From positions 2,266,797 through 2,330,796 of the forward strand of contig CM121342.1 in the NCBI GenBank assembly GCA_051530055.1: a stretch of DNA of 64,000 nt, given 5' to 3'. How positions within the stretch are numbered: position 1 is the first letter of the stretch; every line of letters starts with the position of its first letter. The position numbers were made by a program, and so were the translations under genes. Shown piece after piece: positions 1 through 64,000 of the stretch. The DNA comes from Neoechinorhynchus agilis (lineage: Eukaryota; Animalia; Acanthocephala). The notes below the pieces were generated by a model, which had not been told where the DNA came from, made no database searches, and was given only the letters and a program-made list of their open reading frames with translations.

Positions 1-1450
1 GCCGTCTGATTTCGGAACCACGTGTAACGGAGGCGCCCACTGGCTGCTTGATCGTCGAATGATTCCGAGCGATTCCATTCTGGCGAATTCCTCTTGTGCG
101 ATGGCTAGTTTCTCAGGTGTAAGGCGTCGCGCGCGTGCGTGGATAGGAGCACAATTCGTTTGAATGTGGTGCCGCACACCATGCTTCACCTCAGTACCCG
201 AGAAATCGTGAGTACTGATGCCCGGGAATGCACTCAACATCTTTGCGTAAATCGAAATTTTTGGACTTGTCATATCCACTTGAGCTACTTCGGTTTATTT
301 TCGTGATGAGGGAATACCTTCTCCCCTGTGGTTTAATGGGTCTACCAACTTTTTTCCACGGACGTCGACTAGCAGTCCGCTGTGTCGAAGGAAATCAGCC
401 CCCAGCAACGGTTGCCGTACAGCTGCGATCAGAAACTTCCACTTAATGGTCCATTTACCAAAACGAAGCACCACCATCCGGCTTCCGAATGTTTTGATTG
501 AGGAGCCGTTAGCCGCGGTAAGTGTTCGGCATTGTGCACTAACTGACTTATCAGCTATCGACGCCGGCATAACACTCACCTCGGCACCGGTGTCCACTAG
601 AAATCGTCGACCTGTCCCACTGTCGTGAACATAGAATAACGTGTTTATTTCCTTAGCAGTTTTTTAAACGCGTCTTGTGCCATCGAACTAGGTGGTCGGC
701 AACGCTTGGCGCGGTTGCCGTACCGTTGGTGATAGAAGCAAATATCCGTTTGCTTCTTTTTGGTTTGTTCGACAGGGAATACGAAATCGGTGTTTTGTTT
801 AATCGATCCCGCGGTGGACCGCTTTGCCCTGAACAATTCGTCTGCTGCTTGTGCAAGTTTACGGGGATCCGTAATCTTGGAGTGAACAAGTACCGAGCGC
901 ATATCCTCAGGTAGCCGCTCCATGAACACCTGCATGAACAAGAAGCAGGGGGTGTTTCCCGAGGTATCCTAACATCTTGTCAATGAGTTCTGATGGTTGA
1001 GCGTCCCCTAGTTCCTCCATGTGTAGAATCCGGCTGGCACGCTCGTATTCCGACAAGGAAAATGTATCGAGTAAGCGGTCTTTGAGTGCGTCGTACTTCT
1101 TTTGCTGCGGCGGAGTCTCCAGGAGATCTATTACTCGTCCGGCAGTATTTTGATCCAGAGCTGCGAGGACGTAATAGAATTTGGTGTCGTCTGACGTAAT
1201 GCTCCTCAGTGCAAATTGAGCCTCAGCTTGTACGAACCACACTCCGGATTGTTCGATCCAAAAAGGTGGCAATTTCATGCTTACCGCTTGAATCTATGCC
1301 TGACTGTCCATATCTTGTTGCTTCGCTAACAAGCGTCGGGGTCACCAATGTAGTTCAACTCAAAAACCAACGCGCTCTGTTTTCTAGTTGTACTCCATGC
1401 ACCATGCGTGCATATCAATTGGTGGACCTCTGACGTACTCGCCACAATCT
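1..1450 (-). mobile_element. Degenerate Ty3/Gypsy LTR retrotransposon (5' part: LTR, PBS, frameshifted gag, protease, start of RT); runs off the window start
   Basis: ORFs 907-1278 and 645-941 (KLPPFW..WFVQAEAQF gag; ICFYHQRYG..A..C knuckle), 295-597 (DTGAEVS protease, GADFL), and 1-90 on minus reads EEFARMESLGIIRRSSSQWAPPLHVVPKSDG (RT start). LTR 3' end CTACA at 1349-1353 next to the PBS. LTR 5' boundary uncertain. Confidence 0.85.
1334..1347 (-). promoter_or_regulatory. Primer-binding site complementary to tRNA-Trp 3' end
   Basis: Minus strand TGGTGACCCCGACG immediately after the LTR end; matches the known eukaryotic tRNA-Trp 3' end (..CGTCGGGGTCACCA). Confidence 0.7.
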
Positions 1451-1589
1451 TATATTTCGGCACAATCCCGTGCATGTTCAGTTTGAAGTCCGCCTTATCC
1501 CCTTCAACTGTTTCAACCTGGCGAATTAAAATGAACTCCATTATAACGCGATTTACTTTGTGCTAAAATGGTTGCATTGTCGATGTCCA

Positions 1590-2465
1590 TGACGTGGTCT
1601 TGTTGCTAAAAATTGTTAAGTATCGCTGAACTGGCATTGGTGCCTCTCCTCATGGCATACTTTAGTTCTTTAATTCTCCTTTGTAAATTGTTTGTATGGC
1701 TTACTTGAGATTTACTGCATTCACTGAAAGGAATTGCTTTCATGTTCATCTCGTTGTGGACGGTAGCAATCACGTTAGTTTTTGTTACCACGATTTGGTT
1801 CACGGATGCCCCTTCGTTTCGACTCTTGGCTCACTGTTTTCCCTCCATAGATGGTCCTGCAACTATCTTTTTCATCATATAGATTGGTTAGCCTTTCCTT
1901 TGAGCATATTCCTTAGAAACTCAAACTCATTATTGAGGGATTCTTGGCTGGAGCATCAGTTGTAGGCACGATCAAACAATGACTTAATCCTGGCCATTTT
2001 ACACTTAATTAGTGCCATCGTGATGAAGGTAAGGACAGTGTATGTCGGTATACCAATCTTCCTGTATACAGTGGGCTCAAATTGTGCTCCTTGTCGAGTT
2101 ATCAAAACGTCCAAAAAGGGGATTGCATTGTCATTCGCCGACTGGACGGTCTATTGAATGTTGCAGTGTTTTTAATTTAACATGCGGCCGAACATTTCCG
2201 TTTTTGTGGATTTGTCGATTAAGATAAAAGTATCATCTACGTATCTCTGCCAGAATTTGACCCACCGTAGGCTGGAAACATACTTTGCTTCCCAATTGCG
2301 AATGAACAATTAGGCGAGAACTGGGGCAAAAGGACTCCCCATGGACAGTCCATAAGCTTCATCATAGCTCTTACCTTCGAAATTGAAATTCGTGTTCCTC
2401 GTGCACATGTATAAGAGTTCCTTACATTAACGTTGAATAATAATTCGTTTTTGTCATCGTGCATA
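1590..2465 (-). mobile_element. Penelope-like element remnant (RT C-terminal half + GIY-YIG endonuclease), frameshifted
   Basis: Minus-strand translations MCTRNTNFNFEGKSYDEAYGLSMGSPFAPVLA, FLDVLITRQGAQFEPTVYRK, KMARIKSLFDRAYN.CSSQESLNNEF, and IPFSECSK..LQRRIKELKYAMRRG..SSAI are PLE RT and GIY-YIG motifs. Confidence 0.75.
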
Positions 2466-2599
2466 AATTACCGTTTGTGTAAGGTTAAAAATTATGTACC
2501 CAATTAAAATACTGATCAAAACCATGCAGTTAATTGCTGATGCCCGAAAACTTTAGAAATCCAATAAATTATCTCTCTGCCATGGCAAAAACAAACAAA

Positions 2600-3260
2600 A
2601 TTCGACCTAAGATTGACTATTAAAGTGGATTTTAGAAATCCTATTCTTTACAATTTATCTATCTTTAACCTTTTCCAAAGAGCGATCTATTTATAGACAA
2701 AAGTATTCTTGCTTATCTCAGAACGATTTTCCAAAAAGCTGCCAATGAAACCTACAATCATCTTGCATTTTTAAAGAAGTTCGAAGGAGCAGATTAGAGC
2801 GCACCTCTTGTGAAATGTATTAAGTTTTGGGAAAGGTTCGAAGTAAAATTGCAGAAGGTTGGGTAGCGTCGGTGGGTGTTGGTAGGATGGTGGGCATATA
2901 GAAGAAGTACTTAAAGTGATTGGATGATAATGCAAGGAATCGGAGGCGTTTAAGAAAATAGAGCTTAACAGAAGCTTCGGGCCGCGTAATTGATATTTGC
3001 TTGTCCCACTTTAGATTTTTCTAAAAATAGATACCAAGGATACGAACAGAGGAAACACAGTTGATAGAAAAATCAAGAGATTGAGGGAACGATTTAAAAG
3101 CACTTGGTTAAGGGTAAGACATTTAGAGGAACAAAATGTTTGAACATGAGAAATCTCGTTAGAAGTAATTGGGAGTGAGAGGGGAGCCGGTGCATGCGTA
3201 ATGATTGTTAGATTATCAGCATACAAGAAGTATTTAGAATAAGAGGACGGAATAAGATAC
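2600..3260 (-). mobile_element. CR1/L2-group non-LTR retrotransposon RT C-terminal remnant
   Basis: FLYADNLTI (YADD-like), SHVQTFCSSKCLTLN, KWDKQISITRPEASVKLYFLKRLR on minus strand; disrupted. Confidence 0.6.
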
Positions 3261-3522
3261 GGCTCGCTTTCTACTCTCAATTGCTTAAGATTTGTGCGAA
3301 CCTTAGTTAAGTGCCCTGCATAATCGACCATTTCGTTTTGTGGTGATTTGTGCGCACGAGAGTGAAATGTCACTGGTTTTTTTGGCATAAATTCTAATAT
3401 CCGTCATCGATACGTACGAAAATCAATTTTATTCTATTGTCCAGCCCGCTTCTAATATCGTCGCTGTACTTTTCCTATAGTTTTTGATGAGTTTGTGTGG
3501 TGATATTGATTATTCACTAAAA

Positions 3523-3600
3523 TGTGCCACTATTAATTTTTCCATTCGCACATAGTGGTGCATTAATGTTTGGTACACTGCGTTTTTGTGTGAATAAAAA
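3523..3600 (+). repeat. 5' LTR of Gypsy element
   Basis: Matches 6239-6293 except for a ~23-bp indel; 3' boundary approximate. Confidence 0.7.
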
Positions 3601-6238
3601 GCTTCTATATTGGTCACAAAAATTTTATTCACACAAAGAGAAAACCGGACATATCATGGATTCGAAGCATTCCGACGTTCAATTGATCTCAGGAAAATTC
3701 TTCAAACCGGAGCTGCTTATTCTGACACCTGATAACCCTGATGCCGAATAATGTTGGAATCACTGGCGGTACAAATTCGAATTATTTCTGAAGTGGTCAA
3801 ACATGTTTAGTGTGGAAGACAAGTTGGATCTCGTAAGAATATCAGTTTCTGCGCAGTTGTTCGACACCATACATTCGTGTTCATCCTACGGTGAAGTGAT
3901 GGAAATGCTTTCCAAGATGTTTCTGAAGCCCAAAAATGAGATTTTCTGCAGATACAAGGTGTATTCAGCGAAACAGGAAAATGGGCAGTCCGTGGCACAG
4001 TACATCGAGAATTTGGAAAACCTAGCCAGGAGATGCTCTTTTGCGAAACCTAACTGCCAGCCAAGCCAAGGATAGTCTCTTATGTGACGCCTTTATTTCT
4101 GGAGTTCGTTCTGACGTAATTCGTCAGCGAATCCTAGAAACGTTGTCAATGGATAAGGCTAAAGCGTTCGATACGGCCCTCACACTAGAAGCCTCTCATG
4201 AACAGGTCAATGACTACGTCGTCCAGAATAATGATGTGGTTGTGAACGTGGCAAAAATTGAAAAGGAGATCGAGTCTCACTTCTCTGATCCAAGGATCGA
4301 AACACTGTCGGTGTTGCACCACTCACGCAATAGCTCTCGTTTTTGTGGGGGAAGATTCACTCAAGAGAGAGATGTCCAGCTCGTAGCGTACAGTGCCATT
4401 TTTGCCATAAGTTGGGGCATTTCCAATCTGTTTGTGAGACTAAAAGAAGAAGCAAACTGCTCACTTCGAGCTGATATAATAAAAGGCTGACAGGCTCTGC
4501 GATACTTTCAAGTCTTCTGACTGAATCTAAAAGCCCTCTCAACGATTCCATTGTAAGAGCTAACATCCTGGGCATTGAGATCGAAGCACTACTTGGTAGT
4601 GGAAGTTCGAGTAATTTTATCAGCGCTGAACTTATTAACACTTTGAATGTGAAAACTGAGCACTGTCCTGTCAAAGTTGTTATGGCTAACGTCGACCACT
4701 CCACTGGAAGCAGTTCGCGGTGTTTCCTAGACATCAAGTTATTTGATAGGGACTATTGGAAGATCGAGTTCCACGTCTTGTCGAAGATTTGTTGTCCTGT
4801 AATTCTAGGGATACCTTTCCTGCGACTTGATTCAATGGTTTCTTTCAAACCAAATGAGATGGCAAGAAAGATCGAATTTGTCAATCAGCTCGATTGCATC
4901 GATTGTGAAACTCCTTCGCTTTTTTCTAACGATTCGACATCCTGGAACCCATTGACCACCCACTCGAGGAGACATCCGCAGCGGATTCGTAGCTTAATCA
5001 ACAAAGAAGTAAAGCGCATGCTAGACGAATAAATAATCGAACAAAGTCGGTATCCTTGGAGAGCAGCGTTTGGTGGTTGATTATTCGAGGACTGTTAATA
5101 GATACACTACCTTGGATGCCTATCCTCTGCCCCGAATAGATGAGATGATCGACATTATATCCAGTTACAAATCTTCAGTCACGTCGACATGAAGTCCACA
5201 TATCATCAGCTACGTTTAAAGGAAGAGGAGGAAGTCTTTACAGCTTTCGAAGCGAATGGACGACTTTACCAGTTTCGAAGAATCCCACTTGGTTTGGCAA
5301 AAGCAGTTGCTGTGTTCCAGAGGATTGTTGATGGCATTATTGAGAAGGAACAGCTGGATGGCACGTTTGATTATCTTGATGATGTTATCATTTTTGGCAG
5401 CGATCAAGCCGACCATGATAAAAAGCTCGCGAAATTTCAAGAGGTTGCTCGAAAATTAAGGATACGGTTAAACCCGTGTAAGAGCTTGTTTAATGTGCGG
5501 AAAATAAGGATTCTCGGTTATGAGGTTTGTAATGGAAAGAAACATCCAGATCCTGAGTGGTGGCTTTGGAAAAGCTCAGATTACCTGATTCGGAGAAGTC
5601 GTTGCGACGAGTTTGGGGATTGTTTGCTCACTGTGCAAAATGGGTGAAAAAAATTTCCACTCTTGTACGTCCTCTTGGACAGGTCGAGCGGTTCAACGGG
5701 ATAATCTGGAAAACGATTCGACTTGCACGGAAGGATAGATCGCTCGACATTTGCTATTGGGAAACAGTGCTCAGTGATGTACTCCAAGCAATTTGCTGCT
5801 TAGTGAGCACTGCCACTGGGGGGGGGTACGCCTCACGATAGGATATTTCGATATCAGAGAAAGCCGTTAATTAAATACCAAATGCCAGATCGGTTGTCGC
5901 CTGGAATTATCTAGGTTCGCAATTTCAATCTAACCAGCAAGAACGAGGATGCAGTCGAAGAGGCTTTATTAAAGACAGTCAATCCGCACGATGCCATGAT
6001 CGACTTGAAAGACTGAACTCAAAAGATCGTTTCCATTAAAGATTTGACCCGCCTCCCCATAAACAATGAGGAAGAGAGTGAAGTTCAGATCAACGATTGA
6101 AGCTAGTCTCAGGAGGGCGCTGAGATAGATTGTGAGAATGAAAACACCGCTGCGAACGAGGAAGTTACTGAAATTCTCCCGCGTCGAAGTTCTAGGATAA
6201 AGAAGAAGCCGGCGTATCTGAACGATTATGAGGAGGGA

Positions 6239-6293
6239 TGTGCCACTATTGATTTTTCCAGCTTGGAGCACTACGTTTTTGTGTGAATAAAAA
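6239..6293 (+). repeat. 3' LTR of Gypsy element
   Basis: Follows polypurine tract; matches 3523-3600; 3' boundary approximate. Confidence 0.7.
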
Positions 6294-6639
6294 CCCACGG
6301 AATTACCAGGGAGGCCGACAAGACGTTTACTACAATCGCGACAGGGAACATAGCCGAAATAGAAACTTCAGTAAACCACGGAGCTTTTACAATAGAAGAT
6401 AATGTTGAAAAGCCGGCGATTATGGTCTTATTACAAAAAACGTTATAAATGCTTAATTTGTGCTTTTGTTTTAAAAATAGTTTTAAAGTTTTACTTATAA
6501 TTCTATTGAAAGTGAAGCGGGCATTGGAACCGTGTCTCGATTTTCATTAAAATTCGGTAATTAAAAGCAGACATCTAGGCATCTCTTTACTTTGAACCAA
6601 GCTTATTTATGGAGCTAATATTAATATTTACGTTTAAGA

Positions 6640-7225
6640 TAATGAAAGCCGAGAGGAAATGGACTTCATTTGTACGAAATTCATTACTTAAAGCTCGCGG
6701 GTATTCTCAAGAGGAAAAAAAACAAGAGACCAAATCAGGGATCTACAAAATTCCATGTGCAAAATGCTCAAGTGTTTACATTAGACAAACTATGCAAGGG
6801 ATCAAGAAACGGATCTCGCAGCATAAACAGGCTTGAAGGACTTTCGACAAATCCTCAACAATCTCGAACCATCAGCAAACAATCCAACACAAGGTGGATT
6901 TTGAAAAGGCGGCATTCTTATCCAGTAAACCGGATCCAAGAAGAAGACTGATCATTGAGGCCAATTACATCCGGGGAAATCCAACGATAGAAGGCAACAA
7001 ATCAAACCACACTCTGGTGCTATCGAAGTTGCGTAGCATGACGAACAGATTAGTCGGTAACAAACCGCAGGAGGTGTGTGCGACCCCACACTTCGGGTAT
7101 TAACAAAACCGCGGATCTGAGCTACATCCAGACGTGACCGGACGTGTGCATGCTGTCTATATCGTCTCCTTTTTAGATAGTGACTGAAGAGGCAAGGAAA
7201 ACCTTGTGAAATATTTCGCAATTAA
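6640..7225 (+). mobile_element. Penelope-like element 3' fragment (GIY-YIG endonuclease + pseudo-LTR)
   Basis: SGIYKIPCAKCSSVYIRQTMQGIKKRISQHKQA and DFEKAAFLSSKPDPRRRLIIEANYI are GIY-YIG motifs; ends in a hammerhead motif as is typical of PLE pLTRs. Confidence 0.7.
7176..7223 (+). ncRNA. Minimal type-I hammerhead ribozyme
   Basis: GATAGTGA-CTGAAGA-G-GCAAGG(AAAA)CCTTGT-GAAA-TA-TT-TCGCAATT: intact core, 6-bp stem II, palindromic stem III, stem I 4+3 bp. Confidence 0.65.
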
Positions 7226-7232
7226 TAAATGA

Positions 7233-7620
7233 GTGTCGATAAAACCGGGGACAGGATTCGCCAACGTACAATTTAGGAATCCCTTCACCCGATCTCTACA
7301 AATTTTACTTCTGCTCTATTTTACCTTCCCTCACCTACGGTTATCCAGTATTTTGAAAACCTTTCCAAATCTCAAACCCGTCGTTTTGAAGCATCTAAAA
7401 TTTGCACAGCTGACTTTCCCCCTCTCACCGAATGCCTTGATGCTATTTTCATCTTACCACCACAATTTCTACCACACATCGCCCCTTTTCAAACGAGCGC
7501 AACACTCGTAATCCTAATTCGTTTCATCTCCCTATACCTCGCATCTCCCTATACCTACGTTCCTTTTTCCATGCTGCTCAATCTTCTCGGATATTATAAC
7601 TTTAAATGATTCTGAGGAAA
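7233..7620 (+). mobile_element. CR1/L2-group LINE 3' remnant (same family as 17040-17590 and 32681-33070)
   Basis: Shared sequence AAGCATCTAAAATTTGCACAGCTGACTTTCCCCTCTCACCGAATGCC.. ACGAGCGCAACACTCGTAATCCTAATTCG with the other copies. Confidence 0.55.
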
Positions 7621-7810
7621 TACCAACTTTTTTTTTAATTTTTTAAGTTTTACTGACAAGCCGGTTTTGTTTTCATCATTAAATTTATAGTTTGTCCCTT
7701 CTTTTCCGGCTTATTTTTTAGGCATAAAGCCAAACCAATTGCATCAGAGAAGTGATATAACCACATAGTCACCCTGAGTCGAAAACTGGCAGAGTTTGTA
7801 GATTCCGTAG

Positions 7811-7895
7811 CTGTGTCGAGGTGGTCAAGTGGACTAATGCCCGTGATCCCAGTTAAGGGTCAACTGGTTCGAATCCGTTACCGCCAATGACGCAC
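7811..7895 (+). mobile_element. tRNA-derived SINE head
   Basis: Pol III A box TGGTCAAGTGG (7822-7832), B box GGTTCGAATCC (7866-7876); cloverleaf degenerate; second copy at 30046-30131 (-). Confidence 0.6.
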
Positions 7896-9095
7896 AAGCA
7901 AAGGGGACGAAATATCGGCCGAACATAGATACTTAATAAAAATACAGGCTGGGTAGTCTCCAAAAAAATACTTAAGAATATTGGGTCAGTAGTCACACTG
8001 TTCAATGGCGTTTCAACGCGACGTTTTTAGTCATAACTAAATGCTTCCCGAATTTCAAGGGGATTCCTTATTAGAATGTACAAATGGAAAATGATCTTTT
8101 GGTTAGTGACAATCCAGCTTTGGTGCGAGATTGTGCTTCCGAAATATCGGATTTTATAATATCATTTAATTTTCCGCCTTGAACATGCATTAATAATGCA
8201 ATCTTAAAACATACGCTGGTTCTGTTCCAGCCTCTCTCGACTAGATTACGACGTATTAGAAGTCTGTTGTGGTTGGTTACAATGCGTAGGTTCTTCCAAG
8301 ATTCTGGCTGAGTTATTTTATTCGAGCTTAAAAGAAAAAGATGTAAGGGGTTTTCAGCTCTCTCTTGGACTCCCCTCTTCAGAGACCACTGGGTATGTTG
8401 ACCGCTCACCCTTCAGGACCATCGACACGGGTTGTTCCCATCCTGCAACTGCTGTAGACTAGAGCATTCAGAGAGAACCAGAGAGACCAGCGTTAGTCTC
8501 CAGCTTATCGTACCACAGATCTTATTAAGCTCTCGATAAAACCCGTTTTACCGATAAGTCCCGCGAAAGGGAAAATGGTATGGAACACTTAATATTTTTA
8601 GGTGATCATCCATTTTCTCTAATAGCCAAAATCAAACAAGTCAATCTCGATAAGGATCGGAAAGTCAGTCCTTGTTAAGATTACGATGCCTGGAAAACTC
8701 CCATCCATTTTTCGCCGTTATTCGCTTTTAGAATGTAGATTCTATTTGTATGGCAATGTTAGCTATCATGTGAATGTATTAGCAACAATCGGTTGTTGGT
8801 TTTTATTAATATTCTAAACTGATGCCACTTTAAGAACGAATCAAAGTAAACATTGTGAACCGCTTCACTTATTGTCTTATGCACGGCCAAACCCAATGGC
8901 TCTAATAAGATTATACATTTAACCCCTTTGATCTAATCAAGTGAATAATGTACAAGTTCTATGTTCAGGTATGACCATTAAAAACTATAAATTTTGAACA
9001 TTTTGGGTTTCCACCGAATAACGCTTTTACGAAGCTAACTACTTTTAGGGTGATTTTAGTGACTTGTTTAAAGTTAGTCGAAATGTTTTCTTCGG

Positions 9096-9612
9096 GCAAT
9101 CAAATTAGAATTTTGGTGTGAGCATATTCCCCCTCGGGCATAAGATATTTATTTGAAATATTTCACGAGCATACCTCATCTTTGCTTGTTTATGGCGTAA
9201 AAATTAAAAGAATTTTGGTTAAATCTGATTGTTTTCGGAGGCACAATATTGTGACATTATAAAAAGGTTGCTTGTAAGTTTTTGAGTCACATATTTGAAA
9301 AAAGTTACAATAGACCTTGATAAATGCGTACAGCCATCGGGGAAACCTGATGCCGGTCCCAAGTCCGGATAAATGGGGAGGGTTGGCAGCAGGAAGGGCA
9401 TCCGGCTGTAAAATATTTTGCTTCAATAAAACCAAAAAAATAGATGATAAATGCGTACAAGATTGTGCCTCCAAAAACAATTGGATTTAACTAAAATTCT
9501 TTTAATTTTTACGTGAAAAACAAGCATGAATGGTTCAGTCTTCAATCAACTTCATATTTCGTGCTCTGGAGTATGCTCACACCAAAATTCTAACATAATG
9601 TTTATTGATTGC
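9096..9612. mobile_element. MITE-like foldback element with nested inverted repeats
   Basis: TTAGAATTTTGGTGTGAGCATATTCC (~9105-9130) pairs with GGAGTATGCTCACACCAAAATTCTAA (~9568-9593); inner arms ~9195-9260 and ~9447-9513. Confidence 0.55.
9333..9444 (+). ncRNA. 112-bp insertion carrying a P1-type twister ribozyme (5' strand missing), A-rich tail, 15-bp TSD
   Basis: GCC-ATCGGG(GAAA)CCTGAT-GCCGGTCCCAAGTCCGGATAAA-TGGG-GAGGG-TTGGC matches the twister consensus segment GCCGGUCCCAAGCCCGGAUAAA-P2'-GAGGG-P1'; TGATAAATGCGTACA duplicated at 9318-9332 and 9445-9459. Confidence 0.7.
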
Positions 9613-9702
9613 TTAGATTCAGTTGTTAACGTTCAGTCGTTTTAGAATTTTAGATTTACTCATAATTTTGCACAATAAATATACTTTAAAATGCATAATT
9701 TC

Positions 9703-10785
9703 TTACTTTCGATGTACGAGCAATCCAGCGTACTTTATGACTTGGGTAAGCAGCTCCTGATTGCTCAATATATACTTTTTGAACCCTTCAGTTTGTGTAA
9801 CGTCTTCAGTATGATACACAATGTATTTTACAGTGTATTGCACCAGTTGCTTAGCGTTTAATTCGTTTGCATGAAAGAGCATTTCAGCCGCATTATCGGG
9901 CCGTACTACTGAAGTGAGTTTCCTTTCTAGAATCGAAACGAGATCATTGAGCTTATAGTGATGGGCAGCACAGAAAATATCAATTAAATCGCCTTCGTAG
10001 GGAACGGATTCAGTGTACAAGTAGTCGAGGATGCTTTTGATGGTTGCAGGTAAAAAACCGGTAGTTTTTACACGTTTAGGAAAGTCCCCAGTAGCATCAC
10101 GTTGCGTAAGCAGTTGTTTCAAAGTTGGACATCGAGCTGCGAGAACTACACGGTGTGCTTTTATAACCTCTTTTTTCTCTTGATCATCTCCGTATACCAC
10201 GATTTCCACATCACTTGCCTCACCCGATTTAAGAATTTTAGCCATGTCGGAAATGAGTTTAGATTCGCAAATTTTCGGAAGTCCTTCAATATCAACGGGA
10301 ACAGTTATGTGCTTGTCCATAATCGATATCCTAGCAAGAATGCTGATTCGATCGTCAAGTTCAAGAGTATTAAATATCAAGTCATGATGAATTTCTGCAC
10401 ATCCGTATGGCCTTTGACTGATTTGGCAATCGTCGTCCGGTGTATATACATTGTAGACTTCCCCAGATGAAATCTCATATTCCGCCCGCCCCTTAGCGTT
10501 ATCCATCACGATGTAGAATCTCACTCGCATTCTGATATTTTCAGTTCCTGATTCGTAGTCTAAGCGGACGTACATCCGATCGGTTAGAAGTCCAAATACT
10601 CCTTTTGGATAGCAATGAATCCTAAGTTTTATTGAGCTCAACGATGAGGTACTAAAAGCCTCAGGAGGTGAAATTATTGGAGTTTTAAGATGGACAACGT
10701 ATTCTGGGTCTTCTACAAATGACCTGAAATTATCAATCACCCACAAATGTGTAAAATTGTTGACGGGCATGTGAGTGCATGACAT
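9703..10785 (-). CDS. SPOP: MATH-BTB (SPOP/roadkill-like) Cullin-3 adaptor, single exon, 360 aa
   Basis: N-terminal MATH (FTHLWVIDNF), BTB (SDVEIVV..IKAHRVVLAARCP..ILDYLYT..AHHYKL), BACK-like C-terminus (ENAAEML-type PDNAAEMLFHANELNAKQL). Divergent; orthology not proven. Confidence 0.88.
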   Translation of the reverse strand: MSCTHMPVNNFTHLWVIDNFRSFVEDPEYVVHLKTPIISPPEAFSTSSLSSIKLRIHCYPKGVFGLLTDRMYVRLDYESGTENIRMRVRFYIVMDNAKGRAEYEISSGEVYNVYTPDDDCQISQRPYGCAEIHHDLIFNTLELDDRISILARISIMDKHITVPVDIEGLPKICESKLISDMAKILKSGEASDVEIVVYGDDQEKKEVIKAHRVVLAARCPTLKQLLTQRDATGDFPKRVKTTGFLPATIKSILDYLYTESVPYEGDLIDIFCAAHHYKLNDLVSILERKLTSVVRPDNAAEMLFHANELNAKQLVQYTVKYIVYHTEDVTQTEGFKKYILSNQELLTQVIKYAGLLVHRK

Positions 10786-11129
10786 GCCATCGATTGTATC
10801 GAACTCCTTGTTGTTACTGGATAAATGATAAGATTATTACTTAAACTTTAAACAAAATCTATCCGATTACCTAACGTTAATCGTTTGTTTATCCATCTCG
10901 GGCGAGTAGTCCTCTGTGCTACATTTTTGCGCTTCCATGTTGTAAAAAGGGACCAAAGGGGCTCCAAGAAATTCGCCTCAATGCCAAAGGCAATATCTTT
11001 TCTTGGGTGTTTTTAGCAAAACCCCACTAGAAGCCACCTCACGGCAGCGTCCAATAACATTCATTAACGTAGCTTGACGCGTATTGGTAAACATTTATGT
11101 AATAAATACCGATTAATACTTGTCAACGA

Positions 11130-11690
11130 AGCAATTAGGTAATTCCAATAATTTAATATAATTTTTGCAGAGTATCCTCGAGAATGTCTCCACAAAAAAT
11201 GGATGGAAAATGTAGAATCGACGAATCTGGGCATTTGTATTTCTCTCTTTTTTCGATCTTCCGCCTTTTCAACACTTCGTCGGTGGCTATTGGAACTGTC
11301 AACTCGGTAATTCCAACAATTTAATATGATTTTACAAAATATTCTCGAGAATGTCTCCGCAAAAAATGGTTCGAAAACGTAGAATCAACCAATCTGGGCA
11401 TTTGTAATTCTCTTTTTTTCGACCTTCCGCCCTTTTCGCCACTTCATCGGCGGCTCCTGGAACTGCAGGGGATAAGTCCTCGTTATCAATTAGGTAATTC
11501 CAATAATTTAATATGATTTTACAATGCATCCACGAGAATGTCTCCGCAAAAAATGGTTGGACAAATCTAAGCATTTGTATTTCTCCCTTTTTCGATCTTC
11601 CGCCATTTTTGCCACTTCATCGGCGGCTCTTGAAACTGCAAGGGACAAGTTCCGGTTATCAACTAGGCAATTCCAATAATTCAATATGAT
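11130..11690. repeat. Tandem array of 170-187-bp diverged units, apparently derived from a REL-endonuclease C-terminal segment
   Basis: AATTCCAATAATTTAATAT recurs at ~11139, 11309, 11496, 11668; minus strand reads PGAADEVAKRAEGRKKENYK..FVQPFFAETFSW, similar to CRE REL PGGAATAAEERKRTKY..FVPYGVETL at 16303-16785. Confidence 0.6.
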
Positions 11691-12270
11691 CGAGTTTTCC
11701 CTACGAGGGGTTCAGCTCGTTTTCTCTACAGGGCGAGCTTTTCCCTCTTCGAGATTTATTTGTAAACATGCAAATTTTCGAGGCCTCGACCTCCTTATCA
11801 AGCATATAAAATCACATGTAGTAGGGGAGCTCATTTGATCCCTGGACTCGTGTGAGCGGGGCCATCAATTTCCGAGGTGACGCTTCGCCCTGTGCGCTAC
11901 TGCTCCACGGAGCTTATTAGTTGGAAGGACAAGAGCAAAGTTACTCTTGTTGCCTTCAGTTGTCCTCTCCGCATTGATGAGAAGAACTTCCTTGATCAGA
12001 GCCTTCTTTGGAGCCCGTTCTCCACCATTTTCACCTTCGTTCCTCCGAAGTCGATTGTGTGGTCGATTTGCACGGCGAGGTTGAAGATGGCCGATGACAC
12101 ATCACTCCGTTTGAGTGCGTATTCATGCTGCCGATCTCTTTTCAAAATATCCTGCTTCGTTTGTCCAATATAGAGACATGGTCACAGTTTTTGTAGGGTT
12201 AAGGAGATTGAAGCCTCGAAAATTTGAATGTTTAGAAATCTCGAGGAGGAAAAAGTCGCCGTATAGAGAA
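11690..12270 (-). mobile_element. 5'-truncated Penelope-like insertion (GIY-YIG C-half, pLTR with hammerhead, inverted pLTR fragment at the other end); repeated at 12646-13226
   Basis: Minus strand LYIGQTKQDILKRDRQHEYALKRSDVSSAIFNLAVQIDHTIDF..RRL-IKEVLLI; plus-strand 12197-12270 is a degenerate inverted copy of the pLTR (AAGGAG..GCCTCGAAAATTTG.ATGTTTA.AAATCTCG). Confidence 0.7.
11766..11807 (-). ncRNA. Minimal type-I hammerhead ribozyme with U3-A8 covariant core (copy 1)
   Basis: Minus: ATATGC-TTGATAA-G-GAGGT(CGAG)GCCTC-GAAA-AT-TT-GCATGT; 6-bp stem I, 5-bp stem II, palindromic AAUU stem III. Confidence 0.65.
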
Positions 12271-12721
12271 AGTAATTTAATATGATTTTGAAATGTATCC
12301 ACGAGAATGTCTCCGCAAAAAATGGTTCGAAAACGTAGAATCAACCAATCTGGACATTTGTAATTCTCTTTTTTTCGACCTTCCGCCCTTTTCGCCACTT
12401 CATCGGCGGCTCCTGGAACTGCAGGGGACAAGTCCTCGTTATCAATTAGGTAATTCCAATAATTTAATATGATTTTACAATGCATCCACGAGAATGTCTC
12501 CGCAAAAAATGGTTGGACAAATCTAAGCATTTGTATTTCTCCCTTTTTCGATCTTCCGCCATTTTTGCCACTTCATCGGCGGCTCTTGAAACTGCAAGGG
12601 ACAAGTTCCGGTTATCAACTAGGCAATTCCAATAATTCAATATGATCGAGTTTTCCCTACGAGGGGTTCAGCTCGTTTTCTCTACAGGGCGAGCTTTTCC
12701 CTCTTCGAGATTTATTTGTAA

Positions 12722-12763
12722 ACATGCAAATTTTCGAGGCCTCGACCTCCTTATCAAGCATAT
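12722..12763 (-). ncRNA. Minimal type-I hammerhead ribozyme with U3-A8 covariant core (copy 2)
   Basis: Identical to 11766-11807, offset 956 bp. Confidence 0.65.
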
Positions 12764-14018
12764 AAAATCACATGTAGTAGGGGAGCTCATTTGATCCCTG
12801 GACTCGTGTGAGCGGGGCCATCAATTTCCGAGGTGACGCTTCGCCCTGTGCGCTACTGCTCCACGGAGCTTATTAGTTGGAAGGACAAGAGCAAAGTTAC
12901 TCTTGTTGCCTTCAGTTGTCCTCTCCGCATTGATGAGAAGAACTTCCTTGATCAGAGCCTTCTTTGGAGCCCGTTCTCCACCATTTTCACCTTCGTTCCT
13001 CCGAAGTCGATTGTGTGGTCGATTTGCACGGCGAGGTTGAAGATGGCCGATGACACATCACTCCGTTTGAGTGCGTATTCATGCTGCCGATCTCTTTTCA
13101 AAATATCCTGCTTCGTTTGTCCAATATAGAGACATGGTCACAGTTTTTGTAGGGTTAAGGAGATTGAAGCCTCGAAAATTTGAATGTTTAGAAATCTCGA
13201 GGAGGAAAAAGTCGCCGTATAGAGAAAGTAATTTAATATGATTTTGAAATGTATCCACGAGAATGTCTCCGCAAAAAATGGTTCGAAAACGTAGAATCAA
13301 CCAATCTGGACATTTGTAATTCTCTTTTTTTCGACCTTCCGCCCTTTTCGCCACTTCATCGGCGGCTCCTGGAACTGCAAGCGACAATTTGTTTCTGTTC
13401 CCAAGGAGACGGCGCCTTCTTTCTCATGGAAATTTAATGACGTAATTACGTAATTTGCATTTTTGAACGCGCGGTTGAGAGCAGAAAGCGTTTAATTCGA
13501 CACGTTCATCGCTTGATAACGAGCATACACAATCAATTCGTCACGTATTTTCGGTTATTACGGTGAGTCACGTGTTCGCGTCACGTTGGAACGTGTGAAT
13601 GTAAACACACAGGAAAACCTATCGTCGATTGGTTTCTTCAGAAGGCGTTTTCTGAACAACGTTTTCGCTGCATAGTGCGTACTCTGATCGTCTTGACTGC
13701 TCTTCGCTCACACGCAAAAAATCGAGCTGTTCAAGCCGTGATGACGTCGCCTTGAAAAATTACAGGAATCTGTCGATTGTATTAAAATCAGTTTCGATCG
13801 CCATGCTTTAGATTCTAACGCTACCTCGGGTTCTTTTCCTTTGATTTTAATTGAGATTTTATTAGGTTTAAATGGGTCTTTTTCTAACTGATTGGGTTCA
13901 TAATCACATACCTGGAAGAATAGATCGATCGATTTTAAAATTCTAATGTTCAAATAGGGCGTTATTCATAAAAAAAATTTAGGACTGCCTTTCGCACTTT
14001 TAGTTTTTTCTTTGTGAG

Positions 14019-15999
14019 ATGGCATTTCGTCACAGACCTCGTCATGGACGTAACCGCAACTACGATTACGACGACATGGAAGATGATGACCGGGGTGGTT
14101 GTCAAAATAATGGAAGACGCCGAGGATATCGTCAGCGGCTGGACTACTTTGTTCCAATGCGATTTGGATATCGACGTAACGACCGCGATTCTATGGACGA
14201 AGGATGGTTTCGTGCGGTTTTGCCTGGCGTCACAGCGGAAGATCTCTCAAAAAGTCAACTATGTTCAATGCTCAACGACCGTAGCAGTATTCCCATAACT
14301 GTGTATCACTATCAACAGGACGAAATGAGCAACCGAATCATATTTTTCATCAATAGTCGATCAGAAGCTCAGGAGATAAAAGCGATGAGTCGGCGATTCA
14401 GCGTTCAGAACCGGAACGTTCAGATATTTGTTAGCCGTGTGCCCGAACCGACGTTTGCTATGACCGATGAACTTCAAGATGTTCTACGTCGCTATTTGTC
14501 GTCTCGGTATAATGAAGACGCTTGTATTCTCTCACTTGCGTCAATATCACGAAACGAGAGTTTTCGTTCAGAAGGAATATATCTTAATCTAAGCCGCTCA
14601 AACGTCTTTGCTTCCCTTATGACCTTGTGTGAGGAATCTTTCCCAAACACTGTGATTCTTGATCTTAGTGGTAATGGTCTTTCCAGCCTGGATGTGCTGC
14701 GTGGACGTCTTCCTCATGTTAGTCGTCTCAATCTTGAACAAAACCGAATTCATCGACTTCGGGAACTCGATTATGTACGCCACATGCAACTCATTGAACT
14801 CTCCATTGGAGAAAATCCTCTATGCCGTCAATTCTCTAGTTTTGATGATTTAACAAGTGCCGTTAGAGACAAATGTCCTAAACTAAACATACTTAATGGA
14901 ACAAATCTCCCTCCTAGAATCGGATTCGCCATCGATGACGAACCCGTTACACTACCACAGTCAGTGTCGTTCAATGTTCCAGAAACATTCCGTGATGTTA
15001 TTGCTCAATTTATCAATGAGTATTTCCGATTCTTTGACTCTGGACGTGAAGAACGACAACCTCTAATGAACATCTACACTGACGACGCCGTTCTCTCATT
15101 TGCGGTCAATTGCGGATCAAGGTCTTTCAGGTTCGATCGGTACATTAAAGAAGGTAGAAACTTCATAAAAGTCGTAGAAGATCTCAGTAGACACGACCGG
15201 CTCAAACGTGGTCGATTCGATATTGTTTCGTTTTTTGTAAAGTTCCCAAAAACGACTCATGATCCAGAATCGTTGAAAGTTGACCTGTTCGCCTGCACTT
15301 CCGACCGTATTTCGTTCTCAATCACTGGCCTCTTTCTTGAAGAATCGTCAGAACTCTCTTCTGTCTCCGTCCCCGCCACCGCTGTTGGCGCTGCTGGTAA
15401 CGGTTCCTCGAATGAAAGGCCCAATTTAGTAAGGCAATTTTTCCGTGTGTTCCATTGTATGATCATGGACAAAGCTCAAAAGACTTTTAAAGTGTTCGTT
15501 GAACATTTCACTGTGTCTGAAGCAAGTCAAGCCCAAGTTAAGCAGGCTAAGTTTCCTGCACCCGCGACTCCTTTACCTTCGACCAATCAACAATTAACAG
15601 TTCAAACTTCGGTTTCAATAGCCATCAGTGGTTCCCTAAAAAAATGATGCACAACAACAGCCTTGCGCTGCTGGAATCTGTGTCAATGGTGGTGGTAGCT
15701 TCTTCTTTTTCCGCTTTAAAAATCCGTGTTCTTGACCATATATTTGGGTCAACGAAACAGTTTGTACTTTTTGAGGGGAACCACTGGTCGTAAATGACTC
15801 AATTGAACCGACTCCTATAGAAAAGGCGAAATTAGTGGAGAAAATAAGAAAGACTACTTCGCTGACCATGAGTTACGCTCACGAATGTCTACGAGCCAAC
15901 AAGTGGAATTTTGATACAGCACTCAAAAACTTTCTGGAACTTAAAGAAAACAAACAAATACCAGTCGATGCATACGATCCGACTTTGGCGGATCAGTAA
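14019..15999 (+). CDS. NXF1: Nuclear RNA export factor NXF1/TAP (RRM, LRR, NTF2-like, then TAP-C/UBA in a separate frame after a 161-bp insert)
   Basis: ORF 14019-15647 has Arg-rich N-terminus, WFRAVLP RRM, LDLSGNGL/LNLEQNRI LRR, FINEYFRFFDSG..KFPKTTHD NTF2; 15775-15999 encodes TAP-C (LTMSYAHECLRANKWNFDTALKNFLELKENKQIPVDAY). The join between them is uncertain. Confidence 0.88.
15626..15786. mobile_element. hAT-like MITE (161 bp) inside NXF1
   Basis: Terminal inverted repeats CAGTGGTTCCC(C)T.AAAAA at both ends; no clean TSD visible. Confidence 0.55.
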
Positions 16000-16302
16000 T
16001 TGAACGCGCCGCCAGTGTATGTGTGTGTGATAGTGAAGAAAAATACGGAGTTTTTTTGTTAAATCGAATACAAAAATAAGCGAAAAACAACAACGTTTAA
16101 ATCGGTGATTGGCGAAACTTAAGTTGTAGCCAGGGACCTTTCTGATTATTTTTTTTAGCTGACCGTTTTCCCGACGTGTACATATAAATGAAGAATTTAT
16201 AAGCTCTTTTTTTGTTGTGTGCCATTGTGCACTAATCTCGCACGCGAAAACTTTGGGCTTTTGTAAATCTTTTTCATCGCTATACGCAAAAACAAGAAAG
16301 GA

Positions 16303-16785
16303 ATGCTACATTGTCCCCCCGGTGCCCTGAATACTGTGAATGCGTCCAACATCCTTGAGCCGAGCAATCTTTGCCGACTCTATGGCCGTAGACCGGACGG
16401 TGTCACAGTATTCTCGGGGCGAGGGGAGGCAAATGTCTTCTCTGGGACGCCATTCGCAGCCAGCAACATAAAATTCGCCACCATTAAACCAGGGGGAGCA
16501 GCAACCGCCGCTGAAGAACGCAAAAGGACAAAATACAGGAACCTGAGTCGAAATCATTATTTTGTTCCCTATGGCGTCGAGACACTCAGATCGTTTGTTA
16601 CCGCGGCGCAGGACCTGGTCAAGCAATTGTCTAAGAGACTGAGGCGAATATCTGGCGATCCGAGATCAGGAGCATTTCTCCTACAAAACATAAGTCTGGC
16701 TGTGCAACGAGGGAACGCTGCATCCGTCCTTTCGACTGTTACACCAGGACGGCAGCTGAGTGATCCAGAGCGGCGGCGTGAATGA
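16303..16785 (+). mobile_element. CRE-clade non-LTR retrotransposon 3' fragment (restriction-like endonuclease)
   Basis: LEPSNLCRLYGRRPDGVT..AAEERKRTKY..HYFVPYGVET..LLQNISLAVQRGNAASVL (PD..D/E.K REL). Confidence 0.75.
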
Positions 16786-17039
16786 TCTTATGGCTGAAAC
16801 TGGATTGTGAACTTAAGATGTAAGTGTATCGATGTTTTGAAAGATTTATAAGTTATACGTTATTTGTTGATCATAGCTGAGAAAAGGTCTCATGCCGCGT
16901 ACTTATTGTAGTAGTTCCTCTACTTTATAGTACCTTTCTCTGAGAATCTCACTTTTGAGAGAGTGATTATCATTTCAATGTGGGAATAGTAAACTTCATT
17001 GTGAATGCATTTTTGTCATTGATGGCTGCTGTACTCTAC

Positions 17040-17590
17040 TGAGGACACCGTTTGGAGTTTTCTCGGCAGGCTTTGACTTATCTTCACTAATGTTTTCGCA
17101 ATACGTCTTCCGCAACCTATCCAAATCTCAAATCCGCCGTATCGAAATGTTTCATAAAAGAGCATCTAAAATTTGCACAGCTGACTTTCCCCTCTCACCG
17201 AATGCCTTCATAAGATTTTCAACAAACAATCAAAACGCTTATCAACCCTACCACCACAATTTCTACCACATTTTATTCATCTTTTCAAACGAGCGCAACA
17301 CTCGTAATCCTAATTCGTCTCATCCTCCCTTGACCTCGCACCTCCCTATACCTGCGCTCCTTTTTCCATGCTGCCGAATCTTCTCGGATATCATAATTTG
17401 AAATGAACCTGAGAAAAGACCAACCTTACAAGCGCTCCTAAAAACAATATCCGCCAATTCCTACAATAACGGACCTTCCAAAACGCCAGACTCGTAATAC
17501 ACTCCATAATCGATAGCCAGATTCATTTACCCAATCAGAACTCGAGTGTTTATGAGGACCCAAAGATACATGAGTCCGGTTCTTTGTGCA
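17040..17590 (+). mobile_element. CR1/L2-group LINE 3' end plus 3' UTR with terminal stem-loop
   Basis: IRRIEMFHKRASKI..FFPCCRIF-type ORF tail; 3' UTR shared with 32870-33070; degenerate GAGGACCCA hairpin at 17554. Confidence 0.55.
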
Positions 17591-17692
17591 ACAATAAAAC
17601 GTGTTGGTAAATAATGTCGGAAAAAAATTCAAAAAAGTCACAACCAATTTCAAGGCTCACAAGATGGCCAACATCAACAAAAATAAATAAAC

Positions 17693-17958
17693 TGTGTTTG
17701 TTGGTGATGAGAAGAATAGATTTTGATTTACTGTTGTTGATATTTCGTGCTTCTCGTCGGACTTTTTCAGGTTGTAAATTGTTTCGAGATAAAAATAAAA
17801 GTTGTATCGATTTTCGCTAGAGATCTCTCTCTGTGGAAAAAACTTTATAACTTCACTTCTATCTTGAAACAATTTACAACCTGAAGAAGTCCGACGAAAA
17901 TGACGAAATATTGAGAACAGTAAATCAATATCTATTCTTCACATCACCAAAGAACACA
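17693..17958. repeat. Inverted repeat (~110-bp arms) with hammerhead-like core in each arm
   Basis: Arms 17693-17805 and 17847-17958; right arm CTGAAGA-A-GTC..GAC-GAAA-TA-TT at 17881-17912. Confidence 0.75.
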
Positions 17959-18467
17959 TATAAATGAACAACTTGTTTACAATAAATAAACTATATATGG
18001 AGAAATATTCGCATGATCTAACGTCGGACGAAAAATATACCGAATTCTATCTTACAAATGATTTCCGTTTGTCGATTGGAGCTTTCGAAAAAAGCCTTAA
18101 AATTTTGTAAGTGAGCAAGCTTTTGAGAGTTATGTATTTGCGATAATTATGATCTTCATATAGAATGAATGCGATAAAATGGCGCGAACGTTAGTTTACG
18201 TATTCAAAATGTCTTCGAGGTACACCGGTTCTTAGTGTATTTTCAAAAAATGGCGACCTTTAAAACCTTTTGTATGCATCTACATACCATTTAGTAATTT
18301 GTTATCCGCAGTCTACTTTCTTAGTCGTCCAACGAACACAATTCAATTAATAAGAAAATTACTTCATTCCCATAAAAATGTACATTCATAACTAAAAATC
18401 AAAGCAGATTAACCTACTTCGATTTCAATCAGAATTTTATCTTTGGAATTAGATTTTGTGTTATTTA

Positions 18468-18650
18468 AAAGTCTTTATGCCTTCCAGTAAATGATTTTTA
18501 TTAAAGACGTTCTGCGAACCTCGTTGGGTTCATCATCGGTTCTTTAGTTATTAAAAGACGCTTAAAACCAACTAACAAACTGATGATGAACCCAAAGAGG
18601 TTCGCAGAACGTCTTTAATAAAAATTATTTACTGGAAGGCGTGAAGATTT
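18468..18650. repeat. Inverted repeat (~74-bp arms, ~35-bp spacer) with degenerate hammerhead-like core
   Basis: GCCTTCCAGTAAAT.ATTTTTATTAAAGACGTTCTGCGAACCTC.TTGGGTTCATCATC pairs with 18577-18650; right arm CTGATGA-T-GAACC..GGTTC-GCAGAA-CG-TC. Confidence 0.8.
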
Positions 18651-18791
18651 ACAAAAGCAGCTTCATACATTTAAATCTTCACCATAAAGTCCCTTGTAGT
18701 CTTTTTTAAATTTGATCTTAGAAAAATGTATTGATAGAGATAACCAAAACGTTTAGTGCCTATTCGCGAAGACTTCAAACGCTCATTTTTC

Positions 18792-19523
18792 TCATTGATT
18801 TCCTTGAACCTCAATAGCCGGCGTAACAGTGTGTTTGGCAAACATCGCCGGTGGATCTTTGTTTATGTATTCGACGATAGCAGATTGTACGTGCCTCGCG
18901 TTTTCGCCACATTGTTCAATAAGCTCAAAATAGGCGTTCACGCTCACGTGATTGGTCGAAAGTCCATTTGTATCAAAACACGCAGAAGCTATCGGCAGTG
19001 GTGATAACTTATCTTTGAAATTCGTACTGAACACTGCAACCATTGTTGTGCCATTGCGCTCCGCATCACCGGAAAAAAACGAAAATTTTAAAGGTAAAGC
19101 AGCACTAATGAGGGCCATATAAACGGCGTTCAATGCGATGTTAATACAGAAGCCGTAATGGATTCTTCGGCACTTAGTGCCGGCATCTCCATTTGAGGAA
19201 ATATCTTCTAAATGTTGTACAGTTATGACATATTTCAATTCGGTTTGAGAAGTATCTTCAATCATTATAGAAGAGGACAAACACGAGATTATCATCTGTT
19301 CAATTATTTTAGAGAATCTTTTTGATTCATCGACGTTTCCATTTGTATCATCGAATGAATTTCCAAATGAATGAGAACAAATAATAAGATCGCGGGGTCC
19401 AGATCGACGTTGACCTGATACAGCCAAGGCTGCGATGACCGATTGCTCGACTCCGTTTTTGTCGAAAGCGCTCAGTCGACACGATCCCAACGACCGGCTA
19501 ATACAGTTAAATTCAACTTTCAT
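18792..19523 (-). CDS. EXOSC5: RNase PH-fold exosome subunit, RRP46/EXOSC5-like, single exon, 243 aa
   Basis: N-terminal FNCISRSLGSC, central IIEQMI..VITVQ, and INIALNAVYMALISAALPL match the RNase PH/RRP46 pattern; strongly diverged. Confidence 0.6.
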   Translation of the reverse strand: MKVEFNCISRSLGSCRLSAFDKNGVEQSVIAALAVSGQRRSGPRDLIICSHSFGNSFDDTNGNVDESKRFSKIIEQMIISCLSSSIMIEDTSQTELKYVITVQHLEDISSNGDAGTKCRRIHYGFCINIALNAVYMALISAALPLKFSFFSGDAERNGTTMVAVFSTNFKDKLSPLPIASACFDTNGLSTNHVSVNAYFELIEQCGENARHVQSAIVEYINKDPPAMFAKHTVTPAIEVQGNQ

Positions 19524-22273
19524 CTATAGAAAAAATCAATAATTTTATTGCTTAATAAAAGTCTCACCTAGCAGAGAATAATATACGAAAATTCTTTAAA
19601 ATGAATAGGGGAAACTCCAGCATTTTATTTCACAAAATTAAGAGGATCTTTAATAAAGCTTCTTAGACCTACAGATTTTGTGAATGTTTTTATCTTTTAA
19701 TAGACTTCATAATTCAAAAGGAAGTTTGAGAGTTTATAAATATTAGATAGAAAATAAAAAGGTCTAAAATCATCAAAGATCAAAGGGGACATTTTGGAGG
19801 GTCGTTCGCATTGACCGCAAAGAAATTATACAGTATTTTGAAGAAAATGTCGAAAATGACATTTTTATCGCAAATAATTTTAATAACTGTTAGGATCTAT
19901 ATCACTATTTCGCTACAGGCCACTTTCCAGAGTTTAGATTCAAATCTCACTGATGCGTTTTTAATAAAGATGAAAGTGCGCATTCACCAACAAAAAGATC
20001 CGATTTTAAATGCTCTTAAAAGTGAAAATTGAGGATTAATCCCATTGACTTTTTAGTTCACAAATAGCGTTAAGTTTGTGCGAACTTCTTTCGTGTAATC
20101 GATCGTATACCTCTTTTAGGATAATGGAGGGCAAACCGTTAAAATTGATTTTTTTGTGTTTTCTTGATTTTTAATCTTATTAACTTTTTTTACGGAAGCA
20201 TCCTTTTATAGAGATTGCTAATCTCATTTTGTCGTTCCTCGAACGCTTGCTGCGTCGCCTCTTTGGATCGCGGAGCTGATCCTCTCGACGAGGAAGCAAA
20301 AATAAATTTTGTTTGAAAGCAACTCTTTTATTTAAACACACAACAACAAAACGTTTAAACAATCACCACCCCCCCCCTCAGTGGTCGCGACCACACTCGC
20401 TGCGTTTCCTCTTTGTATCGCGACCACACAGTGTTTTGGTGTAGGAAGACATCAGCTCTTGTAGATTTTAATTAGGATTGGACGGGCGAAGAATTAGGTC
20501 GGCCACTCTTCGCATGCGGAATCAGTTACATTTGGCCATGAGTTTTTAAATGATAAAATGTTCATTTTTTCCAATTCGATTTGTTTGTGGTTTATGGTCG
20601 ATTTTAATTATTTTTCTCAAATTATCGCAAAAATAATGCTTGCAACAAAGGTCACAGTTCAGGTATTTGCAAGGTGAATTATTATTGGCCACCTTAGTAA
20701 GTTGAGAGAAAATCGGCATGCATAATGAATTCTTCGTTTGGACAATGTTTCGGAAAAAAGCATAAATTAAGCGCACTGCAGGTTTTTAATTATTAGAACA
20801 AAATTTTGAGCTTGCATTACATTCTAAAGCTCGATTTTTGTGTTTAAAAATTACCCGCGTTAAATTCTTCAAAAAATACGCAGCGGCACAATACAGTTGT
20901 CGATTTTTCTGGAACCAACAAAAAAATACGCGATTCCGCTTTAACAGAAACAAATTTCAATCTCTTAAGCATCACTTATTTCGTCCTTTGAAAAACAAGA
21001 TTTATAAAAATGGTAATTATAAGTCAATCATAACATTTAAAAAAAGATGACGAGAAATATGCCAAGAACTTTGTTCTGCAAGTATCGTGCATTATGTGAA
21101 ATTAGGAATTAAATTCGTCCCATGGTTTTTGATAGTTATAGAAATCCAAACCCCAATAATAAAGAAATAAGCCGAAATGTATTCTAAAGTCATTATTGAT
21201 TTTTTTCGCCATTGAAATCTTTGATACCTTTCTTAAAGTATTGCGTATTCGATTGAGCAAAGTTCTTCGAGTATTTGGGATCATCCCAAAACGTCGACCA
21301 ATTTTCTGAGCGCAATATATGCCCCATTATAATAGTCAATTCCTTTTGCACCCATTAGATGAAAATCGTAGTTACATTTTGGGCGACTGTGCGTCCATCT
21401 CTACCAAGCTTATATTCTTTAATCTCTAGCCAATTATCATTGAACGTCATGAATCCCCCCATTTTAATTTTTAAACCTTTTGAATGGACTTCCATTGAAC
21501 ATAATACATTTATGCCTCATAATACGAAATAATGCGGGTCAGTAGAGCTTTCATTTTTCCGAAACTAGTATCATTATTGACACTTTTGATGTTAAAATTG
21601 TGACGCTGACAAATAATAATGAATTGTTGAATTGATTCGAACGGCCGGTTTGCTTCGCCTTGGCTCTCCAATTTGAAATTCAAACAATAACAATTTTCTT
21701 CTCCAAATACTGGGGAGCAAAAAAGTTGCGATTTTACATAAGGAGAAGGGAACGGCGTGTTCGCTAATAATGATGCGAGGGAGAGTTCTGGACGTCAACT
21801 CGACAAAACCCCAGAACTGCTCAATAGACGGGACGAACCTTCTACTACACTTCAATTTCGCTACTCTAAAACACTTCATAACTGAATGCTCGTTTTTAGA
21901 TTCCTGAGGAAGTAGTAAGACGGCGAAAGCACTCGGAAATAAAGATTTTTCTTTGCTGAAAAATCAAGTAGTATTTCACAAGATCGATAACAGTCGTGAG
22001 ATGTGTGCAAAGCGAACATTGCCATATATTTTCAGCCCTATGTGTTTTCCTGATCGACGAGAGATGCGTTCGGTCAATCCCGCTTTTTAAAAATCAGAAA
22101 AATTAAGAACTTCTCATGAATCATTCAGTACGATTGCACCATTTTAAACTTTTTCGTAAATACTGGCAAACAGATCTTCATAGACCCTCAGATAAACAGT
22201 AAATCAAAAATAAAAGTAATCGTTTCTATGACAACACAATCCTCTTTAAAGCCGTACGTTGACGTGATCGAAG

Positions 22274-22951
22274 ATGCAACCACAAGCGCTATCTGAGTTA
22301 GATATTTTCTCTAATGGATGGGAATGCAGGAACTGCACTAATTTATTTGAGAAGATCTTGACCTTAGAGGATAGGTTGATTACAGCTCTGTATCGATTTA
22401 CGGAGGAATGCCACACTTTGATTTACTTGGAACCACGACCAACTATAGACAATAAGAAAAGAAGAAAGGTTTCAATGCGACAAGACGCAAAACTGTGTGT
22501 TGATACTTTAAAGTCAATGAGATTTAAGATTAAGGAATTTCATGAGACCTTATTGTACTTTAGACGAAAACGGAAACTCGTTTGGTTAACTAGCGATCCA
22601 CTGTGTGAGTACAGAAATCGTCTACAAAATATTTCATCGATTTTTGAGACTCACAAAGACTATTTACTTAAAGGAATGAGCGAAGCGGAAAGAGTGAAGG
22701 ACGTTTTAAAGGAATCAACTCAAGCGAAAAGTTTTAGTATATCAAAGGAAAACGAAATGGGAATTGAACAGATGAGCCGTGTTTTGACGCTTCTTGAGGG
22801 TATCCAATATTTTATCAATAATTTCATAACGATCCATAAACAATTAATCAAGGGTGTTGGTTCTAACCGATGTACGATTTTGAGTTATAAAATGGAAGAT
22901 CTATTGAAAATGCTTAGCAAATTAATAGAAGTGACTCTATTTAATCAATAG
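22274..22951 (+). CDS. Orphan 225-aa helical protein with basic NLS-like KKRRK
   Basis: Long stop-free ATG-started ORF in AT-rich context; no recognisable domain. Confidence 0.55.
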   Translation: MQPQALSELDIFSNGWECRNCTNLFEKILTLEDRLITALYRFTEECHTLIYLEPRPTIDNKKRRKVSMRQDAKLCVDTLKSMRFKIKEFHETLLYFRRKRKLVWLTSDPLCEYRNRLQNISSIFETHKDYLLKGMSEAERVKDVLKESTQAKSFSISKENEMGIEQMSRVLTLLEGIQYFINNFITIHKQLIKGVGSNRCTILSYKMEDLLKMLSKLIEVTLFNQ

Positions 22952-23600
22952 CTGAAGATTTTATTTATTAAACGACATCATTCTCTTATTGTTTTGGCAG
23001 AAAAATTGTTCTAAAAGCGAAATGAAAAAATGAAATTAGCAAATAGTTTAAAATCGGTGATTAATTTGAAGTAATTAGCGTTGTCGTATAGGTAAAGAAT
23101 AGCGGTGCTTGGAAAAGTTTTACGAAAACTTGCATCTGGATTACTATTTAAAGCTATTAATAATTCTAATTAGTAGTTGAAAGTTTTAGAATTCTATAAT
23201 TACAATAATTCCTATTTGTAAAATGAAGTTACATGAGTAGATGATCAGAATAATTAAGTGCTTTTTTAAATAAGGGATAGGATAACGTTTTCATTAAGAA
23301 GATATTATCTTTCGATATTTTCATTTTATTCAATTTTTGAAGGATTATTAAATGCAATCAAGGAATTTACGTTTACAAGACAACAAATTCCATGTTAGGG
23401 AAGACTGAGCTGCTGAATTAGCAAAAAATTATGCGTCAATTTTTGGTAACATCTTGGAGAAATTAGTGAAATCAGTATTTCAAGCATGGGTTCGTTAGAA
23501 ATCGTTCTCTTGTGCTTACAGAATACATTTGCAGTTTTCTTAGCTTTACAAAAACGAAAGTTAATTAAGAAATGAAAGACAAAAAATTGTGACAATAATC

Positions 23601-23685
23601 AGCCGTGTAAGAGATGCTCACTTCAACACAGAATAAAGCTTTTTAGATGACTGATGAAGCTTCCTCTTTCGAAATATTTCTTAAC
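23601..23685 (+). repeat. ~85-bp dispersed repeat with hammerhead-like core lacking stem II (second copy 29919-30002, minus)
   Basis: AGCCGTGTAAG.GATGC.CACTTCA.CACAGAATAAAG.TTTTAGATGACTGA[T/A]GAAGCTTCCTCTTTCGAAATATTTCTTAAC in both copies. Confidence 0.7.
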
Positions 23686-23759
23686 TATAAAATACCTTTT
23701 AACCGAGAGTATCTTCACTACAATTTTAACACGATTTTATATTTTTGACATCCTGGATT

Positions 23760-24700
23760 AAAAAATTCACTAATTTATTTCCGATATTTCCAACATTTCC
23801 CTAAGGTTTGGTACGTTGTAATAACTTTCAAACAATGATAAACCTCGAGGAAATGTCGGAATTATCCGAGTGAATTTAAATCTGGGGTGTAGCAAAAGTA
23901 CCAAAAGAAGGTATCTTTTCTGCCGATTGGGCGATACTAAAACATAAACTGATATTCTTGTTGTGCGGATCAAACTAGTCCGCACAAAAAGTATATCTTT
24001 CCACCAGAATGTGATCTTGCATGAAATAAACTGATATCTGGATCAGCCACTCCGGTTCAATAATGATAATGTTCATATTCCGATATATATTTACAAATCA
24101 ATCACAGACTTCAGAAAGGAAATCCATCGATGTAGTCTCCTTACGATTTGTGGGATTAATATAACATTTGTTGTGTAAACTGCAAATAAATCCAAGACTG
24201 TCCAAACTTAGATAATCCTAAATTCTCCATGAGTAGCCAATCGAATTCCGAAATGATGTTTACAAATTTTCTCGATACCAAATAGGAAATATCTCATTAT
24301 ATTGTTGTTAATTTCAGATAATACGCCTGGACCAATATAAAAAGTAAGATATTTCAATTTCACTTAGCGATATTCACTCAGAAAATTGATTTATATTGAA
24401 AATTTTCGGCCTTTTCGTTGGCCTTCTTCAGTCAGATCTACAACTTAAAAGGAACGTTATCAATTAGTTTATCCGGTGGGACTCGTAGATTGAGTTTGTA
24501 GTCAGCTTTGTTGCCAACAAAAGTACCTGTTTGCTGGAATTTATTGATACTAAAAGACAACCTTCAACCCCTAAATTCTCGACTAAAAATGATATTTTTG
24601 ATGGAGCAAAAACATCATCCTTTCCCCTGTCAATAAAATTTTCAAATGCTAAATTAATTTTTTAAGTTAACGCGATTTTGCATATACATGAAAAGAAAAA
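23760..24700 (-). mobile_element. Heavily decayed CR1-type LINE RT remnant
   Basis: SLIRTTRISVYVLVSPNRQK..KFTRIIPTFPRGLS resembles CR1 RPHLEY..WSP..RFTRMIP.L.GLS; LAFENFIDRGKD..LGVEGCLL resembles DFSKAFD..GI.G.LL. Confidence 0.45.
24394..24436 (-). ncRNA. Minimal type-I hammerhead ribozyme
   Basis: Minus: ATCTGA-CTGAAGA-A-GGCC(AACGAAAA)GGCC-GAAA-AT-TT-TCAAT; intact core, 4-bp GC stem II, AAUU palindrome, 3-bp stem I (TGA/TCA) plus bulged extension. Confidence 0.6.
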
Positions 24701-25667
24701 GTCATTCTACCGTGTTCCGCTCTTGAACAATAGAACAGCATTTGATACAATGTCTTAGATGGTCGCATTCGTTCAATAAAATTAAGTACTTCGTGCGTAG
24801 GCAATTTTAATCCACTTTTTTCTTATAATAATTTTCGAATAATCGATATATGGATTATCCACTTCGTTTAATACACACGAGAAAATTTAGCTTAGAAAAG
24901 AAATTTCGCGAATAAAATCCATATTCACCATTTTCACTGCACAAAAAAACGTTGACCGCGATACAAAGCGGTCCTTTATATTTAAATATTCTTGTACCTA
25001 AGAAAGTTCGTCGGGATTATTCACTTCATAATCCATATTATAAATGTTCCCTTATATTTAAATCCAATTCTTTTCAGATCCGAGGACAAAGTCTATCAGG
25101 ATCATCGATTTCGTATATTATCCATGCGCAAAATTTCGGCCATACCACAAACGTTCCCCAATATTCGTAATTTTTTGATTCGGAATACAAACGTTATCTT
25201 GATTACAGACTTCATTTTACCCGATTCCACAGTTTTAGCATGGTCAGAAAATCTCTAATCCGAAAAGATATAGATTTTGGACAAAAAAGAGGTTCATGAA
25301 ACAAAATAGTCTTAATTGTAACTTTGAATTTCCATCACCTAGAATAGTCGCATCAATTTCGGACAGTTCGAAATATTAAGTTTAATAGCACGAACATCAC
25401 TAAATGCGATTTTTTTACTGAGCATTATATCGGAAAAAATTGATAATAATTAGGTCAAACTAAAAATGGGTGCGAAAGTTAATTATCTAAAGAACGAACA
25501 AACACGTGATTCCTTTATGGCCATTTAAAATTGATTAGTAATAATAATAATAATAATTTCAAACCGGTTTATTTTCATTTAATCACGTGTTGGTTTTTAA
25601 ACGACCCCAGAGAATCACTCCAGTTTATACAAGTCGCTAGTTTCGATCAATATATTGTTTAAGGAAA

Positions 25668-26904
25668 ATGCCAATACTAAGATCAATCCTAAATCGAATT
25701 CCTCGCATGAACTTTAAATCCTTAAAAAAGGATATAGCGCTCATTATCGACATTGACGGCGTTGTCGTCCGTGGCACCGGCAGGGTATTACCAAGAGTTA
25801 AGGAAGCATTTAAAGTAAGTAATTTTTAATTTTAATTGTATTTCATGTAAAAATTAGATCCTTGATACAAACAAAATTCCTTACTTGTTTTTAACAAACG
25901 GCGATGAAAGGGAATGCGCAACAGCAAAAGAACTGTGTCGTTTATTGGACTGCAGAAAGGTTTGATTTAAAAGTGAACTATATTTCCAGCTAAAACATTT
26001 TAGATTTCGCCCAAACGCGTAATCACTGCGCATTCACCCTTGAGACTTTTAGTCCCTCAGTTTGCACATAAAAGAGTTTTAGTATGCGGTCAAGGGCCGT
26101 GTCGTGATATTTTAAAAAGGTATTTCTACAAAGAATTTATATCAAATTTATCTAATGAAAATGCATTTGAATAGTTTTGGGTTTCAGAAAATTTGTTCCG
26201 TTGACGATATAGCCAACTTATATGACAATAATGTAGCACTAACGGGCGAAGAGAAATCATTTGATATAATCAAGTGTATTTTTATGATGGGGGCGACTAT
26301 TCGTTGGGAGAGGACATTGCAAGTCTTAATGGACGTAATAGTGGGAGAGGGTAATCCGTATAAATGTTTAATAGATCCTCACCCGATTCCAATTATCGCA
26401 TGTGATTGTGATCAATTATGGCAGGGAGCAGCTCCAACTCCAAGGTAAGATCACACTTTTGAGTCCATTTGAGCTGAGTTTAAAATTATTTGTCTTTAGA
26501 TTCGGACATGGTATGTTTATTAAGTGTCTAAAGAAGATGCATTATTGTCATACTAACAAGGAGCTAAAAATAACCCATTGTATGGGTAAACCGTTCAGAC
26601 CAACCTACTTATTTGTTCGACGAAGATTAATTGAACAACTCGGGTGCTTGCCGAAACGACTTTTATTCATTGGGTAACTATTTCTATATTTGGATCAAAT
26701 TGTGAATTCTGAAAATTTAGAGACAATCCCGATGTCGATGTCGTAGGTGCTAATAAATGGAAACACGAATTCGAGGGATCAGAAGTACAAAGTGTATTAG
26801 TCTTAACGGGAGTATACAATAAGAAAGACAAAAAATTGGAGGGAAACAAAAGACCGAGTATTATTGTAAGCGATTTGTATGAAGCATTAAATCACGTTTT
26901 ATGA
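25668..26904 (+). CDS. HDHD5: HAD-superfamily class IIA hydrolase HDHD5/CECR5-like, paralog 1 (6 exons)
   Basis: Motifs IDIDGV, FLTNG, HSPL..CGQG, RFGHG, GKP, GDNPDVDVVGAN, SVLVLTGVY. GT-AG introns 25815-25856, 25960-26003, 26120-26174, 26445-26499, 26674-26720. Confidence 0.9.
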
Positions 26905-26950
26905 ATGGATTTGGGATAAATTCACCGCCTTCAGAAGATTTTAGATAAAA

Positions 26951-28621
26951 ATGTTGCGTCCATCTAAACACCTTATAAGAAAATTAAGATCACTCTCCAC
27001 GGGATATCGCCATAAAGTCGGATTTGTATTTGACATCGACGGTGTAATTACTCAAGGAGCAAACCAACTAGTCACAAAAACACAAGAGGCTTTTCAGGTA
27101 CGTGAAATCATCGCTAAACTAGATGAAATCGTGAAAATTTAGATTTTAACTAACCGCAATATTCCGTACGTTTTTCTTACAAATAGTGACAATTCAGAGA
27201 GCAATAAAGCAAGTGAACTTTCAAAAATTTTAGAGCCTCTCGTGGTAAGCTGTGCTTTCGTTAGATTTCATTTTAACCTAAGAACAATCAGATATCGACA
27301 AATCAGATAATTACAACCCATTCACCACTCAAGCTGATTTCAGAGCCGTTTACGAATAAGAAAATGCTGGCGTGTGGACAAGGTCCATATGTAAACATTG
27401 CAAGATCGTGAGTAAAAGTTGTAGCATAGTACAAAAAATTTAAATTCGGGCTTGATTTTTTAAACTTTAAGGAAAGGATAAATTTGCAAGTAAAGAACAA
27501 CTAATACGTTTTTTGAAATGCCATTGAGATGATTCCATGGATAAGTCGTTATCTTTCAATCAGAAAAAAAATCCCATTGTATTCTTATATTATTGTAAGA
27601 TTACATTAAAGCCTACGCCTTTCAAGAAAATAAAATTCTTGTTTTCGGAATTATTTCTCGGCACGTTAAGAAGATTTTCTATAGAAATCTAATTATAAGC
27701 TCATTTATACTAGCATAAAAACGTAAATTTTCGCTACATATATTTATCGCCCATCGCCTTCAATTTTAGCTACACTATGCACACTAAATATTTATAACTT
27801 TAGAATGGGATTTGAGCGTCTATGTACAGTCAAAGAAGTCCTTGCCGTTTTCCCGGAGATTGATACCATTTGTTGGACTAAAAGAGAAGCGGTGGCCGAA
27901 CTCGTAGGTCTTTCTCTCGCCTTTATCAATTAGAAACAAATAAAAATTTAGCTTATGAAGAGAAAAACAAGACCGGTGTTTGAGAAGATCGATGGCGTGA
28001 TATTGATGGGATCACCAAACAATTGGGAAACTTCATTACAAGTTATCATTGATGTAGTTGCAGGAAATGGCGTTCCGTTTGCTGATCACAAAGAACAAGA
28101 CCAAATCCCATTGATTTTGTGCAATCAGGATTTGGTATGGAGAAGCAGTGCTCCAAGTCCAAGGTAAAATAATTAACTGCATCCTCTAGAATATTTGCAT
28201 TTTTCAGAATGGGGCACGGATCGTTTGTGGAGTGCTTGGCGCACTTGTTTGAGGAAGTTGCCCAAAGAAGCCTTATTTTCAATCACAAAATCGGGAAGCC
28301 ATTTGAGCTAAGCTACAGATACACTATTCAACGATTCAGGAAAACCTTTGGAGAAGAGAACATGCCAAATGTTCTTTACTTTGTCGGGTAAACTTGATAG
28401 AATTTAATTTAGCTGTATTGTCTATTTTTAGAGACAATGTCGATGCAGATATTTTGGGAGCGAATAGATTCAAAAGCCATTCAGGGGAACTAATAGTTCA
28501 ATCCGTTCTTGTACGTAGCGGAGTCTACAATCCACTTGTTCGACGGCTGGTTAAAGATGAAGAAAAACCCGATCACGAAGTTGAGAATGTATTTGATTTT
28601 CTTTTAAGAATTTTCGAGTAA
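26951..28621 (+). CDS. HDHD5: HDHD5/CECR5-like paralog 2 (7 exons)
   Basis: FDIDGV, FLTNS, HSPL..CGQG, CNQDLVW, RMGHG, GKP, GDNVDADILGAN, SVLVRSGVY; short GT-AG introns at equivalent positions plus one ~390-bp intron; Arg/Ser/Leu-rich mitochondrial-type N-terminus. Confidence 0.9.
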
Positions 28622-29135
28622 ATTTAAGCATTTGTTTTATTTAGAAGTCTTTGATTTGATGAGCCAAGTCGCAAATTTACATGAGGCTTTAAGTCTAAAA
28701 GAAAAAAAAGAATATCGTGAAACTTGGTCAGGCCAAAAAACCGGAACTAAGTTCTTCATTATGCATTTTACTAAAAAAACCTACATCACAGCCATTTTAA
28801 TTTCTATATGAAAAATTTAGTCTTTTTGTTGAATGGAAAATATTAAATGACTTAGAATTCTCGAGTAACTTTAAGCATTTGTTTTATTAAGAAATTTTTA
28901 TTCAATGAGCCAAATCGCAAACTAATACGAGGCTTTACATCTAAAAGGAAAAAAAGCGTATCGTGAAACTTGGTAAAATTAAAAAACTGGAACTAGTTTC
29001 TTCACTAAACGTTTTACTAAAGTATCTACATCACAGCCATTTAAATTTCTATAAGAAAAACTTAGTATTTTTGTTGAATGAAAAACACAACGACTTAGAA
29101 TTCTCGAGTAAATTTAAGTATTCGTTTTATTTAGA
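28613..29135. repeat. ~244-bp tandem duplication (about 2.1 units) starting at the HDHD5 paralog 2 stop codon
   Basis: TCGAGTAA.TTTAAG.ATT.GTTTTATT recurs at ~28614, ~28861 and ~29103 with matching interiors. Confidence 0.75.
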
Positions 29136-29399
29136 AATTTTTTACAATTTCTCCGATGAACGTACTCAAAAAATCAAGTTTTTCCGATATACTCTTAACG
29201 ATGAACCAATCTGCAATCGACTATAATATCTACAAACATTCGGAAAGTCGATCGCTCAACATATAAAATCGTGTTAGAATTGTGGTGAAGATACTCCCGG
29301 TTAAGAGGTATTTTGTAGTTAGGGATACGTTTGTGTAAAAATAACTTTTGGTAACGCACAACTCCTAATTGAATCCAATTTTCCAACAATCACCACTGT

Positions 29400-29830
29400 C
29401 CGCAAAATTGGGGCTTCTCTCCTTCCTCGGCTGTCGCTATCACGCTAGCAGCATTGCCTCTGTACTGCGCGCGAGATATTTTGTCGTAGGAATACACCTT
29501 CTCGTGCGTAGGCGGTCTCTCAATTTATTCGAGAGATCCTGGAGCAGAGTGCCGAGCTGCCAAGCGCTCCATACGTCTCTACTCCGAAGGGGACAAAATA
29601 ATGGGCCCTTGCTAATTCTCTATATTTTCGTACCTTCCTCCCTTCCGCTGCAACTCCAGCGATTTTGAGAAAGTACCGAATGTTGCTCACTGCGAGGGAG
29701 TCCACACACGTGACGACCTGGAGAAGGCATTTGCCCTCCCACCACGGAAAGAGCGAAATTCCGTCAGGTCGACGACCGTCTAGTCGACAAAGATGGGCGG
29801 GTTCCAAGATGTTGGCGTGAGAACCTTCCT
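29400..29830 (-). mobile_element. CRE-clade REL endonuclease fragment
   Basis: LEPAHLCRLDGRRPDGISLFPWWEGKCLLQVVTCVDSLA..HYFVPFGVETYG..FLRQNISRAVQR. Confidence 0.75.
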
Positions 29831-30045
29831 CCTGACTTTCGGCAAACGAGACCGTGTCACCCGAAAGCATCAACCAAAGACGGGAGACCAAGTGACAATA
29901 GATAATTTCGTTTTCATGGTTAAGAAATATTTCGAAAGAGGAAGCTTCTTCAGTCATCTAAAAACTTTATTCTGTGCTGAAGTGTGCATCCCTTACACGG
30001 CTTGGGCACATCCCTCCGGATCCTCAGATACCTCCCGAGGAGGTG

Positions 30046-30131
30046 CTGTGCGTCATTGGCGGTAATGGATTCGAACCCTTTGACCCTTAATTGGAATCAG
30101 GAGCTTCAGCCTGCTTGACCACCTCGACACA
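30046..30131 (-). mobile_element. tRNA-derived SINE, second copy
   Basis: Minus TGTGTCGAGGTGGTCAAG..TTAAGGGTCAA..GGTTCGAATCC.TTACCGCCAATGACGCACA, homologous to 7811-7895. Confidence 0.6.
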
Positions 30132-30646
30132 TCCGAGTTTTGATCATGAATCCTGTACAAACAAATTTATAAATCATCGATATAGAAAGATTGAAGCAAT
30201 TAGCGATTTTCACAAAGGGTAAATCTGGAAGAAGGATTTATCTGCTGACGTAAATAATGAGGACTGCTTTGTAAGAACGTTCACTGTCGTTTTCGGATTA
30301 AAATCTAGATTTCAATATTTCATGGATGTAAATATCTAATTTATCGACATTAAGTTTTGTGATTGCAACATTTCCTAGATTGTAAGTGCTTGGAAGCTTC
30401 TAGATGCAGCCAGCAAGAAAAATAAGTTATTCCCTCCACTGAAGTACATCATGAAGGAGGAACCCTTGCAAGTTTGGCAGATTGTGTGATTTTATTTGTG
30501 CTAGAGGAAGGATCACTGTCTAGGATTATTACGATGAATCGATTAAATACCTCAAATCGATATTTGTATATCTTTTCGGGCTACTTAGTAGTTTTAAACA
30601 TTCTTAAGCGGATGCCGTTTGCGCAAATTAACGAACATTTCAGACA

Positions 30647-32251
30647 ATGTCTCATCAACACTTCTCCGCACCGCCATCGGAACTTGCTCGTGAAATAAAG
30701 CAGCAAAGGACACTCTTAGCTGATGCGCCTCTCGATGTTCCACGAAAACAAACTCGTGAAGAGTATAGACGACTAAAAGAACTTGAGGAGCTTCGAAAGG
30801 CTGGTTCGGCTCCCGCTGCCGTTGACGAGCAAGGCCATGATATAAATCCACACATTCCGCAATACATGGTGGACGTTCCTTGGTATGTTAGTTATGATCA
30901 TTCTAGACCCACTTTAAAACATCAAAGAATTCATCCTGAGAAAAAGAAAAAGTTTGATGATCTAAGCACGTGGATTGATCGAAGTGGAACCAAAAACGAT
31001 AATGAAATTGAAGCAGAGAAACCAAAAAGGGCTCCTCGCTTTAAACCGGGCGCTTGCGAAAATTGCGGATCTACTAAACATAAACGAAAGGAGTGCCTTG
31101 AACGTCCACGTAAAGTGAGTGTTAAGTATGGCAATGGACCGATTGCGGAAGATGAATGTACTTTGCCAGAATTGAACTTGTCATGGGATGGAAAGCGAGA
31201 TCGCTGGAATGGTGTTGATCTTGATGTTCATCAGTATAGAGTCGTTAGTGATTTTGAGAGACTTGATGATCTTAAGGTACCGATCAGAAGTTAAGAGGTC
31301 TTTAGATTCTAGAAAAGCATAAAAGTTCATTGCTAGTTTCGGTGTTCGTCATTATTATTGCTCACTCGGCACTTATATCCTTGAAATACTTCGACCCTTT
31401 GCGAAAATTAAAAGCTACATCGAAACGTCGTTTTATTAGACTGAATCTACGGGCTCTTAAGCCGCTTGTGCTTTTTTCTGATCGTTGCAGATAAGCGCCG
31501 CCATCAGCAGCAAGTGGAATTTAAATCGGATATCTTGTCGGACGATGACAAATATGTTGAAGAAATGGACATGCCGGGACAAAAGGTTGACAGTAAACAG
31601 CGGATAAGCGTGCGCAACCTTCGAATTCGTGAAGACACTGCTAAGTATCTTTTAAATCTTGACCCGAACTCAGCTTATTATGATCCGAAATCGCGTTCAA
31701 TGAGGGATGATCCATTCACAGGGAAAGATGGTAGAAAAGTGGAGGACGCTAAAACTTTTTTCGGTGATAATTTTGTTCGGTCTTCAGGTGACAGTTGTCG
31801 TTTCAATCAATCTGAGCGATTTGCTTGGGAGTCTCAAAATAAAGGAGTCGTAATACACCAGCAAGCGGATCCCACGCGTCTTCAAATGCTTCATAAGGAA
31901 TACAATGAAAAGAAGCAGGATTACGTGAGTAAGGTTAAAGAGACTATTTTTGAGACCTATGGAGGAAAAGAGCATCTTATTAGTAAACCGGAGGAAAGGC
32001 TTGTTGGAACCGAGAGTTCAATGTATTTGCTCTATGATCGTGATGGAGATTTGAAACCTGAATTTAAGAAAAAAATGGCGGAACAAGTTTTAAAGAAGAC
32101 TAAATATCCCGAGGATGTTTATATCAACGGTCATACGAGTGTTTGGGGGTCGTTCTATTGCAAAGAAGAAAATAGATGGGGATATCGATGTTGTAAGGCG
32201 TTGTTTAAGAACGCTTACTGCACTGCTGTCAGTGAAAAAGGTTTGGATTAA
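30647..32251 (+). CDS. SLU7: Pre-mRNA splicing factor SLU7
   Basis: HDINPHIPQYMVDVPWY..PTLKHQR, zinc knuckle GACENCGSTKHKRKECLERPRK, WDGKRDRWNG, SVRNLRIREDTAKYLLNLDPNSAYYDPKSRSMR, HTSVWGS..WGYRCC. Intron(s) within 31277-31490; exact junctions unresolved. Confidence 0.95.
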
Positions 32252-32541
32252 GACTTGGATTTTCGAAGTAAAATAACCATGGTGCTTCTGCTCTGTGTTC
32301 AACGAGGCATTCAAAATTCGGCGGAATCCAAGAGTGGATATTCTTTAACCTATTTTACCATCACTCTCAACTCAGCGGCAAACATAATTTAGAAAAAATT
32401 TGTTAAATAGAACGTCAGCCAATTAGCAAAGGCAGAATCTCACAACTTAGTTTAGAGTAGGCCTTTACAGAATCGTCAAAGCGAATAAATAGAGACTGTA
32501 TTTCTAGTTGGAATCTCTCAGTTTACTTAGAAAGCTATATA

Positions 32542-33070
32542 GCTACTGATTTTGGAGTGGATTACCAATCCGGGCGGGTGGCAATATCCGGTCGGGTTGG
32601 AAGGTCCGTTCTTGTAGGAATTGGCGGATATTGTTTTTAGGAGCGCTTGTAAGGTTGGTCTTTTCTCAGGTTCATTTCAAGACTTTCCCCTCTCACCGAA
32701 TGCCTTCATAAGATTTTCAACAAACCCACAATTTCTACCACATTTTATTCATCTTTTAAAACGAGCGCAACACTCGTAATCCTAATTCGTCTCATCCTCC
32801 CTTGACCTCGCACCTCCCTATACCTGCGCTCCTTTTTCCATGCTGCCGAATCTTCTCGGATATCATAATTTGAAATGAACCTGAGAAAAGACCAACCTTA
32901 CAAGCGCTTCTAAAAACAATATCCGCCAATTCCTACAAGAACGGGCCTTCCAACCCGACCGGATATTCCCATCCGCCCGGATTGGTAATCCACTCCAAAA
33001 TCAGTAGCCAGATTCATTTACCCAATCAGAACTCGGATGTTTATGAGGACCCAAAGGTACATGGGTCCTC
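32542..33070. mobile_element. 5'-truncated LINE 3' end with an inverted duplicate of its own 3' UTR (139-bp arms)
   Basis: 32542-32680 is the reverse complement of 32870-33008 (4 mismatches counted); spacer is LINE sequence shared with 7233-7620 and 17040-17590; hairpin GAGGACCCA-N8-TGGGTCCTC at 33045-33070. Confidence 0.75.
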
Positions 33071-33396
33071 TTTTTCCTTGTGCATTAACCAATAAAACCT
33101 TTTATTATTACACACGATCTACTTTTTTTCAGGTGAAAATGTATTTCTCCATTAGCTTTGTAATGTGTAAGTCAACGAGTTCACATTTTGCTTCCTCGTT
33201 ACGTGAAAGTACGAATGAGTAACGGCACTCGTTAGAGCGTTGAGTTCAACGATCTTTTGTGAATAGCACTTATACAGTCATTATCCAAAGAAAAGTAACT
33301 TTTGAAACCACTTGTGAAGATGCCACTTATTCAAAGAAAATCGGTGACCCAAGTATTTCCTCCGAAAAACGGAGATTTTCCGAAAAGTAGACATGA

Positions 33397-34257
33397 GTGA
33401 TTTTACCCGGCTTTATGTTAAAATCCTTGTGTAGTCAAAAGAACGATGAACCCGCTGTTCATGCCGGGTTTCTGGACTTTCAAAAATCAATAAAGGACAA
33501 TCAATCAGCTTTTTATGCCGATGATGAATTTTTGAAGCATTTAGAATTGGGAAAAGAGTTCGATAAAGGCGCTCAATATTACTCGCGACAAAAGGCCCGT
33601 GATAATGTTGGATTTGAATACAGTATTCCACCAAAGGAGCGAACATTAAACGCGAGAGTGCGAAACACGTATTTAAAATGGATTGAACACGAGAAGATGC
33701 TTGAAGATGAGGAGAATCATGCGATTCAAGTTATGGAAGGTAATGAAGTTCCAACTTCGCTAAGGTACTTACAATACGAGAAAGTCGAGGATGAAGGTGC
33801 GGATTACGACGTTTATTATAAGGAGATTCAGAGATTATCAAAGGCTGAGAAACGATACGAAGATAAGTTGAACAATACCGCGGATTCTGCGCTAATAACT
33901 GGTGGTGATGTGGCTTACGGACGAGCTGTTAAACGAGGAGATAGTGATGTCGAATTCGAAAGGAAAGTTTCTACTTCATCGTTGGGAGATGTTAACACAA
34001 CTTGGGAGGTTGATCAAGGTCTTTCCATAAGGTCACTTGCTAAGGTAGTTAAGAAGACAATGAGACTAAAAAAGAACAAACAAAACAATGAGAAACATAA
34101 CAGCCTTGAGGAAAATGGGAAAGAGTCAGAAGATGATGCCCAATTCGATTCGCAGCCGTCAGCGAGTGGAAGTCTACGGGGATTTCGAAACCTGGTTGGA
34201 GCTGCCAAGGATCGGTACAGATCACTCAGAGATTGGATTCCCGAAAGTGGCTATTAA
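33397..34257 (+). CDS. Orphan charged ~280-aa protein (first in-frame ATG 33415; possibly has an upstream exon)
   Basis: 861-bp stop-free frame, coding-like composition; no recognisable domain. Confidence 0.55.
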   Translation: MILPGFMLKSLCSQKNDEPAVHAGFLDFQKSIKDNQSAFYADDEFLKHLELGKEFDKGAQYYSRQKARDNVGFEYSIPPKERTLNARVRNTYLKWIEHEKMLEDEENHAIQVMEGNEVPTSLRYLQYEKVEDEGADYDVYYKEIQRLSKAEKRYEDKLNNTADSALITGGDVAYGRAVKRGDSDVEFERKVSTSSLGDVNTTWEVDQGLSIRSLAKVVKKTMRLKKNKQNNEKHNSLEENGKESEDDAQFDSQPSASGSLRGFRNLVGAAKDRYRSLRDWIPESGY

Positions 34258-35023
34258 AAATTAGTAGTATAAGTGCGAGAAGTGTGGAGGTGATAGTTGT
34301 TTTCAGCCCTTTTCTCTAAATAAGAAAGCAAGTTTGCGCTTATTAAAAGCATTTTAACTTACTTGGCATCTTATTTTATCTTAGCATAAAAGCTAAAAAC
34401 AAAGTTAACAATTTCAACAATATCACTGTTTTCTTTGCAAATAAGTCAAAATAGCAAAAGATTGAGGCAATCAGACAAATATATCGAAATTTATTAAAAT
34501 GATTTATTTTTCCTTCAGAAATAAAGTGAATTTTCGACATTTCGTTTTTAGAGCAAATCTAATCATAGCTGGCAATAATTTTACTTAAAAAAAGTTCGAT
34601 ATTTAAGAACATGAGTCATTCTATAGAATGCGAGAACTAAAAAAAGGAGCAAAAACAATGTATTTTAAAAAACGATTAAGCCAACAAAATCAATCCGATT
34701 TTATCTAAGCAAGTTGAACTGACTCCCTTTAGGCTTTTTTTAAGCAGTTTTAATAATAACCGGTAATATTTTTAGCCTATTAATACAAATGGGCTATATC
34801 TGAAATTCCCAATTCCTTATATAGGTTTATCTCTTGTCTGCAAACAAGTATAACCGGTGAACTGGTTCGCGTCTGACAAACAGATAAACGTTGGTGTATG
34901 TTGACTTGAGGTTGTCTGCTACTCACGAATCACATAAACGGTAAGCTTTATGCCTGGCAGCTGAAGTTACTTTAATATATACTAAAGCGATCCATTACTT
35001 AAAACAGACTCAATAGAACGTAA

Positions 35024-37634
35024 ATGCGTTTTCGGATCAATGCTTTTTGTGCTAAGAGATCGTTAAGATCTTTGATGAAATTCGGCTGGCGGATAACGAG
35101 AATCAAAACTGGTTTAAAAATCGTATTTCTTATCGTCACTGGATTCATTATTGGAAGTCTGATTGGATATTTAATCCGGAACGCTATTAGCCCAAGACAA
35201 GACTATGAACTTGTACGAAGAGATGGATTTGAGGACAGTGGTGATATGGTGGGAAAATTCAAAATAGATCGTCCTCGATATGCAGCCGATGAATTACATA
35301 TTAGAAAGCGACTTTTTGTAGGGATTATAGCGGAAAAAAATATAGACGAATTGCTCAATGGAATGTGTTTCCTGTTGGACCATGTTGCCGATAGAGTCGT
35401 TATTTTCACATCGAATAATCAACCGTTTTTAAATGACACAAAATTCGATGTAGTATCGTTCACAGACAAAAATGAAATCCATAAACCCTTCTATGTTCTC
35501 AAATATTTAAACGAAACTGAGCCCGATGAGTACTCATGGACTATGATAATCAATGATGACACTTACGTTCATGTGGGAAATGTGAGTGTTTTACTAATGC
35601 CTCAAAAGTACTATTCGTGTTTTAGCTAAAAAGGCTTGTGAAATCATTGAGTGCCAGTGATTATAGATGCATTGGTACCAGTCATAGCGAAGACTCCAGC
35701 CATCCTTCGATAAAAAATGGAATAATTCTTGCACACGTTGGTATCAGAGAAGTGATGCGCCAACATTTCGTTTTACAAACAACCTTTCATATTCAGATCC
35801 TAAGAAACCCAACCCTGGAAAATCTTGATCAGTGCCAAAGTAATTGGAGCAATTCAACAATTTCAACTGATCGATTCTTCGCGGATTGCATTTTTAAATC
35901 CACAGGAATACGATGCACCGGAAATATTAGGAAGGTTCAAGCCACAATTAGCTTTTAAGCAAGTGATTCATTTTGCGATTTTTAGAAATTAAGTTACAAA
36001 TCCATGTACTTTGATAGATTTGATACTAATTTGATAAAGAGCTCCTTGGAAAGTACAATTACCCTCCGGCCTATAGAATCCTTAAATCAATTCAACATCG
36101 TAAACAGGTATGATTTATTTCTCTACTAAGATTAGCAATCTTATTTAAGTTTGGTCGCTAAATTTGAGATCGATTTAATCGATGAAACCCTAAGACGACT
36201 TCAAAAAGAACTGATTAAGACTGACCAAAAATACCCAGTGGGTTTATCGAAACCATTTAAACCAACCAATCGATTTGATGTAAATGAATGGGATTACTTT
36301 GATTATGAGAAGGAAAGGCATTATAGCGTAGGAGAATCGGAACCATTTGAGAACTGTTAGTAGATTCCAAAAACAAAAATAGAAAATCACATAGCTTGTA
36401 GGTCATTTGAGTACATTTAGAAGCGTTGCACTTTTCGCTAAGGACCATTTAGTACGCGAGATTAAACTAAGGGAAACGTGAGTATACCTTCGTACATGAC
36501 TTAAACTTGATTAAATTTAGGGACCTAAAAGTGTCTCATATTTATTATCAAATCGATCCCACGTTCGGTGCAAGATACATGGTTGATGTTTTTCATAAAG
36601 GCGATGAAAAAGCGTTTGAAACTTATTCTTAGCTGTCATCATTTTCGTTTACTGATTTACCAAAAGTAGCAAGCATCTAAAACGACCAATAATGTTAGTT
36701 AAGAAAATATACTGAAATGGATATGTGGTTATCATAATCCCAGATAACTGAATATATAGAAGCCAAATTAACGGGCTGTATTCTTAAAAAGTTTAAGTTT
36801 TTAATTTTTATGAACAAATGTTACAGCTTTAAGTATTTTTTAAAGGAGCTTCTTCTAAAGACGCTTAGAAGCAGTTAAATATAGATTGGAACTGGCGGAG
36901 CCTTTATCCAAACCCGTGATTAAAATTCAAACTCAAAAAGCAACGATAAATGCAGTGATAGTAAAGATCGATCAAAACGATTGCGTAAATTTATCGACTG
37001 ATGCTATTCGTACCTTAAAATCGCCTCCAATAAAAATTGCAATTATAGCTGAAGGCATTTCGACACAAGAGGAAAAAAGATTGCAATCTTTTTTCACCTT
37101 TACAACTAGAAGGACATCGATCGCTTCACTGGTCATTGACCTTGATTTAAGTTATCATTTCCTGGCGGAAGCAAAGTGTTTCTTCGTATGTATAAAACGG
37201 AAATGGTAATCTCATTAGAAGCGACGATATTGGTCGTCAATTGCTGGTTAGAAAGCAGTTCTCTTTTAAAAATGATTGATTTTGCAAGCGATGGTGTCGT
37301 ACCTGGAGTTCAAGCATATTTCCCAATTCCTTTTCAGTACTATTCTCCGTGCTTGGTAAACAACACAAATGGCATCGTTCACAAAGATACCGGCTGGTTT
37401 AATCCGTACAACTACGATTATATGGCATTTTATGGAAAGGATTTGATGGGAAATAACGGAACTGTTTTTAATATCCTTCGAGATAACGGCATTCATATCA
37501 TCCACGCACCGGAACCACAACTAAGAGTACTTTACCATCAACCCGTTTGTAGCGATTTTCAGAATGAACTGTGCAAGAAACAGCAAAGAAGATCTCTGGC
37601 ACCCAAAACTTTGCTGGCTCAATTATCGTTGTAA
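35024..37634 (+). CDS. CHPF: Chondroitin polymerizing factor-like glycosyltransferase (multi-exon, type II membrane)
   Basis: TM segment IVFLIVTGFIIGSLIGYLI; YAADELHIRKRLFVGI; WTMIINDDTYVH; FDVNEWDYF; VPGVQAYFPIPF; GWFNPYNYDYMAFYGKD..HIIHAPEPQL..C..LAPKTLLAQL. Exon junctions only partly resolved. Confidence 0.85.
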
Positions 37635-38222
37635 TCTCTCTCTCATAAAGTTCTTCGGTATTACTAGTATTAGGCACATTAGATGAACTAAGCACTCAAT
37701 GAAGATTAACTATCTACCGAGATCAAAGCGTATTCTTATCTTAAGCAGAAACTTCATACAAAGCAACCTTTTAAAGAAAAAAGCGGTATCCTGATTTGGT
37801 CAAATATCTCAAGGAAATATTTTGGCTGGTGAATAAGCACAAACTACACTTGGCCATTAGAATTTCCCAACATCTCGGAACTATTCAAGGGCTGCACTTT
37901 CTTTGGGTTGCTCATTCTGAAAAAGGAATGCTGCTCAAGTTAACAACCGTAGTCATTACTCTTACTTTGGTACAGTCTTTTACGAACTGCAAGCGTCTTT
38001 CTAACATGGTTCAGATAGGTCCTTATTTTTCCGTACAATTCGCTGCGCGGCGGTTTAATAACTGAGTAAAAAGAACTTTTTTGAAAGATTAAGTCTAGGA
38101 AATCAAAAATTTCTATAAAATCAAGATTCTTGCCAAATAAGAAATGAATTCAAAAACGTTATAGATAAGAATAATTTAGTGATCAAAAATATAAAAATCA
38201 GCAATCATGTTTTCGAGTAATC

Positions 38223-38398
38223 TTTTTTATAGTGAATTATAATAATTTATTTGATAATTTTCGGCTTTCGCGTAGGCCTTTTTCAGTCTATTGCTATTGT
38301 AGGTTTTCAAAAATGTGTGAGTTCGTCTAAGAAGGTCTTCGCATAGGCCGAAAATTATCAAACAAAAATTAATCAATCATTATAATTCGCTATAAAAA
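38223..38398. repeat. Inverted repeat with degenerate hammerhead-like core in both arms (same family as 24394-24436)
   Basis: TTTTTATAGTGAATTATAAT pairs with ATTATAATTCGCTATAAAAA; left arm minus GACTGAAAA-A-GGC..GCC-GAAA-AT-TA-TCAA; right arm CTAAGAA-GGTC..GGCC-GAAA-AT-TA-TCAA. Confidence 0.65.
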
Positions 38399-39799
38399 GT
38401 AAATAATGAACATCTTTACAATAATCCTTTTTCAGGATTTTAATAAAAAAATTAACATTTTGCCGTAGAGCCAGATAATTCCATCGTTGCATCACAGTTC
38501 CTTATCGTATATAACAGCAAAATCAAAAGTGTTATACGGTTAGCGCTTAATGAAAGTCAATAAAAAAGGGTGCTTTTTTAGGAACACCCTTTTAATAAAT
38601 TAAGAAACTTCTTTAAAGATTGTTTATGCTCTTCTGCTTCCATAACGGATGAATGATTGATTCCAATAGATAATCCTGATTGCACCCGCAAACCATCTCT
38701 TTAATTTCTGAAATATAAGCATAAATCGATAACTCTAAGATTGAAAATTCCCCTGTTTTCCACAATGAGGATAATTTGCTATTAGTAAAAGCGTAGATGA
38801 ATATTCCGCTCAGTGGACATAATCCGTTTCTCTTTAGAGTCCGACGATTGTCTTATTTAGAAATCAAACTACCATAGCGGTCTCTGTAGCATAACGGCTA
38901 CTTCGGTCGGCTAAGTTTTGAGATTTACTAGATTGAAGCATCTAATTGGCAGCTATTCCATACAATCGCCATCGGCCATTGCCATTTGGTATCGTAGCCG
39001 TCGTGCTATGACGAGATCTCGTGGTCGATTGCCTCTCATGGTTTATTTACCTAAATCATCGTTAGTCTGCTATGCGGAATAGCCGTGCGCCACTTCTTTA
39101 CTAGACTTCCAACTTCTGCGCTAATCGGGATCTATATATTTCATCAATAAGCTGAGCAGATGAGTCCTCGTTAAGACAACTGGGAATTGTCTGATTTCGT
39201 TCACTTAAGACGAGGCAGTACGATTTGCGCAATAACATTCTTGGCTACCTGCTGATATTACAGCAACCTCGCGAATCGTAGAAAAATCACAATCTTAGTA
39301 TCTTATAAAAGTCTAATCAATTGTTGGTCCACGTTTTATTAGTATCATCATCTTGAGTACGATTTTCCGGCTAAAAGTGGTGATGTTTACACGTCCTGAC
39401 TATAAGTCAAACGGTCTTGTCAGTCACACTCAATACATCTTCCCGTCAATTTAGTCAAAAGCATCGTTCCTGTTATTATCCAAGATACAAGAAAAATTGA
39501 TATACGCCGTAATAAGTTTGCTAAGGTAAGTGAGCATTTAGAATATTCTAAGTTTTCTCGCTAACAGTGTGCCTGCATCAAATTACGATCCGTTTTCACA
39601 TTCCATGACTTTTCTGAACTGTTTTTCATTCAGGTGGAACCCATCTCAGAAGGTTATCAAATGTACTAAGGGCACTGATAAGTCTTGATTGTGTCAGAGG
39701 TTAATCATCTTTAAAATTGTTCAATTTAATTCTCGGTAGTTTTGCCACACCGGACTTAGATTCATTAATTAATTACACTCGAAGGTACCTTCAGGTGCG

Positions 39800-40600
39800 A
39801 ACAGAACACCTAAACAAACCTTGATAAAATCGGAATTATTGGAAGTGAAATATCGGAAATAAATTAGTGAATTATTGATTCCGAGGTGGCAAAGCTAGGA
39901 AAAAAGAAAGATAATAATTCAGGATATTAATTTGTTTATTACTGTTTGAACCCCATGTTCAACATATTAGAAAAATCTATTTATATTTTGCAAGGTTTTT
40001 AAGGCTCACTTTGGCGTCCCGTTTCCGTTGCCACTTGAAACACCTTTAAACTTATTTAAAACCATTGTGTAATAATTTTCAGGTGTCATATGTCTCCGTC
40101 CTGGAAGCGATGGAGCGTTTGAAGGTTTTCTTTGCAGCAGTCAGTGTAAAATGTGTTTGGCTTTTCTCGACTTTCTGCTTGACAAACAAGGAACTTTACA
40201 CAATTGGGCACACTTCTACATACACTCTTTTTGAAATCAATTTTTGAAATTATGAAATCGATAGTAATGACCTTTCCGATGTTATTTATACTCAAGCATT
40301 TTGCCAGGAATTTCTGATAATTGCCCCAAGGGAGCTTTAATTCCAAAATTGCTTTATTGCATGCGCAAATGTCGAATTTCGAGTATTAATAGCGCGAACT
40401 TGTCGCGGGTACCATGCCTTAACCTCAGCAATGAAGTTCTAGGCATTCTTTTTAGACAATAGAAAATATCCTTGTCATTTTCTGATGCCCAGATGCGGTT
40501 CCGATCGTGCATATTGTTAGGTAATCATACCTGCAGCATGCGAAACTTTGTCTTCCACTGCTCAAGATCTAATCTTGTTTTGATAACTTCGACCATGAAA
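39800..40600 (-). mobile_element. Possible very decayed RTE-type RT remnant
   Basis: IDFKKSVCRSV and FQVATETGRQ resemble IDF.KAYDSV and F.V.TGVRQG; many disruptions. Confidence 0.3.
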
Positions 40601-42744
40601 AGGTCTTCATTTCCAATAAGAACAAGAAAACTCTGTTAAAATAAGTATCATAGACCTTGATAAATAACCGTTAGCCAGTGAAATTCACACCCTTCGGCGG
40701 CAACCTTTGCTGTACTGACCTCTAGTCCGCAAGTCGAACCGTGACAGTCGCGACATATCTTTCATACACAAACCTGAACTCTTTTTCTCTCAAAGTTTTT
40801 GGAAAATAATCTGAACGGTCGATTGTTCACGCATCGATCACCACCGACACGCCTACGCATTTTCACCGTGGTCCATAATTAAAAACTGCGAACGATAACC
40901 CAAACTTCTTTATTTTAACGCGCTACCAATATTGTTCTGGATTTTTAAACACAGGTTAGTCTTTTTTCTTTGAACCAAATTCTGAGCATTAAATCAAAGC
41001 AACATAAAGATTGTACATGTCACTCACTTCTTTAATGATGGCATTCTATTAGCATCAAAGCAATAAGTCGAAACTCTTTCATTGACAAGTAGATATTGCT
41101 TTAATTTCTCGATGATGTTAGCGAGGATGTTTTTCTTTTGTCATGAGAAAATACGGATCGATGGATTGCCTTCTGCTCTGTTTGCTTACCTGGTATGTGA
41201 GTAATTCGTGCTAATAATCCGCTAAATGTATTCTATTGTTTATGATTTGAAGTTGCTCTTTTTAATCTTCAAAGTATTCTATGTGTTCCTTTTAATTCGT
41301 TATTCTGACCGAGCTAAAAGTTCTTTAGGTTTTTTATTTAGAAATTATTATTTGAGACAATAATCAGTTTCTAAGCAGTTTGATTTTCTTTATTTTTAAG
41401 AAAAGTCGCCTAATGTTATGTTTTTACACCCCACAAAAAAGTTCTGCGTCGTATTTACAGGGTTCCTAGAATTTGTATGCAAATTTTATATACGTTGCAA
41501 ATATGTGATCCATTAAAACCACTTGGGATAAAAATCTCGATTTATACAAAGCACAGCAACTAGTGCTCGACAAATTTTGAATGCTCTAATTCCTAAATTC
41601 AAGATTTTGATGAGATTAAATTGTGTAACTTCATCTCTGCTGTATTTACACAACGCTTATTTGTTCGAAGCAATTCCCTGGTCGCGGAAAGGGTTTTTTT
41701 ATAGAGGCAAATTCATTAAACATTTCATTTAAAAATTAAACTTCCCAAAATATCTGCAAGATAAGTCAATGTGACGATTTCATCTTTGTTGGCTCTAGAT
41801 GATTTTTCGGATGATTGGTTTATTGCATCGTTGTTTCCTTTAACAATCTTTATACTTTAGTCTTATAAATTCATTTAATAGGTTGAAACTAGGACATTGT
41901 CTATTTATTTTAGAAGCCAACATCTATAAAGGAGAACAACAACTACTTGTTCAATTTTAAATGTCCAGATATTTCTGTTGAACTCTTTTTGGTCCCGAGA
42001 TAGAAAATCATGAGTTACACTTGTTATGGTTTCGTAATGGTGGATGCGACGGAGCTATACGCCCTTTTCTGAGAAAGGTCGGAAGGTTGCTTTACGAAAC
42101 ACGCTGAAGCAAAATTCGCGCTTAGTGGGCGTCTAAATTCATCCCTGGCACCGGATTATCAGAGTTCAAGCTTTGAATTTGGCTTCTGGAATTTTAGAAA
42201 TAAAAACCAGTATTTGATAAAATGTCGGTTTTTCTAGGTCATCTGAATGTGAATTTTTTTATCAATTTTATAAGTTTTGCTTTATGAGCTCATTTGATGT
42301 TTCATCTTGTGCAGTAAATATCTTTTAGATCTTTGTTGTTAAATAATGTTATATTTGTCTCAGATATTGTAAAAGGTTATTAATTTATCGTATATGATTT
42401 CCTGTAATTCCGCTCTTTTCAAGAAGGTTGCAACCATCTCTAGAACCTACCTGTACGCTTTGTATGACTAGAATATTTTCATTTAGTTGGAAATGTTACG
42501 CTTGTCATTGTCCATTGGCATAACGGTCTACCGAGACAATTGTCCAGTCGTTAAAACCGACGGGGGCTTTATTAAAAAAACATTATTCACTTATTTGATA
42601 CATCCAGACAGTTTTAGGGATCTTTATTGGAAGCGTAGAAATCAACGAAGGATGTATACTCGGTTTAGCCCGTACCGTTCTTATTTAAATTAATTTTGCG
42701 ACAATGTAGACTCTAAGAGACAAATACTTGTCTTATAAAAAGTG

Positions 42745-43170
42745 ACAGGAAATTTTAAGTCTAGCTTCTGGTACTTTAAAGTGTCGACAAATTAGATTAT
42801 TTTTAATTACGCGACATTCAATCGCTTGAGTTCGATCGCACTGAATGGTCGAATCGGAAAATGTCGATCACATTTTCTAATTAAGCTGAGAGTTCATTGA
42901 AATGTTAAAACTATTAACTTTTTTAAGTTTAGCTTCTGGGACATTAAATTGGACAAATTAGATTACCTTTAATTACACTAAGTGAATGCGCTACATTTAA
43001 ATCGCGCCGAATAGTCGAATGGGAAAATATCAATCAGATTTCCCAATTAAGCTGTATTGAAATTTTACAACTTTTAATTTTTTGGTAAAATTTAGTTTCT
43101 GATACTTTGATTATTTTCAATCGCACGAATTTCAGCCCCGCTACATTTAGATCGGGCCGAATGATTTTAA
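42745..43170. repeat. Diverged ~165-bp tandem repeat (about 2.5 copies) upstream of the Src gene
   Basis: TTTTAAGT.TAGCTTCTGG.AC.TTAAA..GACAAATTAGATTA..TTTAATTAC recurs at ~42753 and ~42921. Confidence 0.55.
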
Positions 43171-43785
43171 GCGTAAAATATCGATTAGATTTCGAATTAA
43201 TTCTCATTTGAATTCGGATACATTTTTTAAGAACAAAGAATATTCTCACATTCCTTCCGGCACTGAGCCAATATTATTGATTCGCTAAAATGATTCCCTC
43301 AGCGTGAAGATGTTGTTTGTTCTTGAGGGACTCATTGAATGTTCTACTGTTTACGACATTGTCTGTCTTCTCCATCCTCCAAACAATTATTACTTCTGTC
43401 ACGGGCTGTAAAACACTGACATACATATTCGTTGATCTTTTGTTAGCCGGATGACATAACCGCGCACCACTTACATATCGGTTTGCTAAAAACCCATCCG
43501 CCGGTGTAAAATACTAAACAAACATCCTTAAGCTTCAGACGAGCTTTTGATTCAGTCCACACCCCCAATTTCCTGTCATCTTACTCTCGTCTACTTCTGC
43601 AAGTAATGGAATGACGCCAATAGTAGTTCTCGGTGTCTCTCCTCGTGTGTACAAGAATAGCTAAACTGACCGACACCATCCCTTCCCATTATATTCCTCT
43701 TATCGAAGAAAGTCTAATTTACACCATTAAGCCCGCGGCAGTCCGCATTTTCGACAGAATCCTTTTAGAAAACGAAGGCACTAAT

Positions 43786-45510
43786 ATGGGAGCTTGCGTG
43801 AGCAACAAACAAAAACAACGTAGGACTCGAATAATGAAGTATGATCGAAATGAACAACATCACAATCATTACCCTAGCAATTCTAACAATGTTCAAAACT
43901 CATTCAGCTACATTAACACTAAACCCACTCCTGGTGTGGACATGGTCGTAAATGGCAATGTTCATCATAGTCGACTCATTCACTCGGCATCTTCTGATTG
44001 CTCTCAAAACGCAAGACCTTTCAAACGGACAAATGCTGTAAATAACAACGGTCTTGCTCACCATCTATATGGAAATAATCGTGGCAAGTTGTACATAGCG
44101 CTTTACGATTACGAAGCGAGAACTGCGGAGGATCTTAACGTGAGGAAAGGAGATACACTTGAGATTTTAGACGGGCCCGATGATTATCCTTGGTGGTATG
44201 TTATGTCTAGAACTACCGGTGCAAAGGGTTACGTTCCAGCGAATTTTATAGCCGAAGTGGAAAGCCTCGAAGCTGAACCGTGGTATTTCGCAGAAGTTAG
44301 AAGATTGGACGCTGAACGATTGTTGCTACATCCTGCTAATGATATCGGTGCTTTTCTCATTAGAGATAGTGAAAGTAGAAAGACTCATTATTCACTCTCT
44401 GGTAAGTATCTTTCCTTTTTTGTGATTTGTTGCATTAATGACTCCTTGTCTGAAATAGTGAGAGATACATTGGAGGTAAAACATTATCGAATCCGTCATT
44501 CTCCTGAAGAGGGATGTTTTTTCATCGCTCGGCGAGTGACTTTTAAGACTTTGCATGATCTTGTCGATTATTACAGTCGAACAGCGGAAGGACTTTGCGT
44601 TGAGCTCCGAAGACCATGCGCGCGTACTGCCGTTCCAACAACTGAAGGATTGTCCTATAATACAGTTGACAAATGGGAAATTGACCGAAAGTGCATAAAA
44701 TTGACCCATAAACTTGGTCATGGTCACTTCGGAGATGTCTACGAAGGCGTTTGGTGTGGAAGTGTTCAGGTGGCTGTTAAAATGCTAATCCACGGATCAA
44801 TGAATCGATCGGACTTTCTTGCTGAAGCTCAAATAATGAAAAAACTTCGCCATCCAAAACTAATTCAATTATTTGCAGTCTGTACATTAGAAGAACCTAT
44901 TTACATTGTCACGGAACTGATGCGAAACGGTAGTCTGCAACATTATCTTCAGACATCGGAGGGGAAAAGAACAACAATGCCCACCCTTATTGATATGGCA
45001 GCACAAGTTGCAACCGGAATGGCATATCTTGAAAGTCAAAACTATATCCACCGGGATTTGGCAGCTCGAAATATCCTCGTAAACGATAATCTTGAGGTTA
45101 AGATCGCAGATTTCGGTTTGGCTCGTATTTTACAAGATCACCAGGAAGGCATATACGATGCCAGGCAAGGAACCAGGTTCCCTATAAAATGGACAGCGCC
45201 GGAGGGTGCACTTTATAATAAATTCACTATTAAATCAGACGTCTGGTCGTTTGGAATATTATTAGTAGAGCTTGTGACTTATGGTCGAGATCCGTATCCG
45301 GGTCTAAATAATAATGAAGTCTTGAAAAGAGTGCAAAATGGATATCGGATACCATGTCCAGTAACGTGTCCTCGGCAATTGTACGCAATAATGCTCGAGT
45401 GCTGGAGAAAAGCACCTGAAGATCGACCCGCATTTGAAACATTACAATGGCGACTAGAGGAGTTTTATTCTCTGGATAAACTGCAATATGACGGCGATTC
45501 ACCGAATTAA
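43786..45510 (+). CDS. Src42A: Src-family tyrosine kinase, Src42A/FRK-like (SH3-SH2-kinase), one 57-bp intron 44402-44458
   Basis: MGACVSNK myristoylation/palmitoylation start; [15 protein letters not shown]3; [15 protein letters not shown]2 (splicing gives HYSLSVRD); [32 protein letters not shown]; C-terminal tail Tyr (LQYDGD). Confidence 0.95.
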
Positions 45511-46428
45511 ACGAATATTAAGCCCTGAAATGATGTTTTGTATACCTTGTCTCGTGTGCTTGTGATCGCAGCCCAACGAACCTATGTTTTTTATATAAAG
45601 GCTTTTGTTTTTTATTTCGTCAAATTTAGTTTCGATGGTGAAAAAGGCAGAATGCGCATTAAGCTTGTACTCTTAAGCATTCTTCGATTATCTTATACAC
45701 TCTCGTTCTTTATAATTTATTTCCTAACCAAATCGGTTTAATCGACTACCCAGCGATGATATGAACTTTTAAAAATTTATAAATCCACCAAAAGTATTAG
45801 ACCTTAAAACGAAAACTGATGGGCAAAAAAATAACATGACCGATTCGCCCGAAAATAATATCGGGTAAAAATAAGCGTTCCCACTTAAATAAAATCGAAC
45901 TTAATAACAAAAACGCTGATCAAAAGGCTTACATGTTATTAATTCTGAAGAGCGAAAATCATATTAGGGGGTTATTATACATTCTATTTTTGCACCATAA
46001 AAATCGTTAAGACGCAAGGATAGCTTTGATCCCGAAAACTTTTTGCTTTCGTTTTATTTACGCTTTTTCGCAGTTATGCCAAGAGATATTAAATCCCTTT
46101 GAAACTAACATATCTGCGTTTGAACAAATGCACGCAAAAAGAATATTAGATAATCTTCTCAACTGTCTTTGTGTCACAAGATTTTTTTGGGTAAATTCTC
46201 TTCGAGATCAAAATGTCTCATTCGAATATTTTTGTTAAACAAATCAGGTCCACATTTTGTTTATTCACAGTGTATTTTCGTTCACTCGATGTTTACAAAA
46301 TTATATTTGCCATAGGAAACTAAGTTTGTTTATAGTCAATATATCTTTTAGTTGCTAGTACACAATCTTCGAACTATTTAACATCTCCAAATTATATACT
46401 AGAAAGGATTATACCAAGGTATTTATTG

Positions 46429-46978
46429 ATGTATCATTCTTATCTTCACCGTGCTCCTTTCTTTTCTGCTCTATGCATTCTCAGTCACTTGTGGTCGAGC
46501 CTCAAACCAAAATGCTTTGAAAACGGAACTGAAAATGGAATACTTAAAAAAGCATTCGAACCAGGAAGCCCCAGGGGCAAATTCTAAAACTACAATGCCA
46601 ACAGATCCGTCCTCGTACCTTCAAAGTGTAATAAATACGACGGCTGTAGAGGACGTTCCAGTTCGCGATGATGTGCTCCGATATTTCAATGGGATTTTTG
46701 GAAACCTTCTTAATCTGATAAAGTTAAACGAAGGATGTTATTGCAACGATATCAGGATGGAGACAATCATTAAGCTTCTAAAAACAAGGGATAAACTATA
46801 CGAAAAATATACGAAAATAGGAAAGCCGCCAAAGCATCTACCGGATAAACATGTTCTCGAAATAGCCAAATGCTTCGATCCATACATTGAGTGCCTTGCC
46901 AAAATGGATCGCATGGGATTTCAGTTTATGATGATGATGTTTGACCGGTTCAAAAATGTCGTAAATCGTAAAATTTAG
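46429..46978 (+). pseudogene. Secreted orphan protein, copy A, +1 frameshift in codon 4
   Basis: ATGTATCATTCTTATC versus ATGTATCATTTTATC in copies B and C; downstream frame is identical in amino acids to copy B. Confidence 0.75.
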
Positions 46979-48329
46979 GATCTACGAAACATTCCAGATT
47001 TTAGCTATAAAAATCATGTTATTAACAGATTAAACTAGTGTTTTAGTCGTATGATAATTGTTTAATTTTCATTTTCTCACTTAAAACTAAGAAAAAATCC
47101 ATGGGGCAGATAGAGTTGTAGATGCCAGGCGGATTCAAAATATTTCATTGAGATATTTCGAAAGAGGAAGCATAGCCACGTCCGTCATTGTAAATTGATC
47201 TGATCAATCGCGAAATATTTCTATTAAATAAAATATTTTTTATCCTGGATGATGATAACGGAATCCCTTTTTTAATTTATCTTCTATATTAATTTAAAAT
47301 TTAAATAGAAGAAAACGATGGATTCTTACAAAAGGTGAACATAGGACTCAGAATTCACTTCAAACCTTCATGATTCTGCACTTCAGAATCGGATCTTAGA
47401 TACAAAAACCGAACCTTCAAAATACTCCATCCATAGGAAAAGAAACTTTAATGAATTTCCATCAATGAGCCATGGAACCAAAGTGCCAAGCAAAATCCAC
47501 AAATCTGAATAGCAAGAAACCATTTGACCAATCAAATTTAAGAATCAACTTTTTGGAGATTACAAAGATTTCCGACATTAGATCTTTCCGATTTCTGTTC
47601 GAAAGAAAATACAATTCTTAATGTGGAATATCGTCCTTCGTATTGGGATCAGTAAACCGGATTCTCGGATTTTGTCTATTGGTTATCATTTTGGACGTAT
47701 CGGTGAATTTTTAGCGATCTTTAAGCTTTCGTTTTATGTTCTTGCGTAAAGACGACGACGGAAATAGCTCGGTTTCTCGACCATTCGTCAATTTTTAGAA
47801 TTTAGGATTCTTAGGTGCCTTCGGAGATTAAGATTCGTCATTAAACATTTTGATATTCGGTTCTTGTGACAATTGATATCTTTCTCTAAAACCTAAATTA
47901 GAGATGCGTCTTTGTAAATTGGATGAAATATCACTGAAAAATGAAGCTTATTAATGATTATTGTCTAAGAAATTTCTAAGTATCGCAGGTTGTTAATTTT
48001 TAAGGGTTTAAGTGGTCAATTTGATGCCTATCAATTTAAATTTGATCATCTTTCACCAAAATATGAACTGTGTTTTGTTTTAAGATCTTTTTGAGATTGC
48101 CTTATACTTCTTTTCAATTTTCACTAGAATTTTCGCCTGTGATTACCTTAAATCCTCAGTTTATTTTGTGAATAGAGCTTTAATCATTGTGCTTGCAGTT
48201 TAAACTCGTCATTTTATCCTTCATTAGGCAATTTCTTTGAAATACGTATAAAATTCTTGGACTCGGTAAGTTTAAAATGGTTTAGAGTGGGATCTTTGGC
48301 CACAAAAATTAAACAGCGAATAAGTTCTT

Positions 48330-49920
48330 TTGACGAAAGTTTTACTCAATGCTTTACGAGAGCATTCGAGCTACTTAGGGAGTGTGCCAGCGCCTGACCA
48401 CCGCCGAAACTCAAATCGGTCGCTGGATGGACGCGTTTCTTCGAAGCTCGCAGACGGAGATGTCAGAGTAGCAGTCCGTCTTTTATCATTAATATACAGT
48501 CTCGACAAAAGATAACAAAGAAACTTTACGAGCTCTTCGTTCCAAACGTCCCTGTGAGGGCGGTCGGTAGTATTTCGAAGTATTCTCGTCCTTCGATAGT
48601 CGACCGTCATTCTCTGGATCCGTTATCCACACCGGATCCACCATCCACTTCGGATCCAACATTCATTCCGGATCAGTCATCCACCCCGAATCAGTCATCC
48701 AAACCGGAGCCGTAATCCACTCTGGATCCAGCATTGACTCCGGATCCGTCATCCACTTCGGATCCAACATACATTCCGGGTCAATCATCTAAACCGGATC
48801 CGTAATCCACACCGGATCCGCAATCCACCCTGGATCCAACATCCACTCCGCATCTGTCATCCACCCCGGATCGGTCATCCAAACCGGATCCGTCATCCAT
48901 TCCGGATCGGTCATCCAAACCGGATCCGTCATCCACTTCGGATCCAACATACATTCCGGATCCGTAATCCACACCGGATCCGCAATCCACGCTAGATCCA
49001 ACATCCACTCCGCATCTGTCATCCACCCCGGATCCGTCATCCACTCCGAATCCGTCATCCATTCCGAATCCATCATCCAGTCTAAAATGATCACGAGGAT
49101 CCAGAGGTACATGGGTCCTCTTCTAAAACAAAATAAATAAATAAAACGTGTTGTTATCCCTTATGTTTTATCATCGAAATCGGAATTGAAGATGGCAATC
49201 TATTCTTTTGCCAACGGATCAGCTCATGAGCTTGACGGGCTGCGGCCCAAACACCAAAAAGATATGACTTCGTTTTCAGCAGATGACGCTCCTCAGTCTC
49301 TTGAAGATGCATTGGCATGCCTAGTCGATTAATTTGTAGGGTGAGAGTAGATTCCGAAAGCAATTGAGTTATTTTTCGGCACAGCTTTGTGTGCCCTCGC
49401 AAGAAAAGGAAGGTGGGATGCGTCCCATTGCAATTGGAACAAATCTAAGCCGCTTAACGGCAAAATTCTTAAATAAAAGGATCGCGGAAAATGTAGGGAT
49501 GCTGCTCCGCCGGCGCAGAGGCGATTGTTCATTAACTTCGCACGTTCATCATCGGAAACTCAAAGCCGTGCGTGATCTTGAAATGTGATTTCAAAAATGC
49601 ATTCAACACAGTTCACTGAGCAGATTTGCTTGAAGTAGTTGGAGAACACGCACCAGAAGTATTTCGCTATTTCGTTAATGCTTCGTGGGACTGCAACTCC
49701 CTTGTTGTTCAATAATCACGTTTTATGGTCAGAAAGAGTGGTGTAGGAAGGGAATCCTTTGGGCCCAGCAGCCTCCTATCTCGCAGTCAATTCCGTCGTG
49801 CACTCTCTCCAGTCCATTTTTAATGGCTGGTAACTGGACGATGCCACGATCGGAGGTAACCCCTCCGTAGTACTGCGCGATTTGGAGACACTCGTGAAGG
49901 AGACGGTGAAAATTTGCAAA
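48330..49920 (+). mobile_element. CRE-clade retrotransposon RT fragment (interrupted at ~48580-49157)
   Basis: SSKLADGDVRVAVRLLS; KEGGMRPIAIG..RLTAK; DFKNAFN; LDDATIG motifs. Confidence 0.75.
48604..49081. repeat. 18-bp minisatellite (~26 units, consensus CCGGATCCGTCATCCACT) with partial 9-unit higher-order repeat
   Basis: Direct inspection; followed by GAGGATCCA-N8-TGGGTCCTC hairpin (49095-49120) and (AAAT)n tail. Confidence 0.95.
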
Positions 49921-50489
49921 ATGTGAAATCTCAAAAGCGAAAATCATATTCGCGGGATTATTATACATTCTATTTTTGCACCATAAAATTCGCTCGGACG
50001 CAAGGATAGCTTTGATCCTGAAAACTTTTTGCTTTCGTTTTATTTACGTTTTTTCGCAGTTATGCCAAGAGATTAAATCCCTTTGAAACTAACATCTCAC
50101 TTAAAATCAAGAAAAATACTTGGGGCAGATAGAGTTGTAGATCCCAGACGGATTCAAAATATTTCATTGAGATATTTCGAAAGAGGAAGCATAGCTACGT
50201 CAATCATTATAAATTAATCTGATCAATCGCGAAATATTTCTATTAAATAAAATATTTTTTATCATGGACGATAACGGCAACTCCTTTTTAACTTATGTTC
50301 TATATTAATATAAAATTTCAGAGGCCGATTCGTATCCAAACGACCAATGCAACTTCGTTCGTATAATTAATATCTAAGCGAGGATCCTACTAAAATGCAA
50401 TTGTTGAGACATTTGCAATTTTTTATGGAAAATAATTAACAATCAGCACAAATCTGCCAAAAAAATAAAAAATTATTTTAATTGAGAAG

Positions 50490-51740
50490 GCATGAAATCA
50501 CTTACACCGCCGCTCTGAATCAGCTGCCGTCCTGGTGTAACGGCCGAAAGGACGGATGTAGTGTTCCTTTGCAATGCACAGTCAGACTTATGTTTTGTAG
50601 GAGGAATGCTCCTGATCTCGGATCGCCAGTGATTCGCCACAGTCTCTTGGACGCCATATTCATCACTAAAACCTCGCATTTCGCAGCATTTAATTCAATG
50701 CAAATTTCCACCGTCTCTTTCACGAGTGTCTCCAAATCGCGCAGTACTACGGAGGGGTTAGCTCCGATCGTGGCATCGTCAAGTTACCAGCCATTAAAAA
50801 TGGACTGGAGAGAGTGCGCGAAGGAATTGACTGCGAGATAGAAGGCTATTGGGCCCAGATGGTACTCTTGTTGAACTCCTCTTTCTGACCATAAAACGTG
50901 ATTATTGAACAACAAGGGAGTTGCAGTCCAATGAAGCATTAACGAAATAGCGAAATGCTTCTGGTGCGTGTTCTCCAACTACTTCAAGCAAATCTGCTCG
51001 GTGAACTGAGTTGAATGCATTTCTGAAATCACATTTCAAGATCACGCACGGCTTTGAGTTTCCGGCGATGAACGTGCGAAGTTAATGAACAATCGCCTCT
51101 GCGCCACAAGGTCTACAGCAGCCTAACTGAGTATAGCGGAGCAGCATCCCTACATTTTCCGCGATCCTTTTATTTAAGAATTTTGCCGTTAAGCGGCTTA
51201 GAGTTGTTCCAATTGCAATGGGACACATCCCACCTTCCTTTTCTTGCGAGGGCACACAAAGCTGTGCCGAAAAATAACTCAATTGCTTTCGGAATCTACT
51301 CTCACCCTACAAATTAATCGACTAGGCATGCCAATGCACCTTCAAGAGACTGAGAAGCGTCATCTGCTGAAAACGAAGTCATATCTTTTTGGTGTTTTTG
51401 CCGCAGCCCGTCAAGTTCGTGAGCTGATCCGTTGGCAAAAGAATAGATCGCCATCTTCAATTCCGATTTCGATGATAAAACATAAGGGTTTGAAATACAA
51501 GTGACCGCCGTCACAGGGAAGTTTGGAACGAAGAGCTCGTAAAGTTTCTTTGTTATCTTTTGGCGAGACTGTATATTAATGATAAAAGACGGACTGCTAC
51601 TCTGACATCTCCGTCTGCGAGCTTCGAAGAAACGCGTCCATCCAGCGACCGATTTGAGTTTCGGCGGTAGTCAGGCGCTGGCACACTCCCTAAGTAGCTC
51701 GAATGCTCTCGTAAAGCATTGAGTAAAACTTTCGTCAAAA
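50490..51740 (-). mobile_element. CRE-clade retrotransposon, internally deleted (RT joined to REL C-terminus and 3' end)
   Basis: EGGMCPIAIGTTLSRLTAK..QLGCCRPCGAEAIVH; LNAAKCEVL joined to KRLWRITGDPRSGAFLLQNISL, nearly identical to 16303-16785. Confidence 0.75.
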
Positions 51741-53090
51741 GAACTTATTCGCTGTTTAATTTTTGTGGCCAGAGATCCCACTCTAAACCATTTTAAACTT
51801 ACCGAGTCCAAGAATTTTATATGTATTTCAAAGAAATTGCCTAATGAAGGATAAAATGACGAGTTTAAACTGCACGCACAATGATTAAAGCTCTATTCAC
51901 AAAATAAACTGAGGATTTAAGGTAATCACAGGCGAAAATTCTAGTGAAAATTTAAAAGAAGTATAAGGCAATCACAAAAAGATCTTAAAACAAAACACAG
52001 TTCATATTTTGATGAAAGATGATCAAATTTAAATTGATAGGTATCAAATTGACCACTTAAACCCTTAAAAATTAACAACCTGCGATACTTAGAAATTTCT
52101 TAGACAATAATCATTAATAAGCTTCATTTTTCAGTGATATTTCATCCAATTTACAAAGACGCATCTCTAATTTAGGTTTTAGAGAAAGATATCAATTGTC
52201 ACAAGAACCGAATATCAAAATGTTTAATGACGAATCTTAATCTCCGAAGGCACCTAAGAATCCTAAATTCTAAAAATTGACGAATGGTCGAAAAACCGAG
52301 CTATTTCCGTCGTCGTCTTTACGCAAGAACATAAAACGAAAGCTTAAAGATCGTTAAAAATTCACCGATACGTACAAAATGATAACCAATAGACAAAATC
52401 CGAGAATCCGGTTTACTGATCCCAATCCGAAGGACCATATTCCACATTAAGAATTGTATTTTCTTTCGAACAGAAATCGGAAAGATCTAATGTCGGAAAT
52501 CTTTGTAATCTCCAAAAAGTTGATTCTTAAATTTGATTGGTCAAATGGTTTCTTGTTATTCAGATTTGTGGATTTTGCTTGGCACTTTGGTTCCATGGCT
52601 CATTGATGGAAATTCATTAAAGTTTCTTTTCCTATGGATGGAGTATTTTGAAGGTTCGGTTTTTGTATCTAAGATCCGATTCTGAAGTGCAGAATCATGA
52701 AGGTTTGAAGTGAATTCTGAGTCCTATGTTCACCTTTTGTAAGAATCCATCGTTTTCTTCTATTTAAATTTTAAATTAATATAGAAGATAAATTAAAAAA
52801 GGGATTCCGTTATCATCATCCAGGATAAAAAATATTTTATTTAATAGAAATATTTCGCGATTGATCAGATCAATTTACAATGACGGACGTGGCTATGCTT
52901 CCTCTTTCGAAATATCTCAATGAAATATTTTGAATCCGCCTGGCATCTACAACTCTATCTGCCCCAAGGATTTTTTCTTGATTTTAAGTGAGAAAATGCA
53001 CAATTAAACAATTATCATACGACTAAAACACTAGTTTAATCTGTTAATAACATGATTTTTATAGCTAAAATCTGGAATGTTTCGTAGATC

Positions 53091-53639
53091 CTAAATTTTA
53101 CGATTTACGACATTTTTGAACCGGTCAAACATCATCATCATAAACTGAAATCCCATGCGATCCATTTTGGCAAGGCACTCAATGTATGGATCGAAGCATT
53201 TGGCTATTTCGAGAACATGTTTATCCGGTAGATGCTTTGGCGGCTTTCCTATTTTCGTATATTTTTCGTATAGTTTATCCCTTGTTTTTAGAAGCTTAAT
53301 GATTGTCTCCATCCTGATATCGTTGCAATAACATCCTTCGTTTAACTTTATCAGATTAAGAAGGTTTCCAAAAATCCCATTGAAATATCGGAGCACATCA
53401 TCGCGAACTGGAACGTCCTCTACAGCCGTCGTATTTATTACACTTTGAAGGTACGAGGACGGATCTGTTGGCATTGTAGTCTTAGAATTTGCCCCTGGGG
53501 CTTCCTGGTTCGAATGCTTTTTTAAGTATTCCATTTTCAGTTCCGTTTTCAAAGCATTTTGGTTTGAGGCTCGACCACAAGTGACTGAGAATGCATAGAG
53601 CAGAAAAGAAAGGAGCACGGTGAAGATAAAATGATACAT
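53091..53639 (-). CDS. Secreted orphan protein, copy B (182 aa from ATG, intronless, signal peptide, 4 Cys in mature part)
   Basis: Intact ORF MYHFIFTVLLSFLLYAFSVTCG-RASNQ..; hydrophobic N-terminus; GCYC and CFDPYIEC. Confidence 0.8.
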   Translation of the reverse strand: MYHFIFTVLLSFLLYAFSVTCGRASNQNALKTELKMEYLKKHSNQEAPGANSKTTMPTDPSSYLQSVINTTAVEDVPVRDDVLRYFNGIFGNLLNLIKLNEGCYCNDIRMETIIKLLKTRDKLYEKYTKIGKPPKHLPDKHVLEIAKCFDPYIECLAKMDRMGFQFMMMMFDRFKNVVNRKI

Positions 53640-54349
53640 CAATAAATTCCTTGGTATAATGTTTTCTAGTATATAATTTGGAGATGTTAAATAGTTCGAA
53701 GATTGTGTACTAGCAACTAAAAGATATATTGACTATAAACAAACTTAGTTTCCTATGGCAAATATAATTTTGTAAACATCGAGTGAACGAAAATACACTG
53801 TGAATAAATAAAATGTGGACCTAATTTGTTTAACAAAAATATTCGAATGAGGCATTTTGATTTTTAGAGCATAGTTTAAACTTTATCAATATTTTTAAAA
53901 ATACTCGAAGAGAATTTATCCAAAAAAATTCTTGTGACACAAAAACAGTTGATAATATTCTCTAATATTCATTTTACGGGCATTTGTTCAAACCCAGATA
54001 TCTTAGTTTCAAAGGGATTTGATATCTCTTAGCATAATATCGAAAAAGCGTAAATAAAACGAAAGTAAAAAGTTTTCAAGATCAAAGCTATCTTTGCGCC
54101 CGAGCGGATTTTATGGTCCAAAAAAAGAATGCATAATAATCCCGCTAATATGATTTTCACTTTTGAGATTTCACATTTTGTTTATTAACAGTGTATTTTC
54201 GTTCACTCGATGTTTACAGAATTATATTTGCCATAGGAAACTAAGTTTGTTTATAGTCAATATATCTTTTAGTTGCTAGTACACAATCTTCGAACTATTT
54301 AACATCTCCAAATTATATACTAGAAAACATTATACCAAGGAATTTATTG

Positions 54350-54898
54350 ATGTATCATTTTATCTTCACCGTGCTCCTTTCTTTTCTGCTCTATGCATTC
54401 TCAGTCACTTGTGGTCGAGCCTCAAACCAAAATGCTTTGAAAACGGAACTGAAAATGGAATACTTAAAAAAGCATTCGAACCAGGAAGCCCCAGGGGCAA
54501 ATTCTAAAACTACAATGGCAACAGATCCGTCCTCGTACCTTCAAAGTGTAATAAATACGACGGCTGTAGAGGACGTTCCAGTTCGCGATGATGTGCTCCG
54601 ATATTTCAATGGGATTTTTGGAAACCTTCTTAATCTGATAAAGTTAAACGAAGGATGTTATTGCAACGATATCAGGATGGAGACAATCATTAAGCTTCTA
54701 AAAACTAGGGATAAACTATACGAAAAATATACGAAAATAGGAAAGCCGCCAAAGCATCTACCGGATAAACATGTTCTCGAAATAGCCAAATGCTTCGATC
54801 CATACATTGAGTGCCTTTCCAAAATGGATCGCATGGGATTTCAGTTTATGATGATGATGTTTGACCGGTTCAAAAATGTCGTAAATCGTAAAATTTAG
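54350..54898 (+). CDS. Secreted orphan protein, copy C (182 aa; differs from B by P>A and A>S)
   Basis: Intact ORF; head-to-head with copy B; upstream TATATA-like box conserved in all copies. Confidence 0.8.
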   Translation: MYHFIFTVLLSFLLYAFSVTCGRASNQNALKTELKMEYLKKHSNQEAPGANSKTTMATDPSSYLQSVINTTAVEDVPVRDDVLRYFNGIFGNLLNLIKLNEGCYCNDIRMETIIKLLKTRDKLYEKYTKIGKPPKHLPDKHVLEIAKCFDPYIECLSKMDRMGFQFMMMMFDRFKNVVNRKI

Positions 54899-56869
54899 GA
54901 TTTACGAAACATTCCAGATTTTAGCTATAAAAATCATGTTATTAACAGATTAAACTAGTGCTTTAGTCGTATGATAATTGTTTAATTGTGCATTTTCTCA
55001 CTTAAAACTAAGAAAAAATCCCTGGGGCAGATAGAGTTACAGATGTTGTTATCATAATCACCCCCTCGGCGGTCTGAAAATATTTTATTGAGATATTTCG
55101 AAAGAGGAAGCATAGCTGCGTCAATCATTGTAAATTAATCTGATCAATCGCGAAATATTTCTATTAAATAAAATATTTTTTATCCTGGATGATAACGGCA
55201 TCTCCTTTTTAACTTATCTCCTATATTAATTTAAAATTTCAGAGGCCGATTCGTATCCAAACGACCAATACAACTTCGTTCGTATAATTAATATCTGCGA
55301 TTTGAAAGAAACACATATACTTCTCTCTGATGAAAATGTCTTAAATGTTGGCACGTTTATACATAGACGACAATTCTCAGAATCGATTTTTTTATATAAA
55401 GATTATATACTGTATTTTATAAAGATGGTTAACAAATGAGTCTGAATCCGGGCAAAAGAACCAGACCGCTCAGAATTGCAGCAAAAATTGACTAAAATTT
55501 TGTTTAGAAAACTATGACCTTTTTCGATTGTTTAAAATGGCATATTTAATTTCGCTGCGAAGCGACGATCCTACTAAAATGTAATTATTGAGACATTTGC
55601 AATTTTTCATGGAAAATATGTAACAATCAGAATAAATCTGCAAAAATAGTAAAAAAAATTGTATAAAAATCTTTATTTTCGCAGGAAAATCTTTAAAACG
55701 AATTCCTTACTGCATTCTCGTACTTTACAAAGAAATAACTTCTGATGTTCAATTGCGAAATTTTTTGTGACATTTCTGGAAAAAGGAAAATTGGCAACAA
55801 ATAAAGGAAATTACTAAGTCTTACGAATGCAATTTACCTGTACTTACAAAAATACTTGAAATCTGAGGTCTATCACTGAAAAATTGTAAGACGATCAACT
55901 GCCTTCAAGAACGACTTTACGTAAACAAAACCCCAAGAGAGAATAAAAACAAGGATTAAACTATAAAGTAAAATTATTTGATCGAAGTATTCGCGGCAAA
56001 ATCTAGATTTTCCATTAGATGGAGTTTCTTAAACGAGGATAATATTCAAGATATGATTCAAAAATATCATTAAGAGGGGAATCCAAGTGTTTTCAAATCT
56101 TAAATAATTGCAGTACCATGTTAAAACATGGGAAAATATGGCAAATGTTCTCAAGTAGACATACGCCTTTCATAGCAAATATTTTGGAAAATAGAATGAA
56201 GTGAAATTAGTTTCCCACCGCTAATGGCAGCGAATTCTGCAAAATAAGAGAACACAATGTACAAAAATTGCAAGCGAAGTTCTTTTAAAAGTAATTTATA
56301 TAGAAATATTTTTTAAACATGTATGGTTTTCTTATGCTCGAAAGATAGGTTTCAACGACTCGAACATAAATCACATTACCGATCGTTTTATTTTGTACCA
56401 AAGCACAATCGCAACTTTCATAAATTTTATTAAAGGCAAGCTAATTAATTACTTGTTAAATGACTTTAGCCAATAGGATCAAACTTTACGGGAATGGTAA
56501 TGTTGAGGAAGCCTCAATGTAGAAAAAAATGGAATTCGCTATTATTTTAAATCTTGTTTATTTGGCAATTCAAAAAATTTTTAAAATTATGAAAAGTTCC
56601 TCCTATCATCGTCTATTTCATTGTTGTGAATAAAATCGAGGCAGTTGTAAAGTAAAATATAAATGGCATAACCAGAAATCGCTGGCTCCAATTTCTTAGA
56701 AAAATGTGGTAAATTATAATATAAATTTCGCGTAAACCAATTCAATTAATAAACGCATTCTTGAGGTTGTGGTATGGATTAAGTGCCAAAGAACTCGGAA
56801 GTTAAGAATTACCTAAGAATCCATTCTGAAAGCTGAATTTAAAATCACTGTAACGTTAATTCATTTTAA

Positions 56870-57185
56870 CTCTAAACCATTTTAAACTTACCGAGTCCAA
56901 GAATTTTATATGTATTTCAAAGAAATTGCCTAATGAAGGATAAAATGACGAGTTTAAACTGCAAGCACAATGATTAAAGCTCTATTCACAAAATAAACTG
57001 AGGATTTAAGGTAATCACAGGCGAAAATTCTAGTGAAAATTTAAAAGAAGTATAAGGCAATCTCAAAAAGATCTTAAAACAAAACACAGTTCATATTTTG
57101 ATGAAAGATGATCAAATTTAAATTGATAGGTATCAAATTGACCACTTAAACCCTTAAAAATTAACAACCTGCGATACTTAGAAAT
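56870..57185. repeat. Further partial copy of the amplicon spacer (matches 51780-52095)
   Basis: CTCTAAACCATTTTAAACTTACCGAGTCC..CCTGCGATACTTAGAAAT near-identical; ends just before the Gypsy element. Confidence 0.85.
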
Positions 57186-57200
57186 CTCCAAGAGTATCGT

Positions 57201-60200
57201 TGTGATGTCATAGGGTGTTAGTTAGTCTTCCGTGCTTTGCTGAATTATTTAAACATGTTTTGAGGCGATGGTAGATTACTAATTGGTGACTCCGACGATG
57301 TTGACCGTAGTTCAGCACCTGAAACAACTCGATAAAGCCACGTAAATGCTGTTTTGCCCAAACTTCCTCAGGTTTGGACACGAAAACCGCGAATTTGGTT
57401 TGTCCAAGCTGATGCTCAATTTGCTTTACGGAGCATAACACCGGACGAAACAAAGTATTATTATGTTACAGCATCACTCGGTCAAGACAGCTGTAAGAAT
57501 TATCGATATTCTCGAAGCGCCACCAAAGTCTGATAAGTACTCCCAACTCAAACAGCGACTGCTAAAAGCCTACAGTTTATCTGAGAACGAAAGGGCTAAT
57601 CGGATCCTACACATAAAGGAACTTACAGGCGAAAAGCCTTCGGAATTAATGAATCAGATGCTAGCGTACCTCGAAAGCAACCCACCATGTTTCTCATTCC
57701 GGGAAATATCTTCGGAACCCACGCCCGAGGAGATCCGATCTATTCTTGTTCATTCAAAAATAACCGAACTTCGTGAGCTTGCACGCGCTGCCGACAACAT
57801 TTGGCAAACAAGGCAACTTTTAGCGTCCTCAATTAAGAAAAAGATTGCGACCAAGCAAATCCCAGTAACAGTATCAGATTTATGTTATTTCCATCGTAAG
57901 TTTGGTGACATAGCCAGGAAATGTCGATCACTCTGTAAACGGTCCCAGGAGTTCAATTGGAAGGCGAATCCAAAAAACGCGTTGACCAATCATCCGTAGA
58001 GGCGATGGTGATCGGTCCCTCTATCAACAACCTGTTCTTTATCAACGAATGTTTATCCGGGCGACGTTTCCTAATTGATACCGGTACCGAAGTCAACGCC
58101 CTTCCGGCTTCATCGCGCGATAAGAGAACCGGACACTGACGTGTATAGTTTTTATACGTTATCCGAATCTCTCAAAGACCTGTTAGAAATAACGGATGCA
58201 TACGAGAGTCCGAAAGAGGCATTAAAGATCATGCCGAAGATAAAAAGGAAAGATCAATCAGACCCAGAAGTGTTGAAGGTTAGTACTTGGAGGCACAAAG
58301 GGCGGCAGATGGAGAGGAGCAACAGCGACGAACAAGGCAAGTCTGCGACAATATTCATCAAGGCCTGTCTACACTGTGACCGAAAGCACAATGATGTTTC
58401 GAGGTGCCGAGCCAAGACAATGATGTGCTACAAATGCAACAGAGTTGGTCATTTGTCACGTTGCTGTAAGACCTTTCGAATGGTTCAACAGATAATTGGA
58501 CAGGATTCGAGCGACGATGAAGCGATTGTGCGATGCATTAGAACCGTAAAGAGAAAAAAAAGCGGAAATTCGCGTGAAAATCAACGGGATCCTGATCTCT
58601 ATGGAATTCGATACAGGAGCTGCTGAGTCCATCATTACCCGAAATATATGGGCGAAGCTGGGAAAGCCAAAATTAGGAGAAGCTCCTTCAATCAGAGCGT
58701 TTGGTGGCACAAAGATTGATACTCTTGGGTCATGCAATGTGCAGGTGACGCTAGCTAATCGAACGGAAACGCTCAACGTCATTGTGATCTCGGGCGTAGA
58801 AAGGCCAATCTTCGGATTACTTTGGATGCTCAAATTCGATTTAACGATTCCTGCAGCACGGATTGTTGATGTCCACAAAATACGAGAAACGAACGAAACG
58901 GAGGATCTATCCGATGCGAAGAAAATCGAGGCTTTGATGAGGAACGAATTCGAGACGGTATTCGATGGAGAACCGGGGGCAGTAACAAATTTCGAAGTAA
59001 GCCTGTCGGCCATTAAGAACAAGAAGGTACGATGTGGAAGGCTAGAAGGGTGCCTTTCGCTCTCTATGAACCTCTAGAGAGAGTCGGAGCGATTGGTCTC
59101 GAATGGTATTCTAATCTCAGTGGACGTGACAAAGCAGGATCTCAAGTGGGCGACGCCCATCGTAGTCGTACGAAAACCGAACGGGAAAGTAAGGGTCTGC
59201 GGAGACTTTAGAGTCACGCTGAACAAATTTATGAAAGTAGATTCCTTACAAATACCCGCATTTGAGGAGGTGACCCAGAAGTTAGTCAAATCTAAATTCT
59301 ATAGCACAATCGACCTCCGAGACGCATATCTCCAACTACCGATGGACAGTGAATCTAGTAAGATGCTCACGGTCGCAACCCCGATGGAGCACTTTAGATA
59401 TACTCGATTGCCTCTGGGGATCTCCGCTGCACCTGCAATCTTCCAGAAATACATAAATGGCTTATTGCAAGATATCACAAATGCGGCTGCATATTTGGAT
59501 GATATTTTGGTTGCAACCGAAACGGCAGACGAACATTTAAAATGCTTTAGGAGCGTTTTCCATCGTTTATGTGTCGCAGGATTGAAGGTACATGGAGATA
59601 AATGCGTCTTCATGAGCCGGAAGATCCGGCATTTGGGGCATATGATTTCTGAAGACCAGATTATTCCTTTGGACGAAAAAACCTGAGCACTAACATGCGC
59701 TTCGCCTCAAAATAATCCAAGGGAACTAAGGGCGTACTTGGGATTGGCCAATTTTCTCGCTCGATATTACCCGAACTTCCAACAATATTGCGCTCCTCTG
59801 CACGAACTTACGAGAACGAGTGTCGAATAAAAATGGACCGCAATCGAAGAAGATGCGTTCAGGTGTCTACAAAAACAATTACGAAAACCCAGGGGATTGA
59901 CACCGTTCGATCGAGCAAAAGAAATAGCTTTAACATATGATGACAGTGAAGTTGGTCTCGGAGCAGTCTTGATGCATAGAACCGAAGCAGGCGAATTCCT
60001 TCCGATCTCATTCGCTTCGCGTGTACTCACCAAAGCTGAGAAAAATTACTTCCAGATTGAGAAGGAAGCCCTGGCTCTTGTTTACGGTGTCACAAAGTTT
60101 CACGACTATCTGTATGGAATGACGTTCACACTCTTCTCAGATCACAAACCCTTGAAGTTCATCTTCGGCCGGGATCGAGTGTTGTCGAAAGTAGTAAACT

Positions 60201-63200
60201 CAAGAATTATCCGGTGGGCACTTCAGTTATCATGCTATGAGTACGAGATTGAATACATCCTGGAAGTCAGAATCACTACGCCTATATCTTGTCCAGGATG
60301 CCCATGCTAAGTGAAGACGATTTGATGAATTCCACAGAAGGCGATGTTGGGAAGTGTTTCGATTGCCAAGCCAACCGACCCGAGGAACGAGAAATGCCGC
60401 TTTTCTCATGGGAACAGCCGAGGAACCCTGGAAAAGAATTCATATGGATTTTGCGGGGCCAATCAATGGGTTCGTGTATCTCATCGTGGTTGCGCGTGCT
60501 CAAAGTGGCCGGAAGTTTGGATGAGACCAACGTTTAGTTCAAAAAGCACTATCCAATGCCTGAGAGAAGCGTTCGCACGTTGGGGGTTACCGGAACGAAT
60601 AGTTTCTGACAACGGGCCACAATTCGCGTCAATCGAATTCGCCGAGTTCTGCAGCAGAAACAAAATTGTTCACTGTCGAACATCGTTTTACCATCCTCGG
60701 ACGAATGGGCTAGCAGAGCGGTTCGTAGCGAAGTTGAATGGCAAAGCGGGTAAAGGGGAGGAGAGCTTGCAAAAGTTTTTGCTATCATACAGAAACTGCA
60801 TTCACTCGTTGACCGGAAAAGCGCCTTCACAGATGCTGCAGGGCAGACGACTCTCAACTCTATTCGATAATCTAAAACCGAATCCAGTCAAAACGGAATG
60901 AAGGAAGCGGGTAGAAGAGAGAAGACTTCACGATGCAAAGGCAAGGCAGTTTGAAGATTTCCAATTAGGTGGTTCAGTGTGGCATCGAGACAGACGAAAT
61001 GAACAGTGGGTTCCCGCAACCACTCTATTGAGGAATGGCCCTTTATCTTATCACGTGGACACAAGTTCGGGAATGAAGAAGGCTCACACGGATCAGCTGA
61101 GACTACGAACGACCGAAGCACAAGACGATTTGTAAGGTCTAGATAACCAGTTGAGCGATTCAACCAAGAAAGACTCAGAACAATATGGATCGCTTAATGT
61201 CTCAATCAAAAACGAACCTAAAACCGATGAGACTGAGAACAACCAGAAGGGCGAAGACGAGCGGGCGAACGAAGAATTTCATAGCAACGAAGCCACTAAT
61301 GAACCCGCGATTCGAGATCCAGAAACAGAGGCGAAGGAAATGTTTCACAAAACGATGTGACGTTGCACGTAATGGGTTAGGTGTTGGACGCTTTGCGTTA
61401 GGTGTTTTTGGAATATTTAAAACATGTCAGACACCAATCCAGATCACTGTCAGCAGCTAACGGTTCATCAATTCCGACATTCGGCAGTAAACTACTGCAA
61501 TTGCATCTGAGTGAAACCCAGACAGTTAAGCACCCTATCCAAGGCGCCGATTTCCAACGATATTCAGGTTTATTAGTTGACGTCAGGAATAAACAACTGT
61601 TCAATGCCGAAAGGTTCGCAACAACACCATAAACTTCCCTTCCTGTATCGATCGAAGCCCTCCGTGTCGATTTCCTCGGATCGAAAAGCAACGAATTCAG
61701 TAAAATTCTCGCAGAATTCTTCGATATAACGAGACCGACATTTTTCGGATGCTTCGACCAAATATGCAGTAGAAGATTTTATTGAGACACAAGGACCACC
61801 ACTTCACACTAGGTCTCGTCGTCTACCACTCAATGATCCCGCTGTTACCAAGTCTGAGTTTAAGAACATGGAGGACCTTGGAATCATTAGACGCTCCAAT
61901 AGCCAGTGGTCACCTTCGTTACATCTCGCACCCAAATCGAGTGGTGGATGGCGACCTTGCGGTGACTACCGGAGGTTGAACGATGTCACGATTCCAGGCA
62001 GATACCAGATATCTAGGATACAAGATATTTTAGCCAAACTCGCTGGAGCAATGATCTTCTCAAAAGTCGACTTCGTCCGAAGGTATCATCAAATTCGAGT
62101 GGTAGAACAGGACGTCCCAAAAACTGTGATTATTACGCCTTTTGGCCTTTTTGAATTTCTTAGGATGCCGTTCGAGTTGAAAAATGATGCTAAAAAATTC
62201 CAACGTTTGATGGATACTGTTTGCCCAGGTATGGATTTTGAGTTCGTTTACTTGGACGGTATAACTAATCGATCCGAACATACCAATCATCTACGAACAT
62301 CGTTCAATCGACTTTCAGAATATGGACACGTTCTCAATCTGGTAGAGCAGGTCGATTTCCTGGGACACCGTGTCAATGGACAGGGTACAATACCATTGTC
62401 AGAAAAAAATGAACGTGATTCGCAGTTTCCCTCCTCCAACATCCACCAAAGCTTTGCAAAAATTTGTTGGTATGGTAAATTATTATCATCACTTTATCCC
62501 TCTGGCAGCCCGACCGATGCGTCCAATGTTTCAAGCACTTTCTGTTAAAACAGATCGACAAACTTTTTTTTGGACAGCTGATATTACTTCAGCACTCGAA
62601 AACACCAACAGTGCTCTAGCAGAGGCAACGATGCTTGCACACCCAGTCAATGGTGCTGCAATATCTATCAGTACCGACGCATCCGAATTTGCTATTGGTG
62701 CTGTTCTACAGTAAAAGGTGTCAAGTCAATGGCAGGCTCTGGCATTCTTTAGCAAACAATTACGTAAACCCGAACAGCGTTACAGAATCTTCGATCGCGA
62801 ACTTCTGGCGATATATTTCGCTGTCCGACATTTTCGATATTTCGTTGAAGGTCGACCATTTACGATATACACCGACCATCATTGACCTTTGATTTATGCG
62901 ATGTCCAAAGTTTCAGATCCGAGGTCAGCTCGCCAACAGCGCCATTTAACTTACATATCTGAATTCACAACGAGTATCGAACACGTTAGCTGAAAAGAAA
63001 ACCAAGTTGCTCACGCATTATCTCGCATACAATCTGATCAAAATATCCAGGCATATCGATCGGCAAATACCTCGTTACAGCTTAAAGAAATTCATTTCAG
63101 TGATACAGGACGAACCATCTTGTGCGATATATTGACTGGTCGTTGTAGACCATTGGTACAATCATCGTGGACGAAACGAGTTTTTGATTCTGTGCACCAA

Positions 63201-63240
63201 CTGTCTCACCCCAGAATCAACGCGACTAGTAAAATGGATT
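57201..63240 (+). mobile_element. Degenerate Ty3/Gypsy element (same group as 1-1450), split by a nested insertion and truncated in integrase
   Basis: PBS TGGTGACTCCGACG (57284-57297, tRNA-Trp-like); gag KLPQVW..IWFVQADAQF; protease LIDTGTEV; RT WSPSLHLAPKSSGGWRPCGDYRRLN..YLDG; RNase H TDASEFAIGAVL..FTIYTDH; integrase start HQLSHP. Confidence 0.85.
58137..61429 (+). mobile_element. Mag-like Ty3/Gypsy element nested in the protease of the host Gypsy; 5' LTR/gag largely deleted
   Basis: TGAC..GTCA termini, GACAC TSD (58132-58136, 61430-61434); CCHC knuckle CYKCNRVGHLSRCC, protease FDTGAAES, RT WATPIVVVRKPNGKVRVCGDF..YLDD, RNase H, integrase VSDNGPQF..NGLAERF; short putative 3' LTR 61358-61429. 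Confidence 0.85.
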
Positions 63241-63244
63241 AATG

Positions 63245-64000
63245 AAAGTAAACTGTGCATAAACAAAATGTGGACCTGATTTGTTTAACAAAAATATTCG
63301 AATGAGACATTTTGATCTCGAAGAGAATTTACCCAAAAATTCTTGTGACACAAAGACAGTTGATAATATTATCTAATATTCTTTTTACGGGCATTTGCTC
63401 AAACCCAGATAATGTTAGTTTCAAAGGGATTTAATCTCTTGGCATAACTGCGAAAAAACGTAAATAAAACGAAAGCAAAAAGTTTTCAGGATCAAAGCTA
63501 TCCTTGCGCCCGAGCGAATTTTACGGTGCAAAAATAGAATGTATAATAATCTCGCGAATATGATTTTCGCTTTTGAGATTTCACATTTTGCAAATTTTCA
63601 CCGTCTCCTTCACGAGTGTCTCCAAATCGTTCAGTACTACGGAGGGGTTACTTCCGACCGTGGCATCGTGCAGATATCAGCCATTAAAAATGGACTGGAG
63701 AGAGCGCGCGAAGGAATTGACTGCGAGATAGGAGGCTGCTGGGCCCAAAGGATTCCCTTCCTACACCACTCTTTCTGACCATAAAACGTGATTATTGAAC
63801 AACAAGGGAGTTGCAGTCCCTTGAAGCATTAACGAAATAGCGAAATACTTCTGGTGCGTGTTCTCCAACTACTTCAAGCAAATCTGCTCAGTGAACTGTG
63901 TTGAATGCATTTTTGAAATCACATTTCAAGATCACGCACGGCTTTTTCCGATGATGAACGTGCGAAGTTAATGAACAATCGCCTCTGCGCCGGCGGAGCA
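63245..64000 (-). repeat. Another amplicon piece: upstream unit joined to CRE RT at the same junction as at ~49920
   Basis: GAGATTTCACATTTTGCAAATTTTCACCGTCTCC at ~63577-63610 is the reverse complement of 49899-49932; ORF 63539-63778 matches 49729-49968. Confidence 0.85.

Follow-up and report, generated by a model that had tools for sequence, protein, structure and literature searches.

The insertion site

The sequence described here lies in a 64-kb stretch of genomic DNA of the fish-parasitic acanthocephalan Neoechinorhynchus agilis, the whole of which we refer to as the window. The gene next to it, on the minus strand at 9703-10938, encodes the N. agilis BTB-domain protein KAL7670158.1. This gene has one 54-nt intron and a spliced product of 393 aa; its unspliced frame is 360 aa long, and no exact-protein match for that version is on record. 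The original prediction had rightly placed a gene beside the insert, but its description of that gene as SPOP-like is approximate, as BTB is the only domain that Pfam detects in KAL7670158.1. A homology search for paralogues of the protein returned the query alone. Located 259 nt beyond the BTB stop codon, the insert is antisense to this gene and has no evident effect on it. Elsewhere in the window, a 542-aa NXF-like protein is encoded at 14019-15647, and its exact match assigns the window to CM121342.1 of assembly GCA_051530055.1.

The DNA that hosts the insert is an inverted repeat of foldback or MITE-like appearance (9105-9593, no strand assigned), the arms of which (9105-9252 and 9457-9593) surround the insert and leave it in the central loop. 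Two complementary pairs were recorded in these arms, one of 70 nt that is 89% complementary (I1, 9183-9252 with 9457-9526) and one of 26 nt that is 96% complementary (I2, 9105-9130 with 9568-9593). An inverted repeat is thus present where insertion into a MITE had been proposed, but the 64-kb window holds no second copy of it, and the MITE label is plausible only.

The insert itself spans 112 bp (9333-9444) and is bracketed by a perfect 15-bp direct repeat, TGATAAATGCGTACA, whose 5' copy (9318-9332) and 3' copy (9445-9459), neither with an assigned strand, are placed exactly as originally predicted. This target-site duplication (TSD) sequence occurs exactly twice in the 64-kb window, and in 0 of 100 shuffles were two or more matches to it found, even when 2 mismatches were permitted. 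Read across both junctions, the layout is CCT TGATAAATGCGTACA / GCC ATCGGG GAAA CCTGAT GCCGG TCCCAAGT CCGG ATAAA TGGG GAGGG TTGG CAGCAGGAAGGGCATCCGGCTGTAAAATATTTTGCTTCAATAAAACCAAAAAAATAGA / TGATAAATGCGTACA AGATTG, and the repeat encloses exactly the segment that has homology outside the window. The TSD, together with the match to retrotransposon 5' ends described below, bears out the proposal that the insert was retroposed. No further copy of the insert or of its tail was found when the 64-kb window was searched, and tblastn with the 496-aa reverse-transcriptase ORF of a related element (L002, see below) detected no RTE coding sequence there. Rfam likewise listed no SINE head derived from tRNA, 7SL RNA or 5S RNA at E<=10, either in 9200-9600 or in 9333-9444. 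The head of the insert is instead a ribozyme, unlike classical SINE heads with their internal Pol III promoter.

A 5'-truncated twister core

The 5' part of the insert (9333-9386, plus strand) aligns with positions 12-68 of the 68-position Rfam model for twister-P1 (RF03160). Scored alone, the insert matches this model at 42.4 bits (E=1e-8) and is flagged as 5'-truncated, in agreement with the ribozyme class named in the original prediction, and it is the sole twister match of the whole 64-kb window (E=4.9e-4). It nevertheless falls below the gathering score of 67.2, and a default Rfam scan reported nothing; the E-value mode was required because the copy is truncated. The complete relatives described below are likewise under the gathering score, at 48-53 bits, which fits a family whose P1 derives from the flank.

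Every core element that had been read from the letters is where it was said to be, all on the plus strand. The GCC of L2 (9333-9335) is followed by P3 (9336-9351, ATCGGG/GAAA/CCTGAT), a 6-bp stem closed by a GAAA loop, and by P4/L4 (9352-9368, GCCGG-TCCCAAGT-CCGG), in which P4 is formed by CCGG and CCGG. After these come AUAAA (ATAAA in the DNA, 9369-9373), the 3' strand of P2, or P2', UGGG (TGGG in the DNA, 9374-9377), GAGGG (9378-9382) and the 3' strand of P1, or P1', UUGG (TTGG in the DNA, 9383-9386). The conserved twister core, comprising GCC, the L4 sequence GUCCCAAG, AUAAA and GAGGG, is therefore complete between 9333 and 9382, and in the cmscan alignment of the insert the posterior probabilities are high everywhere except in the P3 loop. 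P3 is unlike that of the relatives (L002 and L003 have a longer, interrupted stem) yet still pairs, as would be expected for a variable peripheral helix. Minimum-free-energy folding of this pseudoknotted RNA was uninformative (z-scores of -0.5 to -1.0).

Model positions 1-11 are missing. The 5' strand of P1 and the U|A cleavage site are absent, as had been noted, and so is the 5' strand of P2, and the N. agilis copy is accordingly predicted not to self-cleave. When the flank is included, cmscan does thread UUGA-UAA-(AUGCG)-UACA onto P1, L1 and P2, but with a 5-nt insertion between UAA and P2 and with a score of only 35.7 bits, 6.7 bits lower than that of the truncated alignment. The flank thus does not supply the missing strands, and we rejected a rescue of the ribozyme by its flank.

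The same observations bear on whether the insert might be a functional or domesticated ribozyme or a retrozyme-type circular-RNA element, which would act in cis through the flank (UUGA-UAA...UACA), in trans, or in circularly permuted form through the tail UCAA-UAA-AACCA. Besides the threading of UUGA, UAA and UACA onto P1, L1 and P2, this reading can draw on the capacity of UCAA-UAA-A-ACCA in the tail to pair with P1' and P2'. UAA together with a 3-of-4 match to P2 is, however, expected about once by chance in an A-rich tail of 50 nt by our estimate, and the relatives have no such match, so that the circularly permuted twister was rejected as well. Nor does pairing in P1 carry weight in this family, in which that helix is only 40.5% paired. 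Only one, truncated twister is present in the 64-kb window, neither repeated in tandem nor accompanied by a second ribozyme, and it runs antisense to the BTB gene. We therefore regard a functional ribozyme as very improbable here, and the word retrozyme in the original prediction finds no support in a lone truncated ribozyme that has neither a second copy nor a tandem arrangement in the window.

Twister-headed relatives of the insert

Relatives were found by way of the translated insert, since one of its sense frames is open throughout and the resulting peptide could be searched against a protein collection. The single match, P0004, is encoded on a 35-kb eukaryotic contig of the ENA metagenome assembly ERZ25069412 (L002). 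On this contig, a complete twister (48.4 bits) precedes a 496-aa reverse-transcriptase frame, and the 3' end of the element reads AATAAAGCCTGTAGA(AGA)n. A 19-bp TSD with one mismatch surrounds the element, and the 5' copy of this TSD ends exactly at the U of U|AAUCCAGCC. A search with the L002 reverse transcriptase then gave a second contig of the same sample (L003) that encodes an 801-aa protein, 94% identical. Its element is 3.1 kb long, with a complete twister (53.3 bits), frames matching Exo_endo_phos (weakly) and RVT_1, an (AGA)n-type tail and a TSD of 19-20 bp that ends at the U of U|AAACCCAGCC. The complete motif reads U|AAACCCA-GCC in L003 and U|AAUCCA-GCC in L002. A parent RTE carrying the complete motif, as had been predicted, is therefore represented by these two elements of the ENA metagenome, in both of which the TSD ends at the cleavage site.

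More distant relatives are teleost elements with about 60% protein identity. In Channa argus (L005) the twister lies about 200 nt upstream of the reading frame, and in L006 (GCA_024449705.1) it is cut off by the end of the contig. No twister was found in a further relative (L004) at E<=0.01, and that element is probably 5'-truncated. We call these elements RTE-like on the basis of their architecture, namely a single unit, about 3.1 kb long, that combines endonuclease and reverse transcriptase and carries a microsatellite tail.

The homology between the insert and these elements does not stop at the ribozyme. Positions 9348-9421 are 93% identical to L002 over 74 nt and 92% identical to L003, in a match that spans the 3' strand of P3, the remaining ribozyme and 35 nt of leader. 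These 35 nt (9387-9421, plus strand), directly after the ribozyme, are collinear with the leaders of L002, L003 and L006 and constitute an RTE 5' leader. Within it lies a conserved box, GCAGGAAGGGCATCC (9389-9403, plus strand), followed by GGCTGTAAAATATTTTGC; in the form GCAGGAA[G/C]GGCATCC (GCAGGAAGGGCAUCC), this 15-nt post-ribozyme box is common to N. agilis, L002, L003, L005 and L006, so that the twister-plus-box head is also found on the RTE-like elements L005 and L006. The insert is consequently not "almost entirely" ribozyme, as first described: the twister accounts for just 54 of its 112 nt, and 9387-9421 is conserved leader. Because the homology runs through the ribozyme and into the leader, we infer that the insert derives from the 5' leader of a twister-headed RTE-like RNA. 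The type of parent is judged from elements of other organisms, as the searches yielded no RTE from N. agilis itself; gene prediction in the N. agilis genome was preceded by repeat masking (PMC12690905), which accounts for our having retrieved no transposon proteins from this species.

Short twister-headed elements in metagenomes

The exact 22-mer AAGTCCGGATAAATGGGGAGGG had 0 matches in JGI metagenome contigs. A degenerate twister-plus-box pattern, GAGGGTTN{2,5}GCAGGAASGGCATCC, was present at no fewer than 120 JGI loci (L007-L126), most of which, among those listed, carry short non-coding elements. An RTE-like 3' module lies within 600 nt in 64 of the 120 loci listed, with a median element of about 268 bp, and similarity to RTE proteins is confined to 3 of the 120. 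Among the matches listed, 9 loci have clear TSDs of 12-16 bp that start at the cleavage site and delimit elements of 170-430 bp. These JGI elements have a twister at the 5' end and, at the 3' end, an RTE-like module with a (GT)n or (GTT)n tail. An incomplete search of the literature found no description of twister-headed SINE-like elements.

The JGI elements of about 270 bp share the ribozyme architecture and post-ribozyme box of the window copy and are, like it, short, non-coding and flanked by TSDs; some of their copies also start at GCC. They differ in coming from another source organism and in keeping an RTE-like 3' module of at least about 45 nt with its (GT)n/(GTT)n tail, as well as a body of about 120 nt, neither of which the window copy has.

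In an alignment of 50 twisters (A3), pairing amounts to 91-94% in P2, T1, P3, P4 and T2, compensatory changes occur at 13 pairs, and control values from shuffles and slid alignments are far lower. P1, the 5' strand of which comes from the target site, is paired in just 40.5% of cases. The related copies agree with the published model in which the P1 strand is acquired anew, and at random, with every insertion (PMC8501958).

The 5' end of the insert

The parent RNA would start with AA(A)-CCCA/UCCA-GCC, and the insert starts with GCC. It begins 6 nt inside the cleavage product, so that AA and the 5' strand of P2 are absent besides the P1 strand. The distance shrinks to 4 nt if CA, the last 2 nt of the 5' TSD copy, is counted as microhomology; CA matches the end of the P2 5' strand of the relatives (CCCA/UCCA), and could be a junction microhomology. 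Among the matches listed, 109 JGI copies have an evaluable 5' start: 70 start at A+1, 10 start one nt later, and about 29, or roughly a quarter, are truncated by 2-55 nt. Two of these truncated copies start at consensus position 7, as does the N. agilis copy, and one of them (L069) begins with GCC. Judged against these copies, the 5' end in N. agilis is an ordinary 5' truncation for the family. Most simply, the template's 5' end would have coincided with the cleavage site or lain close to it, a reading that the data allow without proving it. The original prediction, in which the insert was copied from the 3' cleavage product, is thus compatible with what we see in that a cleaved template fits, but the start 6 nt further in means that the copy is slightly 5'-truncated and does not represent the intact product.

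The 3' end of the insert

The secure homology to the leader ends at 9421, and the remaining 23 nt (9422-9444, plus strand) are the A-rich sequence TTCAATAAAACCAAAAAAATAGA. The A-rich tail of the original prediction is there, its last 21 nt reading CAATAAAACCAAAAAAATAGA. A short-repeat 3' tail is absent: the insert closes with AAAAAAATAGA, where the relatives have (GAA)n/(AGA)n or (GT)n. Two readings of these 23 nt may be set against each other: they would be either more RTE leader, continuing up to the ATGATG start region so that the insert stops where the leader stops, or a short RTE 3'-end module (AATAAARCC).

For the former, the leaders end in TGCCAAACCAAATCA/TGACGCGG in L002 and in ...ATCA/TGATGCGG in L003 and L006, with TGCTTCAATAAAACCAAAAAAATAGA/TGATAAATGCG at the corresponding place in N. 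agilis, and ATGATG opens the reading frame of L003. The first 4 nt of the 3' TSD copy (TGAT) equal the leader at the homologous point of L003 and L006 (ATCA/TGATGCGG), which suggests that reverse transcription may have been primed internally by microhomology. If the leader continues in this way, that of the N. agilis RTE would read ...TTGCTTCAATAAAACCAAAAAAATAGATGATG..., fitting internal priming. The best alignment of the tail to a leader, that of L002, was reached by 139 of 2000 shuffles, so that homology past 9421 is not statistically secure. For the latter, AATAAAACC in the tail resembles the terminal GGGAATAAAGCC of L002, L003 and L006 (RTE terminal motif AATAAAGCC). The best 3'-end alignment, to L006, was reached by 44 of 2000 shuffles; alignments to the 3' ends of L002 and L003 were no better than shuffles, and the remaining comparisons were not significant. 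If the tail is a 3' module, the N. agilis RTE would end in ...TTCAATAAAACC(A)n, and if the insert is a derivative with 5' and 3' deletions the end would read ...CAATAAAACC(A)n.

The 3'-module reading is the basis of a possible but rather unlikely alternative, in which the insert is a 6-nt 5'-truncated member of a very short non-autonomous family that fuses the twister and leader to the last ~20 nt of an RTE 3' end, and that would be transcribed by read-through, trimmed by its ribozyme and mobilized by an RTE enzyme in trans. Such an origin gains from the existence of twister-headed non-autonomous elements in the JGI metagenomes (170-430 bp, median ~268), from the resemblance of AATAAAACC to GGGAATAAAGCC and the L006 alignment just described, and from the perfect TSD, which implies that the insertion is young and its source recently active. 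It has to contend with the presence of a single copy in 64 kb and with a tail that has neither a microsatellite nor the CACCGGC...hairpin module, which is retained down to the shortest JGI element (170 bp). The alignments to the L002 and L003 3' ends lend it nothing, and a reading of the entire insert as collinear with the leader is available too. The non-autonomous SINE of the original prediction is not borne out by the one copy in 64 kb, but with such elements known from the JGI metagenomes it is still a reasonable proposal.

The A-rich end invites one more explanation. An RTE leader RNA might have been prematurely polyadenylated, with AATAAA at 9425-9430 as the signal and the A7 run at 9434-9440 as a short poly(A) tail, and then copied, like a processed pseudogene, by another, poly(A)-dependent LINE; the true TSD would in that case be ATAGA(CCT)TGATAAATGCGTACA, one copy having lost 3 nt. 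The hexamer is indeed followed by a run of seven A residues, and ATAGA occurs both at 9310-9314, 3 nt upstream of the 5' TSD, and at the end of the insert (9440-9444), a coincidence with a chance probability of about 1% as estimated after the fact. A homologue of LINE-1 ORF2 is moreover among the N. agilis transcripts (PMC12690905). The A run starts only 3 nt past the hexamer, however, and overlaps ATAGA by one base (9440), and no poly(A)-type LINE was identified here. Since an imperfect TSD with a 3-nt deletion is required where a perfect 15-bp repeat suffices, this scenario is also less parsimonious, and we consider it improbable.

Discussion

On balance we lean, by a little, towards the view that the 112-bp insert is a one-off, dead-on-arrival retrocopy of the 5' leader of a twister-headed RTE-like non-LTR retrotransposon. 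In the parent family, transcription reads through from upstream DNA, the P1-type twister at the very 5' end cuts at U|A and thereby sets the 5' end of the RNA, and target-primed reverse transcription then copies the cleaved RNA into another site and generates a TSD (PMC8501958). At the locus studied here, the endonuclease would have nicked the two strands of the inverted repeat's loop at positions staggered by 15 bp, and the cDNA would have been limited to about the first 118 nt of the RNA, most likely starting within the leader near the start codon, at a point of agreement between the target (TGAT...) and the leader. The 5' junction would then have been sealed 6 nt short of the RNA 5' end, or 4 nt short if CA microhomology was used, so that the ribozyme core from GCC to P1' and at least 35 nt of leader were retained. 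As far as its sequence allows us to judge, the copy is inert and can neither self-cleave nor move alone, lacking as it does the scissile site, the 5' strands of P1 and P2, coding sequence and a recognisable RTE 3' end.

Several observations sit less easily with a leader retrocopy. The 64-kb window contains neither RTE coding sequence nor a second copy, the homology past 9421 is reached by 139 of 2000 shuffles, and the start 6 nt inside the cleavage product makes a cleaved template consistent but not proven. RTE reverse transcriptases are, in addition, generally thought to require their own 3' end, so that a leader-only RNA should be a poor template, a consideration that favours the very short family with a fused RTE 3' end. 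Were that family real, Acanthocephala would harbour an ultra-short, promoter-less class of element made of a twister, the conserved 15-nt box and an RTE tail of about 20 nt. We find the existence of this class doubtful, but its members would be among the smallest mobile retroelements known, with the ~270-bp metagenome elements as larger relatives.

The closest published parallel is Perere-3 of Schistosoma mansoni. The original prediction relied on an association of P1-type twisters with RTE 5' ends that is in the literature (PMC8501958; PMC7761336): Liu et al. (2021) found that all 113 full-length Perere-3 elements, which belong to the RTE clade, carry a twister variant at the 5' end, with TSDs that abut the cleavage site and with ribozymes active in vitro and in reporter constructs (PMC8501958), and de la Pena et al. 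(2020) described truncated twisters conserved at the 5' end of the RTE superfamily (PMC7761336). The family discussed here resembles Perere-3 in that its endonuclease and reverse-transcriptase elements begin with a P1-type twister, in that the TSD of L002, L003 and the JGI copies abuts the U|AA site and contributes a P1 5' strand of random sequence, and in the conservation of GAGGG-UUGG and the L4 sequence GUCCCAAG. The differences lie in the acanthocephalan host, in the sequences of P2, P3 and the leader, and in the extent of the window copy, which is leader only (112 bp), without the coding part, the repeat tail or the 5' strand of P2. Perere-3 variants without the A residues and P1 have been classed as inactive end products (PMC8501958). 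The kind of element is thus already known from Schistosoma, and what is new here is the phylum and the unusual leader-only extent.

Other retroelements have arrived at comparable solutions with different ribozymes. The HDV-like ribozyme of L1Tc is shared with its non-autonomous derivative NARTc. In L1Tc/NARTc and R2, as in the twister-headed elements, a promoter-less non-LTR RNA owes its 5' end to a self-cleaving ribozyme, which short non-autonomous derivatives inherit. The HDV-like ribozymes of L1Tc and R2 cut at their own 5' edge, however, and daughter copies keep the whole ribozyme, whereas a P1-type twister loses its P1 5' strand in each cycle. The L1Tc ribozyme of Trypanosoma cruzi lies within the first 77 nt of the element, and R2 also has HDV-like ribozymes (PMC6765202). 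The Schistosoma Sm-alpha SINE, which has a hammerhead ribozyme, and the retrozymes (PMC6765202, PMC4918200) are similarly short non-autonomous retroelements with a small self-cleaving ribozyme, but theirs are hammerheads and not twisters, and retrozymes further require two ribozyme copies and a circular RNA, nothing like which is found at the insert.

The partnership of twister and RTE, shown experimentally only in Schistosoma mansoni, is extended by these findings to an acanthocephalan and, through the relatives, to the teleost Channa argus and several other animals. The related copies also provide independent genomic support for the published model, because most of them start at the cleavage site and all helices covary except P1. 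The abundance of short twister-headed non-autonomous elements further indicates that a ribozyme can replace the promoter-bearing head in SINE-like retroposons. A useful lead from the search is the conserved box directly after the ribozyme.

A short twister-headed family and its conserved box

Non-coding, SINE-like elements with a twister ribozyme at their head are abundant in JGI metagenome contigs (loci L007-L126; samples Ga0056108, Ga0056133-135, Ga0209259, Ga0209459, Ga0209782 and Ga01263xx), and no description of such elements was found in the literature we searched. Their median length is about 268 bp, and each runs from the twister through a conserved box and a body of ~120 nt to an RTE-like 3' module, whose terminal sequence is ...CCCGGAAAAAGGGCCGTAAAACGGTT, and then a (GT)n/(GTT)n tail. 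The target-site duplications are 12-16 bp long and start at the ribozyme cleavage site. Several JGI copies (L019, L029, L039, L044, L048, L095, L106 and L122) also carry, immediately upstream of the full 5' end, a partial repeat of the element's first 15-25 nt, as in ACCAAGCCACGGGGGTA followed directly by AACCAAGCCACG... These extra 5' repeats look like template jumps made by the reverse transcriptase at the 5' end of the RNA.

The box, GCAGGAA[G/C]GGCATCC, is 15 nt long, lies directly 3' of the ribozyme, and is conserved across elements that share just ~60% identity in their reverse transcriptases. It occupies window positions 9389-9403 in the N. agilis insert, 10168-10182 and 9397-9411 in the ENA metagenome elements L002 and L003, respectively, about 3797-3811 in the Channa argus element L005, and 41-55 in the element from GCA_024449705.1 (L006). 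The GGCAUC within the box and the GAUGCC at the twister's P3/P4 junction are complementary, so the two segments could form an alternative helix in competition with the active fold.

Flanks of the insert and teleost relatives

The pentamer ATAGA occurs twice near the insert: at window 9310-9314, where it precedes the 5' copy of the duplication by 3 nt, and at 9440-9444, as the insert's last 5 nt. This pair may reflect chance (estimated at about 1%), an extended imperfect duplication, or additional complementarity between the target and the RNA.

For the reverse transcriptase of the ENA metagenome elements L002 and L003, the nearest named relatives were teleost elements from Hemibagrus, Pangasius, Lucifuga and Channa; none from N. 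agilis itself turned up. The Channa argus copy (GCA_033026475.1) has a twister head at 3717-3795. Fish are the hosts of N. agilis, and horizontal transfer is therefore conceivable.

Other genes and repeats in the window

A gene whose 175-183-aa product starts with a hydrophobic leader is present in triplicate, with almost no differences between the copies, at 46451-46978 (+), 53091-53642 (-) and 54347-54898 (+); two of the three are arranged as an inverted pair. A tandem duplication of ~956 bp at 11332-13387 contains identical 98-aa frames (11877-12173 and 12833-13129), with near-identical frames on its minus strand too. The motif RPDG...KYR.L...HYFVPFGVET.G, common to frames at 16303-16785 (+) and 29520-29957 (-), suggests a repeated element-derived domain; the former frame, the one scanned against Pfam, gave no match. 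Decayed LTR-retrotransposon remnants lie in 1-6300 and 57400-62750, with gag-like, protease, RVT_1 (5189-5647 and 59093-59686) and integrase rve (60344-60901) frames interrupted by stops and frameshifts. Finally, a long hairpin at 18500-18619 scores 51.7 bits against MIR837, a plant miRNA family with a much higher gathering score of 117; rather than a miRNA gene, it most likely represents a hairpin of the foldback or MITE type.

Follow-up and report, generated by a model that had tools for sequence, protein, structure and literature searches.

A U3-A8 minimal hammerhead motif of the Penelope class in a duplicated PLE insertion of Neoechinorhynchus agilis

A higher-order tandem repeat in the genome of Neoechinorhynchus agilis (assembly GCA_051530055.1) carries in each of its units a hammerhead-like motif in which the usual C3-G8 core pair is replaced by U3-A8, raising the question of whether the locus is a retrozyme whose ribozyme has been maintained by selection on cleavage or the relic of a Penelope-like element (PLE) that was duplicated together with the satellite DNA into which it had inserted. 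The window referred to below is the whole 64-kb stretch of DNA that was analysed. The array is intergenic, lying between a BTB gene on the minus strand (end ~10938) and an NXF gene on the plus strand (start 14019); the gene calls of this assembly leave out the ORFs of transposons.

Anatomy of the 956-bp repeat and its PLE insertion

The preliminary description had proposed a 956-bp tandem repeat, which is confirmed here: positions 11346-12423 are identical to the sequence at a 956-bp offset except for two mismatches, at 11398 and 11473, and similarity decays at ~11320-11345 and 13380-13390, giving ~2.13 copies of the unit (Table 1). Tandem Repeats Finder reported only an inner 167-bp period for the array and missed the 956-bp period because the longest period that it considers is 500. 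Further copies of the D1 satellite lie at 12274-12646 and 13230-13387.

TABLE 1. Features of the array, by position in the 64-kb window.
Feature	Position	Strand	Description
Whole array	11318..13387		Higher-order tandem repeat, 956-bp period, ~2.1 copies; near-identity spans 11346-13380
D1 satellite repeats	11132..11690		167-173 bp; copy starts ~11132/11150, 11318, 11491
PLE insertion, copy 1	11691..12272	-	582 bp; inverted truncated arm, direct 5'-truncated 3' end and tail
PLE insertion, copy 2	12647..13228	-	100% identity to copy 1, same junctions
Left target-site duplication copy	11677..11690		14 bp, TAATTCAATATGAT; repeated at 12633-12646 in unit 2
Right target-site duplication copy	12273..12286		TAATTTAATATGAT; repeated at 13229-13242 in unit 2
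Inverted 5'-truncated arm	12200..12271	+	82% identity to reverse complement of 11721-11797; unit 2: 13156-13227
30-nt tail extension	11691..11720	-	End of direct copy, missing from inverted arm; unit 2: 12647-12676
PLE-type GIY-YIG endonuclease, C-terminal remnant	11868..12181	-	Starts ..CLYIGQT..; frameshift near 12014, in-frame stops
GIY-YIG remnant, unit 2 copy	12824-13137		Same remnant
Minimal type-I hammerhead motif, U3-A8 core, copy 1	11766..11807	-	Predicted cleavage after U17, between 11772 and 11771
Minimal type-I hammerhead motif, U3-A8 core, copy 2	12722..12763	-	Predicted cleavage between 12728 and 12727

Each unit contains a 582-bp piece that is one clean PLE insertion into the ~170-bp satellite array, and the flanks of this insertion, once joined, align without gaps to uninterrupted D1 junctions. 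Compound PLE insertions, in which partial tandem or inverted 5'-truncated copies accompany a 30-40-bp tail, have been described previously (Craig et al., 2021; PMC8557442). The insertion studied here is organized likewise: a 5'-truncated copy in inverted orientation adjoins one in direct orientation that is also 5'-truncated, a tail of 30 nt is present at one end only, and the hammerhead lies close to the 3' end. It differs from those compound elements in its extreme truncation (~75 bp and ~500 bp, with no reverse transcriptase left) and in that its tandem arrangement is a later duplication including flanking DNA rather than a partial PLE-PLE tandem. The inverted arm, which aligns over 77 bp, has lost core box 1 of the hammerhead through a 3-nt deletion (..GGGTTAAGG..).

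No reverse transcriptase was found in the 582-bp insert, which is 5'-truncated like most PLE copies, and the assignment to PLEs is therefore based on the remnant of the endonuclease together with the hammerhead and the structure of the insertion. The remnant corresponds to the C-terminal part, from YIG onward, of a PLE-type C-terminal GIY-YIG endonuclease. It is matched weakly by Pfam (E = 0.095) and not at all in a word-indexed protein search; exhaustive phmmer returned PLE-type GIY-YIG domains that themselves reach or approach the Pfam GIY-YIG threshold, the best being P0002 (E = 3e-7, 56% identity), and a profile search gathered 283 proteins, many of them carrying RVT_1 plus PF26215. The unit had initially been described as a chimera of REL-derived repeats and a GIY-YIG fragment, of which the latter is upheld by the phmmer match. 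Support for the former is weak and comes from a likeness, on the minus strand, of the D1 repeats to a portion of two PD-(D/E)xK-like ORFs in the window, 16303-16785 and 29520-29957 (tblastn of both ORFs against the array, E = 0.003-0.15 in a 2.5-kb database). The D1 repeats were also considered as hidden hammerheads, each carrying TTGATAAC on the minus strand, and this reading was rejected, as they contain neither helix II nor a GAAA following it and have no BLAST similarity to the hammerhead arm.

The hammerhead motif and its relatives

The 42-nt motif ATATGCTTGATAAGGAGGTCGAGGCCTCGAAAATTTGCATGT occurs exactly twice, once in each unit on the minus strand and precisely where it was first placed, and was not found in 100 shuffles. 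In the first copy, helix I (AUAUGC/GCAUGU, 6 bp including one G-U) flanks a core composed of U3 U4 G5 A6 U7 A8 A9, in which U3 is position 11801 and A8 is position 11796. A single unpaired G (11794) separates A9 from 10.1 and is followed by a 5-bp helix II (GAGGU/GCCUC) that is closed by a CGAG loop with one U-G beside it and includes the G10.1-C11.1 pair, formed by G11793 with C11780. The 3' core consists of G12 A13 A14, followed by A15.1 A15.2 U16.2 U16.1 (AAUU) and then U17, such that helix III is a palindromic AAUU without loop 3, as in dimer-type hammerheads. All core boxes are thus present (UUGAUAA ... GAA ... A/U ... U17) with a 3-8 position that can pair as U3-A8, and both helices flank the core. 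When the 76-nt context is folded, the structure of minimum energy contains both helices as parsed, with a z-score of only -1.5. The motif thus truly belongs to the minimal type-I hammerheads of the Penelope class, and the original classification as such, with a compensated U3-A8 core, is supported.

Minimal hammerheads of PLE pseudo-LTRs lack loop 3, have a nucleotide separating A9 from 10.1 and are palindromic at 15.2-16.2, and a U3-A8 variant of them was found through Cercyon PLEs, with ~1,300 matches in Schistosoma mansoni (Cervera and de la Pena, 2014; PMC4209133). The present motif shares with them these three hallmarks, the type-I topology, the G10.1-C11.1 pair, the replacement of C3-G8 by U3-A8, a site in the PLE 3' or pseudo-LTR region, a second copy on the opposite strand 100-700 bp away, and residence mostly in truncated PLEs. 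It differs in its host, which is another, compact metazoan genome, in its helix II of 5 bp versus 7-8 bp in the commonest S. mansoni families, and in being represented by one independent copy, which is the entire sample of the U3-A8 family here. Its helix III is AU-only and followed by U17; the relatives from other assemblies read ACGU or AGCU at this place, in most cases followed by C17. Natural U3-A8 covariants were reported earlier still, in a paper stating that activity in vitro had by then been demonstrated for cores of this kind (Perreault et al., 2011; PMC3088659); the compensatory replacement of the C3-G8 Watson-Crick pair is the same, though the hammerheads of that paper possess a stable helix III and the motif described here is minimal and dimer-dependent.

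The position of the motif, ~60 nt downstream of the frameshifted endonuclease remnant, resembles that in PLE relatives from other assemblies, in which a minimal hammerhead lies 50-200 nt after the endonuclease stop. The closest relative, from a marine metagenome (L002/L003), reads CUGAAGA-g-GACC..GGUC-GAAA-AGCU-C ~50 nt past the stop, and the hammerheads of four others (L004, L005, L010, and L012) lie 146-204 nt past it, with an inverted copy upstream as well in all of these except L005. The window also contains another endonuclease remnant, on the plus strand at 6735-7058, and here too a minimal hammerhead, with a C3-G8 core, comes after it (7180-7219). The three loci recovered by a metagenome scan with a three-sequence alignment have GIY-YIG genes of bacterial or phage type, and none has a hammerhead.

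The window was scanned for minimal hammerheads with a descriptor that left positions 3 and 8 unconstrained and permitted a bulge of 0 or 1 nt and a loop 3 of 0-6 nt. The three published hallmarks displayed by the motif were not imposed by this search. The scan gave four matches at three independent loci, each C3-G8 or U3-A8, with the array as the sole U3-A8 locus. The number of matches expected per 64 kb of random sequence of the same composition is 0.005 for the CG combination, 0.02 for UA and 0.04 for the 14 others, estimated with the G10.1-C11.1 pair left optional, although it is present in the motif nonetheless. At least three intact PLE-type minimal hammerheads and several decayed ones are present in the window. 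Curated and home-made covariance models alike failed to match the motif: Rfam hammerhead models found nothing at gathering thresholds in the whole window or at E ≤ 10 in 11000-13800, and a model built from eight external C3-G8 PLE hammerheads (R1) did not report it at E ≤ 10 while recovering the other hammerheads of the window. The Rfam search returned noise only (Plastid-rpl20, SNORD62, and ar15). These results lower the hammerhead claim only slightly, because both kinds of model penalise U3/A8 and a missing or AU-only helix III. The remark that a strict CUGANGA search misses the motif was correct, and it extends to all Rfam hammerhead models, even at E ≤ 10.

It is highly improbable that the motif is a hammerhead-like string that arose by chance and is unrelated to ribozymes. 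Its three departures from the strict consensus, the lack of a match to Rfam or to the covariance model of its relatives and the fold z-score of just -1.5 would be compatible with such an origin, yet the descriptor expectation is at most 0.02 per 64 kb and each of the three departures has been described before in minimal hammerheads of PLEs. The motif is moreover found in the same orientation as the endonuclease remnant, at the place where every relative has its hammerhead, and its upstream UUUUAnAU context is common to other hammerheads in the window.

Origin of the U3-A8 core and of the tandem unit

In the PLE lineage of this locus U3-A8 stands in place of C3-G8, a state that most likely came from the source element. 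Opposite the UUGAUAA of the direct arm lies ..TTAA.. in the inverted arm, and, ambiguous as this alignment is, it is consistent with U3, U4, A8, and A9 having been common to both arms before their 18% divergence. We regard as unlikely the alternative that the pair reflects neutral decay of a C3-G8 hammerhead after insertion, in which two independent transitions restored pairing by luck and without selection. Both C3→U3 and G8→A8 are indeed transitions, the copy is dead (frameshift and stops), and decay is evident elsewhere, as in a drifting hammerhead at 38251-38290 with an uncompensated C3-A8 and a helix II mismatch, in a copy at another locus of the same chromosome (L013) without core box 1, and in an A3-G8 copy in L004. 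Against this, the core is otherwise intact, as are the two helices, A8 and probably also U3 seem to be present in the diverged inverted arm, U3-A8 families have ~1,300 members in another animal, and we roughly estimate at ~0.5-2% the chance that two changes among 13 core positions land on 3 and 8 and restore a Watson-Crick pair. The further argument that a double change speaks for selection on cleavage is not one that can be inferred at this locus, where the copy is 5'-truncated, frameshifted and dead and one independent copy of the family was examined. Nor can the covariation count as novel, having been reported in 2011 (PMC3088659) and, for PLE minimal hammerheads, in 2014 (PMC4209133).

The locus could instead be an active or nascent non-LTR retrozyme, a reading that we consider quite improbable, in which the double hammerhead of a minus-strand transcript would free a 956-nt RNA with 5'-OH and 2',3'-cyclic phosphate ends that is then closed into a circle and perhaps copied into DNA by the PLE machinery, with the tandem as a product of, or a substrate for, this cycle. 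An active non-LTR retrozyme has been defined operationally by at least two consecutive units each with a complete type-I hammerhead (bioRxiv 10.64898/2026.07.22.740005), and in this respect the retrozyme-like architecture that was first suggested holds, as each of two consecutive units contains a minimal type-I hammerhead that is complete and has the same orientation in both, provided that U3-A8 is accepted. Retrozymes are known to derive from PLE pseudo-LTRs, the rest of the core is intact and the 3-8 pair is compensated. The unit was called much longer than typical animal retrozymes at ~956 nt, but its length falls inside the published consensus range of 51-972 bp. Like metazoan non-LTR retrozymes, which yield circular RNAs, the array consists of tandem units without coding capacity, each with a PLE-derived type-I hammerhead; unlike them, it comprises only ~2.1 units, which are composites of satellite and PLE.

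Against the retrozyme reading, the unit is an insertion bounded by a target-site duplication together with host D1 repeats, with an extra D1 copy outside, and the first duplication must therefore have been a DNA event. Mobility of the unit itself is not apparent in the 64-kb window, which holds no further or dispersed copy of it, the array being made of local host repeats. Structure prediction also argues against easy folding of the hammerhead at this locus. Transcription would reach the inverted arm first, and this arm is predicted to form ~75 nt of pairing with the hammerhead (MFE -213.7 kcal/mol, z -8.5) and so to sequester it in any unit-spanning transcript. Helix III is only AAUU, and by nearest-neighbour energies two inactive monomers are favoured over the double hammerhead by 5.6 kcal/mol. 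Published minimal hammerheads are in addition poor at cleavage in vitro, and that of Anolis Poseidon needs the PLE protein.

We thus think it likely that the locus is a dead, truncated PLE in a D1 array that was later duplicated, with the hammerhead as a real passenger and U3-A8 as an inherited state. A 5'-truncated PLE would have inserted once into a pre-existing ~170-bp D1 array between the BTB and NXF genes, in the compound form usual for PLEs: a truncated arm in inverted orientation and a truncated direct copy, with a tail of 30 nt and a target-site duplication of 14 bp. The latter copy would have retained ~100 C-terminal codons of the GIY-YIG endonuclease, which are now frameshifted, and a 3' untranslated region bearing the minimal type-I hammerhead typical of canonical EN+ PLE pseudo-LTRs. 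Later, a 956-bp block consisting of two D1 repeats and the insertion would have been duplicated in tandem, most likely because D1 repeats recombined unequally or slipped during replication. Such duplication at the DNA level, rather than rolling-circle reverse transcription, is the best explanation of the 956-bp period, and the extra, diverged D1 copy outside the unit (11132-11317) is consistent with a D1 array older than the duplication. Against this account, the mismatch pattern among the three D1b-type copies gives no clean crossover point. In an active PLE, the hammerhead may act as a dimer or with protein assistance in processing long or tandem PLE transcripts, and at this locus it is most likely an inactive passenger relic.

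Significance for PLE hammerheads

The features of the motif, including U3-A8, were all published in 2011 and 2014, such that it is a variant already described for PLEs and not a new kind of hammerhead, and the locus opens no new mechanism. We would give only a slight chance to the possibility that it is a retrozyme at birth, in which the chance duplication of a dead PLE 3' end along with host satellite DNA has supplied the two ribozymes required to free and circularise a ~956-nt chimeric RNA. If true, this would show the origin of a non-LTR retrozyme from PLE pseudo-LTRs and would signify that a U3-A8 core supports the cycle in vivo.

The practical value of the finding lies in annotation, as PLE-type minimal hammerheads of the N. 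agilis genome escape both strict CUGANGA descriptors and every hammerhead model of Rfam. U3-A8 PLE hammerheads were documented earlier for Schistosoma mansoni, and their occurrence in a second animal lineage, whose genome also contains C3-G8 paralogues, strengthens the comparative case for the 3-8 pair of minimal hammerheads. C3-G8 and U3-A8 cores within one genome also provide a natural pair for measuring the activity that the covariant retains.

Anatomy of the duplicated insertion

The window lies on CM121342.1, a 16.4-Mb chromosome of assembly GCA_051530055.1, in a compact metazoan genome, and its genes include a Src-type kinase, NXF and BTB. The 956-bp tandem repeat named in the preliminary description (family D2) was borne out by offset comparison, in which 11346-12423 differs from the copy 956 bp away only at 11398 and 11473, and similarity fades at about 11320-11345 and beyond 13380. 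Tandem Repeats Finder, which is limited to periods of up to 500, did not report this one and returned only the inner period of 167 bp. The unit is composed of two satellite repeats of the D1 family (six copies, 167-173 bp each) and a truncated Penelope-like element (PLE), whose flanks, once joined, give a gap-free alignment with D1 junctions that are uninterrupted. Junctions and target-site duplications are the same in both units, so that a single PLE inserted first and the block, including D1 DNA, was duplicated later; the simplest cause would be recombination at unequal positions, or slippage, involving the D1 repeats. The mismatch pattern between the copies does not locate the crossover point.

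Features of the array, the insertion and related hammerheads
Feature	Position	Strand	Detail
Higher-order tandem repeat	11318-13387		family D2, period 956 bp
D1 copy outside the 956-bp unit	11132-11317		more diverged than the others
Insert, PLE-derived	11691-12272; second copy 12647-13228		582 bp
Target-site duplication	11677-11690; 12273-12286		14 bp, TAATTCAATATGAT; TAATTTAATATGAT; bounds insert
Inverted copy of 11721-11797	12271-12200	order along minus	82% identity
Extension of insert	11720-11691	order along minus	30 nt, missing from inverted arm
GIY-YIG endonuclease remnant	12181-11868	minus	upstream of hammerhead motif
Hammerhead motif, U3-A8	11766-11807; 12722-12763	minus	42 nt, exact string match
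Second GIY-YIG remnant, different family	6735-7058	plus	45-50% amino-acid identity
Descriptor match	7180-7219	plus	C3-G8
Descriptor match	24397-24434	minus	C3-G8

Within the insert, a 5'-truncated direct copy comprises the endonuclease remnant, a 3' untranslated region and the hammerhead, and the inverted arm has a 3-nt deletion in core box 1 of the hammerhead. With its inverted truncated arm, one-end extension and hammerhead, the insert has the form reported for compound PLE insertions, in which a 5'-truncated copy lies inverted, a single end bears a tail of 30-40 bp, and the hammerhead is close to the 3' end (PMC8557442). The remnant encodes ..CLYIGQTKQDILKRDRQHEYALKRSDVSSAIFN..IDF.. and, past a frameshift, ..KKALIKEVLLI..NKSNFALVLP... 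Pfam finds GIY-YIG in it at E = 0.095 only; an exhaustive phmmer search of 1.84 billion representatives gave six matches (best E = 3e-7, 56% identity), at or near the Pfam threshold and with the PLE-type GIY-YIG pattern, and the 283 proteins recovered by a profile search include many that carry RVT_1 and PF26215. On these similarities the remnant is the decayed C-terminal part of a PLE endonuclease, and the GIY-YIG fragment noted earlier is thus upheld.

The U3-A8 hammerhead and its class

The 42-nt minus-strand string of the preliminary description recurs exactly, with two occurrences in the window and zero in shuffles. It is composed of helix I (AUAUGC/GCAUGU), the core U3-U4-G5-A6-U7-A8-A9 followed by one unpaired G, helix II (GAGGU(CGAG)GCCUC), and a 3' part of G12-A13-A14, A15.1-A15.2-U16.2-U16.1 without loop 3, and U17, with predicted cleavage sites at 11772/11771 and 12728/12727. 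The local 76-nt minimum-energy fold contains helices I and II (z-score -1.5, unremarkable). The earlier remark that strict searches overlook the motif was correct, since Rfam hammerhead models give zero matches even at E <= 10. A minimal-hammerhead descriptor that allows any base at 3 and 8 and an optional unpaired nucleotide after A9, and that requires a helix II of 4 bp or more, GAAA, pairable 15.2/16.2, U16.1, H17 and a helix I of 3 bp or more, yielded four matches in the whole window, two U3-A8, two C3-G8 and none with a non-pairing 3/8 combination; the expectation per 64 kb of composition-matched random sequence is 0.005 for CG, 0.02 for UA and 0.04 for all other combinations.

The closest relative, P0002, found on two marine-metagenome contigs, has CUGAAGA-g-GACC(cuuagu)GGUC-GAAA-AGCU-C about 50 nt past its stop codon, the same architecture as 11766-11807 including the unpaired G, with a C3-G8 core instead. 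Four further PLE loci (L004, L005, L010 and L012) carry a minimal hammerhead 146-204 nt past the endonuclease stop, and in all but L005 a further copy, inverted, precedes the ORF. Judged by position, orientation and architecture, the motif at 11766-11807 belongs to the minimal-hammerhead class described from PLE pseudo-LTRs in 2014, a description that already holds all of its features (PMC4209133).

Its core differs from the nearest homologues only at positions 3 and 8 (the double change) and at free position 7. For the one independent copy of this family examined, three points favor an inherited, compensated U3-A8 state: the remainder of the core is intact, as are the two helices; the inverted arm, though diverged, has TTAA opposite UUGAUAA of the direct arm (in an ambiguous alignment), and natural U3-A8 covariation was reported in 2011, when such cores were noted as already shown active in vitro (PMC3088659). 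Core drift does occur in dead hammerhead copies of other families in the same genome: 38251-38290 (minus) shows decay, having C3-A8 without compensation and a mismatch in helix II, and the PLE copy L013, which lies 190 kb from the window on this chromosome, has a hammerhead that has lost core box 1.

Other elements in and near the window

A second PLE 3' end at 6735-7219 (plus) consists of a remnant (SGIYKIPCAKCSSVYIRQT...NKSNHTLVLSKL, one in-frame stop) and then an intact minimal hammerhead with C3-G8 at 7180-7219, gugaCUGAAGAg-GCAAGG-aaaa-CCUUGU-GAA-AUAU-U. The intact hammerhead at 24397-24434 scores 26.5 bits (E = 2.7e-5) with R1, a covariance model built from eight external C3-G8 PLE hammerheads; it and 38251-38290 are related minimal hammerheads without an adjacent endonuclease. 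Near-identical hammerhead-like strings at 29922-29957 (minus), overlapping the ATG of ORF 29520-29957, and 23647-23682 (plus), some 750 bp away from hammerhead 24397-24434 on the other strand, read UUUUUAGAUGA-CUGA[A/U]GA-AG..CGAAAUAUUUCUU, with both core boxes present and helix II absent. A third, badly decayed GIY-YIG remnant (about 1440-1720, minus; ..RRIKELKYAMRRGTNASSAILNNF..) is followed downstream by UUGAUAU-GCAC(gcaug)GUGC, which lacks a GAAA box and comes just ahead of the gag-like ORF 907-1278. L013 (4001-5100, about 190 kb upstream of the window) holds P0003, a gene model for a PLE endonuclease that shares 45% identity with the 12181-11868 remnant; its ORF end is intact, and the hammerhead downstream reads UUUUAGAUGA-UAAACAU..GUCGAAAUUAUCGC.

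ORFs at 16303-16785 (plus), 29520-29957 (minus) and about 50521-50651 (minus) share the pattern ..RRPDG..(F/L)(F/S)..WD-like..AE.RK..KY..yFVP.GVET.G, possibly a PD-(D/E)xK/REL-type endonuclease of another retroelement; Pfam gave them no match, and D1 repeats are weakly similar to part of the pattern (tblastn E = 0.003-0.15, 2.5-kb database). Three nearly identical copies of an ORF of about 183 aa whose start is hydrophobic and signal-peptide-like (46451-46978, plus; 53091-53642, minus; 54347-54898, plus) represent a gene triplicated locally, with one of the copies in inverted orientation. LTR-type retrotransposon fragments at 907-1278, 4041-5647 and 57463-62548 contain gag-like, protease, RT, RNase H and integrase ORFs broken by stops and frameshifts.

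Retrozyme cycle or local duplication

Non-LTR retrozymes, which derive from PLE pseudo-LTRs, consist of units in tandem that carry a type-I hammerhead; their consensus lengths span 51-972 bp, and the operational criterion is a pair of consecutive units with complete motifs (bioRxiv 10.64898/2026.07.22.740005). The array formally contains two such units, and at 956 bp its unit is of no exceptional length, contrary to the preliminary description, which had called it much longer than typical animal retrozymes. The composite make-up of the unit suggests local DNA duplication instead of a retrozyme cycle, and that the array is a retrozyme is very improbable; the earlier interpretation finds support in part, for the PLE-class hammerhead with U3-A8.

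Two predictions argue for caution about hammerhead action at the locus. Minus-strand RNA of the insert is predicted to fold into a long imperfect duplex of inverted arm and hammerhead region (MFE -213.7 kcal/mol, z -8.5) that would use up helices I and II, and the antisense arm would come first in transcription. Helix III is AAUU only, and nearest-neighbour energies place a double hammerhead 5.6 kcal/mol below two inactive monomers in stability, the gap for a relative with ACGU being 1.5 kcal/mol. Minimal hammerheads in the literature cleave weakly in vitro as dimers or trimers (PMC4209133), and that of a Poseidon element cleaved only with the element's protein and was dispensable for insertion in vitro (PMC11167929). 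The locus is a PLE minimal hammerhead of the U3-A8 variant; it sits in a truncated PLE insertion, and satellite DNA was duplicated with that insertion.

Follow-up and report, generated by a model that had tools for sequence, protein, structure and literature searches.

A window of 64,000 nucleotides from Neoechinorhynchus agilis contig CM121342.1 carries a 182-codon ORF in three copies, designated A, B and C (Table 1). Their positions and length were correctly given in the original prediction, as was the frameshift in A, where the length differs by one base immediately past codon 4 and leaves the ATG out of frame; the GenBank model for this copy is a 147-aa product that starts at Met36. The products of B and C are distinguished by two residues alone (57 and 157), again as first described. 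An upstream stop lies 96 nt before copy C, whose ATG is the first in frame after it. Since the exact C sequence is absent from the protein collection, this copy is probably unannotated. GenBank models for the copies are labelled 'hypothetical protein', and the BRAKER models disagree on product length (127, 147, 168, 182 or 356 aa).

Table 1. Features of the locus, numbered from the first nucleotide of the window
Feature	Position	Strand	Remarks
Copy A	ATG 46429; in-frame body 46439-46978	+	frame broken just past codon 4
Copy B	53091-53639	-	intact, 182 codons plus stop
Copy C	54350-54898	+	intact, 182 codons plus stop
Conserved upstream block of A	46249-46428	+	180 bp; putative promoter or 5′UTR
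Equivalent upstream block of B	53640-53819	-	
Equivalent upstream block of C	54170-54349	+	
Unit A	45941-48579	+	left arm of large inverted duplication; upstream segment, gene, 1.6 kb downstream
Unit B	51489-54171	-	right arm of inverted duplication
Unit C	54172-55239	+	head-to-head with B; 95% match to 46251-47302
Decayed non-LTR (LINE-like) fragment	47942-48598	+	region upstream of RT domain; about 1 kb downstream of A
Mirrored copy of LINE-like fragment	51492-52126	-	
Minisatellite, 18 nt, about 30 units (540 bp)	48596-49135		inside unit A LINE fragment
LINE RT pseudogene fragment	49158-49918	+	frameshifted; YLDD-type motif; inverted partner of 50699-51488
Mirrored RT fragment	50699-51488	-	two-frame stitched translation matches Pfam RVT_1, E=2e-12
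Start of second, gene-less tandem unit	49926-50375	+	
Isolated 320-bp downstream-region piece	56869-57188	-	equivalent to 47969-48288
Tail of unit F	63241-64000	-	RT fragment plus upstream segment; gene just past window end

The figure of three copies, put forward at the outset, holds for the window only. Three more (F, G and H) lie on CM121342.1 within 26 kb of the window end, at about 66.5, 75.5 and 89.9 kb if the window numbering is continued, and two (D and E) are on a second chromosome, CM121341.1. The total is thus at least eight copies on two chromosomes, with six of the eight intact; A is frameshifted and F has lost its 5′ end. On CM121342.1, A and C lie on the plus strand and B, F, G and H on the minus strand.

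Each gene is accompanied by flanking DNA. The 180-bp upstream block is common to A, B, C, G, H, D and E and absent from F, and in A, B, D and E the upstream sharing extends beyond 180 bp. Units include between ~180 and 490 bp of upstream DNA and at most 3.6 kb of non-coding DNA downstream, running 0.3-3.1 kb beyond the stop codon into non-coding DNA and a LINE fragment, with overall extents of 1.07 kb (C, G), 1.8 kb (H) and 2.7-3.7 kb (B, F). The A and B arms are 96% identical in opposite orientation. The tandem period is 3985 bp, and this duplication junction happens to fall inside the LINE RT fragment. Self-BLAST recovered the recurring pieces noted earlier, with slightly adjusted limits (last three rows of Table 1). 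In the gene-less unit the equivalent of 45941-46114 is joined directly to that of 47075-47302, with the loss of 961 bp that include the gene. The unit F tail is equivalent to 49503-50095 and 45941-46282, and the isolated downstream-region piece, which adjoins an LTR-retrotransposon block, is what remains of a destroyed unit.

Palindromes such as those formed by A and B, or by B and C across a 354-bp spacer, are a known type of long-read assembly artefact. The N. agilis genome was assembled with Flye from error-prone long reads and then scaffolded (PMC12690905). Nevertheless, it is most improbable that any copy in the window arose as an assembly artefact, such as a fold-back chimera or an uncollapsed haplotype. 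Divergence between the arms is 2-4% and includes indels, and the 540-bp minisatellite is present in one arm and missing from its mirror image; junctions are distinct, outer flanks differ between copies, and haplotypes are mosaic. Moreover, additional copies lie amid unrelated single-copy genes and on the second chromosome, and duplicated BUSCOs amount to just 1.8%.

Given the composition of the window, the chance of a 183-codon open frame is ~2e-6 per start, and the frame is maintained without indels across six copies with nucleotide differences of up to 7%. Between chromosomes, the coding sequences differ by 6.5-7.1% with zero gaps, about half the divergence of the flanks (12-13% in the upstream 180 bp; 11%, with 98 gap columns, in the first 320 bp downstream). 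In a comparison of C with D, dN/dS was 0.31 for the whole gene (16 synonymous and 20 non-synonymous changes; binomial p=0.0014), 0.12 for the domain at residues 72-182 (9 versus 5; p=3.6e-4) and ~0.6 for the linker, an estimate of constraint that consists of one inter-chromosomal comparison and 36 substitutions. An ORF without a working protein, young or decaying and held open by recency and gene conversion instead of function, would account for the lack of homologues, the two broken copies and the inconsistent gene models. It would also accommodate the within-cluster dN/dS values, which scatter from ~0.3 to 1.6 on tiny counts, and a neutral simulation with the same number of substitutions, in which 22% of sequences retained an open frame. 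We consider this quite unlikely, however, as the constraint on the domain spans the older split between chromosomes, where gene conversion is unlikely, and indels are many in the flanks but lacking in the coding sequence. Conservation of the upstream block and retained hydrophobicity of the signal region point the same way. On these grounds the ORF is a real gene under selection; within the cluster, gene conversion could contribute as much as selection to the near-identity of the coding sequences. The proposal that amplification was recent applies within the cluster (dS ≤0.04), but the split between the chromosomes is older (dS ~0.15).

The predicted protein begins with its sole hydrophobic stretch, residues 1-21 (Kyte-Doolittle peak 2.18), in which an h-region from F4 to V19 contains a core of 16-17 residues. 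The -3/-1 rule fits cleavage at V19-T-C21/G22 or at A16-F-S18/V19, and substitutions among paralogues (F4S, L9I, A16G/P, S18T) retain hydrophobicity. Because Lys and Arg are both missing from the n-region and the sequence that follows the segment is the more positive side (R23, K31, K35), an uncleaved membrane anchor is possible, in which case a real protein would remain unsecreted, with its helical domain possibly cytosolic; the length of the core is compatible with this arrangement. We regard it as unlikely, since the n-region is very short, the residues at -3 and -1 are small, and position 16, at the h/c boundary, is Pro or Gly in paralogues, as is typical of cleaved signal peptides. In addition, a small helical domain with four conserved cysteines would suit an oxidising extracellular setting. 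A cleavable signal peptide at residues 4-19 is the most likely assignment, in agreement with the signal-peptide-like N-terminus originally proposed.

The N-terminal segment is followed by a polar, fast-evolving linker of ~50 residues and a conserved, basic C-terminal domain of ~110 residues. AlphaFold2/DSSP predicts an all-helical protein from models of low pLDDT (42 and 52), consistent with the helical domain suspected earlier, and the four or five predicted helices are amphipathic, with hydrophobic moments of 0.43-0.56. The previously noted GCYC and CFDPYIEC motifs are present and supply the four cysteines of the domain (CxC-x42-Cx6C), which might pair in two disulfides. After cleavage, a product of ~18.7 kDa with a pI of 9.2 is predicted.

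Searches for relatives were uniformly negative. A Pfam search with the 182-aa protein returned 0 families at E values up to 1, and hence nothing resembling an RT, an endonuclease, gag, integrase or another TE domain, whereas neighbouring TE ORFs match RVT_1, rve and Asp_protease. No credible relative was found in the PDB, by Foldseek, or among 5.8 billion proteins, and an exhaustive search of 1.84 billion representatives returned only the few N. agilis loci. The only outside match, P0003, was rejected as the summed signal of an 8-residue motif worth at most 4.2 bits per repeat. As every search tool failed to find a relative, we classify the family as an orphan, and the initial failure to recognise a family is borne out in the Pfam, PDB, protein-collection and Foldseek searches.

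The original prediction attributed the copies to a retroelement-built amplicon. LINE-like sequence does accompany the gene: the fragment downstream of A recurs downstream of D and E, and at both chromosomal loci it begins some 1 kb beyond the gene and has the gene's orientation. The ORF might be part of a mobile element, either as an ORF1-like or accessory gene belonging to the neighbouring LINE or as a passenger of LINE read-through transduction, with copy number reflecting transposition. A 5′ boundary near 46250 common to C, G and H and a 3′ boundary at 47302 common to C and G would be in keeping with this, and a helical, lineage-specific product is common for LINE ORF1. Against it, the gene is constrained while the RT beside it lies in pieces in three frames and is riddled with stops and frameshifts, a signal peptide would be unexpected on a LINE protein, and the product has no similarity to Pfam or other TE proteins. 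Six-frame translation, inspected by eye, revealed no evident endonuclease-like sequence between the ORF and the pre-RT region. Terminal repeats and poly(A) were likewise missing at the unit ends inspected, no ORF of this kind lies near the window's other fragments of that LINE family (16303-16785, 29457-29957), and the exhaustive protein search recovered these few loci alone. We consider a mobile-element origin very unlikely, and the LINE fragment is a dead passenger of the repeated unit.

Two other retroelement models were rejected. A TE protein is at odds with the lack of any TE domain, the six of eight intact frames and the domain dN/dS of 0.12 beside a decayed RT. A processed retrocopy conflicts with the presence of the upstream block in all copies except F and with units that run into non-coding DNA and the LINE fragment. 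The one short-unit end inspected, ...TTAATTTAAAATTT, has no poly(A) tail or A-run, and no direct repeats indicative of target-site duplication were seen in a non-systematic look at the inspected boundaries. Absence of introns is uninformative here, because neighbouring genes likewise read as long single ORFs.

Instead, the units have the hallmarks of segmental duplications, with non-coding flanks, variable extents and both orientations. Their haplotypes are also mosaic. Coding sequences fall into the groups {A,B,C}, {G,H} and F, and 3′ flanks into {A,B,F,H} and {C,G}. G and H differ at 1 of 537 coding nucleotides, but their 3′ flanks are 7.3% apart; C and G, which share a 3′-flank haplotype, show 0 differences in 320 nt of flank and 8 differing sites in the coding sequence. 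Variable extents and mosaic haplotypes fit tandem and inverted segmental duplication combined with gene conversion. On the architecture of the units, retroelements are passengers and breakpoints and not the motor of amplification; this, together with the count of at least eight copies on two chromosomes, is the main correction to the earlier reading.

Taken together, our analysis favours, with a probability of roughly 0.7, a taxonomically restricted N. agilis multigene family with at least eight members, of which six are intact, that encodes a probably secreted 182-aa precursor and has spread by DNA-level duplication. A unit of ~1 to 4 kb, in which a dead LINE fragment travels along with the putative promoter block, the gene and its 3′ flank, would have been copied by tandem and inverted segmental duplication and not by retrotransposition. 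One older duplication would have founded the copies on the second chromosome, and later gene conversion or recombination would have shuffled and homogenised the copies. The protein would have an extracellular binding or structural role, and candidate sites are the absorptive surface, the host interface or reproductive secretions (cement, egg envelope); the effector, toxin or glue function first suggested is a candidate as well. A bolder version, in which a new acanthocephalan-specific secreted fold or family has a major role, for example as a principal component of male copulatory cement or egg envelope, or as an abundant host-interface carrier, with copy number driven by dosage selection and uniformity by gene conversion, seems to us quite improbable; if it were true, a carrier would offset the reliance of a gutless worm on tegumental uptake.

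The secreted proteins of acanthocephalans, which are pests in fish aquaculture, have hardly been characterised; the literature searched yielded no acanthocephalan secretome, proteomic or cement-protein sequences. A parasite-specific protein that is constrained, multi-copy and predicted to be secreted would be a reasonable candidate marker or antigen, or a way into tegument or reproductive biology, and would add a new protein family. In genomic terms the case is a common one: local duplication and gene conversion of lineage-specific genes are seen in most newly sequenced animal genomes.

Several known systems offer partial parallels. The family recalls a LINE ORF1 or a transduced sequence in its linkage to a same-orientation LINE fragment at both loci and in its predicted helical, homologue-free product, but differs in its constrained ORF beside a decayed LINE, its signal-peptide-like N-terminus, its co-duplicated flanks with the putative promoter and the tail-less end of the one unit inspected. 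Saposin-like proteins and arthropod chemosensory proteins (CSP, OS-D) likewise have a helical domain of ~100 residues with paired cysteines and are secreted, as is predicted here. The saposin pattern has six cysteines, however, and that of CSP is Cx6C...Cx2C, and the C-x-C...x42...C-x6-C spacing of the N. agilis protein, which has no Pfam match, agrees with neither. Ampliconic or palindromic gene families, for example those on sex chromosomes, are maintained by arm-to-arm gene conversion. They share with the N. agilis family head-to-head or inverted near-identical units, coding sequences more uniform than the flanks predict, and mosaic haplotypes, although in N. agilis the arms span just 1-4 kb and differ by 2-4%, and the copies are interspersed with ordinary genes. 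Among helminths, secreted helical families include cestode antigen B/hydrophobic-ligand-binding proteins and nematode FAR and SXP/RAL-2. Unlike these, the N. agilis domain is basic, has four cysteines and is without detectable similarity to them in sequence or fold. What it has in common with them is a small size, an N-terminal signal sequence (predicted in our case), a predicted all-alpha structure, multiple clustered copies confined to one parasite lineage, and evolution by duplication and gene conversion.

Within the window, the three ORFs of the original prediction lie where it had placed them, B and C intact and A frameshifted, but the family is larger than the three copies it counted. 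Its copies number at least eight, of which six are intact, and are divided between two chromosomes: A, B and C; F, G and H, which lie past the window end on the same chromosome and were located through protein-cluster look-ups and the loci retrieved from them; and D and E on chromosome CM121341.1. The B and C proteins differ at residues 57 and 157; D and E encode one and the same protein, which shares 90% identity with the window copies. The ATG of copy C is the first in-frame start downstream of a stop located 96 nt upstream. In copy A, a one-base length change right after codon 4 places the ATG (46429) out of frame, and the body of the gene (46439–46978) is in frame and near-identical to B. 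In copy F a rearrangement removed the start codon and the upstream block, leaving in their place an inverted stretch from the region upstream of another copy.

Neoechinorhynchus agilis is an acanthocephalan, a parasite of fish intestines. The worm's compact genome, 46 Mb in three chromosome-scale contigs, was annotated with BRAKER and RNA-seq hints (PMC12690905). Window positions equal CM121342.1 record positions minus 2,266,796. To the left of the gene cluster are ordinary genes (BTB, NXF, RNase-PH-like, SLU7, CHGN and a Src-type SH3-SH2-tyrosine kinase), and since many of these neighbors are long single ORFs, an intronless 182-codon gene is unremarkable here. Some 430 bp separate the end of the kinase gene from the left boundary of the duplicated segment, and the kinase lies outside the amplicon. 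F, G and H are interspersed among unrelated genes (Pyr_redox_2, MBOAT fragments). The possibility that an SH3/SH2 gene close to copy H is a co-duplicated piece of the window's kinase was rejected, as tblastn gave no match. Two tandem repeats were also recorded. One, with a 956-bp period, 99% identity and weaker internal repeats of ~170 bp, occupies window positions 11318–13387 and overlaps a minus-strand ORF of 135 aa. The other, with a period of ~110 bp, lies at 1725–4519 of the D/E locus on CM121341.1, ~5.6 kb upstream of copy D.

Copies of the gene and associated features. Coordinates are window positions unless a locus is named; L001 covers copies D and E, and L002–L005 are further loci bearing GenBank models for paralogues. 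RT, reverse transcriptase.
Feature	Position	Strand	Remarks
Src-type SH3-SH2-tyrosine-kinase gene	43633–45510	+	one 625-codon ORF; annotated product 555 aa
Upstream segment, unit A	45941–46250
Copy A	46429–46978	+	frameshifted
3′ flank, unit A	to 47302, on to ~47940
Decayed non-LTR retroelement, pre-RT region	47942–48598		same orientation as gene
18-nt minisatellite	48596–49135		~30 units, inside dead LINE fragment of unit A
RT fragment, unit A	49158–49918		same orientation as gene
Copy B	53091–53639	−	intact, 182 codons
Copy C	54350–54898	+	intact, 182 codons
Copy F	window-equivalent ~66.5 kb	−	5′ end lost
Copy G	window-equivalent ~75.5 kb	−	intact
Copy H	window-equivalent ~89.9 kb	−	intact
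Copy D	CM121341.1		intact; direct with E
Copy E	CM121341.1, 7.7 kb from D		intact; direct with D
C-terminal ORF fragment, same non-LTR family	16303–16785	+
C-terminal ORF fragment, same non-LTR family	29457–29957	−
C-terminal ORF fragment, same non-LTR family	50470–50652	−
C-terminal ORF fragments, same non-LTR family	L001 7701–8196, 15399–15880		adjoining D/E
Conflicting gene models	L001 10001–10715, 17865–20262
Conflicting gene model	L002 10001–10444
Conflicting gene models	L003, L004, L005 10001–10384

Comparison of copies between chromosomes provides the evidence for a real gene. C and D are separated by 16 synonymous and 20 non-synonymous changes (dS 0.154, dN 0.048, ratio 0.31, binomial p=0.0014). 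Over residues 72–182 the counts are 9 synonymous versus 5 non-synonymous (ratio 0.12, p=3.6e-4), and over the linker, residues 22–71, the ratio is ~0.6. Within-cluster counts are too small to inform on constraint. Between chromosomes the coding sequence differs by 6.5–7.1% with no gaps, as against 12–13% for the upstream 180 bp, and 11% with ~98 gap columns for the first 320 bp downstream. In a neutral simulation, the open frame survived 36 substitutions in 22% of trials, so the case for a real gene rests on dN/dS and the indel contrast, not on openness alone. The 180 bp preceding the ATG are conserved as a block in every copy except F. A pyrimidine-rich motif, ATCTTTTAG, lies ~78 nt upstream of the ATG (e.g., window 54262–54273) and is conserved in the same seven copies; it may be an acceptor for splicing or trans-splicing, or an element of the 5′UTR.

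Existing annotation is inconsistent. N. agilis "hypothetical proteins" in GenBank (GCA_051530055.1) match the 182-aa query, and the models for the paralogues specify products of 127, 147, 168, 182 and 356 aa. In one model the signal region is lost to an intron; another is a fusion with LINE-derived sequence. Copy C is probably unannotated, its exact sequence being absent from the protein collection. Given this disagreement, transcript structure needs checking, and the family's gene models would benefit from manual curation. The family's protein clusters consist of genome-derived GenBank entries only, with no entries derived from read assemblies, and the main text of the N. agilis transcriptome paper contains no mention of such a gene.

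Self-BLAST bore out the recurring pieces that had been listed around the ORFs, and these resolve into a duplicated unit. In unit A the upstream segment is followed by the 180-bp conserved block and gene, the 3′ flank, and a decayed LINE fragment. RT and other transposon ORFs were scanned against Pfam as X-masked and stitched translations; for the mirrored arm, stitching two frames gave a translation that matches RVT_1 (E=2e-12) and so supports the RT assignment, and the C-terminal ORF fragments of this non-LTR family have no Pfam domain. At 49918–49926 the RT fragment is fused to a second upstream segment, a junction expected for tandem duplication at a period of 3985 bp, and the second tandem unit (49926–50375) is missing the gene-bearing 961 bp. 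Unit F repeats positions 46439–50095 of A at 98.6% and then enters the upstream segment, confirming the head-to-tail arrangement. Unit B mirrors A (45941–48579 versus 54171–51489, 96%), with copy C head-to-head with B. The minisatellite is present in units A and F but absent from unit B, in which 51488 and 51489 are contiguous and the LINE extends into its C-terminal piece; its expansion therefore postdates the inversion, or else B lost it. Of a further unit, remnants survive at 56869–57188 and 63241–63581, the greater part having been replaced by a decayed LTR-retrotransposon block (57463–62548, +). This block carries separate gag-like (weak DUF7041), aspartic protease, RVT_1, RNase-H-like and integrase (rve) ORFs, and a second RVT_1 ORF at 61868–62548 suggests nesting. 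A repeat scan of 40–64 kb found no LTR pair flanking the block.

The original prediction had described the amplicon as retroelement-built, and the structure of the units argues otherwise. The copies include a putative promoter block and intergenic DNA, extend over 1.07 to 3.7 kb, and occur in both orientations. Neither terminal inverted repeats nor a poly(A) tail was seen at the recurrent boundaries (~46250, 47302), and no obvious direct repeats flanked the boundaries inspected, target-site duplications having been glanced at only. The shared non-coding flanks, the variable extents, the two orientations and the boundaries just described fit segmental duplication at the DNA level, both tandem and inverted, rather than retroposition. 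The relationships among copies are mosaic: G and H have a common coding sequence and different 3′ flanks, while C and G have a common 3′ flank (0 differences in 320 nt) and different coding sequences, pointing to gene conversion or recombination. At the D/E locus the shared part of the unit extends from 220 bp or more upstream of the ATG to the pre-RT fragment, indicating that the LINE fragment was beside the gene before the inter-chromosomal duplication. Although LINE read-through may have moved the gene between chromosomes, nothing observed requires it. Under segmental duplication, the retroelements were carried along as passengers and in one instance mark a breakpoint.

The description of an orphan protein, recently amplified, largely held. 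A Pfam search matched no family to the 182-aa protein, the PDB yielded no relative by sequence or by profile, and a word-indexed search of 5.8 billion clustered proteins returned only its own paralogues. An exhaustive phmmer (HMMER) search of 1.84 billion representatives likewise gave the family alone. A single outside match, P0003 (E=1e-3), was discarded: this repeat protein of 1058 aa owes its apparent significance to the summing of eight repeats, each matching just GCYC[SN]D and a few residues (≤4.2 bits, E above 1e6 apiece). At the sensitivity that these searches reach, the family is an orphan. It is a new, uncharacterised protein family, and as a genomic feature it is of an ordinary kind, with moderate to low interest unless expression data link it to a major parasite function.

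The secretion that had been claimed is likely, judged from the N-terminus. Residues 1–21 are the sole hydrophobic segment and are followed by small residues at −3/−1 (V-T-C|G or A-F-S|V); paralogue substitutions here keep hydrophobicity and bring Gly/Pro to the h/c boundary. Against a cleaved signal peptide, the n-region has no basic residue. The predicted mature form (~18.7 kDa, pI 9.2) has one N-x-T sequon and four cysteines, C103-x-C105 and C148-x6-C155. AlphaFold2 predicts, at low confidence (pLDDT 41.7 full length, 52.0 for the domain alone), helices only, at ~81–99, 110–129, 139–156 and 161–179; these are amphipathic, and a Foldseek search of the PDB with this low-confidence model gave no match below E=5. 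From this anatomy we infer that the product may be an extracellular binding or structural protein; a reproductive secretion would also be compatible. The literature on acanthocephalan cement-gland proteins and secretomes offered no sequence-level data for comparison. In its putative secretion, its predicted helices and its copy number, the family resembles other helical secreted proteins that are multi-copy and lineage-specific in gutless or tissue-dwelling helminths.
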